From Bacteroidaceae bacterium (GTDB taxonomy: Bacteria; Bacteroidota; Bacteroidia; Bacteroidales; Barnesiellaceae_A): a stretch of DNA of 64,000 bases. Both the position numbers and the translations under genes were made by a program. The notes under the pieces were generated by a model. The model saw nothing but the letters and a program-made list of their open reading frames with translations, was not told where the DNA came from and ran no database searches. This document shows, piece by piece, positions 1 through 64,000 of the stretch (the stretch's first letter is position 1; every line of letters begins with the position of its first letter). The DNA lies in assembly GCA_017522135.1 (NCBI GenBank), contig JAFXAB010000001.1:1043-65042 (forward strand), in the 5' to 3' direction.

Positions 1-129
1 GACAAACTCATCAAATATGTATCCCATATATTCGCCCTTGCCTACGTTTACAGCATACTTACCCGGTAGGAAATTGGGTATTCCTTGTACTGTGTCAGCA
101 TCATATAGACAGAATGGAAAATCTTTCAT
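1..129 (-). CDS. Phage hypothetical protein, partial (MKDFPFCLYDADTV...)
   Basis: ATG at 129 overlaps the upstream stop (ATGA); frame stays open to the window edge. Confidence 0.55.
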   Translation of the reverse strand, partial: MKDFPFCLYDADTVQGIPNFLPGKYAVNVGKGEYMGYIFDEFV

Positions 130-359
130 AATCTTTCTCTCCTTGTTTTAAGTTCTTTTGTTTCGTGGTCGTATATAGCCATTATTTTGGCAGTACCACG
201 ATTTGGGTTATTTCTTATTTCTTCTATCAGAGTTCCTTTGGCATAGTTGATGGCAGCACTCTCGTCAAACTCTTGCCCCAACACATCATCTTCTCTGAAA
301 TCATCTTCGGTAACCCACATTGTTTTAGTTACCACTATGGATACTTTATAACTTTTCAT
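126..359 (-). CDS. Phage hypothetical protein
   Basis: 77-aa ORF coupled to both neighbours in the operon. Confidence 0.7.
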   Translation of the reverse strand: MKSYKVSIVVTKTMWVTEDDFREDDVLGQEFDESAAINYAKGTLIEEIRNNPNRGTAKIMAIYDHETKELKTRRERL

Positions 360-654
360 TTTCGGGATGTTCGTAAACTATTTTATCTACTTTGTTTCTA
401 TAAATCCAAGACCAATTTACGTGTAACCACAAGAGGTTAAACCGGCGAGAGAACTTGCAAAAGTCAAATGGTTTGTACCACCTATGCCAAAGCAGGGTCA
501 AACTTATACCAAATCGCTTTTTATAGGTTGATACGACCACTGTTCCCTTACGGCAATAGTACTTACACTTTTCAAAACTCCAATTCTCGAAACTAATGCC
601 ATCTAAATCTTGCGTTCTTACTTGGTACTCTCCGGGCATTCTGTTCTTTTTCAT
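346..654 (-). CDS. Phage hypothetical protein
   Basis: Likely start MKKNRMPG at 654 overlapping the methyltransferase stop (ATGA). Confidence 0.6.
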   Translation of the reverse strand: MKKNRMPGEYQVRTQDLDGISFENWSFEKCKYYCRKGTVVVSTYKKRFGISLTLLWHRWYKPFDFCKFSRRFNLLWLHVNWSWIYRNKVDKIVYEHPENEKL

Positions 655-1391
655 TTTGCACCTCCTTTCATAAAGCAAATCCAATGAGTGTTGGCACGTT
701 TGCCGGAGATATGCCCGAAGATTGGTTTTGCAGATGTGAGTTTGAGAATTTCCGTTACTTTGATGTCGGTCTCGTTCCATTTGAAGATGAGGAAGCCGCC
801 CGGCTTCAGTACTCGGAAGCATTCTGCAAATCCCTTGGCCAACAAATCACGCCAATCGGAGTATAATGCGCCATACTTGATGTGCTGCCACCCCGTAGGT
901 TTGGTTTTCTCGGACAGGCAACCGTACATATCAGCCATTTTTGATTTCTTTCCACGAGAGTGTACCAAGTGTGGAGGGTCGAACACGACCATAGCAAAGC
1001 TGTCGTCCGGGTAAGGCATATTGGTAAAGTCTGCCTGTACATCGGGTTTGACTTCAAAATGTCGCCCATCACAGAGGGTTGTTTCCACGTCTCTGATGTC
1101 TTGGAACAATACACGAGGGTCGTGTTTGTCGAAATAGAACATCTTGCCGCCACAGCAGGCATCGAGGATTGGTTGCTCTCCTAAATACGTAGGGGCTTCT
1201 GCCCACTGACGTACTGAATGACCGTGCGGAATATCCACCCATTCGCCAAATTCGTTTTTCCAAGCCAATTGAGTGTAGAAGTGGCAGCACCCATCATCGA
1301 CAAGAACATATACGATTTTGCCGTAAGGTGCATCGAATACAGATTTCCACTCTATGCGTGGGAACTGTCGGATTTTATCAAGCATACGCAT
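651..1391 (-). CDS. Phage SAM-dependent amino-type DNA methyltransferase with DUF551-like N-terminal domain
   Basis: SAM-binding ILDACCG motif, catalytic-type VFDPPH motif, ECFRVLKPGG; N-terminus resembles DUF551 (W..V..VLV..W..W..P). Confidence 0.8.
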   Translation of the reverse strand: MRMLDKIRQFPRIEWKSVFDAPYGKIVYVLVDDGCCHFYTQLAWKNEFGEWVDIPHGHSVRQWAEAPTYLGEQPILDACCGGKMFYFDKHDPRVLFQDIRDVETTLCDGRHFEVKPDVQADFTNMPYPDDSFAMVVFDPPHLVHSRGKKSKMADMYGCLSEKTKPTGWQHIKYGALYSDWRDLLAKGFAECFRVLKPGGFLIFKWNETDIKVTEILKLTSAKPIFGHISGKRANTHWICFMKGGAK

Positions 1392-1394
1392 AAC

Positions 1395-1742
1395 TTATTG
1401 TTTTAATAGTTCGGGGTTGTCGTGGATGTTGCCGATGACCTCTACATCTAAAAGCCTATTTTCACTGTGTATTGCAGGAGTAAGGTCAAAGCCTGCAAAT
1501 CCACCACCTGCGCAATAACTCACCTCGTTGATGCTATCTGGGTTATCGTAGCGATATATGTCTCCCTCATAGATTTCCTTTCCGTTCTTGTCAAGTAATC
1601 CTGTGAACTGACCTGCGGTTTCGTTTTCAATGAATATACTAAAACAGCCTTTGCGAATTAGCAAATCATCATCATTATGTATTAGGTCGCCTATATGCCA
1701 CATCCCTGCAAAATCACGCCCTCTAAACTTAATCGTTCTCAT
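1395..1742 (-). CDS. YopX family protein
   Basis: MRTIKFRG start, GQFTGLLDKNGKEIYEGDI and EVIGNIHDNPELL signatures. Confidence 0.93.
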   Translation of the reverse strand: MRTIKFRGRDFAGMWHIGDLIHNDDDLLIRKGCFSIFIENETAGQFTGLLDKNGKEIYEGDIYRYDNPDSINEVSYCAGGGFAGFDLTPAIHSENRLLDVEVIGNIHDNPELLKQ

Positions 1743-2073
1743 CGTTACCTCCTTTCAGCAGTCTTTCGTTCATTTGCTTGATTTCCTTTTTCAAGTGCCG
1801 AACGTGGTTTTTGAGAACTCGGAGAGCAGCAGGATAACTTATGTGATACACTCTTGCCCCTTTGTCAGCAAACTTCCCATTCTCAAAATACGGAATGTTG
1901 ATTTCTATACTTCCGTGTGTTTGATAACTCTTTGGAATTATGTCGGGAACTCTCTCACCTTGCGACTTTACAAATTCTTCCAAGTCTTTTATGATGCTCT
2001 CTGATGTTTCGACCTGTGCGTACAAGTTGTATAATTGTCTGCAATCTTCTTTAGTTATTTCTTTCGCTGCCAT
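1729..2073 (-). CDS. Phage hypothetical protein
   Basis: 114-aa ORF overlapping the yopX start. Confidence 0.7.
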   Translation of the reverse strand: MAAKEITKEDCRQLYNLYAQVETSESIIKDLEEFVKSQGERVPDIIPKSYQTHGSIEINIPYFENGKFADKGARVYHISYPAALRVLKNHVRHLKKEIKQMNERLLKGGNDEND

Positions 2074-2128
2074 ATTGATACAGTTTGTTTGTTATGGAGG
2101 GCGGACGTGCCACCCTCCGTTATTAGTT

Positions 2129-2482
2129 CTACTCAATATCTCGTGGAGTGTCTATCCAATTCTGCACGTCCCAATCGCCAACAACGTTGAGGTTTTCTGC
2201 ACTCTCAATAGTTTGCTTTCTCTTGTCGGACAACAGGTAGTTTCCAAAGTCAATGAGTTCTGCAACCGTAAATTTGGCTTCATCAGAAATCTCAATCGGA
2301 CTGTACGCCTCCTCAAACACATTCTTTGGAGACCAACTTTCGTAACCGTCTGCATAGACAACACGGTATCCCTCACGCCACTCGTGGTTGTCGGTGTTAG
2401 GTCTTGCAACGCCTTTCTGCACTGCATCATACTCGTTCATCGGCTCTGCCGACACGACTTTTGTTCCTTTGTACTTTTTCAT
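2129..2482 (-). CDS. Phage protein with YxGTK...DGYESWSPK..FEEAY domain
   Basis: Conserved phage motif MKKYKGTKVVSAEPM...GYRVVYADGYESWSPKNVFEEAY; ATG at 2482. Confidence 0.8.
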   Translation of the reverse strand: MKKYKGTKVVSAEPMNEYDAVQKGVARPNTDNHEWREGYRVVYADGYESWSPKNVFEEAYSPIEISDEAKFTVAELIDFGNYLLSDKRKQTIESAENLNVVGDWDVQNWIDTPRDIE

Positions 2483-2505
2483 TGTTATAGAATATTTGTT
2501 TGTTA

Positions 2506-2544
2506 GAAAAATGGCAGTGCGGAGGCAGCAGCCCCCACACTGCC
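2506..2544 (-). terminator. Rho-independent terminator after the DGR-target-like gene
   Basis: Minus strand GGCAGTGTGGGGGC-TGCT-GCCTCCGCACTGCC then ATTTTT; the mismatches are G-U wobbles only on the minus strand. Confidence 0.7.
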
Positions 2545-2550
2545 CCTGCA

Positions 2551-3138
2551 TTATCCCTTTGTTTCCTCCGACTTTGGTTTGAAACAGAAGTCGGCATAAA
2601 TCTCGGCGAACTGCCTACCTGCGTAGGCTGCGAGTTTTTCGCTTTTGAAGGCGAGCCGAGAGCCGAAGTTCGTGTACGAGTACGAAGACGCGTCATTCGC
2701 GCCCGCATAAACGAGACCGCAGCTCGCAACCGCACTGTTACCGCCACGACCAACCACACGGCTTTTATCCTTGTCCGACAGTTTGTCGTACTGCTCTTTG
2801 GTGATTAGGTCGTACCAAAAATACCAACGGCGTTCGCCCTTTGTGAATTGAGGCTCCCAACCCTCGTTAAGAGCTGCGGTGATGATGCGGAGTTGGAGGT
2901 ATGCAATCAAATCGTCGCTGTCGGTTGTTACATTGTGCCAATCATCGTACAGCATTTTAGCCTTGTTGTCGCCGTTGGCTGCTCTAACTTCCAACTCGTC
3001 CAAAGCGTCCTCAAACGTCTTGATACGCTCGGTTACGTCCTGTGGCTTTTCATCTACGAGGGTAAGCACACCATCTACCCATTTTACAACTTTCCCTACC
3101 GGGATTTCGATTTCCACTTTCTTTGTCTTGTTTTCCAT
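2551..3138 (-). CDS. Phage protein carrying a DGR variable-repeat-like segment
   Basis: IKTFEDA / ALNEGWEP motifs followed by SRVVGRGGNSAVASCGLVYAGANDASSYSYTNFGSRLAF; likely start MENKTK at 3138. Confidence 0.8.
   Translation of the reverse strand: MENKTKKVEIEIPVGKVVKWVDGVLTLVDEKPQDVTERIKTFEDALDELEVRAANGDNKAKMLYDDWHNVTTDSDDLIAYLQLRIITAALNEGWEPQFTKGERRWYFWYDLITKEQYDKLSDKDKSRVVGRGGNSAVASCGLVYAGANDASSYSYTNFGSRLAFKSEKLAAYAGRQFAEIYADFCFKPKSEETKG
2647..2763 (-). repeat. Putative DGR variable repeat (VR)
   Basis: 39 consecutive codons with no A at the third position; A-free scaffold codons alternate with NNY codons; ends in GSRLAF. Confidence 0.7.
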
Positions 3139-3197
3139 ACTGTTGTTGTTTTTAATTGGTTTGATAAAACTTTTGATAATGATTAAATGTCTCATTG

Positions 3198-3365
3198 CTA
3201 TTTGTTTTTTGGTTCAAAGTCTGGGCACTCTTTCAACTTCTCCTTGTATGCAGGTGGTATCCACCACAAAGGCATATCGGGAGGGTCGGGTAAGTATCGT
3301 TTACACTTATTACGAATGGGGCAGGTAACGCCCGAACAATATGCATAGTCTGTGTTCATACTCAT
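3198..3365 (-). CDS. Small Cys-rich phage protein
   Basis: YCSGVTCPIRNKCKRY...CPDF pattern; likely start at MSMNTD. Confidence 0.65.
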   Translation of the reverse strand: MSMNTDYAYCSGVTCPIRNKCKRYLPDPPDMPLWWIPPAYKEKLKECPDFEPKNK

Positions 3366-3366
3366 T

Positions 3367-4098
3367 TCATTTGTTTGTTGGTTTTCTGAATGATTGCTCC
3401 GCACCGAAATTGATGATGTGCATCATTTCACGGAAGCGGTCGGCAATACGTTCATCGTAATAGGTTGCTATCTCTGCTGCTGAAAGATTGGAAGATACCA
3501 ACGTGCAGAACTGCTCTTCGTAGCGGAAAGAGATAATATCCATTGCCGCAGTTACAAAGTCGCCGTAGTGTATGCTTTCCTTTGGCTCTTGCCCGAGGTC
3601 GTCAATGGCAAGTATCTCAATGGTGCGTAGCCTCTTGAACTTGTACACATCGCTTTCGTTCTCACGTGTGGGGTTGTTGTATGCTTTGGCAAGCAATACG
3701 AGTTCCTTTGCCGTGATGAATATGTAGCCACGTACCGGGTATTCGTCCTGTCGGCTACTCCAAGCCTCATCGGAGCGTAGCAATCCTGTGAGGTTTTGCA
3801 AAGCACGGAGAATGGTTGTCTTCCCATTTCCTGCACCGCCACAGAGGAACAGCCCGAATGTAGAGTCTTGCGATGTGAGCCACTTGGCAATGTCCCACAG
3901 GTGCTGTTTGTACTCTTGCGTTTCGATAAATACACGATGACGACTTGCGACCTCGGCTTTACACGCTGTATAGAGCATTGCATATACCTGTTGAGGTGTG
4001 TATGGCAGTCTAAAACGTGTCGCCGTACGTTTTCGGCTCATCAGGTGAGAGAACATTTCCTCTACGTTGATTTCGTCCTTTGGATTTAGAGTTATCAT
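3367..4098 (-). CDS. DnaC/IstB-like ATPase (helicase loader)
   Basis: Walker A GGAGNGKTT, Walker B LAIDDLG, SSNL...YDERIADRFREM; lies directly after the initiator. Confidence 0.88.
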   Translation of the reverse strand: MITLNPKDEINVEEMFSHLMSRKRTATRFRLPYTPQQVYAMLYTACKAEVASRHRVFIETQEYKQHLWDIAKWLTSQDSTFGLFLCGGAGNGKTTILRALQNLTGLLRSDEAWSSRQDEYPVRGYIFITAKELVLLAKAYNNPTRENESDVYKFKRLRTIEILAIDDLGQEPKESIHYGDFVTAAMDIISFRYEEQFCTLVSSNLSAAEIATYYDERIADRFREMMHIINFGAEQSFRKPTNK

Positions 4099-4807
4099 CT
4101 TTCTCTGTTTTTTTTCTATTCACTATGCGTAACCACGAATTGAAGTGCTGTTTTGCATCTGCCAATGATTGGTGTCCTCGCTCTTTGCCGTCTGCCACAC
4201 ACTGTACCCGAAAATCATCAAGGCTGTTCCGTAGCAGCTCTATTTTCATTGAGTGGAGTACCTGTAATTGGTCGAGCCAACATTCATCTGCTTTCAGTTT
4301 CTCAATCTCTTGGTCAAGCGTTAGCGAATATGGTTCGTAACGTGGTGGTGTGTCTTGTTTATCAGTCTCTTTTTTCGGTTGATTGTTTGCCTGCCTATGA
4401 TTACGTGGTTGTCTTGGGGCTTGCTGTGCAAGCAGACTGTAATCTGTGATTTTACACACTCGGCGGCATTGAATACATATACGACTGTATCTCTCTTGAA
4501 TACCCTTTGATGTAAGCACTCCCTCCGCATCGAACAAATCCTTTGAAAACAACCCGAGTGACAGGCAGGTCTTTATAACCTCCAATACATACGCCTCGTC
4601 AAAGCCCGTCAGTTCCGAGCAGATGAAAGGCAACTCTTCGTCCCACTCAATGTAATACCCATTCTTGTAGATGTTACAGAGCAGCAGAGCATATATCGAA
4701 ATGGCTTTACCACCTTGATACTTGATTAGTTTCCTTATCTTTATGTCGCTGAAAATATCTATATCCATCGGAAAGTATTCCAGCCCTTTTTTTGAAGTTC
4801 GTGCCAT
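4010..4807 (-). CDS. DUF4373 (Lin1244/Lin1753-like) phage replication initiator
   Basis: MAR..KKGLEYFPMD...IYKNGYYIEW...LTSKGIQERY N-terminal domain. Confidence 0.85.
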   Translation of the reverse strand: MARTSKKGLEYFPMDIDIFSDIKIRKLIKYQGGKAISIYALLLCNIYKNGYYIEWDEELPFICSELTGFDEAYVLEVIKTCLSLGLFSKDLFDAEGVLTSKGIQERYSRICIQCRRVCKITDYSLLAQQAPRQPRNHRQANNQPKKETDKQDTPPRYEPYSLTLDQEIEKLKADECWLDQLQVLHSMKIELLRNSLDDFRVQCVADGKERGHQSLADAKQHFNSWLRIVNRKKTEKDDNSKSKGRNQRRGNVLSPDEPKTYGDTF

Positions 4808-4813
4808 AGAGAG

Positions 4814-5272
4814 TTAATCGTTTTTCAAATAATCGTCCACCTCACGTTTGAAATCGTCAAAGGAACGACACACCACATATTTGTACTCGCTGTCAGCACA
4901 GACGATGTTCTGCCATTGCTTTTGGCTGTCTCGCTGTCTGCCTTTGAGAGTTTTCATTTCAATGAGCAAAGCACCGTAGTCCCGGTTGCTTTTCAATAGG
5001 ATGAGGTCTGCCACCCCTGCCACAACTCCCTCGGCTTTCAGTTTTGCCGCCGTAGTAGCATCACGCCTGCCACCATTAGGAACGGCGAACAGTCTGCCGT
5101 GAAGCCTGGGATATTGGAGGGAGAACCACCGCACACACGCACATTGTATGCGGTGTTCCTCATCCTTGTGTACCTTTCGAGTTTTGACAGCGTTCTTTTT
5201 AGCCATCAACTCATCGAAAGTCATTCTATTCGCTGACATTGCTTCAGCGATTGTTACTTTACTTTTCGTCAT
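4814..5272 (-). CDS. VRR-NUC domain nuclease
   Basis: EHRIQ..FAVPNGG.R..LKAEGVVAGVADL..IEMKT..Q..SQ. Confidence 0.9.
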   Translation of the reverse strand: MTKSKVTIAEAMSANRMTFDELMAKKNAVKTRKVHKDEEHRIQCACVRWFSLQYPRLHGRLFAVPNGGRRDATTAAKLKAEGVVAGVADLILLKSNRDYGALLIEMKTLKGRQRDSQKQWQNIVCADSEYKYVVCRSFDDFKREVDDYLKND

Positions 5273-5705
5273 ACTTTGCAGGGTAATAATCCAATATCTG
5301 TGTCTCGACAATGGAAACTATTTCGTAATCTGCCATTGTTCCTTTCATACCCTCAATGAAGCGGTCGTATGCGTTCTTGAAGTCCGAAGCCTGTACGAGA
5401 ATGAAACTGTTGGTCTTTTTCTCGGCTCCGCTCTTTTCGTCAAGGGTGATGAAAGAAACCTTTATTTTGTAGTAGCGGTCTGCCGACACATCTTCGGAGA
5501 GCATCAGTTCTGAAATACGAGGCTTGACGATTTGGGGAATGCTAAACTCGCCACTGATGTAGGGTTTCAGTTCCTCGATAGTTCTTGCCTCTGCCTCTGT
5601 GAACGAGAGCGCATCAAAAAGATACTGTTCGCTTACTGTCTTGTTGAGTCCGTTTTCCATTGTCTTTTCGTAGCGGACTGTCGAAAGGAAATAGTTTACC
5701 ATCAT
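5259..5705 (-). CDS. DUF4494 family protein
   Basis: VRYEKTMENG..YLFDALSFTEAE..DEKSGAEK..MKGTMADYEI..ETQILD. Confidence 0.9.
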   Translation of the reverse strand: MMVNYFLSTVRYEKTMENGLNKTVSEQYLFDALSFTEAEARTIEELKPYISGEFSIPQIVKPRISELMLSEDVSADRYYKIKVSFITLDEKSGAEKKTNSFILVQASDFKNAYDRFIEGMKGTMADYEIVSIVETQILDYYPAKYDEK

Positions 5706-5983
5706 TCTTTCAAGTTCATACGGTTTTTCAATTCTTTGCTTAACACGAGTTTGGCGGTGCTCTGTGCCGGAATGCTGACAACAGTACCCTTGCTGATGTT
5801 GCGAGCCTTTTTAGGGGCTGTGGTAACTGCCTTGATTGTTGCAAAGCCACGAATGAACACACTCTCACCCTTTACGAGTGAACTGCTGATAGCCTCTACC
5901 ACGCTTTCGGTGGCGGCGATTGCCTGCGAACGACTTAAAGTCGTGTTGTTGATTACGTAATCAACGATGTCATTTTTCTTCAT
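5702..5983 (-). CDS. HU family DNA-binding protein (phage-encoded)
   Basis: IRGFAT..KKARNISKGT..IPA HU/IHF signature. Confidence 0.9.
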   Translation of the reverse strand: MKKNDIVDYVINNTTLSRSQAIAATESVVEAISSSLVKGESVFIRGFATIKAVTTAPKKARNISKGTVVSIPAQSTAKLVLSKELKNRMNLKE

Positions 5984-6149
5984 TTTGAACTGAATTAAAG
6001 GTGAATAATTTCTTTTCTAACTTCTTTATCATTTGTCGTATAACCCACGCACGACAGTTGTTGCGTTGTCCGGGCAGGGTGTTATATACTTTGGCAGCAT
6101 CATCGAAATACTTGATAATCTTCTGCACGTCTGTTTTGCATATATCCAT
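5970..6149 (-). CDS. Small phage hypothetical protein (59 aa, MDICKTDVQKIIKYFDDAA...), below the ORF-track cutoff
   Basis: Hand-translated; start coupled to the helicase stop (TAATG) and fills the gap to HU. Confidence 0.65.
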   Translation of the reverse strand: MDICKTDVQKIIKYFDDAAKVYNTLPGQRNNCRAWVIRQMIKKLEKKLFTFNSVQNEEK

Positions 6150-7585
6150 TATCCCGATGTGTTGAGGAAGAGATTAACCAACTCATCGAAGTACATTTCA
6201 TCGGTTGGTATATCATCGTCCGAGTTCATTATTTCACTCGCAATAGATTTCTTGCGATGTATGAGGTTGTAAATGGTGTGGTCGATTGTGCCACGTCCGA
6301 GCAGGTAGTAACAGGTTACGTTGTCTTTCTGACCTATGCGGTGCGCTCTGTCCTCACATTGGCAGCAGTCGGCATACGTCCAAGCCAATTCAATGAATGC
6401 CACGTTTGATGAGGCTGTAAGTGTCAGCCCCACTCCGGCAGCTTTGATTGAGCAGATGATGAGGTTTACATCGGGGTTGTTCTGGAACGCATCGACAGAT
6501 GCCTGTTTGTTTACCATACTATCACGTCCTGTAACCGTTACCGCACGAGGGAACACCTTTTGCAGTTCGTCCACAATCTCGTGAAGCGAGCAGAACACGA
6601 TGAGTTTCTTTCCGCTGTCGAGGAATGTGCGAATGAAGTCCACTGCCTGCGCTATCTTGCCTTTGGTGGCCAAGGAACGCAACGTCATAAAGCGAACAAG
6701 TGCTTCCATACGCATTTTGCGGCGTATCTCCCAATCGGTACACTCGGTGTACTCCTGCAAGTATGCGGCAAGGTCGGCGGCAGCAAGGTTGTATTCCTTA
6801 TCATTGGAAATCTCCACGTACAAGTCCACTCGTGTTTTGTCGGGCAACTGCGGCAGCACCTTTGCTTTCTCTCGGCGTATCATACAGGTATCGTATAACT
6901 GCTTTGAAAGAACAGACAGAGGTACGGCAGGAACGGCGGTCTTGTCTTTGGGGTCGGTGCAGTAGTCTGCCATAAACTTGGCACGTCCTCCAAACTCGCC
7001 TATGCGGTCCAATATGGAGAGTTGGGTGATTAAATCTTCGGGGCGATTGACAACAGGTGTACCCGACAGGAGTATGCGGTATTCCTTGCCAACGGACAAA
7101 CCTTTTGTGAAGATTGTCTGCTGTGCGGAGGGGTCTTTTACACGGTGGCTCTCATCTATGATGATTGATTTGAACTGCTGCATCTGCGGACAGAACACAA
7201 CGTCTTTCAGTCGGAACTGCTTGCCGCCCTTGATGTCCCACACGAAGTATTTGCGCAGGCTCTCATAATTGACAATGGCGACCTGATGCACGCCCATTGA
7301 GAGGAGATAACCCCACGTGGTGCGGACGTTATTGTCAAGCACAAGTGCGCTCTTATCGGTGAATTTCTCGAACTCACGTTGCCAATTGATTTTGAGCGAG
7401 GACGGACAGATAACGAGGCAGGGGTATGCTCTTGCTGTATCGACTATGCCAATGCTCTGCAATGTCTTGCCCAATCCCGGCTCATCGCCGATGATAATGC
7501 GCTTATGCTCCAACCCGAAGCAGATGCCCTCACGTTGGTATTCGTAAGGCTCGACACGCAGATTATGTTTCAGTATATTGTTCAT
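6149..7585 (-). CDS. SNF2-family (SMARCAL1/HARP-like) helicase
   Basis: GDEPGLGKT, IIDESH, LSGTP, GVGLTLT, QCEDRAHRIGQ. Confidence 0.93.
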   Translation of the reverse strand: MNNILKHNLRVEPYEYQREGICFGLEHKRIIIGDEPGLGKTLQSIGIVDTARAYPCLVICPSSLKINWQREFEKFTDKSALVLDNNVRTTWGYLLSMGVHQVAIVNYESLRKYFVWDIKGGKQFRLKDVVFCPQMQQFKSIIIDESHRVKDPSAQQTIFTKGLSVGKEYRILLSGTPVVNRPEDLITQLSILDRIGEFGGRAKFMADYCTDPKDKTAVPAVPLSVLSKQLYDTCMIRREKAKVLPQLPDKTRVDLYVEISNDKEYNLAAADLAAYLQEYTECTDWEIRRKMRMEALVRFMTLRSLATKGKIAQAVDFIRTFLDSGKKLIVFCSLHEIVDELQKVFPRAVTVTGRDSMVNKQASVDAFQNNPDVNLIICSIKAAGVGLTLTASSNVAFIELAWTYADCCQCEDRAHRIGQKDNVTCYYLLGRGTIDHTIYNLIHRKKSIASEIMNSDDDIPTDEMYFDELVNLFLNTSG

Positions 7586-8022
7586 TACTTAAAGTTCTCT
7601 ATCTCTGTGATTAAATCTTTTTTATCTATCCCTTTGAGGTACTTGTATAGCACAAGGTCGATGCACTGATTGTAGAAGCGTTCAAACTCGTGTTGTTCCA
7701 TTGCCGAGAATGATATGCTTTGGTATTCTATCTCCTTTTCGCCTCGTTCGTTGAGGCTTGTTTTGAAGTAGCCCAAGTCTCGCTTGAAGCGGCGCAGCAT
7801 ATCTTCCTCATTGTGGACTTTGAAATATTCTGCAAGGTTGGACGGCAGGTTGTCAAACGTGATGCGCACCAATGCAAAGAACTTCTTGTGATGTTCGTAG
7901 TTGCGAGGGTTGCTAACCTTGCACTTGACAACAGAGCCGACACGTAGCCGTTTCTTCAAGTCGTAGTCGCTATCATAGAGCGGCACAAGACCGTGAGCCG
8001 TTACCTTGCAGAATATATCCAT
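7585..8022 (-). CDS. DUF1367-like phage protein
   Basis: PRNYEHHKKFFAL...SISFSAMEQHEFERFY. Confidence 0.8.
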   Translation of the reverse strand: MDIFCKVTAHGLVPLYDSDYDLKKRLRVGSVVKCKVSNPRNYEHHKKFFALVRITFDNLPSNLAEYFKVHNEEDMLRRFKRDLGYFKTSLNERGEKEIEYQSISFSAMEQHEFERFYNQCIDLVLYKYLKGIDKKDLITEIENFK

Positions 8023-8027
8023 AGGGC

Positions 8028-8249
8028 TTATTTTAAGTCATCTGCTGATGCTATCGCAATAGCGATTAGCGCAATTCGTACTTCTACTGCGTCTGCTCCA
8101 AACTTCTTGAAGTCCATTGATATTGGAGCCTTTGTAAGTTCAGCCCAACGCTCATCTGTCAATTTTTCCCTCATCAACATCATTGTTCCGACTACTTCGT
8201 CTCTGTCAAACTCGACTTCGAGTTTCATTTTCTTGTTTTCTTCTGCCAT
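8028..8249 (-). CDS. Phage hypothetical protein
   Basis: 73-aa ORF fitting the operon. Confidence 0.65.
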   Translation of the reverse strand: MAEENKKMKLEVEFDRDEVVGTMMLMREKLTDERWAELTKAPISMDFKKFGADAVEVRIALIAIAIASADDLK

Positions 8250-8259
8250 AATTCTTTGA

Positions 8260-8934
8260 TTATAAATTGTTGTTAGTTACAGGTGGGCATAAGCACCAAT
8301 ATTGAAATGCCAATTCTTCGTATTTCTCACGACCACGATTATAGACCTCATCGCCACGATTTATGAACTTCTTGAATATGCAGCAGTTCTTTTTGCTGAT
8401 GGCGTAGATGAAATCACGGTTGCTCTTTGCGATGTCCATATACCAGGCACGACTCCTGTCCCAATCGAAGAAATCAACAGCTTCCTCGAACTGTTGCTGT
8501 GTGGCGGCGAATGTTGTTTTGAGGTCGCCACCGAAGCCACCGAGCCACCAATCCCATTTGCACCGGGTATCGAGCGTGAACGGAAATTCGCAGTATGTGA
8601 ACTGCTGTGCCTTATTGACCATAAAGCGTTGCGTTTCGGCGCATTCAAGAACTTTGGCAAGGAACGCATCTTTGCGTGCTTCCATACGGAGAGCCTTTTG
8701 CATTTCCTGTGCGTGTCGGAACTCATCTTCTGTGTATGGCACATCGTCCACTGTTAGGCGGTAGTAGTCCACCTTTGACGGCTCTGTGATGATGGCATCG
8801 ACCAACGAGCCGAAGCGGAACGCCGCCTCTTTGTCTCCGAACTGCATACGTGGGTGTAAGATGTTTTTCAGTTCGGTGAGGTCAGAGTTACTGACCTCAC
8901 TTCTGCTGTAATAATTATCGCTCATAGTAATCAT
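8260..8934 (-). CDS. PD-(D/E)xK exonuclease (RecE/ExoVIII-like)
   Basis: YY...VSNSDL, FGSLVDA, RCKWD, DLKTT motifs; close to RecT; start likely 8934 or 8925. Confidence 0.75.
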   Translation of the reverse strand: MITMSDNYYSRSEVSNSDLTELKNILHPRMQFGDKEAAFRFGSLVDAIITEPSKVDYYRLTVDDVPYTEDEFRHAQEMQKALRMEARKDAFLAKVLECAETQRFMVNKAQQFTYCEFPFTLDTRCKWDWWLGGFGGDLKTTFAATQQQFEEAVDFFDWDRSRAWYMDIAKSNRDFIYAISKKNCCIFKKFINRGDEVYNRGREKYEELAFQYWCLCPPVTNNNL

Positions 8935-9226
8935 CGTAATCTTCTTCGTACTCAACCTCGCCGACACCATCACACACTTCGCAGGTCTCCTTTTCGCCTC
9001 GTATGTAATGTTGTCGCTTGGCTTCTGCTTCTTCCTCTGTCTCGGGGAGACACAACCACGTTTCTTCTGTACATTCGGTCTCTTCGTTTGTCTCGAAGTT
9101 GTAGGCGTGCCAATGGCAACCTTCACCGTTACAGGCTTCGCATTTTACATAGTGAGGCTCTTTCTCGTTCCACGGCGCACGTGGGTCGTGTTCTGCTCCG
9201 GGTGGGTAGTATCCGCTTTCGTACAT
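8915..9226 (-). CDS. Phage zinc-finger protein (two CxxCxGxG motifs)
   Basis: YPPGAEHDPRAPWN, CEACNGEG, CEVCDGVG. Confidence 0.75.
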   Translation of the reverse strand: MYESGYYPPGAEHDPRAPWNEKEPHYVKCEACNGEGCHWHAYNFETNEETECTEETWLCLPETEEEAEAKRQHYIRGEKETCEVCDGVGEVEYEEDYDDYYER

Positions 9227-9228
9227 AG

Positions 9229-10422
9229 TTACTTTGCTTTTACGTCCTCGACATATTCCACACTCTCATCGCTGATGTACGTTCCCTCTTTGGCGAGTTT
9301 TTCACAGAATGTTATCTGCTTCTTGAACATCTTGGTGAGTTCCTCAACAGAGAGGTGGCAACCCTCCTTGCTCCACCACATAGAGAGAATAGGCATAATG
9401 CCCTCGGGATTGAGCAGGTTGATTTTCTGTGCAACCTTTACCTTTGGTTGGTAGCCGGAGGATACGACTGCTTGCTGACCGAACAGGCTTTCCATTTCGG
9501 ACTGCTGACGTGCCATTTCTGCCTTCTGCTTTTCCTCTTCCTCCTTGCGGCGGCGTTCTGCCTCCTGTTCCTCGGCTTCCTTGCGCTGACGTGCTTCCAT
9601 TTCTTCCTTGATACGTGCAGCTTCCTCGGCTGATGCCTGTGCCATACGTTCGAGGTTGGTTTTCTTGGACGGCAGACGGTCGATGATGTACTGCTTTGTG
9701 CTGTCTATCTCGAACTCGTATTGCTCCTTGAACTGCTTGGCAAGGCGTTCCTTTGTCTCAATCTCTGCCTTGCGTATCTCATCTACTGTTATTCCGGCAG
9801 GAATGCGAATAAGGGTGTGCAGGTTGTAGAGGAAGTCGGCAGGAAGTTCCGTTGAATAGTCCTTAACCTGCTTGAATGATGCTTCGTAGTTGTCGAGGGT
9901 AACGGCATTATCAATGGCAGTCAGAGCGTTGCAGTCTCTGTTCACAAGGGATTGGAACTGCTGTTTGAAATCGTCCTCGATGTCCTGTCGCATCTTGGTA
10001 CGTGCCGCCTCTGCCTGTTGGCGTTCGTACTCCTTACGGCGGCGTTCCTCCTCATCGGCACGTTTCTTGGCGGCGAACTTATTGCGGAACTGTTGTAACT
10101 TGAATGGTATTGTACCTTCTTTGGTAGGGTCGATGGCATTCTCCATTACTGTGAACTCCTTGCGGATTGTGTCGAACAGTTGGGTAACAGGCGCACGGCG
10201 TTCGTTCATCTTCTTGACGGTCTTGCGTGCTTTCTCAATGTACTGTGCCGCACGTTGGTCGAGTTCGTCCGTCATTCCTCCTTGCACAATGGCATCGAGG
10301 ATTGCTTTCCCGGCAGCTTCGCAGTTCTCACGAGATAGTTTGTTGTCCTTATAGGACTGTGGAGCGGCAGACACAATAGTCTGTATATTCTCCTGCTTGA
10401 TAATTGCTAATTCCTGTGACAT
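9229..10422 (-). CDS. Phage coiled-coil protein of the recombination module
   Basis: 397 aa, E/K/R/A-rich coiled coil, between RecT and the exonuclease. Confidence 0.8.
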   Translation of the reverse strand: MSQELAIIKQENIQTIVSAAPQSYKDNKLSRENCEAAGKAILDAIVQGGMTDELDQRAAQYIEKARKTVKKMNERRAPVTQLFDTIRKEFTVMENAIDPTKEGTIPFKLQQFRNKFAAKKRADEEERRRKEYERQQAEAARTKMRQDIEDDFKQQFQSLVNRDCNALTAIDNAVTLDNYEASFKQVKDYSTELPADFLYNLHTLIRIPAGITVDEIRKAEIETKERLAKQFKEQYEFEIDSTKQYIIDRLPSKKTNLERMAQASAEEAARIKEEMEARQRKEAEEQEAERRRKEEEEKQKAEMARQQSEMESLFGQQAVVSSGYQPKVKVAQKINLLNPEGIMPILSMWWSKEGCHLSVEELTKMFKKQITFCEKLAKEGTYISDESVEYVEDVKAK

Positions 10423-10434
10423 AGTTGTATGGGG

Positions 10435-11385
10435 TTAGAATGTGTCGTCTGCATTGTCTGATTGCTGTGCAGGGTCGATTGTTACACCTGCGGACATATC
10501 GGGTGCAGGTGCGAAATGCTGTTCCTGCTGTTGAGGCTGCTCTGTTCCAACACCGCCGTATGGGTCGATGTCTGTCTGTTGTTGCTGCTCGATGATTTCA
10601 GTTTCGAGAGCGGAGCCACGACCGATATTCAGTTTCGGGTAGGTCTTGAAAGCGTGCTTCACGCACTTTGCCATAAGGAAACCTGTGTCTATCTGACCGT
10701 CTTTGTTGTAGAGTTCGTTAGGCTTAACTACATATTGACGTGTCTTGCTGTCGAAGTAGGTGTTCTGCTTGTCGCTGTAACCTTTGAGGCGCATCCAATC
10801 CTGTTCAGTCATCACAGAATAGTCTATCGTACCATCGGCACGTGTAATCTTCAAGAAACAGGCAATAATCTTGTTGGACTTGCGAGGGAAAGCGGACATA
10901 TAGTTCACTATCTTTTGTCCGTTCTGTTCGCCGTATTGGAATGTGTCGCCCTCGTACACGATTACAGGATTGTCGGCGTGGCGTATCTGTCCGGCATTCT
11001 TGCGCAGCACTAATTCGCCATACCCCGAAATGGTAAGGTTGCAGACTTTCTCCCAAATGTCGTTGCCTTGTTGGTTTGTGCCTACCTTGACATTGCGAGG
11101 AATGAGGTAACAGAGTGCCTGTGCGCCCGGTGCAAGGGTAAGTCCCTTTACAGCAAGGTCAATAAAGGCATAGAAGATTGATGTACCAGAGCATTCACGC
11201 AGGTTGGCTTTGTCTCTCAACTGTTGGTTGAAGTAGATTGCTTCACGCTCGTACACCTGTTCTCCGCCCTCTTTCCAAATGGAGTTATAGACGTTGATGA
11301 ATTGACTACGGACACGCTCATTGCGTATCACATCGGTTGCTTTTGTCTGTTGCAACTCTTGGGCTAATGATAATGCATTGCTCAT
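10435..11385 (-). CDS. RecT-like single-strand annealing protein
   Basis: GLTL..CYLIP..ISGYGEL..VYEGDTF..MAKCVKHAFKTYPK; acidic tail ending DDTF. Confidence 0.82.
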   Translation of the reverse strand: MSNALSLAQELQQTKATDVIRNERVRSQFINVYNSIWKEGGEQVYEREAIYFNQQLRDKANLRECSGTSIFYAFIDLAVKGLTLAPGAQALCYLIPRNVKVGTNQQGNDIWEKVCNLTISGYGELVLRKNAGQIRHADNPVIVYEGDTFQYGEQNGQKIVNYMSAFPRKSNKIIACFLKITRADGTIDYSVMTEQDWMRLKGYSDKQNTYFDSKTRQYVVKPNELYNKDGQIDTGFLMAKCVKHAFKTYPKLNIGRGSALETEIIEQQQQTDIDPYGGVGTEQPQQQEQHFAPAPDMSAGVTIDPAQQSDNADDTF

Positions 11386-11426
11386 AATGTAAATAATTAA
11401 AGTTATTGAAATACAGTTGTCTGTTG

Positions 11427-11511
11427 TGGGAGTGACAGGATTTGAACCTGCGACCTGCTGCTGCTTGCCATTTGGGTACGTACCGCCGCTCTTCCGCTGA
11501 GCTACACTCCC
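11427..11511 (-). ncRNA. tRNA-like RNA / pseudo-tRNA with aberrant anticodon domain
   Basis: GGGAGTG/CACTCCC acceptor stem, TA-GCTC..GAGC D arm, AGGTC, GCAGG-TTCAAAT-CCTGT T arm, A73, no encoded CCA; 30 nt instead of 17 in the anticodon region. Confidence 0.75.
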
Positions 11512-11516
11512 TTATG

Positions 11517-11789
11517 TTATATCTTGAAATAGTCCTGTTTCACGTTCTGTAAAGCTCTCAACTCTGCCGTGCGGTACTCGACTTTGCCGGGACGTTTGCA
11601 AGGCTCTATCTTGCCCTCTCTGCGCCATCTATCGACATTGCCACGTCCGAACATCGTGTATGCCTGTCGTTGGCTGACTGTCTCGGGGTCGTTGCGTACT
11701 TCGGAGAGCATACGCACTACCGAAGCGGCAACATCGTGGATGAACGTCTCATAGGTAACTGACTTATCGGAAAAATCGAGTGTGAGCAT
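11517..11789 (-). CDS. Excisionase-like/HTH DNA-binding protein
   Basis: SQRQAYTMFGRGNVDRWRREGKIEP..GKVEY winged-HTH pattern. Confidence 0.7.
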   Translation of the reverse strand: MLTLDFSDKSVTYETFIHDVAASVVRMLSEVRNDPETVSQRQAYTMFGRGNVDRWRREGKIEPCKRPGKVEYRTAELRALQNVKQDYFKI

Positions 11790-11793
11790 AGAT

Positions 11794-11934
11794 TTACTTT
11801 TTATTGGTTTGACTTTGACACGCAGGTGTCTTGTCGTACTCTACATTTCGTTTGAGCAGGGTGCAGTAGCGACCATTCAACTGCTCATAGGCTTTTGCAC
11901 ACTTGGCGCAAATGGGATTGGTATGTGATGCCAT
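11794..11934 (-). CDS. Small Cys-rich phage protein
   Basis: CAKC..NGRYC..VEY..PAC; ATG at 11934. Confidence 0.6.
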   Translation of the reverse strand: MASHTNPICAKCAKAYEQLNGRYCTLLKRNVEYDKTPACQSQTNKK

Positions 11935-11936
11935 AG

Positions 11937-12164
11937 TTAGAATATGCTTAATTGATGACCACGTTTCTTTACTGTGCGTTCGTAACGCTTGCACGTATCT
12001 TTGAAAGGACAGTTGCCGGACTTGGCTTGCTGATAGGCGGAATGAAAGGTGTCCCAATCCACACCACGAAGAAATCCCATCAAGTCCATACAAAACCAAC
12101 CTTTATCCATTGATTTGTTCTCGCCTGTAATCTCGACAAGTCCGTTGCCTTTTGGTGTTCCCAT
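11937..12164 (-). CDS. Phage hypothetical protein
   Basis: 75 aa, coupled start, CPFKDTCKRY, ends QLSIF. Confidence 0.7.
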   Translation of the reverse strand: MGTPKGNGLVEITGENKSMDKGWFCMDLMGFLRGVDWDTFHSAYQQAKSGNCPFKDTCKRYERTVKKRGHQLSIF

Positions 12165-12427
12165 TATTCAAATAGATTAAAATCTAATTTCACATCTTCT
12201 GCTTGTCCTCGCATAACTTGGTAGGTAGTCGGAACAAGTTTCCTCTTCTGAAGGATATATCTTGTCGTTAATTGTATCTGTGCCACTGCTTGCGTTCTGT
12301 CATTCGGCAGCATCCATTTGGGGTGGTTATGTATGGTCCGAATGATTGCACTGGCTACCACCTGTGCGGCGTATAGGAAACCCTCATTGAAGCCGCTATC
12401 ATACTTTTGCATTTCTTCCTTTGTCAT
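12164..12427 (-). CDS. Phage hypothetical protein
   Basis: Translationally coupled ORF. Confidence 0.65.
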   Translation of the reverse strand: MTKEEMQKYDSGFNEGFLYAAQVVASAIIRTIHNHPKWMLPNDRTQAVAQIQLTTRYILQKRKLVPTTYQVMRGQAEDVKLDFNLFE

Positions 12428-12939
12428 TGCTGTTCTTTCTGATATTGTTCTACTTTTGCTTTCAGTCTCGCTTCTGCCAATGCAACACGTTCCTTTGCGA
12501 ACTCCACCTTTGCACGAATTTTCTGCAATGCAGGGTCTGTGGCTTCATCAAAGAATAAGTTACCTTGATTGGCTTTGATGTATGCTGCAACCCTGTTCTC
12601 CTGCAATGTGATTTTACTCTTCAATGCCACGAGCTGCGACAGGTCGCTTCTAAATCCGTACTTCTCACCACTTGTCTTGTCATAGAAAGACATAGTGGTG
12701 TAGATATAACTTCGAGGGTCTGCACAGACAAACTTTGCTTTGCGCCAATCAATTACCCATTGCCAACGCTCTACACTTTCACGTGGAAGGTCGTAACGAT
12801 GCAGCACGACCTCTTTTCCGTCCACCTTCTTGCAGATTAAGATTGCGACATACGCTTTAATGCTTAATTCTTTCTCTGCTTTGGCGTATGCCTTTGCGAG
12901 TTCTTGAAACTCTGCACCGATACCAACCTCCTGTGCCAT
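12424..12939 (-). CDS. Phage hypothetical protein
   Basis: 171 aa, RYDLPRE..RWQWVIDWR, C-terminal coiled coil. Confidence 0.75.
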   Translation of the reverse strand: MAQEVGIGAEFQELAKAYAKAEKELSIKAYVAILICKKVDGKEVVLHRYDLPRESVERWQWVIDWRKAKFVCADPRSYIYTTMSFYDKTSGEKYGFRSDLSQLVALKSKITLQENRVAAYIKANQGNLFFDEATDPALQKIRAKVEFAKERVALAEARLKAKVEQYQKEQQ

Positions 12940-12942
12940 TGC

Positions 12943-13140
12943 TTACTTGTTTTTCTCTTGTTGATACTCACGATAAGACTCGCGTACAAGTACCCACATC
13001 AAAAGGGCGAATAACAGAACTACGAGGAGACCGAATAAACCGATTGTGCCTTTGATGAGGTGAGCAATGCCCCAAGTGATTGTTCCGAGGAACATAAAGA
13101 CTGACATTGCAAGTTGGCTGAGGCTCATAAACTTATCCAT
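12943..13140 (-). CDS. Small two-TM phage membrane protein
   Basis: Two hydrophobic helices and a charged tail. Confidence 0.65.
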   Translation of the reverse strand: MDKFMSLSQLAMSVFMFLGTITWGIAHLIKGTIGLFGLLVVLLFALLMWVLVRESYREYQQEKNK

Positions 13141-13147
13141 AGTGATA

Positions 13148-13372
13148 TTATTTTGATGTTGAAAATTCCTCCACGACTACAAATCTCTCAACCTTTACAG
13201 GGAAATCCGGCTCACCGTCAAACTCATTGTTCAGTTTGGCACACAAATTCATATTCTTGTGTGAACGGTCGAGGTTTACATCACAGAGTAATGAGCCTTT
13301 GGCAGTCTGAAAAACCTCACGACCAAACGAGTCAAAACCGATACTCTTAATCTCAATCTTATTCATAATCAT
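13148..13372 (-). CDS. Phage hypothetical protein
   Basis: GFDSFGREVF..LCDVN..FDGEPDFPV. Confidence 0.7.
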   Translation of the reverse strand: MIMNKIEIKSIGFDSFGREVFQTAKGSLLCDVNLDRSHKNMNLCAKLNNEFDGEPDFPVKVERFVVVEEFSTSK

Positions 13373-13377
13373 TGATT

Positions 13378-13689
13378 TTATTTGTTTAATAATGTTACTC
13401 TAATCCGAGCAGGACAGGACATTACATAGACATTGCTACATCGCAATACGCAGCGTAATAAAAGCATAGCAACATCTTCGTAAGGCAAATATTTAGTTCT
13501 GAGAGCAGCCATAGCCAAATCGTTATCAACAGTGCTAATGAGTTGTAGCATTTCAATCTTTTTCAACTGAACACCATCTAACTTTGCACGACTATGTATG
13601 AACTCGAATTTGTGTGCAGGGTATCGGCTGTCTATGAACTGCGGCATATTGCATCTTAATGTCACAGCCTTACGGTCAAGTCCTTTCAT
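13378..13689 (-). CDS. Phage hypothetical protein
   Basis: Start coupled (TAATG) to the stop of the Cro-like gene. Confidence 0.5.
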   Translation of the reverse strand: MKGLDRKAVTLRCNMPQFIDSRYPAHKFEFIHSRAKLDGVQLKKIEMLQLISTVDNDLAMAALRTKYLPYEDVAMLLLRCVLRCSNVYVMSCPARIRVTLLNK

Positions 13690-13895
13690 TATGCTCTACG
13701 TGTTACGCTGATAGTTCTCTCTTGTCTATTGATGGAAGTCGAAAAGACCTTATTCCACTCAAACCCATACTCACTGCACATTGCCTTTACCGAGCCTCTC
13801 TTCTCGGCAGGAAAGACAAGAACATCGCCTACTTCCATTTCACGCAACTGTGTTAAAATCGGTTTAGAAACCGCTGTTTTCACTGCTTCATTCAT
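13689..13895 (-). CDS. Cro-like small DNA-binding protein, first gene of the early operon
   Basis: 68 aa LREMEVGDVLVFP..SVK..ISVTR, divergent from the repressor. Confidence 0.65.
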   Translation of the reverse strand: MNEAVKTAVSKPILTQLREMEVGDVLVFPAEKRGSVKAMCSEYGFEWNKVFSTSINRQERTISVTRRA

Positions 13896-13928
13896 AGTTT
13901 CTCGAATTATTTATTTAACTTAGTGCTG

Positions 13929-13960
13929 CAAAGATAAACAATTTGACAATTACAACCAAA
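13929..13960 (-). promoter_or_regulatory. Bacteroidetes sigma-A-type promoter of the early operon
   Basis: Minus strand TTTG (13960-13957), 20-nt spacer, TATCTTTG (13936-13929) = TTTG/TAnnTTTG consensus. Confidence 0.75.
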
Positions 13961-13989
13961 CAAAATGACAATTATTTGTCGATTTGTTT
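13936..13989. promoter_or_regulatory. Repeated 16-bp operator-like sites (AAACAAwwyGACAAwT)
   Basis: AAACAATTTGACAATT 13936-13951, AAACAAAATGACAATT 13958-13973, inverted variant 13974-13989. Confidence 0.7.
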
Positions 13990-14007
13990 ATAAAATATTT
14001 TTTGGAT

Positions 14008-14355
14008 ATGAATAAAACCTTGATGTTGGAGCAGTTAATCAACCATTACACAGATGGTAATAAGGCGAATTTTGCAGCGATGATAGGCATTAAGCCTCAA
14101 TTGCTTAGCAATTGGCTTAAACGAAATACATTTGATGCAGAACTGTTGTATAAAGGCTGCAAGAATATTTCAGCAGATTGGCTTTTGAGCGAAGAGGGGG
14201 ATATGATACGCGATAAACAAAATGACAATTCACAGTTTGTTTCGCAGAGTAATAGTCCAGAACTTATTGCCCTTTGCAAAGCGTTAGTTGAGAACTATCA
14301 GCAACGAGATGATGTAATGAACAAATTGGTGTCAATGGTTAAAGGGATTGAGTGA
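14008..14355 (+). CDS. CI-like HTH repressor (no S24 peptidase domain)
   Basis: GNKANFAAMIGIKPQLLSNWLKR..ISADWLL HTH; divergent from the early operon. Confidence 0.85.
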   Translation: MNKTLMLEQLINHYTDGNKANFAAMIGIKPQLLSNWLKRNTFDAELLYKGCKNISADWLLSEEGDMIRDKQNDNSQFVSQSNSPELIALCKALVENYQQRDDVMNKLVSMVKGIE

Positions 14356-15038
14356 TGGAATTTGTTTCAATATCAAACATTGGCAGCATACGCATTTTAG
14401 ATGTTCCGTTAGGAGTTGGATGTGATTATGTGAAAAAAGTATTGAGAACATTCGATTTACAAGAGAATAATAATTGCCTGTATTTAGAGAATGTTAGCAT
14501 CGACAACCTTCCTCCAATAAATATCCATTTCAATAAAGACAATGATGGCTGCATTGATAGGATATATATAGGACAATCGCAGTTAAGCCAAAAGGAATGT
14601 GATACGCTATTCAAATACTTCAAAAAACACTTAGTGGGGGAGTTGAATGTTTTATCTGACAAAGAAGAAGAATTTGAGTTAAGCAACTATCTGCATCGTG
14701 TTTGTATCGGCAGACAAAGAGGAATAGGAAATGATGAAAACAAATATCCATTCTTTTTACACATAGCAGGAAGACTTATGGGAAAGAATGAGCCGGAATT
14801 AAAGTATGCTATGAAGCAGTTGTATTTGGAAAGAGGAGTACAACCTACTAATAAGCCTCATACACGCATTTCTGTATCACAGACGATAAAAGTATTATTT
14901 CTAATACTTATGCTGATTGTAGCGTTTCTTTTCGCTCTTAATGGGCGATACGCTCCAGCAGGAGAACAAGGGGCTTTTATGGACAAATGGACGAAAATAC
15001 TAATTGTTCCTAATGATGGAAAATATGAAAAATTTTGA
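14352..15038 (+). CDS. Membrane-anchored phage protein co-transcribed with the repressor
   Basis: Overlaps the repressor stop; one C-terminal TM helix followed by NGRY..DKW. Confidence 0.7.
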   Translation: MMEFVSISNIGSIRILDVPLGVGCDYVKKVLRTFDLQENNNCLYLENVSIDNLPPINIHFNKDNDGCIDRIYIGQSQLSQKECDTLFKYFKKHLVGELNVLSDKEEEFELSNYLHRVCIGRQRGIGNDENKYPFFLHIAGRLMGKNEPELKYAMKQLYLERGVQPTNKPHTRISVSQTIKVLFLILMLIVAFLFALNGRYAPAGEQGAFMDKWTKILIVPNDGKYEKF

Positions 15039-15107
15039 GTAGAAATAACCCTGCTGACAAACTGTTGTACGACATTTTATAACTCGCTGAAAAGCAGACC
15101 GAAATTA

Positions 15108-15136
15108 CAGCTGCTCAGGCTGCTATCGAGGCATAA
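15108..15136 (+). other. Putative att junction: 3'-terminal fragment of ppdK (AAQAAIEA*)
   Basis: GCT GCT CAG GCT GCT ATC GAG GCA TAA resembles the PPDK C-terminus (..ARLAAAQAAIE..); followed by a terminator. Confidence 0.65.
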
Positions 15137-15162
15137 GATGGTTATCTTAAACTTACATACGC

Positions 15163-15198
15163 AAGCGAGCATTCCCCATAAGGAGTGCTCGCTTTTTT
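15163..15198 (+). terminator. Rho-independent terminator
   Basis: AAGCGAGCATTCC-CCATAA-GGAGTGCTCGCTT followed by a T-run. Confidence 0.85.
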
Positions 15199-15254
15199 CA
15201 CTATATTTGCGGTAAATCGGTACAATTAAAAATAGAACTATATCAGGCACTACA

Positions 15255-15932
15255 ATGAATGAGAAAACCAAGCTACTACTCACAGCCCTGACAAAAGGCC
15301 TTGTAGGCTGCATGTTGATGGGCTTACTGATATTTGCCCCTGCCGGCACACTGTCGTATCATGGTGCATGGCTTTTGTTGGGTATTCTCTTTGTTCCTAT
15401 GACAATAATGGGGATTGTCATGATTATCAAATCACCCGACTTGTTGCGTCGCCGATTGGAGTCGAAAGAGCAACGCAACACACAACAAGGGGTTATCAAG
15501 CTATCGGGAGTGATATTCATCACCGGATTTATCATCGCCGGACTTGACTACCGTTGTGGGTGGTCTGATGTACCACAATGGGTAACGTACGGTAGTGCCC
15601 TACTCTTTCTCTTTGGGTATGCCTTGTATGCCGAGGTAATGCGCGAGAATGTGTGGCTGTCGCGTACTGTGCGTGTAGAGGAGGAACAAGAGGTAGTAAC
15701 TACCGGTCTGTATGGCATAGTACGCCATCCCATGTACACAGCTACGTTACTTATGTTCCAGGCCATGCCCTTGGTGCTTGGTTCGTGGTGGGCAACATTG
15801 ATTTTTCTACTATATATACCCATTATAGTGAGTCGTATAGTTGATGAAGAACGATTGCTACGGGTAGAACTGAAGGGTTACAACGAATATTGCTCTCACC
15901 TTCGTTGGAGGTTGATACCATATATCTGGTAG
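15255..15932 (+). CDS. Isoprenylcysteine carboxylmethyltransferase family membrane protein
   Basis: Multi-TM, VVTTGLYGIVRHPMY, EERLL..GYNEY..RLIPYIW; TATATTTG -7 box at 15202-15209. Confidence 0.9.
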   Translation: MNEKTKLLLTALTKGLVGCMLMGLLIFAPAGTLSYHGAWLLLGILFVPMTIMGIVMIIKSPDLLRRRLESKEQRNTQQGVIKLSGVIFITGFIIAGLDYRCGWSDVPQWVTYGSALLFLFGYALYAEVMRENVWLSRTVRVEEEQEVVTTGLYGIVRHPMYTATLLMFQAMPLVLGSWWATLIFLLYIPIIVSRIVDEERLLRVELKGYNEYCSHLRWRLIPYIW

Positions 15933-16047
15933 ATTGTCACACAATAGTTGTATACCCCCAATTATCGGTGTCATAAAAAAAGGCAAGCCACTATATCACA
16001 TAGCGTCTTGCCCAATCATGAAAAAACTCTATATAAATAGCATAATA

Positions 16048-16866
16048 CTAATCAAACATAACGCGGGGGTTCATTTGTGAGGGTGTGCGCCACTCAATAC
16101 CGTATTTATCGGCAAGGATTGCTTTTTTGATGCTCCATATCTCAAAGCACATACCCATGCCATACGGCTTGCCTTCCATGCGACGATCTACCTCTTCTTC
16201 TACAGCATCAATGACATTCTCGTATGCCTCGGTATATACTACGGGGTCGACCTTGAGATGGCCGGTGTAGGGGTTATTAATAATTTCTTTGACCATTTCA
16301 GTTCCGAGCAAAGCGTCAAACTCTTCTTTCATAGGAGCATACCATGTGTCACACTCGCTGAGTGTTGCCAAAGCGATAATCTTTTCGGCAGCCTCTTTGA
16401 GCGTATCTTCGTGAGGCTCTTTGCGACCCTTCTCGAAGCCGTATTGCAGATTGTATAGCTTCATAGTGAGGCGTGGGTGGGCTTGCAATACATAGCACAA
16501 ACGATCGATGGCTGCTACTATCATGTCGATGGTCTCCTCGTCATCGACAGTAGCACCGGTGAGCATCTCGCAGGTGTGTTGAGCCAAGGGGGCTATGAGC
16601 CACGACTTGTTGTTGTGAGCGTAAGCCTCGGCCAGCAAGCTGTTGCACATGATAAGGTCGCTGGTGTGGCAATCCTCGTAGTTGTCGCCAAGGAGCAAAC
16701 GGCGCACTGTTTCATATACGGGCAGGCTTATCTCAAATGCCTCGCTGCTATAGGGATCAAGGCATTGATGCAATTCTACTATTTGAGCTATTTTTTCGTT
16801 AATACTCAAGTTGTTGTCTTGAGCTATGGTGTTTATTTTGTCGGTTGTGGTCATGGTTATAAACAT
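16048..16866 (-). CDS. Hypothetical protein with conserved-looking C-terminal DPV..GMGxC..W..KK..YGIEW..P..MNP..FD domain
   Basis: 272-aa ORF with helical N-terminus. Confidence 0.75.
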   Translation of the reverse strand: MFITMTTTDKINTIAQDNNLSINEKIAQIVELHQCLDPYSSEAFEISLPVYETVRRLLLGDNYEDCHTSDLIMCNSLLAEAYAHNNKSWLIAPLAQHTCEMLTGATVDDEETIDMIVAAIDRLCYVLQAHPRLTMKLYNLQYGFEKGRKEPHEDTLKEAAEKIIALATLSECDTWYAPMKEEFDALLGTEMVKEIINNPYTGHLKVDPVVYTEAYENVIDAVEEEVDRRMEGKPYGMGMCFEIWSIKKAILADKYGIEWRTPSQMNPRVMFD

Positions 16867-16877
16867 TTATTGGTTAT

Positions 16878-17522
16878 TTACATAGATACCATTGCACCGC
16901 GCACATTGTCAAAGTTGCCATGTGCAAGGTCGTCGGGGTTGATGAGGAAGTACATAACACCTTCATCCATAAATCGCAGATTGTAGTCGTCGGCTTCATC
17001 GGAGTCAACTTGCAGAAGGAGTTTCCAACCCTCGCAAGGCTCGTCCCAATCTTCCCACGGCATAAAATCGGGGGTTCCGAACAGCTTGTTGTGACAGTCT
17101 GACGCATCGGTATCGGCATATTCAAACGACATTTCGCGACAAGGTATGCACACAGGCTCGTCATTATCGTCGATTATGATACACTGTTGCAACGACTCGT
17201 AGCGGTCGGGGGATATATATATAACTTTGGTATGAGATGTGTCCCACACTCCTTCTCCCGGAGTTTCCGGGTCGTCATACCCCAAGAAGCCATCGATGTG
17301 AGCAAAGAATAGGAGCAAGCCCTCTTTGGGTAATGCTGTATTGAACTCGCGCAAGTCGGCACAGTTTATCTGGCAGATAAATTGCATTTCCCACTCCTCT
17401 CCTTCGCTATCGGTGTATCGAGGAAATTCCATGTCGACCGGAAGGTCGGGCGATCCCCACCACTTACTCATAGCAAAGCGATTGTCAACAGCCAAGCGGT
17501 TATTTTTTATTTTAATGTGCAT
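16878..17522 (-). CDS. DUF1963/YwqG family protein
   Basis: SKWWGSPDLP, FICQINC, LPKEGLLLFF, LLLQVDS, FMDEGVMYFLI..DL..GNFD. Confidence 0.88.
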   Translation of the reverse strand: MHIKIKNNRLAVDNRFAMSKWWGSPDLPVDMEFPRYTDSEGEEWEMQFICQINCADLREFNTALPKEGLLLFFAHIDGFLGYDDPETPGEGVWDTSHTKVIYISPDRYESLQQCIIIDDNDEPVCIPCREMSFEYADTDASDCHNKLFGTPDFMPWEDWDEPCEGWKLLLQVDSDEADDYNLRFMDEGVMYFLINPDDLAHGNFDNVRGAMVSM

Positions 17523-17555
17523 ATAAGATATTGTTAGAGTGTTTGTATTGAATTA

Positions 17556-18221
17556 TTATCTTTCAAAAGTGAGTACGCGATCAAATCGTTCACTAAAATT
17601 GGGGTGTGACTGGCTCATGGCCTCTATCTCGGCAGGTGTTCCGGCCACGATACACACGAGGTCGTCTTGGTGTATTTGCATCATGGTTACAAGTGCATCG
17701 ATAGTAGCTTGTGCAAGTTTGCTTTTGTCGTCGTTCAACAGATGTATGTCGTCAATAAATAGCACACCACCCAATGCACTATCGACAGCATTGCGCACCT
17801 TGGCTTGACATTTCTCTATGGTTGCACCCATGAGTGCTTTGGACCATACGGCAATCATTTTATGGTTGTTCATTACACCCAATGCGTATAAAATATCGGC
17901 CATGATGCGAGCCACAGTTGTACGGCCTGTGCATGGATTACCTATAAAGAGGTATTTGTGCGGGAAACGAGAGGGATAGCCCAGCATCTGTGTGCGTACA
18001 CAATCCATCTTGACAAATTTTACAATCTCGTGTATCTCTTGTTTGACGGTTTCCAGGCCTTCCATACTGTCGAGCATGGCTATACAACGTGCAACCTCCT
18101 CGCTGTTGTATGGGAGAGAGATATCGATGTCGACAATACGACATTCTGTACCGCATTTACTGCAAAATCGGTCGTCGGTATTGAGAGCGTTGCCACATTT
18201 GGCGCATTTGAGTGTAGTCAT
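17556..18221 (-). CDS. Zinc-ribbon plus degenerate CbbX/SpoVK-type AAA domain
   Basis: CAKCG..FCSKCG; LDSMEGLETVK, GNPCTGRTTVAR, GGVLFIDD. Confidence 0.8.
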   Translation of the reverse strand: MTTLKCAKCGNALNTDDRFCSKCGTECRIVDIDISLPYNSEEVARCIAMLDSMEGLETVKQEIHEIVKFVKMDCVRTQMLGYPSRFPHKYLFIGNPCTGRTTVARIMADILYALGVMNNHKMIAVWSKALMGATIEKCQAKVRNAVDSALGGVLFIDDIHLLNDDKSKLAQATIDALVTMMQIHQDDLVCIVAGTPAEIEAMSQSHPNFSERFDRVLTFER

Positions 18222-18248
18222 GGCATATTATAGGTGTGTCGTAGGTTT

Positions 18249-18506
18249 TTATGAATAAGGTTCGGCAGGGTCTACCGAGTAGTAATCTTGCAACCAATAT
18301 AGAGCATCTTTGTGCCCTTTGTCGGCAGCTTCGTTCATCCATTCGGCTATCAATTCGAGAGCCTCCCAATTTGCTTCTTGTATATACTCGGCAAGTTCAT
18401 ATGCAGCTTCGCCATTGGGGTCATCACCTGTAGCCGCTTCGTACATTTCGTCGGGTACTTCCACTTCGTAAGTGGTGGTCTCGTCGTATTCGTAGGTAAG
18501 TTTCAT
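18249..18506 (-). CDS. Small acidic protein with Sel1-like helix
   Basis: EAAYELA..WMNEAADKGHKDALYWL. Confidence 0.65.
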   Translation of the reverse strand: MKLTYEYDETTTYEVEVPDEMYEAATGDDPNGEAAYELAEYIQEANWEALELIAEWMNEAADKGHKDALYWLQDYYSVDPAEPYS

Positions 18507-18524
18507 GGTATATGTTGTTTGTGG

Positions 18525-19346
18525 TTAATTAATCTCTTTTGACAGCTCGGTATAGTATTCACACATTTCCTTGATACCTGCTTGTGAATATAGGTTGCTC
18601 ATGAAGATATACTGTTGCTTCAAGAGCGACGTTGCCTCGGTACTGTTGGGTGCAATGGTGCGCAATATTTCCATGGCTTGCACATAGCGGTCTATGGCGT
18701 TGTTGACCATGCGCGTATTTAGGTAGAAATCGGCATATTCGATAACGATTTGGGCCAACAACATGCCTGTGTCGGTGTCGTTGCCGTGGTTGCCAACCAA
18801 GAGTTTGTCGAATGCCTCAATCGATTCGGCATAGGTATCCTCTGCCAGAATGTTGCGTCCGAAAGCGGCATAAGTATTGGCCAAAAAGTATAGTGCAACA
18901 GCCACGTTTCGCTCCCCTACTTCGCTGTTTTGCTCGGCAATCTCACGCTCGATAGCAACATGTTCTTCCATGCACTCTATGGCACGATGTACATTGACAG
19001 CCTTGCGGTGCAATTGTGCTGCATAGAATAGCGAATTGGATAGCTTGGGAAGGAAATCACCCCTATTCTCTTCGGCCTGTTTGCGTCGTAATTCTACTAT
19101 TTCGTCCTGAATATCAATCTCTTTGTTGCTGTTCTCCTCGCGCAGGGCACACAAGTTGGCATAGGTCGACAAGAAAGCTATATATTCGTCACGGTCGGCC
19201 TCGGTAGCAAGCTGCTTGTGCAAGGTGTTGCACAAGGTAATGGCTTCGTTGTATAGCACGTCGGTTGCTGTACCATCGATAGTCATGAGTTGCTCTCGAT
19301 TGTCGAGCCACTGTTTCAGTGCACCTTTATGTGTAGAATTATCCAT
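18525..19346 (-). CDS. TPR-like repeat protein
   Basis: Repeated helical A..L..LA..Y....A...Y..A motifs. Confidence 0.75.
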   Translation of the reverse strand: MDNSTHKGALKQWLDNREQLMTIDGTATDVLYNEAITLCNTLHKQLATEADRDEYIAFLSTYANLCALREENSNKEIDIQDEIVELRRKQAEENRGDFLPKLSNSLFYAAQLHRKAVNVHRAIECMEEHVAIEREIAEQNSEVGERNVAVALYFLANTYAAFGRNILAEDTYAESIEAFDKLLVGNHGNDTDTGMLLAQIVIEYADFYLNTRMVNNAIDRYVQAMEILRTIAPNSTEATSLLKQQYIFMSNLYSQAGIKEMCEYYTELSKEIN

Positions 19347-19500
19347 ATTAAGCAGAGTATGATTTTGTAAAGTTACAATTAATTTTCTGAAAAAGTAGTT
19401 GTTGAGTACTGTTTTTTTATATTTCTGTTTTTTTATTGCTATTTTTTTTGAAATTCAAGGATATATTCTAAATTTGTAACTTCATTAGATTTATAGCCTT

Positions 19501-20829
19501 ATGATTGATTTAGACTTTTATACCAATCTCCCTTCGGGTGAATTAGCTAAAGCCCCATTTAGAATTTTGGTACTCAATTACTACCATCATACCATGGATA
19601 TGTCGGTAGCCAATTACTCATCAAGAACAAAGATAATAATCATACCCCAAGAGCCCAAGCTACCCATCGTCTCGGAAAATTGGTGTGGTTGTGGTGAAAC
19701 AAAAATTGTTGGATTTAACGATGAAGGTTGCCCCATCTTGTCGTGGCATGGCTATGAGTATGTAACCTCGGATAAAGAGGTGATAGAGAGTAGGACTATA
19801 TATCTGGAAAATCCCTATTTGAGTCACGAAGAAGTGTCGATGAGCTATGAGTATTGCAAATTAGATGCTTTAGATGTAATGTCGACCTATCGTGACGTGG
19901 TGCGTGAATATCAGAAAGCACGCCCTGTTGTCAATAACGAAGTTGAAGATAATAAGGAAATCGCAACAAAATCGTTGTGGTATGCCATCAAGGAGAAAGG
20001 GTTTGTAGGATTTTATCCCACCTATGCACTCATGATGTCATGTAAGAATTGGGCGTCGTTTACCATTACCGATTGGGATGTGTTTGCCAAGATTATGCAA
20101 GAGGCTATAAAGGCGGGTTGTTTCGATGTTCAGAATGATTATGGCATCGGTAACATGGTACAAGTGCTTCGCGTCAATCCCGAAGAGGAAGTGTACAAGA
20201 GAGTGCCTGCCCTGAAAGAGGCTGTAGAAAAGATGGCTGCAAATGGCAACGAAGTAGCGCAAATGATGCTTGATTATGGTGTTGAGTATATAGAGAAAAT
20301 CTCACGCGAAGACTCGGAGCTCAAGCATTATACACTCACAATTGAGGGAGAGAAAGATGAATGGATAGAAAAATACTTTTGTCAACTTTTCGATGACGAA
20401 ATAGTTTCCGGCACTACTATAGATTTGGGTGAATATGGTACAGCAACTATTGCCTCGATAGGTGATGATACTATTGATTTTGTTTGGCAGAATGAAACGT
20501 ACCATCTTAAAGAAGATTTTTACAAAAACATACTCTCTCCTATAAAAACTCAAAGTGGTGAAGAAATTGACTTTACGGTGCGTTTCTATAAGCAGAATCT
20601 GTGGACATTACTGAAAGACTCGATATCCTATATAACTTTCGACCAAGTGTCGAGCATCGAAGGTAAAAAAGGATGCATCTCGCTTAAGAAAGAGTGTGCA
20701 TTGCGCTTGGTACAAAAACTTATCGATAAAGGCGATAAAGACTTGGAGGCACTCGCTTATGCCATGAAGGAAAACGAAGAATGGAAGTGCTTTGATTTTG
20801 ATGGCGAGCTACGATATTTGTTGCAATAG
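19501..20829 (+). CDS. Hypothetical protein
   Basis: 442-aa ORF with no recognised motif. Confidence 0.75.
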   Translation: MIDLDFYTNLPSGELAKAPFRILVLNYYHHTMDMSVANYSSRTKIIIIPQEPKLPIVSENWCGCGETKIVGFNDEGCPILSWHGYEYVTSDKEVIESRTIYLENPYLSHEEVSMSYEYCKLDALDVMSTYRDVVREYQKARPVVNNEVEDNKEIATKSLWYAIKEKGFVGFYPTYALMMSCKNWASFTITDWDVFAKIMQEAIKAGCFDVQNDYGIGNMVQVLRVNPEEEVYKRVPALKEAVEKMAANGNEVAQMMLDYGVEYIEKISREDSELKHYTLTIEGEKDEWIEKYFCQLFDDEIVSGTTIDLGEYGTATIASIGDDTIDFVWQNETYHLKEDFYKNILSPIKTQSGEEIDFTVRFYKQNLWTLLKDSISYITFDQVSSIEGKKGCISLKKECALRLVQKLIDKGDKDLEALAYAMKENEEWKCFDFDGELRYLLQ

Positions 20830-20851
20830 CCCCATTAATAAATATGTTGAT

Positions 20852-20888
20852 AGTGCGAAGCGGTATTTCTGCCTCGCACTGTTTTTTT
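20852..20888 (+). terminator. Rho-independent terminator between convergent genes
   Basis: AGTGCGA..TCGCACT hairpin plus T7. Confidence 0.6.
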
Positions 20889-20903
20889 GGGGGGTGTCTG
20901 TTC

Positions 20904-23324
20904 TTAGAATTTTACTGTCAATCGCACGTTGAGTTGTCGGCGGGTGAGGTAGTTGGGCACGGCGTATTGTACGTTGTTGACGTCTGTTACCCAAGTGTAT
21001 GAGTTGACGTTGGCAAAGTCGAAGAGGTTGAATACGTCGACACCGATGGTAGCACTCTTGATATTACGCCAGAATCCATACTTCGACCACTGCTCCTCGC
21101 CACCTATAAGTATATAGGTCAATCCCAAGTCGACACGTTTGTAGGCCGGTGCACGATAGTAACCCTCTGCCCGGCCCTTCATAGGCGAACCGAATGTAAG
21201 ACCATCGGAGATAATACCCTTAAGGCTTATCTTGAACATAGGCAGCTTGGGCACATAATCCTGGAAGAAGATGCCCACGCTGTAGCGTTGATCGGTAGGA
21301 CGAGGAACCCATATACCATTGATTTTCTCCTCGGTGCGCATCAGCGAGAAGCTGAACCAAGAGTCGGTTCCGGGCACAAACTCGCCATACAATTTCATGT
21401 CGAGACCTGTAGCATAACCTTCCGACTCATTCTTGGCACTATACCACAACTTGACGTTGTTGGCTTCGTAGGGAATGAGGTCGTTGAGTTTCTTGTAATA
21501 TGCTTCAAGCGACACCTTAAAGGGGCGATCGAATGCTCGGAAAGTGTAGTCACCACCGGCTACAATTTGAATAGATTGTTGCGACTTGATGCGGTCGTTG
21601 AGGTGTACGATGAAGTTGTTGTTGCCTTGACTAACCGTGTCGCGGAACTCCTTGTAGAAGGGTGCTTGATAGTAGATGCCTCCTGCTATACGGAAGGTAA
21701 AGTTACTGTTACGCTCGGGAATGAATGTAACCGATGCACGAGGGCTCACTATACACTCGTTGTTGAAGTCCCAATAAGACAAGCGCACACCTGCATTGAA
21801 GTTGAACAGACCTACGTCGGTGCGCAAGCGGTAGGTATCTTGCAGATAGCCCGATATACGATTGCTCGACAAGTTGTTTTCCGATACAATATTGTATATC
21901 ATGTGTATATTGTCGCCAACATAGGGCAATGAATATCCTACCGAGTCGCGCATCTCCCACTCGCGCAGGTAATCGTATATCTGCTCGCGATTGTATGTTA
22001 TACCCCATCGTATATCGTTGCCCACGATGCGATGTGCTCCTTTCAGCGCAACCGATACGACCGATGCTTTGAGACGATTGCGGGCATGTTCGTGGTATGT
22101 ACCTACGCCCAAGTCACCCTTGGCCGGAGCATTATCCGATACATTGTCGCTATTGGCCAGCTCGTCGAGCCAATATTGTCCCGAAATATCGTAGGAAACA
22201 AACTCGTTGGAGCTGAAGGCTGAGAATTGAAGCGAAATTTCGTTATCCTTGGCCGGACGATAATTGGCCGATACCGAGCCGAAATAGGTCTCGAATATGT
22301 CGCGCTCCATACCATCGAAGTATACCGTAAAATTCTTTGTGTCATAAGCCGTTCCAAATGATGTACTTTGCTCAAAGGGGGTAAACTGGTAGTTGTTGAC
22401 AGCTATATTGCCCAACAATGCCACCTCAAACTTGTCGTTGAACTTGTACGTCATATAGGTCTGGTAGTCGAAATACGACGGATTGTATTCACCTTTCACA
22501 TCGAGCGAACTGAGCAAAGTGGAGTTGGTGTGATAGCGAACACCATGCAGTTGTGTAAACTTGCCTGTACTATGTCCTATAGATGCTGTTGCGCCCAGAA
22601 AACTGCCCGAGAGCGATACCTCAAGAGCCTCGGGCCGCTTGTATTGTATATCGAGCACCGATGACATTTTGTCGCCATATTCGGCCGAAAAGCCGCCCGA
22701 TGAGAATGAGATAGACGACACCAAATCGGGGTTGATAACACTCATACCCTCTTGTTGTCCCGAGCGAACAAGCAACGGGCGATATATCTCTATACCATTG
22801 ATATATACAATATTCTCATCAAAATTACCGCCTCTTACCGAGTATTGCGAACTCAACTCGTTGTTGGAGTTTACTCCGGCAAAGGTAGCCAACATACCCT
22901 CAATACCACCCGAGGTGTTGGGCATAAGCTGCATGTCGGAGGCCTTGATTTTCTGCATTGTACCTTGCTGTTTTTGAAACTCGGTTACAACAACTTCGCC
23001 AAGGTCTATACTTTTCTTTTGCAGCTGTACGTTGAGTTTAACTTCACCCTTGGGATTCTTGAGCACATGCTCTTCATTCTTATATCCGAGGCAAGAGAAT
23101 ATCACAACCACCGAGTCGGTCGAATTGATTTTCATCTCATACTTTCCCTCAAGATTGGTTGTTGTGCCCGTTGTAGTACCTGCTATGCGCACCAAGGCAA
23201 GCTCTATAGGCCGGTTGTCGGCATCTATGACACTACCCCTCAGTCGTACAATATCTTGCGACACAAGAGGGAGTGATACCGATAACAATGATAAAAACAA
23301 TATAATGCGGTGTTGAATAGTCAT
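20904..23324 (-). CDS. TonB-dependent receptor with N-terminal CarboxypepD_reg-like domain
   Basis: Signal peptide, GTTTNLEGKY, plug YSVRGGNFDENIVYING, C-terminal Phe. Confidence 0.9.
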   Translation of the reverse strand: MTIQHRIILFLSLLSVSLPLVSQDIVRLRGSVIDADNRPIELALVRIAGTTTGTTTNLEGKYEMKINSTDSVVVIFSCLGYKNEEHVLKNPKGEVKLNVQLQKKSIDLGEVVVTEFQKQQGTMQKIKASDMQLMPNTSGGIEGMLATFAGVNSNNELSSQYSVRGGNFDENIVYINGIEIYRPLLVRSGQQEGMSVINPDLVSSISFSSGGFSAEYGDKMSSVLDIQYKRPEALEVSLSGSFLGATASIGHSTGKFTQLHGVRYHTNSTLLSSLDVKGEYNPSYFDYQTYMTYKFNDKFEVALLGNIAVNNYQFTPFEQSTSFGTAYDTKNFTVYFDGMERDIFETYFGSVSANYRPAKDNEISLQFSAFSSNEFVSYDISGQYWLDELANSDNVSDNAPAKGDLGVGTYHEHARNRLKASVVSVALKGAHRIVGNDIRWGITYNREQIYDYLREWEMRDSVGYSLPYVGDNIHMIYNIVSENNLSSNRISGYLQDTYRLRTDVGLFNFNAGVRLSYWDFNNECIVSPRASVTFIPERNSNFTFRIAGGIYYQAPFYKEFRDTVSQGNNNFIVHLNDRIKSQQSIQIVAGGDYTFRAFDRPFKVSLEAYYKKLNDLIPYEANNVKLWYSAKNESEGYATGLDMKLYGEFVPGTDSWFSFSLMRTEEKINGIWVPRPTDQRYSVGIFFQDYVPKLPMFKISLKGIISDGLTFGSPMKGRAEGYYRAPAYKRVDLGLTYILIGGEEQWSKYGFWRNIKSATIGVDVFNLFDFANVNSYTWVTDVNNVQYAVPNYLTRRQLNVRLTVKF

Positions 23325-23467
23325 AATAAAGGCATATTTGTATACTGCGAGAGTATATCACATTATCTTAAACGAGAAAAAACAATTTTGCGTATATTTA
23401 TGGATAAAAAAATTATGCCTGAACATCAAAATAGTTGTATATTTGCATATAGTAATATTTAAGAACA

Positions 23468-23992
23468 ATGCAAAACTTTCATGATTTATTGCTGACACGT
23501 CGCAGCATACGTAAATATACCGATGAGCCTATATCGGGAGAAGACGTAAAGACAATATTGGAAGCCGGATTGATGGCTCCCTCGTCAAAGCGTAAAATGC
23601 CATGGCACTTTGTCGTGGTAGAAGATAAAGCCATGCTTGCACAGTTGTCGCAGTGTCGTGATGCCGGTGCAGGCCCTATTGCCAATGCAGCCCTTGCCAT
23701 TGTTGTAACAGTAGATATGACTGTGAGTGAAGCCTGGGTCGAAGACGGCTCTATCGCAGCTATACTGATGCAATTGCAAGCCCATGACCTTGGATTGGGA
23801 AGCTGTTGGATACAGATGCGCAATCGTTCGCTGGGCGATGAAGCTACCGAAGACCTTGTGCGTGAGATGCTTGAGATACCCGAAAACATGGCTATACTGT
23901 GCGCTGTAATAATTGGCCATAAGAACGAAGAGCGAAAACCCTTTGACGAAGAAAAAATGATGTGGGAAAAAGTACACATTGCAAAATGGTAA
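23468..23992 (+). CDS. Nitroreductase family protein
   Basis: RRSIRKY, APSS, GLGSCW; TATATTTG box at 23438-23445. Confidence 0.92.
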   Translation: MQNFHDLLLTRRSIRKYTDEPISGEDVKTILEAGLMAPSSKRKMPWHFVVVEDKAMLAQLSQCRDAGAGPIANAALAIVVTVDMTVSEAWVEDGSIAAILMQLQAHDLGLGSCWIQMRNRSLGDEATEDLVREMLEIPENMAILCAVIIGHKNEERKPFDEEKMMWEKVHIAKW

Positions 23993-23999
23993 TGAATAG

Positions 24000-24788
24000 A
24001 TGAAGTTGCAAGAAGAAAAGATAGTTTTGATAGGTGCCGGTAATATGGCAACGCAACTTGCCTTGGCCTTGTCGAGTGCCGGATGTAGGATACTTCAAGT
24101 ATACAGTCGTAGCGTCTCTTCGGCAAAACTGTTGGCTCAACGCATAGGAGATACTATACTCTATACCAACAACGTGTGCGATATAGTACCCCATGCCGAC
24201 GTATATATCTTTTCGTTAAGCGACAATGCCCTACCCGATATCGTGGCACAAATGCAGGCCAATGAAGCTCTGTGGGTGCATACAGCAGGCAGCATGCCTA
24301 TGGAGATATTTGCCACAAAATGCAAACGATATGGTGTGTTATATCCGATGCAAACCGTCAACAAAGAACGAGTAATAGAATGGAGCGATGTCCCCATATT
24401 TATAGAAGCATCGAATGAGGATGACACACAATATCTTGAGGCACTGTCTCAACGATTGTCGAAAAATGTAAAGCGCAGTAGCTCGCAACAACGACAATCG
24501 TTGCATCTTGCGGCTGTCTTTGCCTGCAACTTTGCCAATCACATGTATGCAATAGCCGAAAAGTTGCTTTATGAGCAAGGTCTTGACTTTGATGTCATGA
24601 AGTATCTGATACGAGAGACAGAACATAAAGCCGAGTCAATATCGCCCATCGATGGGCAGACAGGACCGGCAGTGCGTAATGATGTAAATGTCATGAACAA
24701 GCATCTTGCAATATTGGGTGATACTCCCGAGGGAGAGTTATATAGACTCATAAGCAAGAATATTATGCAATACAAGCCCAAGCAATAA
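24000..24788 (+). CDS. Rossmann-fold oxidoreductase with DUF2520 domain
   Basis: IGAGNMA, HTAGS, YPMQT, LHLAAVFACNF, QTGPAVR. Confidence 0.9.
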   Translation: MKLQEEKIVLIGAGNMATQLALALSSAGCRILQVYSRSVSSAKLLAQRIGDTILYTNNVCDIVPHADVYIFSLSDNALPDIVAQMQANEALWVHTAGSMPMEIFATKCKRYGVLYPMQTVNKERVIEWSDVPIFIEASNEDDTQYLEALSQRLSKNVKRSSSQQRQSLHLAAVFACNFANHMYAIAEKLLYEQGLDFDVMKYLIRETEHKAESISPIDGQTGPAVRNDVNVMNKHLAILGDTPEGELYRLISKNIMQYKPKQ

Positions 24789-24796
24789 TATACGAT

Positions 24797-25321
24797 ATGA
24801 GCAAGACAAACTATAACCTTTCACAGATAAAAGCATTTGTTTTTGATGTAGACGGTGTACTATCGCCATCGACTGTCCCTGTATACATCAACGGAGAGCC
24901 TTGTAGAATGATGAATGTGAAAGATGGATACGCCTTACAATTGGCCATAAAGATGGGCTATAAAATCGCTATCATTACAGGAGCAAAGTCCGATTTGATA
25001 AGATTGCGATATAACACACTTGGCATAAAAGATGTTTTTATCGGTGTGGAAAACAAAATAGTCGTATACAATAAGTGGATAAAAGAGAATAACCTCACAC
25101 AAGAATCGGTTGCATATATGGGTGATGATATTCCCGACTATGAAGTAATGCAAACGGCCGGTTTTGCATGTTGTCCGGCCGATGCGGCTATCGACATACA
25201 GCGTATAGCTCGATACATATCGCCCTACAGAGGTGGCGAAGGTTGTGTGCGTGATGTTATGGAACAAACCCTCAGAGCACAAGGTGTGTGGATGAATAGT
25301 GAGCATGCGTATAAATGGTAA
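24797..25321 (+). CDS. kdsC: KDO 8-phosphate phosphatase (HAD, KdsC-like)
   Basis: FDVDGVL, KDG, YMGDDIPD, GGEGCVRD. Confidence 0.85.
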   Translation: MSKTNYNLSQIKAFVFDVDGVLSPSTVPVYINGEPCRMMNVKDGYALQLAIKMGYKIAIITGAKSDLIRLRYNTLGIKDVFIGVENKIVVYNKWIKENNLTQESVAYMGDDIPDYEVMQTAGFACCPADAAIDIQRIARYISPYRGGEGCVRDVMEQTLRAQGVWMNSEHAYKW

Positions 25322-25343
25322 ATATAAATATATCGAGAAAGTA

Positions 25344-25925
25344 ATGTTAGACAATTTATTGAAATACCGCATTTTGCTGGCAAGCAACTCTCCTCGTCGT
25401 CGAGAATTATTGGGAGGCCTGGGTATATCATATGAGGTAGTGTCGTTACCCGAAATTGACGAATCTTATCCTCAAAACTTGCAAGGAAGCGAAATACCCT
25501 CTTACATAGCACAAAAAAAGGCCGAAGCCTATAAAAATATGATGACACAAGATACATTGCTAATCACCGCCGATACGATTGTGTGGTACGATGGCAAGGT
25601 ATATGGCAAGCCATTCGATGAAGAGAATGCTCGCCAAATGTTGCGAGAACTTTCGGGGCACACCCACACGGTGATAACCGGTGTCGCCATCACCACATGC
25701 AAGCTGCAAAAGGTCTTTGCTGTAGAATCGAAAGTGACTTTTGATGCCATCAGCGACGAAGAGATAGACTATTATGTGACAAAATACAAGCCACTCGACA
25801 AGGCCGGAGCTTATGGAATACAAGAATGGATAGGCTACATAGGCGTAACCGGTCTTGAAGGCAGCTATTTCAATGTTATGGGACTGCCTATACAACGACT
25901 TTATAAAGAGCTTAAAAACATATAA
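25344..25925 (+). CDS. maf: Maf family nucleoside triphosphate pyrophosphatase
   Basis: [34 protein letters not shown]. Confidence 0.93.
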
Positions 25926-25936
25926 ACAAACACATT

Positions 25937-26782
25937 ATGAAAATAAACAAATTCTTATTAATAACTTTAATCATCAGTCTTTCTTGTATGAGTTGTGAAA
26001 TGAAAAAAAATACTGCCGGCAAGCAGTTGACAAATGTAAATGTCAAGATAGAGACAACATTGGGTGATATCATCGTAAAGTTATATGATGAAACACCTGC
26101 ACACCGTGACAATTTTATAAAATTGGTAAGAGAAGCATACTATGACAGTACACTTTTCCATCGTGTTATCAAGGATTTTATGATACAAGGTGGCGATTGC
26201 GACTCTCGCACTGCAACCCCGGGACAACAATTAGGTATGGGCGATCCCGGATATACTATTCCGGCCGAATTTGTATACCCCAAATACTTTCATAAAAAAG
26301 GTGCGTTGGCCGCAGCTCGTCAAGGCGATAATGCAAATCCCGAAAAAGCCTCATCTGGTGCTCAATTCTATATTGTTACCGGAACAGTCTTCCCCGAAGG
26401 TCAGTTGAAAGAGTTGGCACGCCAAATGCAAATGCAACAAGAGCACAATATTTTCAACACATTGGCGGCTGCACGTCGCAATGAGATAATGGAACTGCGT
26501 CGCAATCGCGATCAAGCCGGATTGATGGCATTGCAAGAACAACTCATTGCCGAAGCTAAACAACAAGCTGCAGCACAAGCTCCCATAACTTTTACACAAG
26601 AACAAATAGATGCGTATACAACTATTGGCGGTGCACCTCACCTCGACGGTGCTTACACCGTGTTTGGCGAAGTTGTTGAAGGTATGGATGTCATAGAGAA
26701 AATAGAAAAAGTAGCTACCGATTCTCATGACCGTCCTGTAGAGGATGTAAGAGTATTATCGATGAAGATAGTAGAGCAATGA
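25937..26782 (+). CDS. Cyclophilin-type peptidyl-prolyl isomerase
   Basis: [37 protein letters not shown]. Confidence 0.93.
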
Positions 26783-28026
26783 TAAATGTAACAAGGTATA
26801 CACTCTCAAATGGTCTGCGAGTATTGCATCATTACGATGCCAATACTCGCATGACTGCTTTAAATGTGTTGTATGATGTAGGGTCTAAAGACGATCTGCC
26901 ACATCGTACAGGATTTGCACACCTGTTTGAGCATTTAATGTTTGGCGGGTCGCAAAACATCCCCGATTTTGACACACCGTTGCAACTGACAGGTGGCGAG
27001 AATAATGCATGGACAAGCAGCGATATAACAAATTACTATACTATTGCACCTACACACAATATAGAGACTGCATTCTGGTTAGAATCAGACCGCATGCTAC
27101 GACTCGCATTTACCGAGCAAAGCCTTGAAGTGCAACGAAACGTTGTTATAGAAGAGTTTAAACAACGCAATCTCAATCAACCATACGGCGACATATCGCA
27201 ACTGATACGTTCTGTGGCATTTACCGTACACCCCTATCGATGGCCTGTCATCGGAAACAAGATTGAGGACATTGAGACGGCCACCATGGATGAGGTGAAG
27301 GAGTTTTTCTATGCACATTATGCTCCCAACAATGCCATCCTGTGCGTGTCGGGCAGTATATCTTTTGATGAGACCGTAAGATTGTGCGAGAAATGGTTCT
27401 CCCCTATTCCTCGTCGCGAAATAAAATCTCGCAACTTGCCTACAGAGCCTAAACAGACCGCTCCAAGACATCTTGTCGTCGAGCGCGATGTGCCACTCGA
27501 TGCTATTGTCAAGGTATACCACATGTGCGGTCGCAATGGAGTACAATATCACGCATGCGACTTGCTGTCGGACGTGTTGGGGACAGGTGCGTCATCGCGC
27601 CTATATAAAGAACTTGTGCAGGAAAAACAACTATTCAACAGTATTGATGCTTCAATAAGTGGCGAAATAGAATGTGGCTTGCTCATTATCAACGGAAAAC
27701 TCAACAAAGGAGTGAGTATGGAAGTTGGTGAAACTGCTATTATAGAAGAGATAGCAAAGTTGCAAAAGCATGGCGTTACAGAGCGTGAAATGAATAAAGT
27801 CGTAAATCGTTTTGAAGCCGAACACTTGGTATCAAATCTCAACTATACCGACAAAGCCGCCAATCTTGCATATCACGAGTTGATAGGTCGTGCCGAAGAT
27901 ATTAATACCGAGGTAGATAAATATAAGTCGCTAACAACACTCGACATACAAAATGTTGCTTGTCAAGTTTTGCAAGAAAATAATTGTTCGACTCTATATT
28001 ATAGGTCTATCGCAAAAGAGGTATAA
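26779..28026 (+). CDS. M16 (pitrilysin) family peptidase
   Basis: Inverted zinc motif HLFEH, NAWTS..TNY. Confidence 0.92.
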
Positions 28027-28166
28027 TATCGCCGCGACAGGATACGTAAAATGTAGAAAAATTACAATTTGTAAAATTCGTGTCATTTTTTTATGAATTG
28101 ACAAAATAATTTTATTACTTTGTACGGCTCTTAAGCCTAATTATACAATTTTTAAATAGAAACGTA

Positions 28167-29975
28167 ATGGAAAACACCCATTTAGACCCCGCTGCACAAA
28201 GTGGCACTGCTTGCCCCCAAGAACAGGAGCAAACTATAGTTGTTGAAACAACAGTAACCGAAACACCTCAATTGAGTAGAAATGAAATTGTTGAGCGTTT
28301 GCGCCAGATTGTCGATGCTCCTATCAATGAGGTGAAAGATGAAGTCGAAGCCCTCAAGCAAAATTATTATAAAGTAAAGCGTGCTGAGGTAGAGATTGCT
28401 TATAAAGCCCATATTGAAAGTGGAAAACCCGAGAGCGAATTTGTCCCTCAACATGATGAGTTGGAAGAACCTCTCAAAGAACTTCTTGCGTCTTTTAAAG
28501 AACGAAAAGCCCAATACTTGCAAGCTCTTGAAAAAGAACGTGAAGAAAATCTTGCTCGCAAGAATAATCTTCTCAATGAATTGAAATCAATAATTGATGC
28601 CCCCGATGAAGTGGGCAAACAATACCAACGTGTACAACAGATACAACAAGAATTTAAGTCTATAACAGATGTTCCTGCTCAGGCTGTAACCGATTTGTGG
28701 AAAACATACCAAAACTACACCGAGCAATTCTATGACCTACTCAAGATAAATAAAGAGTTGCGTGACTATGACTTCAAGAAAAATCTGGAGCAAAAAGAGG
28801 CTCTATGTAAGAGTGCCGAGCAACTAACTGAGGTAGAAGATGTAATATCGGCATTCAAACAACTGCAAATACTGCATAACGAGTGGCGCGAGATAGGTCC
28901 TGTTGCCAAGGAGTTGCGCGAAGATATATGGAATAGATTTAAAGAGGCATCTACTGTTATAAACAAACGTCACCAGACCTATTTTGAGAGTCGCAAAGAA
29001 ACCGAGACTCAAAATGAAACAGCCAAAACAGCCTTGTGTGAAGAAATCGAACAGATTATTGCTTCGTTGAACGATATTGACAGCTATACAGCATGGGATG
29101 AGAAAACTCAAGTCATACTCTCGATGCAAGAACGCTGGAAATCAATAGGTTTTGCTTCTCGCAAAAACAACACAATCCTATTTGAGCGATTCAGACAAAG
29201 TTGTGATGCATTTTTTGCAGCCAAAGCCGAATATTTCAAGAGAGCCAAAGAAAATCTCAACGCCAACCTGGATAAAAAACGGGCATTGTGTGAGAAAGCC
29301 GAGGCCCTGAAAGATAGTACCGATTGGAAAGCTACAACAGATGCACTTGTAGCCATGCAAAAGGAGTGGAAGCAGATAGGCCCTGTTGCCAAGAAACACT
29401 CGGATATTGTGTGGAAGCGTTTCAATGAAGCCTGCGACTATTTCTTTGAGCAGAAGAAGAAAGCCATGTCGTCAAATCGTGAAACCGAGAACGCCAATTT
29501 GGCGGCTAAACAGCAAGTAATAGATACCCTCAAGGCAATAGATGAAAATCTTGATGACGAAACTGCTCGTGCACAAATGAAAGAAGCCGTGGCACAATGG
29601 AACAGTATAGGTCATGTACCTTTCCGCGAAAAAGACAAGTTGTATAAGGAGTATAAAAAAATTCTTGATGTACTCTACAACAGATTCAACAGTAATCGCA
29701 ACAGAAGCCGTATAGCCAACTTTAGCAACTCTATTCAACAACTTGGAGAGGGTAATACCGATAAATTATATCGAGAACGCGAAAAATTGGCTCGCAGCTA
29801 CGAGTTGAAGAAAAACGAAATACAAACTTATGAAAATAATAAAGGGTTCTTGTCTTTATCGTCATCGCGTGCCGAGAGTTTGGTTCATGAGCTTGATAGA
29901 AAAATCAAGAAGTTGCACGACGATATGGAGCTGATTGCTCAAAAAATAGAACTTATAGACCAAAAATTACAATAA
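28167..29975 (+). CDS. DUF349 repeat protein
   Basis: Repeated W..IGPV....D.W.RF units. Confidence 0.9.
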   Translation: MENTHLDPAAQSGTACPQEQEQTIVVETTVTETPQLSRNEIVERLRQIVDAPINEVKDEVEALKQNYYKVKRAEVEIAYKAHIESGKPESEFVPQHDELEEPLKELLASFKERKAQYLQALEKEREENLARKNNLLNELKSIIDAPDEVGKQYQRVQQIQQEFKSITDVPAQAVTDLWKTYQNYTEQFYDLLKINKELRDYDFKKNLEQKEALCKSAEQLTEVEDVISAFKQLQILHNEWREIGPVAKELREDIWNRFKEASTVINKRHQTYFESRKETETQNETAKTALCEEIEQIIASLNDIDSYTAWDEKTQVILSMQERWKSIGFASRKNNTILFERFRQSCDAFFAAKAEYFKRAKENLNANLDKKRALCEKAEALKDSTDWKATTDALVAMQKEWKQIGPVAKKHSDIVWKRFNEACDYFFEQKKKAMSSNRETENANLAAKQQVIDTLKAIDENLDDETARAQMKEAVAQWNSIGHVPFREKDKLYKEYKKILDVLYNRFNSNRNRSRIANFSNSIQQLGEGNTDKLYREREKLARSYELKKNEIQTYENNKGFLSLSSSRAESLVHELDRKIKKLHDDMELIAQKIELIDQKLQ

Positions 29976-29989
29976 CTATTCTCGATAAT

Positions 29990-30023
29990 AATAGTATACA
30001 AGTCGCATGACTTGTATACTATT
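29990..30023 (+). terminator. Perfect inverted repeat, probable terminator
   Basis: AATAGTATACAAGTC-GCAT-GACTTGTATACTATT. Confidence 0.7.
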
Positions 30024-30088
30024 TGATTTATAATCATATTCTATAGTATTGTTGTGCAAGACTATATTATAGATAAATATCATGTAGC

Positions 30089-31474
30089 ATGGCCACGAGT
30101 GGTAAGTATGGCAAGTATTTGAGGAGTCTGATAGTTGCAGGTGACTACATTTGTATCAATGTAGCCTATCTGACTGCATGTGCTGTATTCAACTTTTACC
30201 CCGACTTTTACAATTATTTGGTTTGGGCTTTTATCAACATATCATATATTCCTGTATCATCTATATTTTCTGATACACACAATCAACGCATTATTTATGC
30301 CAATCATATAGTTTACAAAGCATTGGAGAGCACACTCTCTCATGCCATTATCTTCGTTGCCCTACTCTTCTTCTCTAATAATATCGACAAAATATGGGTT
30401 AAGCAGATAGTAACAATATATCTTATTATGGTCGTAGTCATGCCTATATGGTGGGTGGTTGCTCGTAAGATATTGAAGTTCTATCGCAGCAAGGGTTATA
30501 ACTTTCGCAAAGTTATTATTGTAGGATATGGACGTAGTGGCAAACTGTTGGAAAAGGAGTTGCAGTCGGATGCCGGTTATGGATATAAGATTATGGGCAT
30601 TTTTGACGACAACCCTGCAGTTGCATCAACCACAACTCATTACAAAGGCACTACATCGGAGGTAGAGGCATTTGCATTGAAAAATTATATTGATGAGATA
30701 TATTGTGCCTTGCCCACTACAGCCGAAGAAAATATAATGAGTCTCACCCGATTTGCCGAGAAAAACGTTATCCGTTTCTTTATCATACCCAGTATGACAC
30801 CCTACCTACACCGTCGCTTACACTACGATAGTCTGGGTAGTGTTCCTATCTTGAGTATTCGCCCCGAGCCTTTGGAGAATCCGTTGAATGCAGCCATCAA
30901 GAGAGTGTTCGACATACTTTTCTCCGGCTTATTTCTACTATTCTTCCCGCTGATACTCATACCTATCGCCATTGCCATAAAGATATCATCGCCAGGGCCT
31001 GTTTTTTTCAAGCAGAAACGCACCGGTTTGCGTGGAAAGGACTTCTATTGCTATAAATTCAGGACAATGCGTGTAAATGATGCAAGCGACCAACAACAAG
31101 CAACCAAAAACGACCCTCGCAAAACAAAATTGGGCGATTTCTTGCGTAGAACAAGTATAGATGAGTTGCCTCAGTTTTGGAATGTGTTCAAGGGTGATAT
31201 GTCGGTTGTGGGTCCTCGCCCGCACATGATAAAGCACACAGAAGACTACTCAAAGCTCATTGATACCTACATGTTGCGCCACTTGGTCAAGCCCGGCATT
31301 ACCGGATGGGCACAGGTAAATGGGTATCGAGGCGAAACAAAGGAGCTGTGGCAAATGGCCAAACGTGTGCAGTATGACGTATGGTATATTGAGAATTGGG
31401 ACTTCTTCCTTGACTTGAAAATCATCTATCTCACTATCACCAATGCCATACGCGGTGAGAAAAATGCTTATTGA
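30089..31474 (+). CDS. Undecaprenyl-phosphate glucose phosphotransferase (WcaJ-like)
   Basis: KRVFD, YKFRTM, SIDELPQF, VVGPRP, KPGITGWAQVNGYRG. Confidence 0.92.
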   Translation: MATSGKYGKYLRSLIVAGDYICINVAYLTACAVFNFYPDFYNYLVWAFINISYIPVSSIFSDTHNQRIIYANHIVYKALESTLSHAIIFVALLFFSNNIDKIWVKQIVTIYLIMVVVMPIWWVVARKILKFYRSKGYNFRKVIIVGYGRSGKLLEKELQSDAGYGYKIMGIFDDNPAVASTTTHYKGTTSEVEAFALKNYIDEIYCALPTTAEENIMSLTRFAEKNVIRFFIIPSMTPYLHRRLHYDSLGSVPILSIRPEPLENPLNAAIKRVFDILFSGLFLLFFPLILIPIAIAIKISSPGPVFFKQKRTGLRGKDFYCYKFRTMRVNDASDQQQATKNDPRKTKLGDFLRRTSIDELPQFWNVFKGDMSVVGPRPHMIKHTEDYSKLIDTYMLRHLVKPGITGWAQVNGYRGETKELWQMAKRVQYDVWYIENWDFFLDLKIIYLTITNAIRGEKNAY

Positions 31475-31875
31475 TTATTTCTCTTCTCAACATCTTCCTT
31501 CAGTTGTTTCCACTCTTCACTTGTGAGGGTGCGATATGAGAGTATGTGCCATGTAACACCCGATGCGATAAGCAATAATAAGGTTGTAATCCACCATTTA
31601 CACACTATCACACATGAGATGATGATAGTTATCCACAATGTCGATATTGCAACAATCTTGGCATGCAGTGGAATGGCACGATATACTTTATAGGTAGTAA
31701 CAATGCTGTTGAACAGACGTATAGACATGGCTCGTTCATATAGCGTGCGCGAGCCTTTAAATAAGCAATAAGCTGCCAGCAACCATAGCGGTGTTGTAGG
31801 TAATATAGGCAGGAACAGACCTAATGCACCGAGGATGAAGGCCAATATTCCTATTACGTTCCACAATATCTTCAT
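31468..31875 (-). CDS. YbaN/DUF454 membrane protein
   Basis: LPILPTTPLWLLAAYC..S. Confidence 0.88.
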   Translation of the reverse strand: MKILWNVIGILAFILGALGLFLPILPTTPLWLLAAYCLFKGSRTLYERAMSIRLFNSIVTTYKVYRAIPLHAKIVAISTLWITIIISCVIVCKWWITTLLLLIASGVTWHILSYRTLTSEEWKQLKEDVEKRNNQ

Positions 31876-31884
31876 AAGCTTGTA

Positions 31885-32853
31885 TTATTGCACGCGGTAT
31901 TCATTTGTCAATCGGAAACCTCGTAGCAGCTCTTCGACAGTAAGGCGTTTTTTTCCTGCGAGTTGCAGTGATACAAGTTGCAGATAACCATCGCTACACG
32001 CAACCTCAATTGTTTTCTTGCCATCGGTCACGATAGTACCGGGTGTAAAGTTATGGTTGCAAATATGTCGTGTCGCTTCAAATACCTTTACACCTATAGC
32101 ATCGCCATCGGGTGATACAAATTCGCACCAAGCTGCCGGATATGGCGATAATCCTCTTACCTGATTGTATAACTCCTCCACTGTGCGAGAGAAGTCGAGG
32201 TGGCATGTCTCTTTAAATATCTTAGGCGCGGGACGCAAAGGCTCGTCGGTCATAAGCTCTTCTTGAGGTATAGCTACAACCCTGTCGGCTATAATATTAT
32301 CTACAGTCTCGCATACCATCTCGGCACCCAATACCATGAGTTTGTCGTGTATTACACCTACATTGTCGGTATCGGCAATTTTAATACTGCGACGTTGTAT
32401 GACACGACCGGTGTCTATCTCATGAGTAAGGAAAAAAGTTGTAATACCCGTTTCCTTATCGCCATTCATAATAGCCCAATTGAGCGGAGCTGCACCACGA
32501 TACTGAGGTAATAACGATGCATGCAGGTTGAATGTACCCATGGGTGGCATATCCCATACTACCTGTGGCAACATGCGAAATGCTACAACAATCTGTAGGT
32601 GGGCCTGATAACTGCGCAACTCATCGATAAAGGCTTCATCCTTGAGTCGTGCGGGCTGCAATATAGGTAACCCCACCGATAGAGCATATTGCTTGACGGA
32701 GGAAAATTGTATCTTATGACCACGACCGGCAGGCTTGTCGGGCATGGTAACAACCGCAACAACGTTATATCCGTTCTCAACAAGTAGTCGCAAGGTCTCC
32801 ACGGCAAAGTCGGGAGTACCCATGTATACTATACGAAGTTCTTCTTTTGTCAT
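31885..32853 (-). CDS. fmt: Methionyl-tRNA formyltransferase
   Basis: YMGTPDFA, NLHASLLPQYRGAAP, RGLSPYPAA. Confidence 0.96.
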   Translation of the reverse strand: MTKEELRIVYMGTPDFAVETLRLLVENGYNVVAVVTMPDKPAGRGHKIQFSSVKQYALSVGLPILQPARLKDEAFIDELRSYQAHLQIVVAFRMLPQVVWDMPPMGTFNLHASLLPQYRGAAPLNWAIMNGDKETGITTFFLTHEIDTGRVIQRRSIKIADTDNVGVIHDKLMVLGAEMVCETVDNIIADRVVAIPQEELMTDEPLRPAPKIFKETCHLDFSRTVEELYNQVRGLSPYPAAWCEFVSPDGDAIGVKVFEATRHICNHNFTPGTIVTDGKKTIEVACSDGYLQLVSLQLAGKKRLTVEELLRGFRLTNEYRVQ

Positions 32854-32867
32854 ATTGTACCTTAAAA

Positions 32868-34667
32868 TTAATCTTGTGAATAGTGTACCAGCACACGACG
32901 ATAAGAGTTGAATATCTTCGATTTAGATACAAATCCCACATATTTACCATCCTCGTCTACTACAGGCAGGTTCCATGCATTGGTATCATCAAATGTTTTC
33001 ATTACGGTCTCCATGTTCATGCCTATTACTATTCGTGCCATAGGCATAGACATAAATTTGTTGACATACATACGGTCATACAATTCCGGCCGGAACATGA
33101 TATTGCGTATATCGTCAAGCAGTACGATACCCAACAGTCGGCAATTGGTATCGGTAACGGGGAAAATATTACGATGCGACTTTGATATTACTTTTACCAT
33201 ATCACCCAGTGACATCTCGGGGTGCACCTCCAAGAAATCTTTTTCTATAACACTATCCATCTTCAGCAGAGTCAGCACAGCCTTGTCCTTACCATGAGTG
33301 AGCAACTCGCCTTTCTTGGCCAAACGCATGGTGTAAATGCTATGCTTCTCAAATATACGTATGGTTGCATAGGCTACTGTTGAAGTAATCATCAAGGGTA
33401 AGAATAGTGCGTAGCTACCGGTAAGCTCTACAGTAAGGAAGATGCCCATGAGCGGAGCATGCATTACTCCCGACATTACACCGGCCATACCCATCAATGC
33501 AAAATTTTTATTGGACAACTCGGGTGTAAAGTCAAGCAAGTTGGTCGTATAGGCAAATAAGAATCCGGCAAAGCAACCTACATACAGACTTGGTGCAAAT
33601 GTACCACCCACACCACCTGCTCCGTTGGTTGCGGCCGTTGCAAATATCTTAGTAAGAACAATCATGGCCGTAAATACAATCATAGCCCACACCTCATCGC
33701 TCCAAGCATATAGAAACGAGCCTCGCATAAGACCATCTGTATTACCGGCAAGCAACTTCAATATTGAGTCGTAACCCTCACCATAGAGCGGTGGTAGCAA
33801 GAAAATACACAAGCCCAATAGAATAGATCCAAAACCAAATTTACGCCATGGATTGCCCAATCTGGCAAATTTACCTTCTATCCAATACATGACGCGGGTA
33901 AAATAGAGCGATACAAATCCGCAGAAAATACCTAATAATATAACATAAGGAATGCGTTCTATACTGAATATCTCGGTCTGCTCAAACATAAATTCGGCAT
34001 CAGTTCCATGATAAAGGTATGATACCGTAACAGCAGTGATAGAAGAAATGAGCAAAGGCAATACCGATGTGGCGGTAAGGTCGACCATGAGTACCTCGAT
34101 AGTAAACAAAATACCGGCAATGGGTGCCTTGAATATACCTGCAATAGCCGATGCCGCGCCACAACCCATCATCAACATCAGCACATTGGGCGGCATACGA
34201 AATAATCGGCCTACATTTGAGCCGATAGCAGCTCCTGTATATACAATGGGGGCCTCGGCTCCTACCGAGCCACCAAAGCCAATGGTAACAGAACTTGCCA
34301 ATACCGAGGTGTACATGTTGTGTGGTTTTACACGACTTTTACGTTGAGAGAAAGCTTGTAGAATGCGTGTAACACCATGCGAAATATCGTCTTTCACCAC
34401 ATATCGAACAAACAAACCCACCAAGAACACACCAACTATCGGATAGACAAAATACAATCCGTTGAGACCTTCGTTCATCATGTGTGATGTGAGCAAGTGT
34501 TGTATGCCATGTATGAGCCACTTGAGTATAACGGCAGTAAGTCCTGTAAAAAGTCCTACCGCAAAGCTCATGATAAGAGTGAATGTACGTATACTTATGT
34601 GCGACTCTCTCCATAGGAGAAATCGCATAAACAACTCTTTGTATTTCTTTGTAAATATGTTTTCCAT
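32868..34667 (-). CDS. ClC chloride channel/transporter with CBS domains
   Basis: GGSVGAEAP, GGVGGTFAPSL, C-terminal CBS pair. Confidence 0.92.
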   Translation of the reverse strand: MENIFTKKYKELFMRFLLWRESHISIRTFTLIMSFAVGLFTGLTAVILKWLIHGIQHLLTSHMMNEGLNGLYFVYPIVGVFLVGLFVRYVVKDDISHGVTRILQAFSQRKSRVKPHNMYTSVLASSVTIGFGGSVGAEAPIVYTGAAIGSNVGRLFRMPPNVLMLMMGCGAASAIAGIFKAPIAGILFTIEVLMVDLTATSVLPLLISSITAVTVSYLYHGTDAEFMFEQTEIFSIERIPYVILLGIFCGFVSLYFTRVMYWIEGKFARLGNPWRKFGFGSILLGLCIFLLPPLYGEGYDSILKLLAGNTDGLMRGSFLYAWSDEVWAMIVFTAMIVLTKIFATAATNGAGGVGGTFAPSLYVGCFAGFLFAYTTNLLDFTPELSNKNFALMGMAGVMSGVMHAPLMGIFLTVELTGSYALFLPLMITSTVAYATIRIFEKHSIYTMRLAKKGELLTHGKDKAVLTLLKMDSVIEKDFLEVHPEMSLGDMVKVISKSHRNIFPVTDTNCRLLGIVLLDDIRNIMFRPELYDRMYVNKFMSMPMARIVIGMNMETVMKTFDDTNAWNLPVVDEDGKYVGFVSKSKIFNSYRRVLVHYSQD

Positions 34668-34677
34668 AACTTGTTGG

Positions 34678-36096
34678 TTACATACCTTTGCCGGTAATAA
34701 CGGTTCGTACTGTGTGAATAATTATTTTGAGGTCTACCAGCATCGACATGTTTTCGAGATATACAATATCATATTGCAGGCGTTCAATCATTTCATCTAC
34801 GCTCTGTGCATAGCCATATTTTACCATACCCCACGAAGTGAGTCCGGGGCGTATCTGATACATGAGTGCATAGTAGGGTGCTTTTTCGATAATTTGCTTA
34901 ATGAAAAATTCACGCTCGGGACGAGGCCCTACCAGCGACATATCACCTTTGAAAATATTCCAGAATTGGGGTAACTCGTCGATACGATACTTGCGCATAA
35001 ACTTACCTATCGGAGTTATTCTATCGTCGTCGGAGCTTGACAATCGAGGTGTACCATCACTCTCGGCATTGGTATACATCGTGCGCAATTTGTATATAAA
35101 GAATGGCTTATGATGATAGCCTATTCGCTCTTGGCGGTAGAATACCGGACCTTTTGAGTCGCGCTTGATAAGTATAGCAAATACAGCAATAATGGGTGCT
35201 ATGATGATAAGTGCTATAGCCGATACAATGATGTCGACCAGGCGTTTCATGTTGCGACCTCCGGCCGATATGGCACATGAACTTACGTCAACAAGTGGCT
35301 GTCCGTAGATGTTTGACAGCTTGACACGTCCTATGAGATTATGAAATACTGTACTTTGCATCTTTATAGGACGGTCCAATGGGTATAGCTCGTTGATAAC
35401 GGCATTGAGGCGTATCTGTCGATTGTCGTCTATGGCAACTATAATGTATTTGATATTGAGGTCGTTGCAAAGTTGGGCAAGGTTGACGTTGGGGTATACC
35501 TTATATGGCAACTCTTTTAATGGGCTACCCTCTCCTGTGTCTACATATCCCACAATATTGTATCCCAACGATTTGGTACGCTCGTTCAGTTCTTGAGTCA
35601 ATTTCAATGCTTGCTTGCCACAACCTATTACCAATGTATTGAAATACCATTCTCTGTTGTGTATCTTATGGGTTGCATTGGTTGTTATAGTCAGACGCAA
35701 TGAGTAGACACATATAAATTGTAAGGCAAAAAGTATAAATATCAACTCGTAATTGTCGGTACGGAGAGGCAAAATATCGTTGATAAGGGCTGTAAAAAAC
35801 AGTATCAACGTGTTGATGAGTACCGATGATATGGTGGTAAACAACTCTTGTAAGCGCGACTTGAAGAATGTGATGTTGTAATAACCCGACAGGTAATACA
35901 CCATCATCATGATTAGCGGCATAAAGAACTGTCCGATCAATACGTTTTTCGACAACAAGAAAGTATCCAACTCGATATATCCCGATGCAACGACAGGCAT
36001 ATAAAACCGCACGATATTGAATAGCAACCATGCAATGTTTGACATCACATAGTCACATACTACATACTTGGCTGTTTGTCTTTTTACACCTATCAT
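34678..36096 (-). CDS. Priming sugar transferase (polyprenyl glycosylphosphotransferase)
   Basis: YKLRTM, RIDELPQF, LVGPRPER, RPGLTSWG. Confidence 0.9.
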   Translation of the reverse strand: MIGVKRQTAKYVVCDYVMSNIAWLLFNIVRFYMPVVASGYIELDTFLLSKNVLIGQFFMPLIMMMVYYLSGYYNITFFKSRLQELFTTISSVLINTLILFFTALINDILPLRTDNYELIFILFALQFICVYSLRLTITTNATHKIHNREWYFNTLVIGCGKQALKLTQELNERTKSLGYNIVGYVDTGEGSPLKELPYKVYPNVNLAQLCNDLNIKYIIVAIDDNRQIRLNAVINELYPLDRPIKMQSTVFHNLIGRVKLSNIYGQPLVDVSSCAISAGGRNMKRLVDIIVSAIALIIIAPIIAVFAILIKRDSKGPVFYRQERIGYHHKPFFIYKLRTMYTNAESDGTPRLSSSDDDRITPIGKFMRKYRIDELPQFWNIFKGDMSLVGPRPEREFFIKQIIEKAPYYALMYQIRPGLTSWGMVKYGYAQSVDEMIERLQYDIVYLENMSMLVDLKIIIHTVRTVITGKGM

Positions 36097-36665
36097 TCGC
36101 GTATAATTTTCACTAATCCGCCTTTACCGAGTTTGATAATGCTTGAAGGTTGTGCTTTTTGTGCTTCGTCTTGTCGGGCCTCTACAACATAATCAACGGC
36201 TTGTTTTATCTCGTCGGAAATCTCGGCAAAGCATGCAGGTGATGGTTCTCCACTCACATTGGCCGATGTAGAAACTATCGCCTTGCGAAAACGACGACAC
36301 AATGCTTGTGAGAATGACTCACGGGTAACACGTATACCCACAGTGCCATCCTCGCCCAATAGTTCGGGAGCCAAATTGCACGCACCCGAATATATGATGG
36401 TAAGCGGCTTCTCCGACAACTCCACAAGGTCGTATGCTATATCGGGCACTTCTTTTACATAGAAGTCCACCTTGGTCATTGAGTCGGTAAGTACTATTAA
36501 AGCCTTATTATCGGCTCGGTGTTTTATCTCATATATCCGCTTTACTGCAGCCGAATTGGTTGCATCGCAACCTATACCCCAAATGGTGTCGGTAGGATAT
36601 AATATTACACCGCCTCGTTTCAGCACTTCACAGGCTTCTGTTATATCTTCTTGTATGCTCTTCAT
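36093..36665 (-). CDS. tsaC: L-threonylcarbamoyladenylate synthase (Sua5/YrdC)
   Basis: YPTDTIWGIGCD, STSANVSG. Confidence 0.92.
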   Translation of the reverse strand: MKSIQEDITEACEVLKRGGVILYPTDTIWGIGCDATNSAAVKRIYEIKHRADNKALIVLTDSMTKVDFYVKEVPDIAYDLVELSEKPLTIIYSGACNLAPELLGEDGTVGIRVTRESFSQALCRRFRKAIVSTSANVSGEPSPACFAEISDEIKQAVDYVVEARQDEAQKAQPSSIIKLGKGGLVKIIRE

Positions 36666-36791
36666 ATATTATAGTTTGCCATCAAAGCTATTTGCAAAAA
36701 TAATCAATAACAACTCTATGACAAAATATATATACCCTTTTTTTATCTTATCATAGATAAGCATTTATAATACAAGAGAGTATATTTTATC

Positions 36792-37652
36792 TCAATATCT
36801 GTTGATGCTATGACAGTTGAATGCTTGTTCGTCTATAACGGTGTCATTGGGTACTGCAACGTCGGCAAGACGAGGGCATTTGTTAAAAGCTCGCCACTTA
36901 ATCTCTTTTACCGAGCGAGGTATTGTGATGCTCTCAAGTGATGTACACTCTTCAAATGCTTGCTCATCAATAAGTTCTACGGTTTCACCCATGTCAACTT
37001 TCTTCAAGTTTATACACTCGCTGAAGGCTTTTCTGCTTATTACCTCTACCCCATTACATATTTTTACTTCCTCCAATTTCTTGCAATTCCAAAATGCAAT
37101 TTCGCTTATTCTTTTTAGTGTTCCGGGTACAACCAACGATACTATATGGGTATGAGCAAATGCTCTGTACCCTATCTCTTGTATATTGTCCGGGATTGTA
37201 AGGTGCGTAAATCCGGCGGCATTGAAAGTCCATTCTTCTATTTTTGTCACACCCTTCGGTATGGAGAGACTCTTTAACTCCCAGCATAAGCAAAAGGCAT
37301 TGGCACCTATCGATGTCACACTATCGGGCAATACAATATGTGCAAGATTGGTACATTGTGCAAAGGCCGATCGTCCTATGCATTGCAATTGGTTGCCCAC
37401 ATACACTTCTTGCAGACCCTTGCATCGGCAAAAAGCATTAGCAGCTATTTCCAATAAGGAGTCGGGCAAGGTAATAGAGATAAGGTTGGTGTTGTCGAAA
37501 AATGCGTTCTCTCCAACACGGGTAAGATTACCTTCAAACTCTATCCTACCGTAGCCGTCTACATAAGTGTGCGACAAGATGAGTGCATCGAAACAAGCTG
37601 TATCAAGATTGATAATAGTTGTAGATTGATATTTTATCACAGAATTTTCCAT
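36792..37652 (-). CDS. BspA-type leucine-rich repeat (LRR_5) protein
   Basis: Repeats of L..I.LP.SV..I...AF..C. Confidence 0.9.
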   Translation of the reverse strand: MENSVIKYQSTTIINLDTACFDALILSHTYVDGYGRIEFEGNLTRVGENAFFDNTNLISITLPDSLLEIAANAFCRCKGLQEVYVGNQLQCIGRSAFAQCTNLAHIVLPDSVTSIGANAFCLCWELKSLSIPKGVTKIEEWTFNAAGFTHLTIPDNIQEIGYRAFAHTHIVSLVVPGTLKRISEIAFWNCKKLEEVKICNGVEVISRKAFSECINLKKVDMGETVELIDEQAFEECTSLESITIPRSVKEIKWRAFNKCPRLADVAVPNDTVIDEQAFNCHSINRY

Positions 37653-37818
37653 AGTATAAACATATTAAAAAGTTAAGGTTTTTCAAACATCCAAATTTAA
37701 ATCTTTTTACACAAATATGCAAGAGATGAAGTTATGAAATATGATAAATAGTATTTTGTAAAGTCTTGCAGATAGCATAAAAATTAATTATCTTCGCAAT
37801 GTAATCAAAGAATACAAT

Positions 37819-38637
37819 ATGTTTTGGTTTGGAAGTAAAAAACAAGATGCGCAACGTCCCTATCACATAGGATTGGCATTGGGAGGTGGAGGTGCACGCG
37901 GATTTGCACACATAGGAGCATTGCGAGCTCTCGAAGAGTATGGCATACGCCCCAATGTAATAGCCGGTACAAGTGCCGGCTCAATAATTGCAGCACTGTA
38001 TGCCGATGGATATGCCCCTCAACACATTATACGATTATTCAGTGAGATAAATGTCAAAGAACTTGTTGATGTAACGATACCGCGCAATGGATTGCTCAAG
38101 TTTGATAAGTTTGTGCATTTTTTAGAAAGGAAACTACACTCAAGACGTATCGAGGACCTGAATACACCCACATATATTGTAGCAACAGACTTTGACAATG
38201 GTAAGAGTGTTGCATTTGACCGAGGCGACTTGGCCATACGCATTGCAGCATCATGCTCCATTCCCATTGTGTTCCCTCCTGTTGAGATAGATGGCATACA
38301 CTATGTCGATGGCGGTGTCATGCGCAACTTGCCGGCAACGCCTATACGCGACTTGTGCGACGTATTGATTGGGGTAAATGTATCGCCTATGCACAACGAC
38401 ACTTATGAGCAAAACCTCCTGTCTATTGCCAACAGAGCCTATAATTTTTTGTCATCGGGCAATGTATTTCCCGATATGGCAAAATGTGACATCTTGATTG
38501 AGAGCGAAGATGTGAGCAATTACAATGTATTTGATATTGACGAACAGGAAAAGATAGAAGCCCTCGGATATCAAACAACAATAGAGGTTTTGCACAATCT
38601 TCCCGACGATAAAAAGAAACTATTAAGTATCCTATAA
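37819..38637 (+). CDS. Patatin-like phospholipase
   Basis: GGGARG, GTSAG, DGG motifs. Confidence 0.92.
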   Translation: MFWFGSKKQDAQRPYHIGLALGGGGARGFAHIGALRALEEYGIRPNVIAGTSAGSIIAALYADGYAPQHIIRLFSEINVKELVDVTIPRNGLLKFDKFVHFLERKLHSRRIEDLNTPTYIVATDFDNGKSVAFDRGDLAIRIAASCSIPIVFPPVEIDGIHYVDGGVMRNLPATPIRDLCDVLIGVNVSPMHNDTYEQNLLSIANRAYNFLSSGNVFPDMAKCDILIESEDVSNYNVFDIDEQEKIEALGYQTTIEVLHNLPDDKKKLLSIL

Positions 38638-38640
38638 AAG

Positions 38641-40347
38641 ATGAAAGAAAAAATCGTTATATATCAAGTCCTTCCACGATTGTTCTCCAATACATGTACC
38701 CACTGCATACCATTCGGCTCTATCGAGCAAAACGGTGTGGGTAAGCTCAATCACTTTACCGATAAAGTACTGCATGAGATAAAGTCGTTGGGAATAACAC
38801 ACGTATGGTATACCGGTGTAATAGAACATGCCACACAGACCGACTATAGTGAGTATGGCATTCCTCCCAACAATCCCTATATAGTAAAAGGCAAAGCAGG
38901 CTCTCCTTATGCAATAAGCGATTACTACGATATAGCACCCGACCTGGCCGAAGATGTATCCAATCGTATGCAAGAGTATGAAGCACTTGTAGCTCGCACC
39001 CACAATGCCGGCATGAAAGTCATTATGGACTTTGTACCCAACCATGTGGCTCGGGAATATTGTTCCGACGCCATGCCCTTGGGCGTCGAACAATTGGGTA
39101 CTCGCGACAACAATGAAAAACAGTTTGACCCGCAAAACAATTTCTATTATATTCCACGACAACGTTTATCGCCACGTTTCTTTATTGGGCAGAATACGGC
39201 AAATGAATACTACGAATTTCCCGCCCGGGCTACCGGTAATGACCGTTTTGATGCCTACCCCGAGAACTATGATTGGTATGAGACAGTAAAGCTAAACTAT
39301 GGCATAGACTATCTCGACCGAGGCAAACAGCACTTCTACCCTATCCCCGACACATGGTACAAGATGCGCGATATATTGTTGTTCTGGTGTAGTAAAGGAG
39401 CTGATGGATTTCGTTGCGATATGGCACACATGGTTCCTGTCGAGTTCTGGCACTGGGCTATATCGCAAGTCAAGCGTGAGTATCCGCACATTATATTTAT
39501 AGCCGAGATTTACGACCCGTCGATATATCGCTCATACATCGAGCACGGGCAATTTGATTACCTATACGACAAGGTAGGCTTGTATGATAAACTTCGTGAC
39601 ATAGAGTGTCATGACATCTCGGCTGCACAACTCTCCTATTGTTGGCAATCGCTCGACGGGCTGTCCGATAATATGCTTAATTTTCTTGAAAATCACGATG
39701 AACAACGATTTGCCTCTATGCAATACGCCGGAGAAGCATTTCGCGTACTGCCATCACTTGTCGTATCGGCCACGATGAGCTGTGCACCCATGATGATATA
39801 CTTTGGGCAGGAATTGGGCGAAAAGGCTCTCGATGCCGAGGGTTTCAGCGGGCGCGATGGTCGTACAACAATATTCGATTATTGGAGCGTACCCTCTGTG
39901 CGTGCCTGGTATAACGAGGGTCGATGCAATACCGACAATCTTACTTCCGAGCAATGTGCCCTGCGTGAAATGTACCAACAAATACTCACGTTGTGTAACA
40001 CCGAGCAGGCTATATCGCAAGGTCGTTTTTTTGACCTGATGTATGTCAACTTCAACAATGGTATGTTCGACCCACACCGTCATTATGCCTATTTGCGATA
40101 TACCCAAGACGAGATATTGCTCATAGCTGTCAACTTTGGCACGCAAAGCAGCAATGTAGCCATTAACATTCCGCAGCTGGCATTGGATATGATGAAAATA
40201 GACTCTGCAGCGTATGAAGCAACCGAATTGCTGAGTGCCGTGCAAGAAACAAAATATCTGCACAGAGCCATACCATTCACAACCACAATTAATGCCAAAG
40301 GTGCTGTGATATGGAAAATAAAAATACCGAAAAAAAACATTCAATAG
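38641..40347 (+). CDS. GH13 alpha-amylase family glycoside hydrolase
   Basis: DFVPNH, DGFRCDMAH, FIAE, ENHDE. Confidence 0.93.
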   Translation: MKEKIVIYQVLPRLFSNTCTHCIPFGSIEQNGVGKLNHFTDKVLHEIKSLGITHVWYTGVIEHATQTDYSEYGIPPNNPYIVKGKAGSPYAISDYYDIAPDLAEDVSNRMQEYEALVARTHNAGMKVIMDFVPNHVAREYCSDAMPLGVEQLGTRDNNEKQFDPQNNFYYIPRQRLSPRFFIGQNTANEYYEFPARATGNDRFDAYPENYDWYETVKLNYGIDYLDRGKQHFYPIPDTWYKMRDILLFWCSKGADGFRCDMAHMVPVEFWHWAISQVKREYPHIIFIAEIYDPSIYRSYIEHGQFDYLYDKVGLYDKLRDIECHDISAAQLSYCWQSLDGLSDNMLNFLENHDEQRFASMQYAGEAFRVLPSLVVSATMSCAPMMIYFGQELGEKALDAEGFSGRDGRTTIFDYWSVPSVRAWYNEGRCNTDNLTSEQCALREMYQQILTLCNTEQAISQGRFFDLMYVNFNNGMFDPHRHYAYLRYTQDEILLIAVNFGTQSSNVAINIPQLALDMMKIDSAAYEATELLSAVQETKYLHRAIPFTTTINAKGAVIWKIKIPKKNIQ

Positions 40348-40440
40348 AGTGCAAAAAAATCAGTTAAATTGTGCAATAAAAACAAACATAGTTTTAACTT
40401 TGCAGAAAATTTTCAACAGCTACAATTTCTTATAATATCT

Positions 40441-41379
40441 ATGGAACAAACAACTCCTTTTAAGGTTTTCTCAGGTACAAATTCTCGCTATCTGGCAGAG
40501 AAAATTTGTAACAGTCTCGGTTGCGATTTGGGACAGATGAAAATTCAACACTTTGCAGATGGTGAGTTTGCAGTATCGTTTGAAGAGTCAATTCGTGGCG
40601 TCGAGGTGTACCTCGTACAATCTACATTCCCCAGCTCGGACAACTTGATGGAACTTCTTCTTATGGTAGATGCCGCCAAACGAGCATCGGCCAAGTCTAT
40701 CAATGCCGTAATCCCATATTTTGGTTGGGCTCGTCAAGATCGTAAGGATAAACCTCGTGTATCTATAGGTGCAAAACTTATAGCCGACCTCTTGAGTGCA
40801 GCCGGTATCGACCGTCTTATTACCATGGACCTTCATGCCGACCAAATTCAAGGTTTCTTTGATGTTCCCGTAGACCACCTATATGCTTCATCGGTATTTA
40901 TTCCCTATATCGAATCGCTCAATCTCGATAACATGGCTATTGCTACCCCCGATGTGGGTGGCTCAAAACGCGCCAGCACCTATGCCAAGTATCTAAACTG
41001 CCCTCTCGTATTGTGTGACAAGAAACGCAACAAGCCCAATGAAGTTGCCGAGATGACAGTTATTGGCGATGTCGAAGGCAAAGACGTCATTCTCATTGAT
41101 GATATGGTAGATACTGCCGGTACAATTACCAAGGCGGCCAATCTGATGATGAGTTGGGGTGCTAAATCGGTACGTGCTATTGCCAGCCACGCAGTAATGA
41201 GCGACCCCGCTTCACAACGTGTGCAAGACTCTCAACTTACCGAAATGATTTTTACCGATAGTATACCCTATACAAAGGATTGTTCTAAGGTTCACATCCT
41301 GTCTATCGCCGACTTGTTTGCCGATACAATACGTCGTGTAAATAGCAACAAGTCTATCTCTTCACAATATCTATTGTAA
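40441..41379 (+). CDS. prs: Ribose-phosphate pyrophosphokinase
   Basis: PYFGWARQDRK, DLHADQIQGFF, IDDMVDTAGT; TAACTTTG box at 40395-40402. Confidence 0.96.
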   Translation: MEQTTPFKVFSGTNSRYLAEKICNSLGCDLGQMKIQHFADGEFAVSFEESIRGVEVYLVQSTFPSSDNLMELLLMVDAAKRASAKSINAVIPYFGWARQDRKDKPRVSIGAKLIADLLSAAGIDRLITMDLHADQIQGFFDVPVDHLYASSVFIPYIESLNLDNMAIATPDVGGSKRASTYAKYLNCPLVLCDKKRNKPNEVAEMTVIGDVEGKDVILIDDMVDTAGTITKAANLMMSWGAKSVRAIASHAVMSDPASQRVQDSQLTEMIFTDSIPYTKDCSKVHILSIADLFADTIRRVNSNKSISSQYLL

Positions 41380-41410
41380 GAAGAGACCTGATTTATGTAT
41401 AATTGATCAT

Positions 41411-41465
41411 ATAAACAACTCTCATTGATACTGCTTTTATGTAGATATCGGTGTGAGTTGTTTAT
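41411..41465 (+). terminator. Long hairpin after prs, probable terminator
   Basis: ATAAACAACTC...GAGTTGTTTAT inverted repeat then T-run. Confidence 0.55.
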
Positions 41466-41511
41466 TTTTAGGCACTTATGAAGTAAATACTCAACAATAA
41501 ATTATGACGCT

Positions 41512-44406
41512 ATGAAAACTACTATGAAACACACAATCGCAATTGTACTGATGACGTTGCTTTGCGTTCCGTTGTTTGCTCAAGTACCACGGTCTATCGA
41601 GCAACTAAGGGGCGATAGTCAATCTATCTTGGAAAACGTTGCAAGACGCAAAACCGACCATCGCCGAGCCTTGAAAGTAGAAAACACCACTCCCAATGCT
41701 CATACGTTTGCATATACATGGGGTACTCTGGAAAATGAGGATGGTACTACATGGTATTATACACAATCTTTTGAGGAGAGAGATTGGTACATAGGCTCGT
41801 CAGAGATTGTTATTTACAACAACAACTTTGAGGAAATGAGCAAGCTCAATGTCGTTATCCCGCAAGAATTGAATGTAAATGATATTGCTCCTGTATATTT
41901 CATCACATCGCAATTCTTTGATACCGATGCAAGCAGCGTAGAGATACCGGTGTTTGTACATGCAGTAGATAATGGTACACAGATAAACAAGGTGTATGTG
42001 TATAATCTCAACGGAGAGAAGGTACAAGAGTATGACTCTCGCTCTATGATATACTTTACAGCAGCCAATGACTACCGTCGAGTGTTGTTGGTAAATGAGA
42101 TAAACGGAGACATGATTATAGACATCATGACTCCGGCCGAAGGCGACGGTGCCCCTACCTCCGAACACCAATTTGTAATAGACCAGGACTTGCTATACTA
42201 TAGCAATGGTCCGGCACTCAGCTACTATGCACTCGAAGGCAATCCATATTATAGCATCGCACACTTTGAGAAACCCTGCATGGATGGCATGGACCCCGAA
42301 ACATTTGTCCCCACACAGGCTCCCGATAACTACTTGGTTGTAAAAACATACAACCAAAATTTTGAGAGAGTCGATTCGCTGAAAATTTCTTTAGATGCAA
42401 CAGACGAAAATGCCACTTACGGATTTGCTTCGCTGGGAATGTTGTCGTACAATGATGTGAGATTGGGCGAATTTACCAATGACAATCAACGCAACTATAT
42501 CATTACCCACTACGAATACTTTGCGCAGAGTGACGAGTTTTCATACCATTTCAAGGTATACGACCAAGAGGGCAACTATGTAAAGACCATTGTCGAGAAC
42601 ACCAGCACATGGTTTGGATTGAGTAATATTGAAGGTTGCGAGGAGCAAATGGCTTTCTTGAAGATGACAACCGATGGCCAGATAATGGAGATGATCGATA
42701 TACCTTCATGTCAGGTAGCCGCAACATTCCCCGCCATCGTAGACGGATACCGCATCTCAACAACCCTCGACCGCTACCCCGTTGGCGAAGATTATCAATA
42801 TGTAATAGGATTGAGCCAAGCCGAAGTAAATGCTGATGGCGATGCCATAGCCCGCATTGGTTGGTACAATCGTGATTGCAGTGTCGATCACTATGCCGAG
42901 TTCAATTTGGGGAAAAATGCCGAAGGTTTTACACCCTACATTGCCAGCTATGTACTCGACCCGTATTTGTTCAACACCGATGGCAAAAGAGAATATTTCT
43001 ACCTGGCAATGAACAAACGCTCCGATAATAGCGAGGTGCTTGACAAAGTTCTATACTTGGCCGACGAAGATGGCAATGTATTGCGCACCATCAAGCCCGA
43101 GGACGGTAATGAAATAGAGTTCTCGAGTGGCGACATCTTTGACTTCTATACCGCCTATCCCAAGATGGTCTTGTCGTTCTACAATGGCGAGAAAGATGCC
43201 TTTGAAATTCAATACTTCAATCTACCCTTCGACTCGTTTACAAGTGGTGGTAATGGCTCGCAAGACGAACCTTATGTGATAACAACACCCGGCGAGCTGG
43301 CTCAAATGCACACCGCATATAATGCAAACTTCATACTTGGCAATGATATAGATATGAGCGAATATCCTCGCCCATACATTGCCCCTACTGAGTTTGGCTC
43401 TACTTTTGACGGTAATAATTATACTATTTCAAACATAGAGCTTAATAATGGTGGTATGTTTGACATGCTACATCATGGAACAGTAAAAAATCTACAACTG
43501 CAATCCCCTACACTAAATATAGGCGATAACAATATCGATATGGGTATAATTGCCAATAGTGCTGTGCAAGTCACAATAGAGAATGTCCACATCTACGATG
43601 CCTATATTTATGGAAACGGTGATAACAGTAATCATGTAGGTGGTATATTGGGTCAGGCATCATATACCGATATCAACGCTGTATCGATGTTGCGTGCCTA
43701 CGATATGTATCAAATCAACAACTTCGGTGGTATAGTAGGCGCGATGGATAATAGCAATATCAATGCCGCTGTTACTACCGGCAGTATAGACTTTGGCAAG
43801 AACTTTGGTGGCATTGCCTCATTCGTTTCATGCAGTAATATCAGCAACGCTCACACCGAGTTTGCCCTGCTATTGCCCCACACATCGGGCGGTATTGTGG
43901 CAACTTTAAATGGAGAAACTTTCGATTCGACCATAAAACACTGCTACTCGACAAGCTTTGCCTATGGCGAGCTGGATGAATTTGATTATCCCACTCATGA
44001 TTATAGGGATATTGTTTACACCAACAATGAAGGTACAATAACCAATTGTGTGGGTGGTGAAGCAATAATGAACGAGGGTCGTCAATTCTTTGAAGAACTC
44101 GGATTTGCCTATGGCTCTACTTACGATGCACCATGGACAGGCGAAGGCCTTCCTATCCTATACTTTGAGAATGATTACCATAGCACTCCTACAATAGAGA
44201 ATGTCGATAATGGCATCGTATTTAATGGATGTACTGTTGAAGTATGCAATGCACAGAGTATAACAATCTACAATATGCAAGGTATGCTTGTGCGCACTGT
44301 CAATGGCTCATCTCTTGATGTCAGCGGCGTAGGAGATGGTATTTATATAGTATCGGCTATTAATGTCCAAGGCGAACATTCTACAAGCAAGATAGCTGTA
44401 CGATAA
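41512..44406 (+). CDS. Large secreted protein with GLUG/ZmpB-like beta-helix and T9SS-type C-terminal domain
   Basis: Signal peptide; GGNGSQDEPYVI..LGNDIDM..FDGNNYTISN; CTD IYNMQG..GIYIV..KIAVR. Confidence 0.8.
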   Translation: MKTTMKHTIAIVLMTLLCVPLFAQVPRSIEQLRGDSQSILENVARRKTDHRRALKVENTTPNAHTFAYTWGTLENEDGTTWYYTQSFEERDWYIGSSEIVIYNNNFEEMSKLNVVIPQELNVNDIAPVYFITSQFFDTDASSVEIPVFVHAVDNGTQINKVYVYNLNGEKVQEYDSRSMIYFTAANDYRRVLLVNEINGDMIIDIMTPAEGDGAPTSEHQFVIDQDLLYYSNGPALSYYALEGNPYYSIAHFEKPCMDGMDPETFVPTQAPDNYLVVKTYNQNFERVDSLKISLDATDENATYGFASLGMLSYNDVRLGEFTNDNQRNYIITHYEYFAQSDEFSYHFKVYDQEGNYVKTIVENTSTWFGLSNIEGCEEQMAFLKMTTDGQIMEMIDIPSCQVAATFPAIVDGYRISTTLDRYPVGEDYQYVIGLSQAEVNADGDAIARIGWYNRDCSVDHYAEFNLGKNAEGFTPYIASYVLDPYLFNTDGKREYFYLAMNKRSDNSEVLDKVLYLADEDGNVLRTIKPEDGNEIEFSSGDIFDFYTAYPKMVLSFYNGEKDAFEIQYFNLPFDSFTSGGNGSQDEPYVITTPGELAQMHTAYNANFILGNDIDMSEYPRPYIAPTEFGSTFDGNNYTISNIELNNGGMFDMLHHGTVKNLQLQSPTLNIGDNNIDMGIIANSAVQVTIENVHIYDAYIYGNGDNSNHVGGILGQASYTDINAVSMLRAYDMYQINNFGGIVGAMDNSNINAAVTTGSIDFGKNFGGIASFVSCSNISNAHTEFALLLPHTSGGIVATLNGETFDSTIKHCYSTSFAYGELDEFDYPTHDYRDIVYTNNEGTITNCVGGEAIMNEGRQFFEELGFAYGSTYDAPWTGEGLPILYFENDYHSTPTIENVDNGIVFNGCTVEVCNAQSITIYNMQGMLVRTVNGSSLDVSGVGDGIYIVSAINVQGEHSTSKIAVR

Positions 44407-44423
44407 AAGAAAAATAAATTGAT

Positions 44424-44461
44424 AAAAAATCCGGCTTCAATCCCCGAAGCCGGATTTTTTT
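44424..44461 (+). terminator. Rho-independent terminator
   Basis: AAAAAATCCGGCTTC..GAAGCCGGATTTTTT. Confidence 0.9.
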
Positions 44462-44537
44462 GTTACATTTGTCATAAATACAAATATCTATTGTGTTGCA
44501 AAGAAAATTTTACTGACACCTAAATTGAGTAAATATT

Positions 44538-44699
44538 ATGTCGTGTTTAAGAGTCATCTTATGTATTATCTTTCCACCCCTTGCTGTTATCGATAAGGGT
44601 TGCGGCTCTATTGCCATTGTCACCCTGCTCACCCTGTGTGGTTGGATACCGGGTGTAATAGGAGCATTGGTAATCCTCAACAAAAACGAGAAACAATAG
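44538..44699 (+). CDS. YqaE/Pmp3 family small membrane protein (53 aa), below the ORF-track cutoff
   Basis: Hand-translated MSCLRVILCIIFPPLAV..LLTLCGWIPGVIGAL; TACATTTG box at 44464-44471. Confidence 0.88.
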   Translation: MSCLRVILCIIFPPLAVIDKGCGSIAIVTLLTLCGWIPGVIGALVILNKNEKQ

Positions 44700-44734
44700 C
44701 TATCTATTGATCTATAGGTGTCGTACACCTAAAT

Positions 44735-44776
44735 AAGTGAGGCGGTTGCATTAAGGATGATGCAACCGCCTCGCTT
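44735..44776. terminator. Terminator hairpin between convergent genes
   Basis: GAGGCGGTTGCAT..ATGCAACCGCCTC. Confidence 0.8.
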
Positions 44777-44797
44777 TATGATATCGATAATGCTATC

Positions 44798-46072
44798 TTA
44801 GAAACCCATCTCCATTTCAATGAGTTTGAGATTTTTAGCATCGTTGAGGTTGTAGTAGATGGTACGGAGTGCTACCATATGATCACGCTCGTTGGGGTCG
44901 AGTTGGTGAGCTTTCTCAAGGTAGGGCAATGCTTTACGATAGAGAGGAAGCACCTCAGCCTCCTTGGCGGCATTGAACTCAGTTGTATTAGTAATCTTCT
45001 CGCTCAATTCCAAATCCTTTCCAACACCTTGATTATAGTATACACGTCCTATATTACCTATTGCAAGAGCAAAGTTGGGGTTCATGTCGATAGCTTTCTT
45101 GAAGCAGTCGATAGCACCATCAATATCGCCCTGAGCCTCAAGGAGTTGACCTTTGACATTCCACAACTCGGGGTTTTCGGGGTCATTGGCAACCACTTCA
45201 TTAAGAAAATTGACAGCCTTCTCATATTCATTGGCTGCAATGTAGAGGTTGATGAGGCGAATGCTGTAGTAGTTCTCCTTTTGAGTGAAAGTTGTACCGT
45301 CGGGGCGAGTGGCAACAACATCGAGGTTTGAGAAGAGCTCGTTACCTTCATTCAAGATAGAAACGAGGTTGGCGGTATCTTGTGCAATTTCATATTGACC
45401 TACAATAAATTTGTAGACATTGTTTTGCTCATAACCGTTACCCTTAGCACGGAGCAAAGCCTTCAAAGTCAAGTCTCTGTCGCCCGTGTTGAGAGCAGCC
45501 AACGCAGCATTGTACTCAAGCATGGCATAGATAGAGTCGGCAGGCATTTGCTTGGCCATGCTTGCCATGAAAGGAAGGTCGCGAATTTCAATAAAAATGT
45601 TCCACATCTCATAGGCTTTCATGTACTCTTGTGCATTGAAGTAGCGTACACCGGCATTGATATAACCGTCAGAGTTGGCCAACAAGTCTTTTTGGATGTT
45701 TTTGATATATTTGGGTTTTACTTTACCCTTGGCGTTGGGGAGAGTGTCGAGAGCCACTGCCTTACGATAGTATTTGTATCCATTTTCAAGGGCAAGATCC
45801 ATCTCGGCTTCCTTAACTGCCATACCAAATTGAGCTTGCTCGTTTTCTTTCTCAAAGAAACGTTGTTCGATGTTACCTGCAACATACCAAGCCTTTACAT
45901 CCTCGGCCGACTCGCCTGCAAGTGCCTCTTGAATAGTATTGCGAGCTGCCTTGAAATCGGGTTTTTCAGCCTTTTTAGCCAAGCTCCATGCTTGTTCTAC
46001 CAATGCTTTTTGACCAAACGAAAGAGTTGCTGAGAGAAGCAACAATGAAGCTGTCAATAATGTTTTTTTCAT
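44798..46072 (-). CDS. Exported TPR protein downstream of gyrA
   Basis: Signal peptide and several TPR motifs. Confidence 0.88.
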   Translation of the reverse strand: MKKTLLTASLLLLSATLSFGQKALVEQAWSLAKKAEKPDFKAARNTIQEALAGESAEDVKAWYVAGNIEQRFFEKENEQAQFGMAVKEAEMDLALENGYKYYRKAVALDTLPNAKGKVKPKYIKNIQKDLLANSDGYINAGVRYFNAQEYMKAYEMWNIFIEIRDLPFMASMAKQMPADSIYAMLEYNAALAALNTGDRDLTLKALLRAKGNGYEQNNVYKFIVGQYEIAQDTANLVSILNEGNELFSNLDVVATRPDGTTFTQKENYYSIRLINLYIAANEYEKAVNFLNEVVANDPENPELWNVKGQLLEAQGDIDGAIDCFKKAIDMNPNFALAIGNIGRVYYNQGVGKDLELSEKITNTTEFNAAKEAEVLPLYRKALPYLEKAHQLDPNERDHMVALRTIYYNLNDAKNLKLIEMEMGF

Positions 46073-46110
46073 AATTTTTGTTGTTATGGTTTTTTATAAT
46101 GTTTAGACTT

Positions 46111-48654
46111 TTATTCATTAGAGAGGTTTAAATTCTCTTGCGAAGATGTTATATCTTCGTTATTTTCGGGGGATGAAGAATCGGCAGTCTCTTCTGCGAC
46201 ATCTTCCGTAGCCGAGAGTACCTTACATACCGAGGCAATCTCATCGTTGCGTTTTTCGAGGTTGATGATGCGCACACCCTGTGTGGCACGTCCCATCACA
46301 CGCACATCGGCAACTTTCATGCGCAGGGTTATACCCGACTTGTTGATGATTACCAAGTCGTTCTCGTCAGTTACGTTTTTGATAGCTACTACTTTACCTG
46401 TCTTTTCGGTTATCTTCATGGTTGCAACACCTTTACCACCACGATTGGTTATGCGGTAGTCTTCGGCAATAGAACGCTTACCATAACCTTGCTCCGATAT
46501 AACCATGACAGTCTCTTCTTGGAAGTTCTTGACAACAATCATACCTACAGCGGCATCTTGTCCGTCTTCATCGAGTCTGATACCACGCACACCGGTTGCT
46601 ACGCGACCCATCTCGCGCACAGTGCTCTCGTGGAAGGTAATGGCACGACCGTTGCGGTTGGCAATAACAAGGTGGCAGTTGCCATCTGTGAGGCGTACGT
46701 CGATGAGTTGGTCGCCTTCGAGGATGTTGATGGCATTGACACCATTCTGACGAGGACGTGAATATGCTTCGAGTTTGGTTTTCTTAATGATACCATTACG
46801 TGTACAGAATACAAGATTGTGTGTAGTGTTATACTCGGGGTCTTGCAATTGTTTTACACGTATAAAGGCATTGACTTTGTCGTCCGACTCGATGTTGAGC
46901 ATATTTTGTATAGCACGACCCTTCGAGTTTTTGGCACCTTCGGGTATTTCGTATACCTTGAGCCAATAGCAACGTCCCTTTTGTGTAAAGAAGAGCATAT
47001 AGTTGTGCATAGAAGCCGGATAGATATACTCGATGAAGTCTTCGTCGCGAGTATCGCTACCCTTAGCACCTACTCCACCTCTGTTTTGTGCACGGAACTC
47101 TGTGAGAGGTGTACGCTTGATATATCCCATGTGCGATATGGTGATAATCATCTCATCGTCGGCATAGAAATCCTCGGCGTTAAACTCCTCACTTGCATAC
47201 ACAATATCGGTACGACGCTCGTCGCCATATTTCTCTTTTATCTCGTTCAACTCATCTTTGATGACTTGCATACACACCTCGTTGTTGGAGAGAATCTCTT
47301 TAAATCGACGTATGGCTTCTTCTACTTGTTGGAACTCGGCATGCAACTTGTCTTGTTCAAGACCGGTAAGTTGACGCAAGCGCATCTCGACAATTGCGGC
47401 GGCTTGCTTGTCGCTGAGAGCAAAACGCTCCATCAATCGGTTGCGTGCTTGCTCGCCATTTTGCGATGAACGTATTATGGCAATAACTTCGTCGATATTG
47501 TCGCTGGCAATAATCAAGCCTTCAAGTATATGTGCTCGCTCTTCGGCCTTCTCAAGATCATACTGAGTGCGACGTATTACAACCTCGTGACGATGGTCGA
47601 TGAATGCTTGCAACAGTTGCTTGAGGTTGAGCAATTGCGGACGGCCATTGACAAGGGCTATGTTGTTGACGCTGAATGATGATTGCAAAGCCGTCATCTT
47701 ATAGAGCTTGTTGAGCACCACGCTGGCATTTGAATCGCGCTTGATGTCGATAACAATGCGCATACCGCTACGGTCGCTCTCGTCATTGATGTTTGATATA
47801 CCATCAAGGCGTTTTTCCTCAACAAGGTCGGCAATGTTTTTGATAAGCTCGGCTTTGTTTACACCATAAGGTATCTCATTTACAATAATCGACTCGCGGT
47901 TGCCATCGCTTTCAATCTCGGCTTTGGCACGTACGATGATGCGGCCACGACCTGTTTCAAAAGCATCTTTTACACCCGAATAGCCATAAATGGTGGCACC
48001 GGTTGGGAAATCGGGAGCTTTCACGTATTGCATCAAGTCGGCAACTTCGGCCTCGGGGTTGTCAATAAGAGCTATAGAAGCATCTATACATTCCGAGAGG
48101 TTGTGTGGAGGCATATTTGTAGCCATACCTACAGCTATACCCGATGCACCGTTTACCAACAATTGAGGTATGCGTGTGGGTAGGACTGTGGGTTCTTCGA
48201 GTGTATTATCGAAGTTGGGCGAAAAATCGACAGTGCGCTTGTTGATATCGGCAAGCATCTCCTCGGCAATGCGAGAGAGGCGCGCCTCGGTATAACGCAT
48301 TGCGGCAGGTGAGTCTCCATCGATAGAACCAAAGTTGCCTTGACCATCGACCATACAATAGCGCAATGACCAATCTTGAGCCATACGAGCAAGGGCAAAG
48401 TATACCGATGAGTCTCCATGAGGGTGATACTTACCGAGTACCTCACCGACTATACGTGCACATTTCTTGTAGGGTTGGTTATGTGTATTGTTGAGACGTT
48501 CCATTCCGTACAGAATACGACGGTGTACAGGTTTAAGACCATCTCTTACATCGGGCAAGGCTCGAGCAACGATTACCGACATCGAATAGTCGATATACGA
48601 TGATTGCATCACCTGTTCGATGTTTACTTTCTGAATTTTGTCTTGGTCCAGCAT
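46111..48654 (-). CDS. gyrA: DNA gyrase subunit A
   Basis: ARALPDVRDGLKPVHRR, YHPHGDS, AAMRYTE, GyrA box QNRGGVG. Confidence 0.97.
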   Translation of the reverse strand: MLDQDKIQKVNIEQVMQSSYIDYSMSVIVARALPDVRDGLKPVHRRILYGMERLNNTHNQPYKKCARIVGEVLGKYHPHGDSSVYFALARMAQDWSLRYCMVDGQGNFGSIDGDSPAAMRYTEARLSRIAEEMLADINKRTVDFSPNFDNTLEEPTVLPTRIPQLLVNGASGIAVGMATNMPPHNLSECIDASIALIDNPEAEVADLMQYVKAPDFPTGATIYGYSGVKDAFETGRGRIIVRAKAEIESDGNRESIIVNEIPYGVNKAELIKNIADLVEEKRLDGISNINDESDRSGMRIVIDIKRDSNASVVLNKLYKMTALQSSFSVNNIALVNGRPQLLNLKQLLQAFIDHRHEVVIRRTQYDLEKAEERAHILEGLIIASDNIDEVIAIIRSSQNGEQARNRLMERFALSDKQAAAIVEMRLRQLTGLEQDKLHAEFQQVEEAIRRFKEILSNNEVCMQVIKDELNEIKEKYGDERRTDIVYASEEFNAEDFYADDEMIITISHMGYIKRTPLTEFRAQNRGGVGAKGSDTRDEDFIEYIYPASMHNYMLFFTQKGRCYWLKVYEIPEGAKNSKGRAIQNMLNIESDDKVNAFIRVKQLQDPEYNTTHNLVFCTRNGIIKKTKLEAYSRPRQNGVNAINILEGDQLIDVRLTDGNCHLVIANRNGRAITFHESTVREMGRVATGVRGIRLDEDGQDAAVGMIVVKNFQEETVMVISEQGYGKRSIAEDYRITNRGGKGVATMKITEKTGKVVAIKNVTDENDLVIINKSGITLRMKVADVRVMGRATQGVRIINLEKRNDEIASVCKVLSATEDVAEETADSSSPENNEDITSSQENLNLSNE

Positions 48655-48749
48655 ATAATTAGTTTGTTTTCTATTTGTTTTTTCTTTGTTACATACAACC
48701 TATCCTATTGATTTAAGGTATCGCGCGCGTGCGCGTAGGTAATAGCGTA

Positions 48750-48757
48750 CAAAGATA
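48750..48757 (-). promoter_or_regulatory. -7 promoter element for gyrA
   Basis: TATCTTTG on the minus strand matches TAnnTTTG. Confidence 0.6.
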
Positions 48758-48939
48758 GTCATTTTTTGCTCAACTTAGCACCTATTTATTGTTTTTTAAA
48801 ACTCTGTCTCCAAAAATTCGGCACACTATTTGTTTAATATCTAAAAACGAATGATATAAATTTTTATAGAGGTATATATGACAAAAACTACTACCTTTGT
48901 CAGCGAAAAAGGATAAAAGGTTAGGTGAACAAATATTAT

Positions 48940-51474
48940 ATGGAAAGAAATTTTTCAATTCACGCCAAAAGCGTGTTAGCATATAGTCGAGAGGAGGCCG
49001 GTCGCTTGCAAAACACCGATATATTGCCCGAGCACTTATTGCTGGGTATTATTCGTGATGGCGAGAGCCGTGCCATTGATGCTATCCTCAGCCTCGGAAT
49101 AAACCCGCTCGTGTTGCGCAGGGCTATCGAAAAGGAACTTGCCACTGACGAGGAGGTTGTTTCGGGACAGGAAATCACAATAAGTAAAAGTACCGATCGT
49201 GTGCTGAAAATGAGCATGCTTGAGTCGCGTATGATGAAATGCAACGAAACCGATACGGAACATATCTTGTTGGCTATCTTGCGTGACAAGAACAATGCTG
49301 CGTCGCGAATTCTTAATGACAACAATGTAACATACGATGACGTTTTGTCTTATCTGAAGGATAGTACTGACACCTCATCGCATAAGTCAAAGCCTCAAAT
49401 GGGTGCCGGATTTGAAGAAGATGAGGAAGACGATGATGTGCCACACATGTCGTCGAGTGGTAGTCAAAGACAATCTACCACGACATCAGCTCCGGGTAGC
49501 GAAACACCTGTATTAGACAACTTTGGCTCCGATATGACTCGCGCGGCCGAAGAGGGTCGCTTAGATCCTGTTGTAGGCCGAGAGATGGAGATTGAGCGAT
49601 TGGCTCAGATCCTGAGTCGTCGTAAAAAAAACAACCCCATACTCATAGGTGAGCCGGGGGTGGGCAAGTCGGCTATTGTCGAAGGATTGGCATTGCGCAT
49701 TGTGCAGCGCAAGGTGTCGCGTGTACTCTTTGGCAAGCGTGTTATATCTCTTGATGTAGGGTCTATTGTGGCCGGTACAAAGTATCGTGGACAGTTTGAG
49801 GAGCGTATGAAGGCTATTCTCAATGAGTTGTCGAAAAACCCCGATATCATACTCTTTATCGACGAGATACACACTATTGTAGGAGCAGGTGGCGCAACAG
49901 GTACGCTCGATGCAGCCAACATGCTCAAGCCGGCACTTGCTCGAGGTGAATTGCAGTGCATAGGAGCTACAACATTAGACGAATACCGCAAGAATATAGA
50001 GAAGGATGGCGCACTTGAACGTCGCTTCCAGAAAATCATGGTTGAGCCTACAAGCCCCGAAGAGACATTGCAGATATTGCACAACATCAAGGAACGCTAT
50101 GAAGACCACCATAATGTAACATATACCGATGATGCGTTGGAGGCCTGCGTAAAACTGACCGGACGCTATATAAGCGATCGTAACTTCCCCGATAAAGCTA
50201 TCGATGCCCTTGATGAAGCCGGCTCGCGTGTACATATAACCAATATTGTTGTCCCCAAGGAAATAGAAAATCTGGAACAACAAATAGAAGATGCCGGCAA
50301 GGAAAAAATGCGCGCTGTGAATGCTCAAAACTATGAGTTGGCAGCAAGCTATAGAGATAAAGCACGCGAGTTGCAAGTAAAACTCGAACATGCCAAGCAG
50401 CAATGGGAGGCACACGTAGCCAAACACCGGGAACTTGTTGACGAAGAAAAGATAGCCGAGGTTGTAGCCATGATGTCGGGTGTGCCTCTGCAACGTGTGG
50501 CTGAGGGAGAAAGCAGTCGATTGCTGGATATGAATGATGTCATAAAGGGAGTAGTTATAGGACAAGACAAGGCTGTAGACACCGTTGTAAAAGCTATACA
50601 ACGCAATCGCATAGGACTCAAAGACCCCAATAAACCTATAGGGACGTTCTTGTTCCTCGGCCCTACCGGTGTGGGTAAAACTCACCTTGCCAAAAAGCTG
50701 GCCGAACAGCTTTTTGATAGCAAAGATGCACTTATTCGCATAGATATGAGCGAGTATATGGAGAAATTCTCCGTGTCACGATTGGTGGGTGCGCCTCCGG
50801 GATATGTAGGCTACGAAGAAGGTGGTCAACTTACCGAGCGTGTACGTCGTAAGCCCTACTCTGTTGTCTTACTCGATGAGATAGAAAAAGCTCACCCCGA
50901 CACGTTCAACCTGCTGTTGCAAGTAATGGACGAAGGTCGATTGACCGACAGCCTGGGTCGTCAGGTAGACTTTAAAAATACGGTGATAATTCTTACCTCA
51001 AACATTGGCACACGACAACTCAAAGATTTCGGTCACGGTGTAGGCTATGCCGCACCCAATGTAGACGAAAAAGAGAAATCGCGCAATGTAATTACAAAAG
51101 CTCTCAATCGTGCATTCTCGCCCGAGTTCCTTAATCGTGTCGACGATATAGTTATGTTTGACCAACTCGACAAAGAGTCTATATTCAAGATTATAGACAT
51201 AGAATTGGTGGGGTTCCGCAACCGCATCGAACAACTTGGCTATAAACTTATTATTACCGACCAGGCCAAAGATTTTATTGCCGACAAGGGATATGACGTA
51301 CAGTACGGAGCAAGACCACTGAAACGTGCCATACAAAAGTATCTCGAAGATGAAATGGCCGAAATGATAATACGTGCCGCCATACACAACGGCGATACGA
51401 TAAAGGTCGACTATGACAAAAACGAAGATAAAATAATCACATCGGTTGAAGACACTTCACTATCGGACAAATAA
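48940..51474 (+). CDS. clpC: ATP-dependent Clp protease ATP-binding subunit ClpC
   Basis: Clp-N repeats, [11 protein letters not shown]-like middle domain, GPTGVGKT; TACCTTTG box at 48892-48899. Confidence 0.95.
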
Positions 51475-51492
51475 CCAATAAATTTTCAAGCC

Positions 51493-51527
51493 AAAATGTC
51501 AGCCTTTGACGGGCTGGCATTTTTTTT
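51493..51527 (+). terminator. Rho-independent terminator
   Basis: AAAATGTCAGCC..GGCTGGCATTTTTTTT. Confidence 0.8.
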
Positions 51528-51571
51528 GCTATACCTAAGTCAAAATGTAATAACTATAAATATTAAATATC

Positions 51572-53623
51572 ATGCAAAAAGGAACCATTGGGGTAACTAC
51601 CGACAACATCTTCCCCATTATCAAAAAATTCTTGTATAGCGACCATGAAATCTTCCTTCGTGAAGTTGTGTCAAACGCTGTAGACGCCACACAGAAACTC
51701 AAGACACTCTCTTCTGTGGGAGAATTTAAAGGCGAATTGGGTGCACTCGATGTACGTATTGCGATAGATAAAGAGGCCGGAACACTCACCATCAGCGACA
51801 GCGGTGTGGGTATGACTGCCGACGAGATAGACCGTTATATCAATCAAATAGCATTCTCGGGTGCCGAAGAGTTTGTTGAGAAATATAAGAATGATGCCAA
51901 TGCCATTATCGGACACTTCGGTCTGGGATTCTACTCTACATTCATGGTATCGAAAAAGGTAGAAATACGCACACTCTCTTTCAGAGAAGGTGCTCAGGCC
52001 GTACAATGGAGCTGCGACGGTACACCTTCCTTTGAAATGACCCAGATTGAAAAGTTGCATAGAGGTACTGACATAATTCTATATATAGATGATGAAAATA
52101 AAGAGTTTCTGGAGCCTCAACGCATAGAGACACTATTGCGCAAGTACTGCCGTTTCTTGCCTGTACCTATCATCTTTGGCAAAGAACAAGAGTGGAAGGA
52201 TGGCAAGTATGTAGATACTGACACTGACAAAATTATCAACAATCTCACTCCGGCATGGACTCGCAAGCCTACAGATCTTACCGATGAGGATTATCGCGAG
52301 TTTTATCATGAAATATGCCCCGGAGCAGATGAACCTCTTTTCTGGATACACCTTAATGTAGATTATCCCTTCAATCTTACAGGTATTCTTTATTTCCCCA
52401 AGATAAAGAGCAATCTCGACCTCAATCGTTACAAAATACAATTGTATTGCAACCAAGTATATGTAACAGACTCGGTTGAGGGTGTTGTACCCGACTTCTT
52501 GATGCTCTTGCAAGGTGTTATCGATTCGCCCGATATTCCGTTGAACGTATCACGCTCTTATTTGCAAAGTGATGCTAATGTAAAGAAAATATCGACCTAT
52601 ATCACAAAGAAGGTTGCCGACCGCTTGCAAGAGATATTTAACAACGACCGCAAACAGTTTGAAGAGAAATGGAACGACATTAAGCTGTTTATTGAGTATG
52701 GCATGCTCAGTGACGAGAAGTTCTATGAACGTGCCGCCAAGTTTGCGCTTTTGCACAACACCGACGGTAAATTCTTTACCTTTGAGGAATATAAAAACAT
52801 TATATCGGGAGAGCAGACCGATAAAGATGGCAACCTCATATATCTATATGCAACCGACAAGACAGCTCAATACAGCTATATCGAAGCGGCAACAGCACGT
52901 GGATATGATGTCTTGTTGATGGATGGTCAACTCGACTCTCACTACATAGCTATGTTGGAGCAAAAGTTTGAGAAAAGTCGTTTTGTTCGTGTAGATAGTG
53001 ATGTTATAGACAATCTTATACGCAAGGAGAACGACCGCGAAGTAACACTCTCGGCTCAAGAGCGCGAAGCGATGACTACCGTCTTTAAGTCGCAAATACC
53101 CACCATCGAGAAAAGCGAATTTATAATAATGTTTGAGGCTCTTGGCGAAAACTCAGCACCGGTCATGATTACCCAAAGTGAGTATATGCGTCGTATGAAG
53201 GAGATGGCTGCTATGCAACCCGGCATGAGTTTCTATGGCGAATTGCCCGACACTTTCAATCTCATTGTCAATACCGACCATGCGTTGTGCAAAAAAGTCC
53301 TTGCCGATACCGGCGTGGCTTGTAACGATACTATAGCACCTCTTGCATCGCAACTCGATGCTGTCAATGCCGAGATTACGCGTCTTAACAATGAGCGCAA
53401 AGATAAGAAAGACGAGGATATTCCTGTAGCCGATAAAGAGGCTCTGCGTAATGCCGAGAATGAGGCTGCCGACTTACGCAAAAAGCAAGAGAACGTGTAT
53501 AGTGAGTATGCACAAAATAATAACTTGGTAAAACAACTTATCGACTTGGCTCTGCTGTCTAACAATATGCTACGTGGCGAGGCGTTGAGCCGTTTTGTAA
53601 AACGCTCTTTCGACATGTTGTAA
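51572..53623 (+). CDS. htpG: Chaperone HtpG (Hsp90)
   Basis: IFLREVVSNAVDA, IGHFGLGFYS, IPLNVSRSYLQ. Confidence 0.96.
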   Translation: MQKGTIGVTTDNIFPIIKKFLYSDHEIFLREVVSNAVDATQKLKTLSSVGEFKGELGALDVRIAIDKEAGTLTISDSGVGMTADEIDRYINQIAFSGAEEFVEKYKNDANAIIGHFGLGFYSTFMVSKKVEIRTLSFREGAQAVQWSCDGTPSFEMTQIEKLHRGTDIILYIDDENKEFLEPQRIETLLRKYCRFLPVPIIFGKEQEWKDGKYVDTDTDKIINNLTPAWTRKPTDLTDEDYREFYHEICPGADEPLFWIHLNVDYPFNLTGILYFPKIKSNLDLNRYKIQLYCNQVYVTDSVEGVVPDFLMLLQGVIDSPDIPLNVSRSYLQSDANVKKISTYITKKVADRLQEIFNNDRKQFEEKWNDIKLFIEYGMLSDEKFYERAAKFALLHNTDGKFFTFEEYKNIISGEQTDKDGNLIYLYATDKTAQYSYIEAATARGYDVLLMDGQLDSHYIAMLEQKFEKSRFVRVDSDVIDNLIRKENDREVTLSAQEREAMTTVFKSQIPTIEKSEFIIMFEALGENSAPVMITQSEYMRRMKEMAAMQPGMSFYGELPDTFNLIVNTDHALCKKVLADTGVACNDTIAPLASQLDAVNAEITRLNNERKDKKDEDIPVADKEALRNAENEAADLRKKQENVYSEYAQNNNLVKQLIDLALLSNNMLRGEALSRFVKRSFDML

Positions 53624-53650
53624 TTGAGGGTTATTAAGTAATTTACAAAT

Positions 53651-53688
53651 AAGAGTGGCTACACCGCATGTTCAATGTAGCCACTCTT
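53651..53688. terminator. Terminator hairpin between convergent genes
   Basis: AAGAGTGGCTACA..TGTAGCCACTCTT. Confidence 0.8.
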
Positions 53689-53716
53689 GTATTAGTCTTG
53701 AATATAATGAGATATG

Positions 53717-54796
53717 CTATTTTATCTCAATCATTTCTATAGGTTGTGTTTTGTCTTTATCAAGAGGATAACTTCCCGATTTGACACGTCCGAAGTCTAT
53801 GCTTTTGAGGTCTATACAACGAATATTGCTATTGTAGGCTGTACGGTAATAAATGCGATGATTTGTCAGGTCGCTTACCACTGTCCACTGAGTCGCTGAT
53901 GGCATATCTTGTGGCGTTTCGCCCGGATTGTACTCCACACCGATGGGTACATCGAAATTGTTGAGAATATGGAAACATTGCAACACGGTATCGAATGCTG
54001 TAGGACGTTGGGGTGCAGTAGCTACAAAGAATGCTGCGCGGACAAATCGAGATGTCGATGTAACATCACCCGGTATACCGTGAAAAGCCGATCCGGCACT
54101 TATGGAGGTAAGCTCTACCCCATTCCATTTTTGTGATTTCGCTACACCGGGATATAGATTGACATAGTTATTGAGATTGGTTATATGCCATGTAAAAGAT
54201 GGTGCATTGGTGATAACGCCTATCTTGTTTTCATGTATGTTATATTTACCATCGATTATCTCCAACACTACTTGTCGCCCTCCTGGCTCGGCTATACGCC
54301 AGTGAATTGTCAGCATCGACGGGTCGAGTGATACGACATGAACATCCTGCAAACCGGCAATCACATCATCAATGCTCGAGAATTGTGATAGAATCCATTC
54401 GACCAATTGTAAGTCGGCAATTGTTTTGTCATTGTGTTGGGCATTATACGTTTCGTAGCTGCCATAATGGGGAAAATAGAATAGACCGGCCGATAATCCC
54501 GCTTCGTTGATGCCCTCGGCAACAAAATCACCATTAACCACACTGAGTCCGATAAAGCCATAACGAGCATTAAACTTTATACCATTACGACCCGTAGGCG
54601 TATATGAGACAAGTTCTTTACCTCGTGCTACTACATTGTACTCGCTTGTGAGTGGTGTACCCGCCCACTCTATCGTGCGAGCTACCACAAAACTACCATC
54701 GGCTGCATGAAATGATATGCCTGTACAGGCCTCTACTCCCGCCAGACTCGACAGTGCCATACCGGCACTTATTGCTAATAATTGTGTTGTTCTCAT
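53717..54796 (-). CDS. Choloylglycine hydrolase family Ntn hydrolase (bile salt hydrolase / penicillin V acylase) with signal peptide
   Basis: Signal peptide ending VEA then catalytic CTG, ARTIEW, EGINEAGL, ITNAP, PGDVTSTSRFVR. Confidence 0.9.
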   Translation of the reverse strand: MRTTQLLAISAGMALSSLAGVEACTGISFHAADGSFVVARTIEWAGTPLTSEYNVVARGKELVSYTPTGRNGIKFNARYGFIGLSVVNGDFVAEGINEAGLSAGLFYFPHYGSYETYNAQHNDKTIADLQLVEWILSQFSSIDDVIAGLQDVHVVSLDPSMLTIHWRIAEPGGRQVVLEIIDGKYNIHENKIGVITNAPSFTWHITNLNNYVNLYPGVAKSQKWNGVELTSISAGSAFHGIPGDVTSTSRFVRAAFFVATAPQRPTAFDTVLQCFHILNNFDVPIGVEYNPGETPQDMPSATQWTVVSDLTNHRIYYRTAYNSNIRCIDLKSIDFGRVKSGSYPLDKDKTQPIEMIEIK

Positions 54797-54901
54797 TTCT
54801 TTATATTTTTTATTCTCACTATTAACACAAAATAATTCATGTAGGTTCTATTCTTTGGTAAAAAAAACGTACTTTTGTTATTCTTAAAAACAAGGAAAAT
54901 A

Positions 54902-57112
54902 ATGAGCGCAAACAGATATTTTACAGAAAGTGAATGGAGCGAATTTCGCAACAACTATTGTCGCTTGGTAGATGCTATGCGCGATGAGATAAGGTATGAT
55001 GAAGTAAAAGCGTTAAGCAAAATCGTGCACAATGCCATTGAGCGTGGCCAGATGCCTCGTGATGAGCATGGCATCAACCCATTGTTACGTTGCATAAATA
55101 CGGCATTGTTGCTATGCGAAAAAGTGGGAGCCGAGCGTGATACTATCATTGCAATTTTTCTGTCGCCACTTGTCGAAAGCGAATATTTGCTGTGGGAAGA
55201 TGTGTCAAATCTCTATGGTGACGGCGTCATTAAATTGATAAAAGGCCTTCACAAGACCAATGAGCTTGACGGCAAGCAAGGCGCAATAAATAGCGAATAC
55301 TTCAAAAATTTGCTTTTGATATTTGCCGATGATATCAGAGTAATATTTATCATTATTGTCGATTGCCTGTGCCTCATGCGCATGGCAAACAATCATGCCG
55401 ATGATAAATATCGCAGGAACATTACAACCGAAGCATCCAACCTCTATGCACCTCTGGCTCATAAATTGGGACTGTATAAGATAAAATCGGAGTTGGAAGA
55501 TTTGGCACTGAAATACTCCGACCGCGAGACTTATAACCTTATAGTTCATGAGCTCAACACTACAAAGAAGTATCGGGATGATTATATAACCTCTTTTATA
55601 GGACCGGTAAAGGTAGAGCTTCAAAAGGCAAATCTCAAGTTTGAAATAAAAGGTCGCACCAAATCGATATACTCTATCTGGAACAAGATGAAAAAGCAAC
55701 AGATAGGTGTAAGTGGCATCTACGACCTGTTTGCTATACGCATTATACTCGACACCGAAGAAGGTGCCGACGAGAGAGCCGATTGCTGGAAGGCATTCTC
55801 TATCATTACCAACATGTATACACACAACCCTCGCCGTATGCGCGACTGGCTATCCAACCCCAAGAGCAATGGTTACGAATCACTTCACGCAACAGTGATA
55901 GGCCCTGAAAACAAATGGGTGGAAGTACAGATACGTACACGTAGAATGGATGAGATAGCCGAGCGAGGATTGGCCGCACACTGGCGATACAAAGGTATTA
56001 AAAGCGAAGGCAACCTCGATACACTCATGAACAGTGTACGCGATGTGCTGGAGTCGGACAATGATGACCCCCTGGAAAAAATAAAAGATTTCAATATCGA
56101 TATATACGACAAGGAAGTCTTTGTATTTTCGCCCAAAGGCGACTTATATAAGTTCCCTTACGGCTCTACAGTGCTCGACTACGCATTCCATATACACACA
56201 AAATTGGGTTGTGCTTGTATAGGTGCACGTGTAAATGGAAAAAATCAAACAATAAAATATGAACTGAAGAGTGGCGATACGGTAGAGATACTCACATCCT
56301 CATCACAGTATCCCAAGAAAGAATGGCTCAATATTGCACATTCGGCTCGCGCTCGCGTAAAAATAAAACAGGCACTTAATGAAATAGAAAACAAGAGTGC
56401 CGAACTTGGCCGAGAGCTATTGTCTCGCCGAATGAAAAACCGTAAAATCGAGGTAGATGAGTCGGTATTGATGCGTCTTGTCAAAAAATCGAAGTATAAG
56501 ACCGTAACAGCCTTCTACCTCGATCTGGGTAATGAAAAAATAGATGTAAACGATGTTATAGAACAATACCTTGCCATCATAGAGAAAGACCGTCAGGAAG
56601 AGGAACAACGCTCGGCCGGCGAGTATACCTTCGACACAAAGCCTGTCGATGATAATAAGGTAGACGAACTCGTCATAGGTGGCGATATAAAAGGTGTAGA
56701 CTACCGCTTGGCACGGTGTTGCAATCCTATTTTCGGTGACAAGATTTTTGGCTTTGTATCGTCAGAGGGCACTATCAAGATACACCGTTGCGATTGTCCC
56801 AATGCCATCAATATGCAAGAGCGTTACCCCTATCGTATTATAAATGCACGTTGGGCAGGCAAGATGGGTACAAAGTATGTCGTAACATTGCGCGTTGTGG
56901 GGCACGACGATATAGGTATCGTAACAAATATATCGTCTATTATCAATAAAGAAAAAAATGTGTTCCTGCGTAGCATATCGATAGACTCCGATGACGGAAT
57001 TTTTCAAGGTCACTTGTCGGTGGCTATAGACGATATATCATCATTGAATACACTCATAAAAAAACTACGTACAGTGAAAGGTGTGAAAGATGTGCAACGT
57101 GGTGCAATGTAA
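54902..57112 (+). CDS. RelA/SpoT family (p)ppGpp synthetase with degenerate HD domain
   Basis: GRTKSIYSI, PKSNGYESLH, EVQIRT, TGS and ACT domains; HD motif absent; TACTTTTG box at 54870-54877. Confidence 0.93.
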   Translation: MSANRYFTESEWSEFRNNYCRLVDAMRDEIRYDEVKALSKIVHNAIERGQMPRDEHGINPLLRCINTALLLCEKVGAERDTIIAIFLSPLVESEYLLWEDVSNLYGDGVIKLIKGLHKTNELDGKQGAINSEYFKNLLLIFADDIRVIFIIIVDCLCLMRMANNHADDKYRRNITTEASNLYAPLAHKLGLYKIKSELEDLALKYSDRETYNLIVHELNTTKKYRDDYITSFIGPVKVELQKANLKFEIKGRTKSIYSIWNKMKKQQIGVSGIYDLFAIRIILDTEEGADERADCWKAFSIITNMYTHNPRRMRDWLSNPKSNGYESLHATVIGPENKWVEVQIRTRRMDEIAERGLAAHWRYKGIKSEGNLDTLMNSVRDVLESDNDDPLEKIKDFNIDIYDKEVFVFSPKGDLYKFPYGSTVLDYAFHIHTKLGCACIGARVNGKNQTIKYELKSGDTVEILTSSSQYPKKEWLNIAHSARARVKIKQALNEIENKSAELGRELLSRRMKNRKIEVDESVLMRLVKKSKYKTVTAFYLDLGNEKIDVNDVIEQYLAIIEKDRQEEEQRSAGEYTFDTKPVDDNKVDELVIGGDIKGVDYRLARCCNPIFGDKIFGFVSSEGTIKIHRCDCPNAINMQERYPYRIINARWAGKMGTKYVVTLRVVGHDDIGIVTNISSIINKEKNVFLRSISIDSDDGIFQGHLSVAIDDISSLNTLIKKLRTVKGVKDVQRGAM

Positions 57113-57137
57113 ATAAATCAATAAAACAGATGTGTAT

Positions 57138-57986
57138 ATGAAAAACAAACTTCTTCTACTACCCCTACTCGCTCTGCTGGCAGCGTGCGGAAATAACGAA
57201 AAATTGGCTCAAGAGATGCTCAACGAAGCCGAGCGACTATACAATCAGGGCAATTATATCGAGGCAACACAGTGGGTCGACAGCATCAGCGCAACCTACC
57301 CACAAGAGGTTGATGTGATACGACAAGGCATATTGTTGCAATGCCATATAAACCAACAGAGATATGAACGTGAGCTGATAGAAATTGACAGCCTCTATAA
57401 TGCCGCTACTGCCGAACTGGCATCACTCAAAGGTCGATTTGAATTGGTGCGCGAGGGCAAAGAACAAACCTTTGCCAACTATATATACAAAGGAACTCGC
57501 AACAAAGGCGATATAAGACATAGCGAACTACGTGTACAAGTAACCGAGAAGGGCGACTTACAACTCACAAGTATCTATTTTGGAAAATCCAATCTCAACC
57601 ATACCGGCATATCGGTACAACAAGCCGGCGGTGGTGCAGCCAATTCGGCAACAATTGCCTATGATGGTGGCAAGAACTACCGCTACAAAACAGGCAACTA
57701 TGTAGTAGAAATGGTTACATACAACATGGCTCAGTGCAAAGACGTGGTGCAATTGATAGCATCTGATGCACAAGCCAAGTGTAATGTAAAATACACCGGT
57801 GGCAAGGCCTTCAACCTATCACTCGACAAGCTCTCTCGCGAAGCTATCGCCAACAGCTATCGCTTGGCTCAACTTTTTGTCTTGACCGACTCGTTGCAGT
57901 CGCGTCGCGAGTATGGCATCATACAACTCGAACTTGCCGACCGTCAACTCATGAAACTGCAAGACAAAACATCGGAGACTGAATAA
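57138..57986 (+). CDS. Lipoprotein of unknown function
   Basis: Lipobox LLAAC after a basic N-terminus. Confidence 0.85.
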   Translation: MKNKLLLLPLLALLAACGNNEKLAQEMLNEAERLYNQGNYIEATQWVDSISATYPQEVDVIRQGILLQCHINQQRYERELIEIDSLYNAATAELASLKGRFELVREGKEQTFANYIYKGTRNKGDIRHSELRVQVTEKGDLQLTSIYFGKSNLNHTGISVQQAGGGAANSATIAYDGGKNYRYKTGNYVVEMVTYNMAQCKDVVQLIASDAQAKCNVKYTGGKAFNLSLDKLSREAIANSYRLAQLFVLTDSLQSRREYGIIQLELADRQLMKLQDKTSETE

Positions 57987-58090
57987 ACACAATGTAGGGT
58001 AAGATATACTCGCAATCATCGCATATATGGCAAAGAAGATTGGAGCAATATAGTAACATATCTGCTTGCCATCAATATACATAACAAGAG

Positions 58091-58129
58091 AAACAGCCAC
58101 CCGGCAACATTGCCGGGTGGCTGTTTTTT
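58091..58129. terminator. Bidirectional terminator
   Basis: AAACAGCCACCCGGCAA-CA-TTGCCGGGTGGCTGTTT. Confidence 0.9.
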
Positions 58130-58149
58130 ATAATTTCAAATACGTAAAG

Positions 58150-59033
58150 TTATTGACGACCTTTTACATTCACGGTACTGTTTATCTTACGCACCATACC
58201 TTGTAATGCTGTACCGGGACCTACTTCGGTAAACTCGACAGCACCATCGGCAATCATATTATCTACCGAGTAGCTCCAACGAACCGCGGCAGTGAGTTGC
58301 GCAATAAGATTTTGTTTTATCTCGAGGGATTGGTATGAGGAAGAGCATCGACATTCTGGTAAATAGGACATGTAGGCGTACTGAATGGAGTGACAGCAAT
58401 AGCCTCGGCCAACTCGGCACGAGCCGACTCCATCAGAGGTGAGTGGAAAGCCCCTCCTACTTTGAGTCTCATGGCACGCTTGGCACCGGCAGCTGTGAGC
58501 TTGGCACATGCCGCATCCACACCCTCAATACTTCCCGATATTACAAGCTGTCCGGGATTGTTATAGTTGGCTGCAACAACCACGCCCTCACTCACCTCGG
58601 CACACACCTGCTCGATAGTAGCATCGGGCAATCCTATGATAGCCGCCATAGTTGAGGGTTGTTTCTCGCAAGCCTTCTGCATAGCCATAGCTCGAGCCGA
58701 TACCAACCGCAAGCCATCCTCAAACGACATAGCACCTACAGCTACCAGAGCCGACAATTCGCCCAATGAGTGACCTGCCACCATATCGGGACAAAACTCC
58801 TCGCCCATTGTCTTGGCCAATATCACCGAATGTAAGAATACGGCCGGTTGGGTTACCTTGGTTTGCTTCAAGTCCTCTTCTGTACCTTCAAACATAAGAT
58901 CGGTAATGCGAAAACCCAATATCTCATTGGCCTTCTCAAACATCTCTCTGGCTACAGGATAATTCTCGTACAAGTCTTTACCCATTCCCTTATATTGTGA
59001 ACCCTGACCGGGAAATACAAATGCTTTTTTCAT
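58150..59033 (-). pseudogene. fabD: Malonyl-CoA:ACP transacylase, frameshifted near 58323 (real lesion or sequence error)
   Basis: FVFPGQGSQ, GHSLGE, GAFHS in one frame; EIKQNLIAQL..VRW..EVGPG continues in another frame. Confidence 0.85.
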
Positions 59034-59365
59034 ATCTTTATATCTTGCTTTAATTTCAGCGTGCAAAGATAGATAATTTGTCTTGAAAAAACATTGTTTT
59101 GTTAAACTATTTAAATACACAACTATTGCAAAATATCATTATTACAAACATATCATACTGACAACCACTGTCTTATACAAACAAACAATAAACAACAATA
59201 AAACCCATAAGCAAGATTAATACCCCAAAAAACTTGCCACAATTATATATTTTAAGACGATAAACCACTATTATATCAATTATTTTTGTTTACTTTGTAG
59301 TGTATTATGCAACAACATATACAAGCAACAAGCCAATATATTATAAACCAAATAAATTATTATTT

Positions 59366-60847
59366 ATGAAAAAACTTCTACTTATTACCCTCGCCATGTT
59401 TGCTGCATTTATGGCCAATGCAGAAGAGGTAAAAGTTACATGGAACGGACAAAGCGATTGGACCGGTGTCGCCGACCAAGCCGCCACAATTTCTTACACA
59501 TATAACGGTATCGCTATCACTGTCGACAAAGCAGAAGGAAGTACAAAACCTACAGTCAACGCCAACTCAAACGACCTTCGCGCCTATGCCAAAAACACGA
59601 TTCGCATCACAAGTGAGATAGGCAATATGACAAGTATCTCATTTGAACTTTCGGCTCAAGGCCTAAAACGTTTGCCCGAACTTACAGCAACCAATGGTGA
59701 GTTTACGTATGATGTAGAGAATGCCAACGTAACATGGACCGGTGATATTGCCGACCTCACCATTACAGTAGGCGAAAAAGCCACACTCGGTAGCGACGGT
59801 GCAAGCAAATCCGGCCAATTTGACTTCCTCAGCTTCACGGTTACAACAGGTGCCGCTCCTGCCATTGCAATACCCATATTCTCTATCAACGGTGGTACTT
59901 TCTACGAGCCTGTTGAGGTAGAAATCACCTGCTCAACAGAAGGTGCTTCTATCTATTACACACTCGATGGCACAACTCCCGATGAAAGCAAAACGCTCTA
60001 TCAAGAGACCATCACCATCAGCGAGACTGCTACATTGAAAGCCATAGCTGTAAAAGAGGGTGAAACATCAGGTGTAAACGAGGCTACATATACAATCAAG
60101 ACAGTTCCCGAAGTTGCCGACATCACTGCATTCTTGGCTACCAACACTACCGAGGCTGCCAAAACCGATATATACCGCATCACATGCCCCGTAACTGTTA
60201 TATATCAATACGACCGCTACCTCTACATTACCGATGGCACAAAGTCGCTCCAAGTATACGGCTCTCTCAACAACACTTACACCAATGGCGATGTATTGGA
60301 AGGTATATGCGGTAGCGTAGGTTACTACAATGGTACATACCAGATGACTCCCGTTGTAACAAGTTTTGGTGATGCTACTCCCGGCACAGCAGTACAACCC
60401 GCCACTGTCACAATCGAAGACATCACCAACGACATGGTGAGCGATTATATACGTATCACTAAGGTTACCGTTGAGCAAGACAAAACATTTAGCGATGCTA
60501 CAGGTACTATCGATGCTTACAAGCGTTTCGATGTTGAACTTCCCGCGGTGGGTGCCGATACATACACTGTCGAAGGTTTTGTAAGCAACTACAAAGGCAC
60601 TCTCCAAATCTTCCCCACCAAGATTACCAACACAACTGCACTCAATGCTACACAAGCTGTTGCCGGTCGCGTTTATGCCACCAATGGTTATATCAAGACC
60701 AATGGCAACAACGAAACTGTAAGCGTATATAACGTAACAGGCAAACTTGTTGCTACCGGTATGGCCGGTCGCGACATCAAGGTAAACGGCAAGGGTATAT
60801 ATATCGTAAAAGTTGGCAACAAAGCCACCAAGGTAGTTGTTCGCTAA
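59366..60847 (+). CDS. Secreted protein with CHB_HEX_C/Fn3-associated domain and T9SS-type CTD
   Basis: Signal peptide, IYYTLDGTTP..TLKAIA, CTD VYNVTGK..GIYIVKVG..KVVVR. Confidence 0.85.
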   Translation: MKKLLLITLAMFAAFMANAEEVKVTWNGQSDWTGVADQAATISYTYNGIAITVDKAEGSTKPTVNANSNDLRAYAKNTIRITSEIGNMTSISFELSAQGLKRLPELTATNGEFTYDVENANVTWTGDIADLTITVGEKATLGSDGASKSGQFDFLSFTVTTGAAPAIAIPIFSINGGTFYEPVEVEITCSTEGASIYYTLDGTTPDESKTLYQETITISETATLKAIAVKEGETSGVNEATYTIKTVPEVADITAFLATNTTEAAKTDIYRITCPVTVIYQYDRYLYITDGTKSLQVYGSLNNTYTNGDVLEGICGSVGYYNGTYQMTPVVTSFGDATPGTAVQPATVTIEDITNDMVSDYIRITKVTVEQDKTFSDATGTIDAYKRFDVELPAVGADTYTVEGFVSNYKGTLQIFPTKITNTTALNATQAVAGRVYATNGYIKTNGNNETVSVYNVTGKLVATGMAGRDIKVNGKGIYIVKVGNKATKVVVR

Positions 60848-60871
60848 TATTATACAACATATAAACCTATC

Positions 60872-60907
60872 AAATAGCGTTGCCCAAATCCCGGCAACGC
60901 TATTTTT
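60872..60907 (+). terminator. Rho-independent terminator
   Basis: AAATAGCGTTGCC..GGCAACGCTATTTTT. Confidence 0.85.
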
Positions 60908-61005
60908 ATACTCCGGTTCTGAAAAAAATATAAACCTATTTGTTTTGTTCTACCATCTCTTATTACTACCTTTACCGAAAAGAGATTCTATACCATCAAC
61001 ATATT

Positions 61006-62760
61006 ATGCCACGATATATTTCTATTCTATGTCTTATGTTATGCCTTATGACACCCACGGCTGCAAAGACACATTACAAACTGATAACGCCCCAATGGAA
61101 CACCTATAACAGCGACTTTCGTCATGCTACAACCGACGACAAAGGCAACCTTACCGACTGCTATACACGCATGGGATGCGATACGGTAAACATCATTGAC
61201 ACAGAAGCCTCAAACGAATACTCGCTCGACATAAACTTCCTTATAACCAACCTGCACGAAAAGCCCTACACTACATATCCTCAATATTACTACAACGACG
61301 AAGGTAAAATATGCAAGGGGCAACCGGTAGAACGCCCCATATATGGATGGGTATTTGGGATGAACGATATGCAACACTACAGTGCCATACTCATGCGCTC
61401 TGCTCCTCAAGATGACGAGCTATATGAAAACGTGGGGGTAGAATTTCGCGTTATCAGCGTCAACGGCAACGATACTACATACTATAACGATTGGAAAATA
61501 TGCCACTACAACGATCTTGTCAATAAATCGAGCCGACACAGCTTGTGGATACAATACCGCAACAACACCTTGTGGTTTGGTGGCGGATGGAGTAATGATA
61601 TACCTTGGGATGTTATACACAACATACCCACCTACGGCACTTATACCGGATTGTATCTGCAAGCCGGAGCAAAGGTGTGTATTGAAGATGCCATGATCTT
61701 TGTAGAAGACAAGTTGTCGCAACCTCACACCCTGCTGACAAGTGAAATACTCGATACATACTATCGCTCCACCCCCTGCGCCTTTATTGAGGGATTTTGG
61801 GAGGTAGCCCTTGACAATCGCCCCATCAACCGCATCAAGATGGGTGGCAAATATTCATTGGGCATTATCTACAATGGTTACAGCTACTATATGATATACA
61901 TCGATGGAGCCCAAATATACCCCGGCAAGTGGGCTGAAGGTGATGTAAAGGGAGAACTGATACCCACCGAAGCCGGATACTACAAGGCTGTGTGGTATGA
62001 TGCCGAAGGCTGCAAGATGGAGAATGTGCTGGCCTTTCTCAATGGCAATGAGTTGACGCTCGATTTTGTAGATGAACAGACACGACTTATCCTCTCTCGT
62101 ACCAAACAATATATCAACCCTACAACAACCGGTATAAATGTTTCCGGCACCGGATTTGCACTATCGTCCGACGGCTATATAGCAACCAACTATCATGTTA
62201 TAAGAAATGCCCGCAACATAGAGGTAAACTGCCTCAATATTGAGTTTCCGCAAACCTTCAAGGCCGAGGTTGTCGCCACAGACAGCATCCATGACTTGGC
62301 TATTATACATATCAATGACGACAACTTTGTAGGATTTGAAGAACTACCCTACAGCATAAGCGACCGACAGGCGCGCAAGGGTGAGACGGTATTTTATCTG
62401 GGATATCCCATACCCACTCTTACAGGAAATGAACTGAAGACCTCTATAGGTGAGATAAATGCAGCAAATGCAACGAATGGTGTGCAATATATGGTATCGG
62501 TAGATGTAGATCATGGCAGTAGTGGCAGCCCACTTTTTGACAACGAAGGTAATATCATTGGTGTGATTTCGAGTTTATTATACAAGGAACTCACAAACCT
62601 TAATGCCAACTTTGCTGTAAAGTCATCTTATTTACTCAAGTTGGCCGAACAAGTAGAGGGGCTGAATATGCAACACATCAACAAAACCAAAGATCTATCG
62701 CACCCCGACCGCATCGAGGCAATAGCTCCGTTTGTCTTCATACTGAATATTACATACTAA
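61006..62760 (+). CDS. Exported protein with C-terminal trypsin-like (S1C) serine protease domain
   Basis: SGTGF..ATNYHVI, DLAII, HGSSGSPL triad motifs. Confidence 0.88.
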   Translation: MPRYISILCLMLCLMTPTAAKTHYKLITPQWNTYNSDFRHATTDDKGNLTDCYTRMGCDTVNIIDTEASNEYSLDINFLITNLHEKPYTTYPQYYYNDEGKICKGQPVERPIYGWVFGMNDMQHYSAILMRSAPQDDELYENVGVEFRVISVNGNDTTYYNDWKICHYNDLVNKSSRHSLWIQYRNNTLWFGGGWSNDIPWDVIHNIPTYGTYTGLYLQAGAKVCIEDAMIFVEDKLSQPHTLLTSEILDTYYRSTPCAFIEGFWEVALDNRPINRIKMGGKYSLGIIYNGYSYYMIYIDGAQIYPGKWAEGDVKGELIPTEAGYYKAVWYDAEGCKMENVLAFLNGNELTLDFVDEQTRLILSRTKQYINPTTTGINVSGTGFALSSDGYIATNYHVIRNARNIEVNCLNIEFPQTFKAEVVATDSIHDLAIIHINDDNFVGFEELPYSISDRQARKGETVFYLGYPIPTLTGNELKTSIGEINAANATNGVQYMVSVDVDHGSSGSPLFDNEGNIIGVISSLLYKELTNLNANFAVKSSYLLKLAEQVEGLNMQHINKTKDLSHPDRIEAIAPFVFILNITY

Positions 62761-62806
62761 GTGATGTACCCATTATAGGCTGTCGCATCTTAGACCTGCA
62801 TAGTGC

Positions 62807-64000
62807 TCACAACTTCCTGTCTAAGTATACACTGAGAATGTTGCGCAACTCGTCGATGCGCTCTTTGATATAGTTCCAGGTTTTACGCGACGAGTCATCA
62901 AGAGAAGAGAGTTTCTCGGGGTCGTGCGATATATTGTCGGAGTGAGCAACCCATTCGGCCGCTGTCTGATAGTCTCCCAACTGCAAGTAACACAAGATAA
63001 TATCGAACAGATAATGTGGCTCATAAGGGTCTTGTTCCAAGAGTAGCTCCAGCACTTTTACAGCCTCGTCATATCGTTGCAAGTGTATACACACATCGGC
63101 AAGAGCCGATGCCGGAACAGTATCGATAACAGGAGCAAGCTCGGTACGCAACAAGTGTATATAAGCCTCTTCATACGCCTCTTGTTGCATGAGCAGTTCT
63201 CCCATAAACACATGAGCCTCATCATCGCTATCGTCACAGGCCACAGCCTTTCGCAAGTATGATATAGCCTCGTCGACCTCACCCATATAGTAATGATTGA
63301 CTGCCAATTGGTAGTACAAGTCGTGACTGCTATCGTTTATTTCCACAGCTTTCAACAGATACTCTATAGCCTGTTCGTGTTTCTCCATACGACCATAAGC
63401 CTCTGCTATAAGCTCATAGGCAACTGCCTTGTCTGATGTACACTGCAAGAATATCTCAAACTGCTCTACGGCCTCTCTATAATCACCTTGGTCGTAATAA
63501 CAATAACCCTTAAAAGCCACAATACTCTCGTCATTGCCTTCTATGGCAAGGGCAAAATCACAAGCATCTATTGCCTTGTTATACTCCTTACGGCGGGCAT
63601 AAACCTTGGCCAGCGAGAACCAATCGTCTGTTGAGTAGGGGTCTATATCAAGCACCTTGTTATACAAGTCTATGGCTTTGTCATCCTCCTCTTTTTCCTC
63701 ATACAGCATAGCCAGCTCACGCAGATATGGACTCACATGGTCAAACTTTTTCTCCACCCGAGGTGTAATATTGTCCAACAACTCGGTCCTATCATAATCG
63801 GCACACACATCAAGGATGTCTATACAATCTTCTATTACACAATCGGCATCCGATATGATATGATTGAAAGCCTCCATTGCGGCATCTATATCCTCCTGCA
63901 TCAAGGCACATTCGGCACTTGCAAAATAGTACTCGATATTGCGCTCGGTAATAGACGCAAGTTCTTTTACTGCATCCTCAATACGTCCCAACAACAAGAG
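62807..64000 (-). CDS. TPR protein, 5' part outside the window
   Basis: Tandem TPR motifs; frame open at the window edge. Confidence 0.85.
   Translation of the reverse strand, partial: LLLLGRIEDAVKELASITERNIEYYFASAECALMQEDIDAAMEAFNHIISDADCVIEDCIDILDVCADYDRTELLDNITPRVEKKFDHVSPYLRELAMLYEEKEEDDKAIDLYNKVLDIDPYSTDDWFSLAKVYARRKEYNKAIDACDFALAIEGNDESIVAFKGYCYYDQGDYREAVEQFEIFLQCTSDKAVAYELIAEAYGRMEKHEQAIEYLLKAVEINDSSHDLYYQLAVNHYYMGEVDEAISYLRKAVACDDSDDEAHVFMGELLMQQEAYEEAYIHLLRTELAPVIDTVPASALADVCIHLQRYDEAVKVLELLLEQDPYEPHYLFDIILCYLQLGDYQTAAEWVAHSDNISHDPEKLSSLDDSSRKTWNYIKERIDELRNILSVYLDRKL

Follow-up and report, generated by a model that had tools for sequence, protein, structure and literature searches.

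The gene at positions 2551-3138 on the minus strand of the window, which is the whole 64,000-nucleotide stretch of Bacteroidaceae DNA analysed here, is very likely the remote variable repeat (VR) target of a DGR. A sequence-only reading of the region had proposed a DGR located elsewhere in the prophage, and this is borne out: all 13 mismatches between the VR of this gene (VR2) and the template repeat (TR) of near-identical relatives fall at TR adenines, and these relatives carry both the TR and the reverse transcriptase (RT). The target gene is a further case of the published Quimbyvirus/LoVEphage-type layout, in another phage lineage.

Codon signature of the target gene and its template in relatives

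The target gene encodes a protein of 195 aa in the phrog_11581 family (function unknown; profile match E 6e-45 over residues 29-191). Its conserved scaffold, N-terminal and helical, is followed by the VR towards the C-terminus and then by a tail. Homology to phrog_11581 and to the Quimbyvirus-type second DGR target extends over its full length. No Pfam family was found in a scan of the 195-aa protein, and an NCBIfam scan gave no match either. A longer ORF starting from an upstream ATG at 3195 (214 aa) is disfavoured, as MENKTKK forms the start in 38 of 38 close homologs.

The minus-strand codons of 2763-2647 translate to SRVVGRGGNSAVASCGLVYAGANDASSYSYTNFGSRLAF. None of these 39 codons ends in A, compared with 26% of the other 157 codons of the gene; by hand arithmetic, 39 such codons in a row are expected at the background rate with a chance of 0.74^39, or about 1e-5. 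The base A accounts for 12% of 2647-2763 and for 34% of the rest of the target gene. When we re-read the minus strand, the codons quoted in the sequence-only reading, the lack of codons ending in A and the GSRLAF end were all exact. The roughly 30 residues said to follow the VR were counted as 31 residues C-terminal of GSRLAF, and the claimed lack of a signal peptide agrees with a hydrophilic N-terminus free of any signal-peptide-like stretch, as judged by eye rather than by a predictor.

The VR2 core occupies 111 nt at 2653-2763 (minus strand, residues 126-162) and is homologous to the TR of relatives. The reference for the comparison was the TR of the IMG/VR relative G001 (L034:5497-5607), which has 111 nt with 27 A and 84 non-A bases. 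All 13 mismatches of VR2 hit the 27 adenines, and the 84 remaining bases are unchanged (Fisher p 7e-10). Ten related loci compared with the TR display 16-19 mismatches at adenines and 1-3 elsewhere. A chance or compositional artefact, in which a codon-biased segment rich in Gly, Ser, Ala and Tyr has no connection to a DGR, could appeal to the missing RT and TR in the assembly and to nothing else; it is refuted by these adenine-specific TR/VR alignments and is hardly credible.

The TR next to the RT in the near-identical IMG/VR relatives G001, G002 and G004 translates to SRVVGRGGNNANANYGLVYANANNASSNSNTNNGSRL. A template predicted from the VR2 codons by the earlier reading, beginning with RVVGR and ending with GSRLAF, nearly matches it. 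The RT of the IMG/VR relatives has about 450 aa (open frames of 452-453 aa; an ORF of 450 aa in G001), and the TR is located just upstream. The order in G001 is a 1771-aa tail protein (phrog_14959) with a C-terminal VR (VR1), then the TR, then the RT. No Avd-sized ORF (at least 70 aa in a plausible frame) was present between VR1 and the TR of G001. A DUF4376-like ORF of 158 aa follows the RT in G001, and a DUF4376 protein follows the RT in the phage BT-TP2 too. A cognate TR beside the RT, with core mismatches only at A, was found in LoVEphage, G001, G002, G004 and BT-TP2, and up to an indel in G003. All seven records of at least 64% completeness, full genomes included (LoVEphage, BI-TP1, BT-TP2 and G001-G004), have an RT, and none of 14 fragments of 13-58% completeness does.

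The VR2 3' end at 2647-2652 (minus strand) reads GCCTTC. This VR-specific end is common to VR2 and the tail-protein VR1 of relatives, and the TR has ACAATC instead, an asymmetry of the IMH versus IMH* type. The difference between IMH (VR) and IMH* (TR) decides the direction of homing in the BPP-1 model, and by analogy the GCCTTC/ACAATC difference would set it here. The BPP-1 paradigm comprises a TR RNA, error-prone cDNA synthesis and replacement of the VR by the cDNA. In the near-identical phages one TR, located between the VR1 tail protein and the RT about 15 kb away round the genome, feeds both VR1 and VR2. On the BPP-1 model the RT would insert random bases opposite adenines when copying the TR RNA, and the cDNA would then replace the VR, the direction following from the VR-specific GCCTTC and the ACAATC of the TR. 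In this way about 14 codons (AAY, TAY and ACG) could each come to encode up to 15 different residues, while the scaffold stays constant.

Two hairpins accompany the gene. A short one at 2613-2628 (minus strand; 6-bp stem, 4-nt loop) is intragenic, lies 18 nt past the VR end and is a possible DGR target-recognition element. The DNA of 2580-2665 on the minus strand folds with -19 kcal/mol (z -3.47), none of 200 shuffles being equally good, and the same is seen in the relative at locus L020. The post-VR hairpin is kept in close relatives and absent in LoVEphage, where the fold after the VR is nothing comparable (z -0.71); that after VR1 of G001 is weak (z -1.56). A terminator-like hairpin with 14 pairs, a 4-nt loop and then a T run is located at 2513-2544 (minus strand), 6 nt past the stop codon, and given this position the target gene is the last of its transcription unit.

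Split prophage and alleles across samples

Searches for the cassette in the genome itself were negative. No RT was matched by a profile search (PF00078) of the 64-kb window and of the whole 2.1-Mb assembly, which consists of 56 contigs and is 88% complete. No TR was found by a repeat search in the window or by BLAST of 2600-2800 against the own genome, and in an adenine-tolerant ungapped scan of the 56 contigs the best non-self score, 121/170, was background. The nucleotide search for a TR that had been proposed with the earlier reading is therefore empty in this assembly and positive beside the RT in relatives. The statement that RT and TR are lacking nearby holds for both window and assembly; it reflects an assembly gap rather than a biological absence.

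The gap can be traced. Positions 1-13369 of the window (C15:1043-14411, minus strand) belong to an integrated prophage of about 65 kb and form its early arm, as revealed by blastn to G001 and G002 with 91-99% identity over about 14 kb. G001, G002 and G004 share 94-99% DNA identity with the early arm. The match extends to base 1 of contig C15, so that the arm leaves the contig start 3.6 kb beyond the target gene. Another contig of the same assembly matches G001:12707-41028 with its bases 1-28238 (C45), and the integrase at the end of this match adjoins the host gene for pyruvate phosphate dikinase (PPDK). Nothing in the own assembly corresponds to G001:41029-62933 (about 21.9 kb), the region with the VR1 tail protein, the TR and the RT. 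The assembly lacks RT and TR because the prophage is split over C15 and C45 and the cassette-bearing 21.9 kb or so were not assembled or binned. Loss of the DGR from the prophage had also been entertained and was dropped after the C45 match and the 21.9-kb gap at the cassette region of the relatives were found.

Two contigs of run X1 bear on the gap. A contig of 10,034 nt ends within a repeat copy that agrees with the TR at 12 of the 13 sites of mismatch (site 2667 is missing from the displayed rows) and is accompanied by the TR downstream flank. A second contig, of 2,544 nt, contains the TR end, a spacer and then VR1 in its tail-protein context. Note that X1 is a possible source sample and so does not count as independent evidence; since the own assembly has neither element, the RT/TR pairing for this prophage rests on the relatives and on these contigs. 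Depth over 2646-2763 rises 4- to 9-fold in runs X1, X5 and X7 because TR- and VR1-type copies pile up there. The cassette is very probably present in this prophage and its repeats broke the assembly. Breakage of assemblies by repeats is also mentioned in passages of Benler 2021 (PMC8008677).

The public contigs list 25 variable positions in 2646-2763, 20 of them at TR adenines and the other five from contigs of other copies. The same VR allele as in 2653-2763 was found in runs X1, X2 and X3, which belong to three studies, with 0.99-1.00 of the words. Run X10 has the same gene with 13 differences, all within the VR, and at most one elsewhere, and alleles thus turn over between samples. No second VR2 allele in the gene context was found within X1 in the Logan contigs, which drop rare variants.

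These data also bear on whether VR2 is a relic, once written by a DGR but now static owing to a lost or inactive cassette or to failing recognition of VR2. The own assembly without RT or TR, the identical allele in runs of three studies and the single allele of X1 would all fit a relic. It is nevertheless very unlikely, as drift would be expected to leave differences at the 84 non-adenine bases of the relative's TR, where there are none, and as the VR-type 3' end GCCTTC and the ORF are intact. Moreover, X1 has TR- and VR1-bearing contigs, X10 has another VR2 allele of the same gene, and what the MAG lacks is exactly the stretch that holds the cassette in relatives.

Hypervariation among homologs and the predicted structure

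A total of 6930 relatives of the target protein were found at E<=0.001 among 90% clusters, and the best 120 were listed. The alignment was made from 38 of the top 39 homologs, all of 195-196 aa and with 87-100% identity; P0035, of 213 aa, was left out. Outside residues 126-162 the mean entropy of the 38 homologs is 0.075 bit, with about 99% conservation of the scaffold. Entropies above 1 bit occur at 14 positions, 13 of which are located on TR codons carrying adenine, namely 134, 135, 137, 139, 140, 144, 146, 148, 149, 153, 155, 157 and 158. The fourteenth is residue 123, outside the VR. For TR codons with A at position 1 or 2, 564 of 570 alignment cells contain a residue reachable through adenine-only change. 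Hypervariability at TR-adenine codons, with AAY-reachable residues, is hence a property of the population in the 38-sequence alignment.

One position departs from the template. Residue 145 is S rather than A in 18 of the 38 homologs, which the TR of G001 does not account for, and our guess is a TR polymorphism. The same VR-centred pattern of variation was found between the homologs of LoVEphage and BI-TP1. The outcomes named beforehand as speaking against a DGR target were related phages with neither TR nor RT and homologs that are invariant or vary without adenine specificity; neither was observed.

The family is large: among clusters at 50% identity, 1244 representatives match at E<=0.001, of which 503 reach E<=1e-10, and nearly all are 110-260 aa long. 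Conserved motifs around the VR include R38, K40, T41, D44 and A45, the stretch A79...N91-E92-G93-W94-x-P96, L162, and L169-A170-x-Y172...Q176-F177. The VR columns of 71 divergent members contain mostly Y, N, S, D and G.

The AF2 model of the target protein (mean pLDDT 82.9, pTM 0.74) opens with a beta-hairpin and three helices and ends in a helical hairpin; the VR in between is poorly defined. Residues 129-138, 140-144 and 156-158, all in the VR, have pLDDT below 50. A Foldseek search of the model against the PDB gave no match at E<=0.001, and VIA-align against 48,161 chains returned helical look-alikes only (best Z 4.3). The look-alikes in BFVD are uncharacterised family members only, some labelled crAss-like, and the ESM Atlas search gave unnamed viral clusters only. 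Pentatricopeptide matches from a profile search against PDB sequences were judged spurious, being sums of weak repeats. None of these searches recovered a CLec fold or another known fold. Passages of Benler 2021 (PMC8008677) call the DGR targets of Quimbyvirus CLec, and a CLec fold is plausible for the target protein. A Pfam scan found no effector fusion in the target protein or in ten longer relatives (236-362 aa). Two clues to fused forms, Tad2-like (19.9 bits, cut-off 25) and DUF5886 (17.1 bits, cut-off 36.5), came from one relative each and were set aside.

Genomic context, candidate functions and known systems

The target gene is surrounded by non-structural genes of replication and DNA modification, distant from the RT cassette. 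Directly upstream on the same strand, 3367-4807 encodes a DnaC-like helicase loader (3367-4098; phrog_50, E 3e-25) and a replication initiator (4010-4807; phrog_2562, E 5e-41; Lin1244_N). Further upstream genes on this strand encode VRR-NUC, DUF4494, an SNF2 helicase, NinB and an exonuclease VIII-like protein. The same-strand genes downstream encode YopX, two unknown proteins and, 1.2 kb from the target gene, a DNA methyltransferase (651-1391; phrog_954, E 3e-70; Methyltransf_11). In three phage lineages the family gene is found in early surroundings or near genes of replication or modification. The early, non-tail location that had been pointed out as unusual is thus real, though already published for Quimbyvirus/LoVEphage and others.

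From the early replication and modification neighbours, the lack of a signal peptide and the operon-ending terminator, we tentatively read the product as a putative intracellular binder of variable specificity that may act in phage-host conflict, in counter-defence or host takeover. To our knowledge, the phage DGR targets studied so far are almost all tail proteins that bind receptors. A hypervariable product encoded amid genes for replication and DNA modification suggests that targeted hypermutation has a second use, inside the cell. With slightly less confidence still, the whole family may be a phage-encoded 'adaptive' intracellular binder, far larger than reported, with a binding face rewritten by a DGR that also retargets the tail. 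If so, a phage could sample sequence variants that act on targets in host defence or takeover.

The shared template could also suggest a virion-associated accessory for host recognition, such as a second adhesin or tail-fibre partner, in which VR2 diversifies host binding as VR1 does. VR2 and VR1 are written from one TR and would form the same kind of surface, and residues 123-167, alone in the protein, give matches to the very C-terminal ends of tail-protein PHROGs (phrog_5302, 1e-5; phrog_14959, 7e-9). In runs X5 and X7 a copy in tail context is letter-identical to VR2, though it may be an assembly artefact; exact-pattern scans of viral contigs and metagenome contigs for such a copy gave no match. 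However, the similarity to the tail protein is confined to the 41 residues of the VR, and VR1 differs from VR2 in G001, G002 and G004. The neighbourhoods in the three lineages, with the BT-TP2 gene directly after a cro-like regulator, and the lack of a signal peptide also argue against a virion accessory, which we regard as unlikely. The letter-identical copy also prompts a bolder proposal, homogenisation of VR1 and VR2. In that case the soluble protein could share the specificity of the tail tip and serve, for instance, as decoy, receptor blocker or chaperone.

Lower in probability, and in our view quite unlikely, is a sensor or superinfection-exclusion factor that protects the lysogen by recognising proteins of incoming phages or mobile elements. 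The target gene has its own terminator, and a role as antigen sensors in conflict systems is proposed for bacterial DGR targets (PMC10907252). Nevertheless, the gene is co-oriented and contiguous with lytic replication genes, and a fused effector domain is absent both from the protein and from its 10 longer relatives. The rest of the probability goes to a function other than intracellular binder, virion accessory or lysogen sensor.

The BPP-1 target Mtd is a tail-fibre receptor-binding protein that adjoins its cassette and has a solved CLec fold. The system described here has in common with it the adenine-specific flow from TR to VR, an AAY-rich TR and a C-terminal VR. Unlike Mtd, the target here is remote, non-structural by context and continues for 31 residues past the VR.

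The closest published layouts come from gut phages. Passages of Benler 2021 (PMC8008677) describe Quimbyvirus with a frameshifted RT in three overlapping ORFs and with two VRs, one of them beside tail fibre genes; they propose a role of the second target in phage-host conflict and leave its function open. Dahlman 2025 (Nature, PMC12629997) describes, in the passages concerned, 'double variable repeat' DGRs in four prophage species and cites Benler 2021 for LoVEphage. These double-VR prophages have the same arrangement as here. Quimbyvirus would be the same phage as LoVEphage, judging from this citation and the matching neighbourhoods rather than from sequence comparison. A conflict role for the LoVEphage/Quimbyvirus homolog is raised in passages of PMC8008677 and PMC12629997, which test it in neither case. 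For LoVEphage, the passages of Van Espen 2021 (PMC8525569) mention no more than an RT next to the tail collar fibre gene, and according to passages of Roux 2021 (PMC8144416) that survey was unable to detect remote DGR targets. No functional test of this second DGR target came up in the article listings and passages searched.

Named phages with a homolog are LoVEphage, BI-TP1, PV4-TP1 and BT-TP2. In tblastn searches with the target protein the LoVEphage homolog gave E 8e-14 to 4e-19. The LoVEphage homolog (MW660583.1, 33613-34197, annotated 'hypothetical protein') has 35-37% identity over 76% of the query. It is about 190 aa long, with the VR near the C-terminus and then a conserved tail of about 30 residues. 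One TR serves both the tail-protein VR and the homolog, the RT is about 14 kb away beside the tail collar fibre gene, and every core mismatch of the homolog VR is located at an adenine of the RT-side repeat. The homolog sits among DNA methyltransferases and other nucleic-acid enzymes, in line with passages of Benler. The prophage analysed here differs in being a separate lineage of about 65 kb and in having the RT as one 450-aa ORF, whereas that of LoVEphage is in two frames.

What is new here is the size of the family, the cognate TR in at least three lineages including the cultured BT-TP2, the IMH-type asymmetry common to both VRs, and the explanation of the stranded VR in this MAG. Among the phages checked, the family goes together with a tail-protein VR from the same TR. 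Its presence in cultured, inducible Bacteroides phages (BT-TP2, BI-TP1, PV4-TP1 and LoVEphage) makes it testable at the bench. DGR cassettes are lost from MAGs because VR/TR repeats break assemblies, which is a lesson for annotation, and the codon signature by itself is still enough to recognise a stranded remote VR.

The B. thetaiotaomicron phage BT-TP2 (PQ571279.1) has the closest named relative of the target protein, with 50% identity. It likewise encodes a giant protein with VR1, a TR, an RT and a DUF4376 protein, and the core differences between its VR2 and TR are only at TR adenines. Its VRs end with GCCTTC and its TR has GCAAAC. Unlike the prophage here, it has a 45-kb genome in which the target gene is located about 2.6 kb from the RT, directly after a cro-like HTH gene. 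This gene is unannotated in the BT-TP2 record because it spans the terminally redundant record ends.

Variation in the target protein

The early prophage protein of 195 aa encoded at window 2551-3138 (minus strand), a target of the DGR, displays some variation that is not explained by the template repeat (TR) of G001, an IMG/VR relative of the prophage. At residue 145 (window 2704-2706), Ser replaces Ala in 18 of the 38 close homologs, and this position is a GCG codon in the G001 TR, i.e. a non-adenine site. The TAC codon 140 is replaced by Gly in three of these homologs and by Ile in one. The TR of G003, another IMG/VR relative, has TCG at the position of codon 145. TR polymorphism between strains probably lies behind these exceptions.

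Relatives that are 75-78% identical diverge from the window sequence almost exclusively within 2875-3010 (residues 43-77; DALDELEVRAANGDNKAKMLYDDWHNVTTDSDDLI versus DACRELGSDHPFVKAYDGYVSHIHQHDMNDYDLV). On sequence comparison this block looks like a swapped cassette within the scaffold. Contigs from two public sequencing runs, X5 and X7, also break at window 2875-3010. A longer member of the family, P0149 (244 aa), possesses an N-terminal extension, of which residues 40-71 give a sub-threshold match to the Tad2-like (Thoeris anti-defence 2) domain, with an E-value of 0.0011 and a score of 19.9 bits, below the cut-off of 25.

A copy identical to VR2 in an apparent tail context

One contig of 11,234 nt, matching window 2646-2762, is common to X5 and X7, two runs from two studies. 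Its depth is 50 in X5 and 28.5 in X7, versus about 10 and 5, respectively, for the contigs of the early gene. The contig carries a TR-like copy that shows 20 differences when compared with the window VR. A second copy lies 126 nt past it and has no difference from VR2, the variable repeat of the early gene; a tail-protein-like flank comes after this second copy. Either mis-threading in the de Bruijn assembly produced this arrangement, or VR2 and the tail-protein repeat VR1 are identical in that population, through gene conversion or a shared cDNA.

Surroundings of the RT and division of the prophage

In both the G001 (L034:7200-7676) and BT-TP2 (L044:5395-5889) lineages, the DGR RT is directly followed by a DUF4376-like protein some 160 aa long, which might serve as the accessory factor for this DGR clade. 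No Avd-sized ORF was found between VR1 and the TR. In BT-TP2 (PQ571279.1), the homolog of the target gene (L044:8001-8363 plus L045:1-320) lacks annotation because it runs across the ends of the record, which is linear and terminally redundant; a cro-like HTH gene directly precedes it, and only about 2.6 kb separate it from the RT.

The integrated prophage of about 65 kb is divided between two contigs of the assembly, C15:1-14411 (window 1-13369) and C45:1-28238, with its 21.9 kb middle absent from the MAG. The integrase gene is located at C45:26499-27923, and a host gene for pyruvate phosphate dikinase begins at C45:28206. The host DNA of the window contains an inverted repeat of 67 nt with 79% complementarity (31155-31221 and 34919-34985), its arms lying 3.7 kb apart.

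What the first reader, a model, noticed from the sequence alone, without database searches (positions are those of the whole stretch)
11427..11511. Phage tRNA-like RNA with intact acceptor, D and T arms but a scrambled, enlarged anticodon domain
Seen (minus strand): GGGAGTG TA GCTC AGCGGAA GAGC G [GCGGTACGTACCCAAATGGCAAGCAGCAGC] AGGTC GCAGG TTCAAAT CCTGT CACTCCC A. The acceptor pairs 7/7, the D and T stems pair, and the D-loop GG and T-loop TTC are kept. The bracketed part is 30 nt instead of 17, forms no 5-bp stem/7-nt loop, and contains the palindrome GGTACGTACC. The element starts 5 nt after the excisionase-like stop and precedes recT. Inference: damage confined to the anticodon arm suggests selection for the tRNA elbow and acceptor shape rather than decoding. 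Possible roles are an RNase P/Z processing signal, a decoy for tRNA-targeting defence toxins, or a tRNA-mimic regulator.
Basis: partly seen in the sequence, partly recalled or inferred. Interest (0 to 1): 0.8.

Follow-up and report, generated by a model that had tools for sequence, protein, structure and literature searches.

The report
Non-decoding tRNA-shaped RNA in gut phages
This is a real, conserved tRNA-shaped RNA element that cannot read codons, found at one fixed spot in the early operon of common gut Bacteroidales phages; it most likely marks where host tRNA-trimming enzymes cut the phage message.

Summary
Window 11427-11511 (-) is an 85-nt tRNA-like sequence: Rfam tRNA 50.2 bits against a cut-off of 29, with a 26-nt insertion in the anticodon arm. 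ARAGORN gives two incompatible anticodon readings.

It is not a single decayed allele. In loci fetched through the neighbouring Xis-like gene, 155 of 185 carry a tRNA-like element directly behind its stop codon. None is a canonical tRNA. There are several classes. All keep the acceptor stem and T arm, and most keep the D arm. The anticodon domain is enlarged (class A, this window), rebuilt, or absent (60-62 nt forms).

Within class A, stems show compensatory changes. The element diverges about four times more slowly than the third codon positions of the neighbouring gene, and this includes the enlarged domain. So the domain is conserved, not scrambled. Its 10-nt palindrome covaries: ACGT, GCGT, GCGC and GTAC cores.

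The first base after the discriminator is C in all 30 variants, as in 48 of 50 host tRNA genes, which mostly lack an encoded CCA.

Best reading: an RNase P/RNase Z processing signal that releases a tRNA-framed small RNA. It resembles plant mitochondrial t-elements. No RNA-level data were available.

The parts
11427..11511 (-). tRNA-like RNA element, 85 nt ('class A', my label): acceptor, D arm, enlarged anticodon domain, T arm, discriminator A
   Evidence: Sequence; Rfam RF00005 50.2 bits; ARAGORN; class A covariance model R1 97.2 bits
11505..11511 (-). Acceptor stem, 5' strand (GGGAGTG)
   Evidence: Pairs 7/7 with 11428-11434. Within class A, pairs 6:82 (GC 7, UA 6), 7:81 (AU 6, GC 6, unpaired 1) and 3:85 (GC 10, GU 2, AU 1) change on both sides
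11488..11502 (-). D arm (GCTC AGCGGAA GAGC) with the loop GG
   Evidence: invariant stem in 13 of 13 class A variants; divergence 0.028 for positions 8-25
11452..11487 (-). Enlarged anticodon domain plus variable-loop AGGTC; conserved within class A, different or absent in other classes
   Evidence: divergence 0.111 against 0.391 at xis third positions
11475..11484 (-). 10-nt self-complementary sequence GGTACGTACC
   Evidence: Relatives have GGTGTACACC, GGTGCGCACC and GGTGCGTACC; pair 32:35 is GC 7, AU 5, GU 1, and pair 33:34 is CG 9, UA 4, with all cells paired (helix 4)
11435..11451 (-). T arm (GCAGG TTCAAAT CCTGT)
   Evidence: first pair varies GC 7, AU 5, GU 1 in class A
11427..11434 (-). 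Acceptor stem 3' strand (CACTCCC) and discriminator A
11424..11426 (-). 3' trailer CAA; C follows the discriminator as in host tRNA genes without an encoded CCA
   Evidence: 48 of 50 host tRNA genes have C here (23 CAA, 4 CCA); 30 of 30 unique phage elements have C (17 CAA, 10 CTA)
11517..11789 (-). Upstream 90-aa gene, Xis/BldC-like winged-helix DNA-binding protein (weak support); the element follows it in most relatives
   Evidence: linkage
10435..11385 (-). recT (ssDNA-annealing protein), the next gene downstream in this phage
   Evidence: PF03837 E 1.1e-12; phrog_148
11410..11417 (-). ACTGTATT motif in the recT leader; present in recT-linked relatives with or without the element, so it belongs to recT and not to the element
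   Evidence: for example L148, L149 and L152 lack the element but keep the motif

Best explanation
The element is one member of a family of non-decoding tRNA-like RNAs. They are built into the early (recombination/replication) operon of temperate Bacteroidales phages, directly behind a small Xis/BldC-like gene.

Proposed mechanism. The element is transcribed as part of the polycistronic early message and folds into the tRNA 'top half' (acceptor plus T arm) with a D/T elbow. Host RNase P cuts at its 5' end. A host 3' processing enzyme, probably RNase Z, cuts after the discriminator, as at the host's own CCA-less tRNA genes. This severs the message between the small regulatory genes and recT (or sbcC) and gives the two halves separate fates. 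It also releases a tRNA-framed RNA of about 60-100 nt.

The anticodon domain is not needed for cutting, so it is free to vary: it is absent in common forms, and in class A (this window) it is a conserved 30-odd-nt module with a self-complementary 10-mer that probably has a further role.

Shown: the fold signals, their conservation and covariation, the fixed position, the host-like trailer, and the presence of the host enzymes. Inferred: transcription as one message, both cleavages, and any effect on expression.
For: (1) tRNA core. Rfam scores 50.2 bits here, 50.5 for BS-TP4 class A, 47.7 for the armless class F, and 36.6 for class D. U8, the D-loop GG, G15/C48, the AGGTC variable loop and T-loop TTCAAAT are all present.

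(2) Fixed position. My finder hits 157 of 183 full-length windows behind the xis stop (143 strict), two of them false hits. It hits 19 of 881 control windows at other offsets (0 strict). After dropping the two false hits, 155 of 185 loci carry an element.

(3) Ongoing selection within class A. Changes on both sides occur in 3 acceptor pairs and 1 T-stem pair, and 94.9% of cells are paired against 38-58% for slid partners. Divergence is 0.103 for the element against 0.391 at xis third positions across 27 haplotypes. Within classes E/F and B the acceptor also changes on both sides (GATCCGA/TCGGATC against GACCTGA/TCGGGTC; GGCTGCA/TGCAGCC against GGTTGCA/TGCAACC).

(4) What is kept. Across classes the acceptor/T-arm helix is always kept. 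L154 is a 51-nt acceptor/T-arm minihelix only, and classes E/F have a 13-nt linker in place of the anticodon arm. From established knowledge (recalled), this top half is the part that RNase P, RNase Z and the CCA-adding enzyme recognise.

(5) Host-like 3' trailer.

(6) Host enzymes. The host has RNase P RNA (246 bits), an RNase Z-like gene (280.9 bits, just under the curated 292.95) and a CCA-adding-type nucleotidyltransferase.

(7) Operon setting. The element is on the same strand as its neighbours, 5 nt after one gene and 41 nt before the next, with no terminator-like site beside it.

(8) Precedent. Plant mitochondrial t-elements were shown to mark RNase P/Z cuts in mRNAs (PMC1920247, passages read).
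Against: There is no RNA-level evidence at all: no transcript ends, no cleavage, no CCA addition. The element is dispensable, since 30 of 185 loci lack it; three of these are cut or broken contigs, one has a decayed half, one has a non-standard T loop, and two are my finder's false hits. Only one junction per phage genome carries such an element, so this is not general 'punctuation'. The class A anticodon domain and its covarying palindrome are conserved more than a cutting signal needs, which points to an additional or different function. Covariation between classes may only reflect separate capture of different tRNA genes, so only the within-class changes count. The loci are not independent: the same phage recurs across collections.
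Confidence: 0.45

Rival explanations
1. Trans-acting tRNA-framed small RNA. The tRNA frame serves only for maturation and stability, and the real function sits in the class-specific anticodon-domain module. In class A the module includes a self-complementary 10-mer that would join two molecules into a two-headed tRNA mimic. Such a dimer could act on dimeric tRNA enzymes, on tRNA-targeting defence nucleases, or on another partner.
For: The class A domain is conserved (0.111 against 0.391). The palindrome keeps full complementarity through ACGT, GCGT (G-U), GCGC and GTAC cores. The central pairs cannot form within one molecule. The predicted dimer gain is -13.3 to -16.7 kcal/mol in 8 class A variants, against -5.2 to -10.5 in 9 elements of other classes. 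Other classes carry different modules on the same frame.
Against: The common classes E/F and L154 have no module at all. No partner is known. No complementary target stands out in the phage early region: the best duplex is -33.0 kcal/mol against a mean best of -32.2 for 30 shuffles. No second copy of the palindrome lies in the loci held. The palindrome covariation rests on about three substitution events.
Confidence: 0.25
2. Cis-acting regulatory RNA of the early operon, for example a translation or stability element for the downstream gene, or an antitermination-type signal that happens to use a tRNA fold.
For: The position in the early operon is fixed, between the regulatory genes and the recombination genes.
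Against: The downstream gene differs (recT or sbcC-like) while the element is retained. The conserved T-loop and D-loop tertiary nucleotides and the host-like tRNA trailer point to tRNA enzymes. Relatives without the element keep the same recT leader motif.
Confidence: 0.1
3. Decaying tRNA pseudogene, a relic of a captured tRNA gene with a damaged anticodon arm.
For: The element is dispensable in some relatives. L026/L072 carry only a decayed 5' half of a class D-like element. Earlier notes of this scan read some armless phage tRNAs as relics.
Against: Within-class compensatory changes and slow divergence argue against decay. At least eight sequence classes all spare the acceptor and T arms. 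No canonical parent tRNA occurs at this site in any of the 185 loci.
Confidence: 0.06
4. Functional decoding tRNA with an intron or an expanded loop, for example tRNA-Ala(GGC) plus a 10-nt intron, or tRNA-Val(UAC).
For: ARAGORN makes these calls. Classes B and D have a stem closed by an 8-nt loop (GUCGUAUG, GUCGUCUG).
Against: The calls differ among near-identical relatives: Val-tac, Val-cac, Met-cat, Ala-cgc, undetermined; with introns Ala-ggc, Leu-caa, Leu-aag. The 7-nt loop AUGGCAA exists only in the window's variant, because of a 1-nt deletion. There is no U33. The acceptor has G3:C70, not the G3:U70 of tRNA-Ala (identity rule recalled). No bacterial mechanism is known for removing 10-14-nt insertions (recalled).
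Confidence: 0.03
5. DNA-level element: an attachment-site tRNA fragment, an operator palindrome or an origin.
For: The 10-bp palindrome lies next to a DNA-binding-protein gene. Many Bacteroidales elements integrate in tRNA genes (recalled).
Against: The own genome holds no second copy or partial copy apart from a 32-nt, 91% match to the T arm of host tRNA-Pro. The prophage/host junction lies about 9 kb away, near 20.9 kb. The Xis-like protein is conserved across classes, yet only class A has the palindrome. One variant keeps the palindrome only through G-U, which is meaningful in RNA and not in DNA.
Confidence: 0.05

Closest known systems
Plant mitochondrial t-elements (for example Arabidopsis cox1, nad6 and ccmC t-elements; PMC1920247, passages read)
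   Same: Both are non-canonical tRNA-like structures embedded in mRNA precursors. Both keep the conserved GGTTCRANYCC T arm and the acceptor stem while the other arms are irregular. In t-elements these features are proposed, and partly shown, to direct RNase P and RNase Z cuts that create mRNA ends and release a small tRNA-like RNA.
   Different: The host system differs: a phage of Bacteroidales against an organelle. There is one element per genome at one fixed junction. The classes are swappable. Class A has a conserved enlarged domain with a self-complementary 10-mer. No transcript ends have been mapped here.
mascRNA / MALAT1 3'-end tRNA-like structure
   Same: A tRNA-like fold inside a longer transcript, cut by RNase P and RNase Z, yields the mature end of the long RNA plus a small CCA-tailed tRNA-like RNA with a reduced anticodon arm.
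   Different: It is eukaryotic and nuclear, with no sequence relation. Processing has been demonstrated there and not here.
Gammaherpesvirus MHV68 TMER viral tRNA-like RNAs; phage P1/P7 C4 and P4 CI RNAs matured by RNase P (recalled, not read)
   Same: These are viral non-aminoacylated tRNA-like or acceptor-like structures used as maturation signals for linked functional RNAs. P1 and P4 are temperate phage systems.
   Different: Their architectures and partners differ. P1 C4 and P4 CI act as antisense RNAs, and no antisense target was found here.
Canonical tRNA (Rfam RF00005)
   Same: Acceptor, D arm, T arm, tertiary-contact nucleotides, variable loop and a host-like 3' trailer are shared. The score is above the Rfam gathering cut-off.
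   Different: There is no 5-bp stem with a 7-nt anticodon loop, no U33, and no conserved anticodon among relatives.

Membership tests
Decoding tRNA | 7-bp acceptor stem, D arm with GG, T arm with TTCRA loop | tested here: met
Decoding tRNA | 5-bp anticodon stem closing a 7-nt loop with U33 and a purine at position 37 | tested here: not met
   26-nt insertion in the Rfam alignment. ARAGORN needs a mismatched stem or a 10-nt 'intron'. The loop is not conserved in relatives
Decoding tRNA | Same anticodon in close relatives | tested here: not met
   ARAGORN gives Val-tac, Val-cac, Met-cat, Ala-cgc or undetermined; with introns Ala-ggc, Leu-caa or Leu-aag; and none for the commonest variant without an intron
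t-element-type processing signal | Non-canonical tRNA-like fold with conserved T arm and acceptor stem, lying inside a transcription unit | tested here: met
   Same strand, 5 nt after a stop codon and 41 nt before the next start, with no terminator-like site adjacent. T arm GGTTCAAATCC. That it lies within one transcript is inferred
t-element-type processing signal | Transcript 5'/3' ends coincide with the element's borders | not testable with these tools
   No RNA holder was listed and only contigs could be laid
t-element-type processing signal | Cleavage by RNase P and RNase Z | not testable with these tools
   Only the presence of host RNase P RNA, an RNase Z-like gene and a CCA-adding-type enzyme was shown
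tRNA pseudogene | Neutral decay: no compensatory changes, divergence like silent sites | tested here: not met
   Changes on both sides in 4 stem pairs; divergence 0.103 against 0.391
Intron-containing tRNA | A canonical tRNA is restored when the insertion is removed, consistently among relatives | tested here: not met
   The inferred 'introns' differ in place, length (5, 8, 10, 14, 30 nt) and resulting anticodon
tmRNA / bacterial Y RNA (YrlA) tRNA-like modules | Match to the family model; for tmRNA a tag reading frame and G3:U70; for YrlA a permuted arm order (the last two recalled) | tested here: not met
   No Rfam hit other than tRNA, even at E up to 10. ARAGORN found no tmRNA. The acceptor has G3:C70, and the arm order is the standard one
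Attachment-site tRNA fragment | Duplicate of part of a host tRNA gene at a prophage end | tested here: not met
   The element is a complete cloverleaf frame about 9 kb from the phage/host junction. The only other genomic match is a 32-nt, 91% match to tRNA-Pro

The most novel reading that the evidence does not exclude
The tRNA frame at this locus is a natural, swappable scaffold that phages use to mature and stabilise class-specific RNA modules. In class A the module carries a covarying 10-nt self-complementary sequence that joins two molecules into a two-headed tRNA mimic. This dimer would act in trans, for example on dimeric tRNA-processing enzymes or on tRNA-directed host defence, and would not merely mark a cut site.
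Probability: 0.2. Interest if true: 0.8.

Novelty: new variant of a known kind. Interest (0 to 1): 0.62.

Why it matters
If the reading is right, common temperate phages of human and animal gut Bacteroidales use the host's tRNA-maturation enzymes to cut their early message at one defined place, and in doing so make a small tRNA-shaped RNA. One member, BS-TP4, was reported in 31.3% of 930 gut viromes (PMC12694917, passage read). This would be a phage counterpart of plant mitochondrial t-elements and of MALAT1/mascRNA.

The family is also a natural series for asking what the tRNA 'top half' does on its own. It runs from a full frame, through armless forms, to a bare minihelix.

The elements are not annotated in the two cultured-phage records. 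The word 'tRNA' does not occur in the main text of the paper that describes those phages. Standard tRNA finders either miss the elements or give them spurious anticodons, which can mislead codon-usage and recoding analyses. Two cultured phage-host pairs make the question testable: BS-TP4 on B. salyersiae (class A) and BKO1-TP3 on B. koreensis (armless class E).

Tried and rejected
RNA evidence. One run search with L150:1300-2500 (class A, 87-nt element at 1774-1860) listed no RNA holder. Laying four runs, all contigs, cannot show RNA ends. In one run guessed to be RNA, a contig begins at 1775, one base inside the predicted 5' end. In a second run of the same study the element is not covered. 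I do not count either as evidence.

Antisense target. The window's domain was tested against the minus-strand early region 1-14000. The best duplex was -33.0 kcal/mol, against a mean best of -32.2 (minimum -38.9) for 30 shuffled domains. No target was found.

Second palindrome copy. None with up to 1 mismatch was found in 43 of 44 class A loci checked; one locus has a 1-mismatch copy. The window has three 1-mismatch copies elsewhere.

Mimicry of another host RNA. blastn-short of class A domains against the own genome gave nothing below E 0.01 apart from the element itself.

Ancestry. No host tRNA is close. The best canonical matches to model R1 in 150 genomes of the order are mixed (Arg, Gly, Lys, Val) at 53-63 bits, against 97.2 for the element. 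None of those genomes has a class A element.

A variable-region hairpin (GRCC/GGWC) was considered and dropped, because the commonest variant has a G-A clash there. A small ORF starting at the domain's AUG was dropped, because it stops after 4 codons in the A3 variants.

MAFFT alignment of all classes (A3) misaligned the 5' ends and was not used.

One search was rejected because the string length was wrong. The corrected string was still mistyped outside the palindrome, so only its helix 4 rows are used.

Pfam, PHROGs and a PDB sequence search did not name the Xis-like protein.

Literature. Five searches found no description of these elements. Supplements of PMC12694917 were not opened.

Full report
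OBSERVATION. Rfam's tRNA model matches end to end at 50.2 bits (gathering score 29). It places a 26-nt insertion inside the anticodon arm, and this is the only RNA-family hit in the 64-kb window. A permissive scan of the region adds nothing credible. ARAGORN calls the element tRNA-Val(tac) using a mismatched stem and a long variable region. If introns are allowed, it calls tRNA-Ala(ggc) with a 10-nt insertion. The element begins 5 nt after the stop of a 90-aa ORF (11517-11789, -) and ends 41 nt before recT (10435-11385, -; PF03837, E 1.1e-12). The palindrome GGTACGTACC is at 11475-11484. All classical tertiary-contact nucleotides are present: U8, A14, the D-loop GG, G15 with C48, and T-loop TTCAAAT with a G53-C61 pair (the rules are recalled from textbook tRNA structure).

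SETTING. The window lies in a 2.1-Mb, 56-contig genome. Positions 1 to about 15 kb are the early region of a prophage read leftwards. It encodes a repressor-like gene on the other strand (13984-14355), several small genes, the Xis-like gene, the element, recT, an exonuclease VIII-like gene, a NinB-like gene (Pfam DUF1367; named NinB in BKO1-TP3), an SNF2 helicase, an HU-like protein, DUF4494, VRR-NUC and a replication-initiator-like protein. Host genes start near 20.9 kb. The same order is annotated in the cultured Bacteroides phages BS-TP4 and BKO1-TP3. In both records the element's position is an unannotated gap. An AlphaFold model of the 90-aa protein (mean pLDDT 79.4) gives weak Foldseek matches over about 50 residues to BldC, mycobacteriophage Pukovnik Xis and RdfS excisionase (E 0.04-0.4). 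'Excisionase-like' is therefore reasonable as a fold but unproven as a function.

RELATIVES. I fetched loci through RecT (53 loci). I also fetched loci through the Xis-like protein from viral contigs (80), species-representative genomes (26) and metagenomes (80). A simple finder searched the 176 nt behind the xis stop. It required at least 6 of 7 acceptor pairs, at least 4 of 5 T-stem pairs and a T loop with TTC[GA]. It found an element in 155 of the 185 Xis-based loci that tblastn re-found: 73 of 80 viral, 14 of 25 genomic and 68 of 80 metagenomic. This count excludes two false hits, L157 and L241. The same finder hit 19 of 881 control windows at five other offsets in the same loci, none of them strict. 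At the real site it hit 157 of 183 windows, 143 of them strict. The loci are not independent, because the same phages recur within and between collections. The 30 loci without an element include three truncated or broken contigs (L182, L202, L236), one decayed 5' half (L072), one tRNA-like form with a non-standard T loop (L240), and the two false hits. In the remaining loci the next gene follows the xis stop after roughly 15-35 nt or a different sequence.

CLASSES (my labels). Class A (94 of 155 loci, including this window and BS-TP4) is 85-88 nt with the enlarged domain. Classes E/F (44 loci, including BKO1-TP3) are 60-62 nt. They have an acceptor, D arm and T arm, and a 13-nt linker (ATCAAYNGAAAGT) where the anticodon arm and variable loop should be. 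Class F still scores 47.7 bits on Rfam tRNA. Class B (10 loci) has a stem with an 8-nt loop GUCGUAUG; one member has a roughly 40-nt AT-rich insertion instead. Class D (L027) resembles a class II tRNA, with an 8-nt loop and a GAAA-capped variable arm (36.6 bits). Class C (L025) has a long interrupted anticodon helix with a 10-nt loop. L143 and L229 are further forms. L154 is only a 51-nt acceptor/T-arm minihelix with a 19-nt bulge. None of these is a canonical tRNA. ARAGORN's anticodon calls for near-identical class A members disagree with one another. In five complete or near-complete phage genomes or records, Rfam tRNA finds only this element (3 of 5) or nothing (the class B and class E genomes). 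These phages therefore carry no ordinary tRNA genes.

SELECTION. Differences between classes could simply reflect capture of different tRNA genes, so I rely on changes within classes. In a 13-variant class A alignment, 94.9% of stem cells are paired, against 38-58% when partners are slid by 1-3 columns. Four pairs change on both sides: acceptor 6:82 (GC 7, UA 6), 7:81 (AU 6, GC 6, 1 unpaired) and 3:85 (GC 10, GU 2, AU 1), and T stem 64:80 (GC 7, AU 5, GU 1). Classes E versus F, and the members of class B, also differ by changes on both sides in the acceptor. Across 27 class A haplotypes (95 loci), mean pairwise divergence is 0.391 at xis third codon positions and 0.098 at first and second positions. 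It is 0.103 over the element: 0.028 in the D arm region, 0.085 in the T arm, 0.178 in the acceptor (largely compensated), and 0.111 in the anticodon domain. The enlarged domain is therefore itself under constraint in class A. It is not scrambled debris.

THE PALINDROME. Class A variants carry GGTACGTACC, GGTGCGTACC, GGTGCGCACC or GGTGTACACC. All 13 variants keep all five self-pairs. Pair 32:35 is GC 7, AU 5, GU 1, and pair 33:34 is CG 9, UA 4 (helix 4; the rest of that call used a mistyped string and is ignored). The two central pairs cannot form within one strand, so the pattern suggests pairing between two molecules. The predicted dimer gain is -13.3 to -16.7 kcal/mol for 8 class A variants, against -5.2 to -10.5 for 9 elements of other classes, where only trivial strand swaps contribute. 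The 5' three bases of the palindrome can instead join the 5-pair closing helix, so the two states exclude each other. The evidence rests on roughly three substitution events and remains a lead. Only class A has the palindrome, although the Xis-like protein is 72-99% identical across classes. This argues against an operator for that protein.

LINK TO HOST tRNA PROCESSING. Of 50 host tRNA genes, 48 have C directly after the discriminator, 23 read CAA, and only 4 encode CCA. All 30 unique phage variants also have C there, with 17 CAA and 10 CTA. The host carries RNase P RNA (246 bits), a full-length RNase Z-like gene (280.9 bits against a curated 292.95) and a CCA-adding-type nucleotidyltransferase. 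No terminator-like site flanks the element.

INTERPRETATION. The acceptor/T-arm helix is always retained, and the D/T elbow is usually retained too. From established knowledge (recalled), this is the part of tRNA recognised by RNase P, RNase Z and the CCA-adding enzyme. Plant mitochondrial t-elements are the closest documented parallel: irregular tRNA-like folds with a conserved T arm, whose borders coincide with mRNA ends and which are released as small RNAs carrying added C and A residues (PMC1920247, passages read). I therefore favour a processing signal that cuts the early message between the small regulatory genes and the recombination genes and releases a tRNA-framed RNA (confidence 0.45). 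The conserved class A module and its palindrome suggest an added trans function (0.25). Pseudogene, decoding tRNA and DNA-site readings are each disfavoured by a specific test (see the rival explanations).

WHAT IS MISSING. There is no RNA-level evidence. No RNA run was listed for a class A locus, and only assembled contigs could be laid. No antisense target, second palindrome copy, or host RNA resembling the domain was found.

PRIOR WORK. Five full-text searches found no description of these elements. The paper describing BS-TP4 and BKO1-TP3 does not contain the word 'tRNA' in its main text; its supplements were not opened. A review of non-canonical tRNAs does not mention phages. Earlier notes of this scan describe armless or tRNA-framed RNAs in unrelated phages. 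One of them has a self-complementary loop, and one was also compared with t-elements. These are unchecked leads and not support.

VERDICT. This is a real, conserved and so far undescribed family of phage tRNA-like elements: a new variant of a known kind. The mechanism is inferred, and it can be tested in two cultured phage-host pairs.

Noticed in passing
L050:1129-1209, 1307-1383, 1727-1794 (also L051, L052): In a more distant phage group (RecT 64-65% identical, no Xis-like match), three acceptor/T-arm tRNA-like elements lie in the roughly 700-nt leader between a divergent gene and the early operon. All three have a GGTTCGACCCC T arm. The middle one folds as a four-way cloverleaf with irregular arms (z -3.72).
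   Followed up: partly
L137 and L242 (about 30-55 nt after the xis stop); L050:1468-1493: Phages that lack the tRNA-like element at the usual site share a GC-rich hairpin motif (CCGCCGTGAGGTTCG). Its function is unknown.
   Followed up: no
window 11410-11417 and the recT leaders of relatives: The motif ACTGTATT(A/T)(T/A)AAAC sits about 20-35 nt upstream of recT in nearly all recT-linked loci, with or without the tRNA-like element. It may be a leader or operator signal.
   Followed up: no
L026 / L072 (downstream of xis): Only the 5' half of a class D-like element remains (GAGAGGATATCCAAGAGGACGAGG...). This is a clear example of decay, in contrast with the intact classes.
   Followed up: partly
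window 15255-20829: Several cargo genes lie between the phage repressor region and the host genes. They encode a PEMT/ICMT-type methyltransferase, DUF1963, an AAA ATPase with a zinc ribbon, and a TPR protein. A 442-aa ORF (19501-20829) at the junction has no Pfam hit at E up to 1e-5 and no PHROG hit at E up to 0.001. The integrase was not identified.
   Followed up: partly
own genome, all contigs: Host tRNA genes almost all lack an encoded CCA and share a C(A)A-rich trailer: 23 of 50 read CAA and 4 of 50 read CCA.
   Followed up: yes
window 11427-11458 and own genome C23:5936-5967: The T arm and 3' acceptor strand of the element are 91% identical over 32 nt to host tRNA-Pro(tgg). The 5' half is not similar to it.
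   Followed up: partly
L138, L156, L161, L162 (genome contigs): Some relatives sit in MAGs labelled Eubacteriales, Bacillota, Lachnospiraceae or Sphaerochaetaceae. All other hosts are Bacteroidales, so these are probably binning errors.
   Followed up: no
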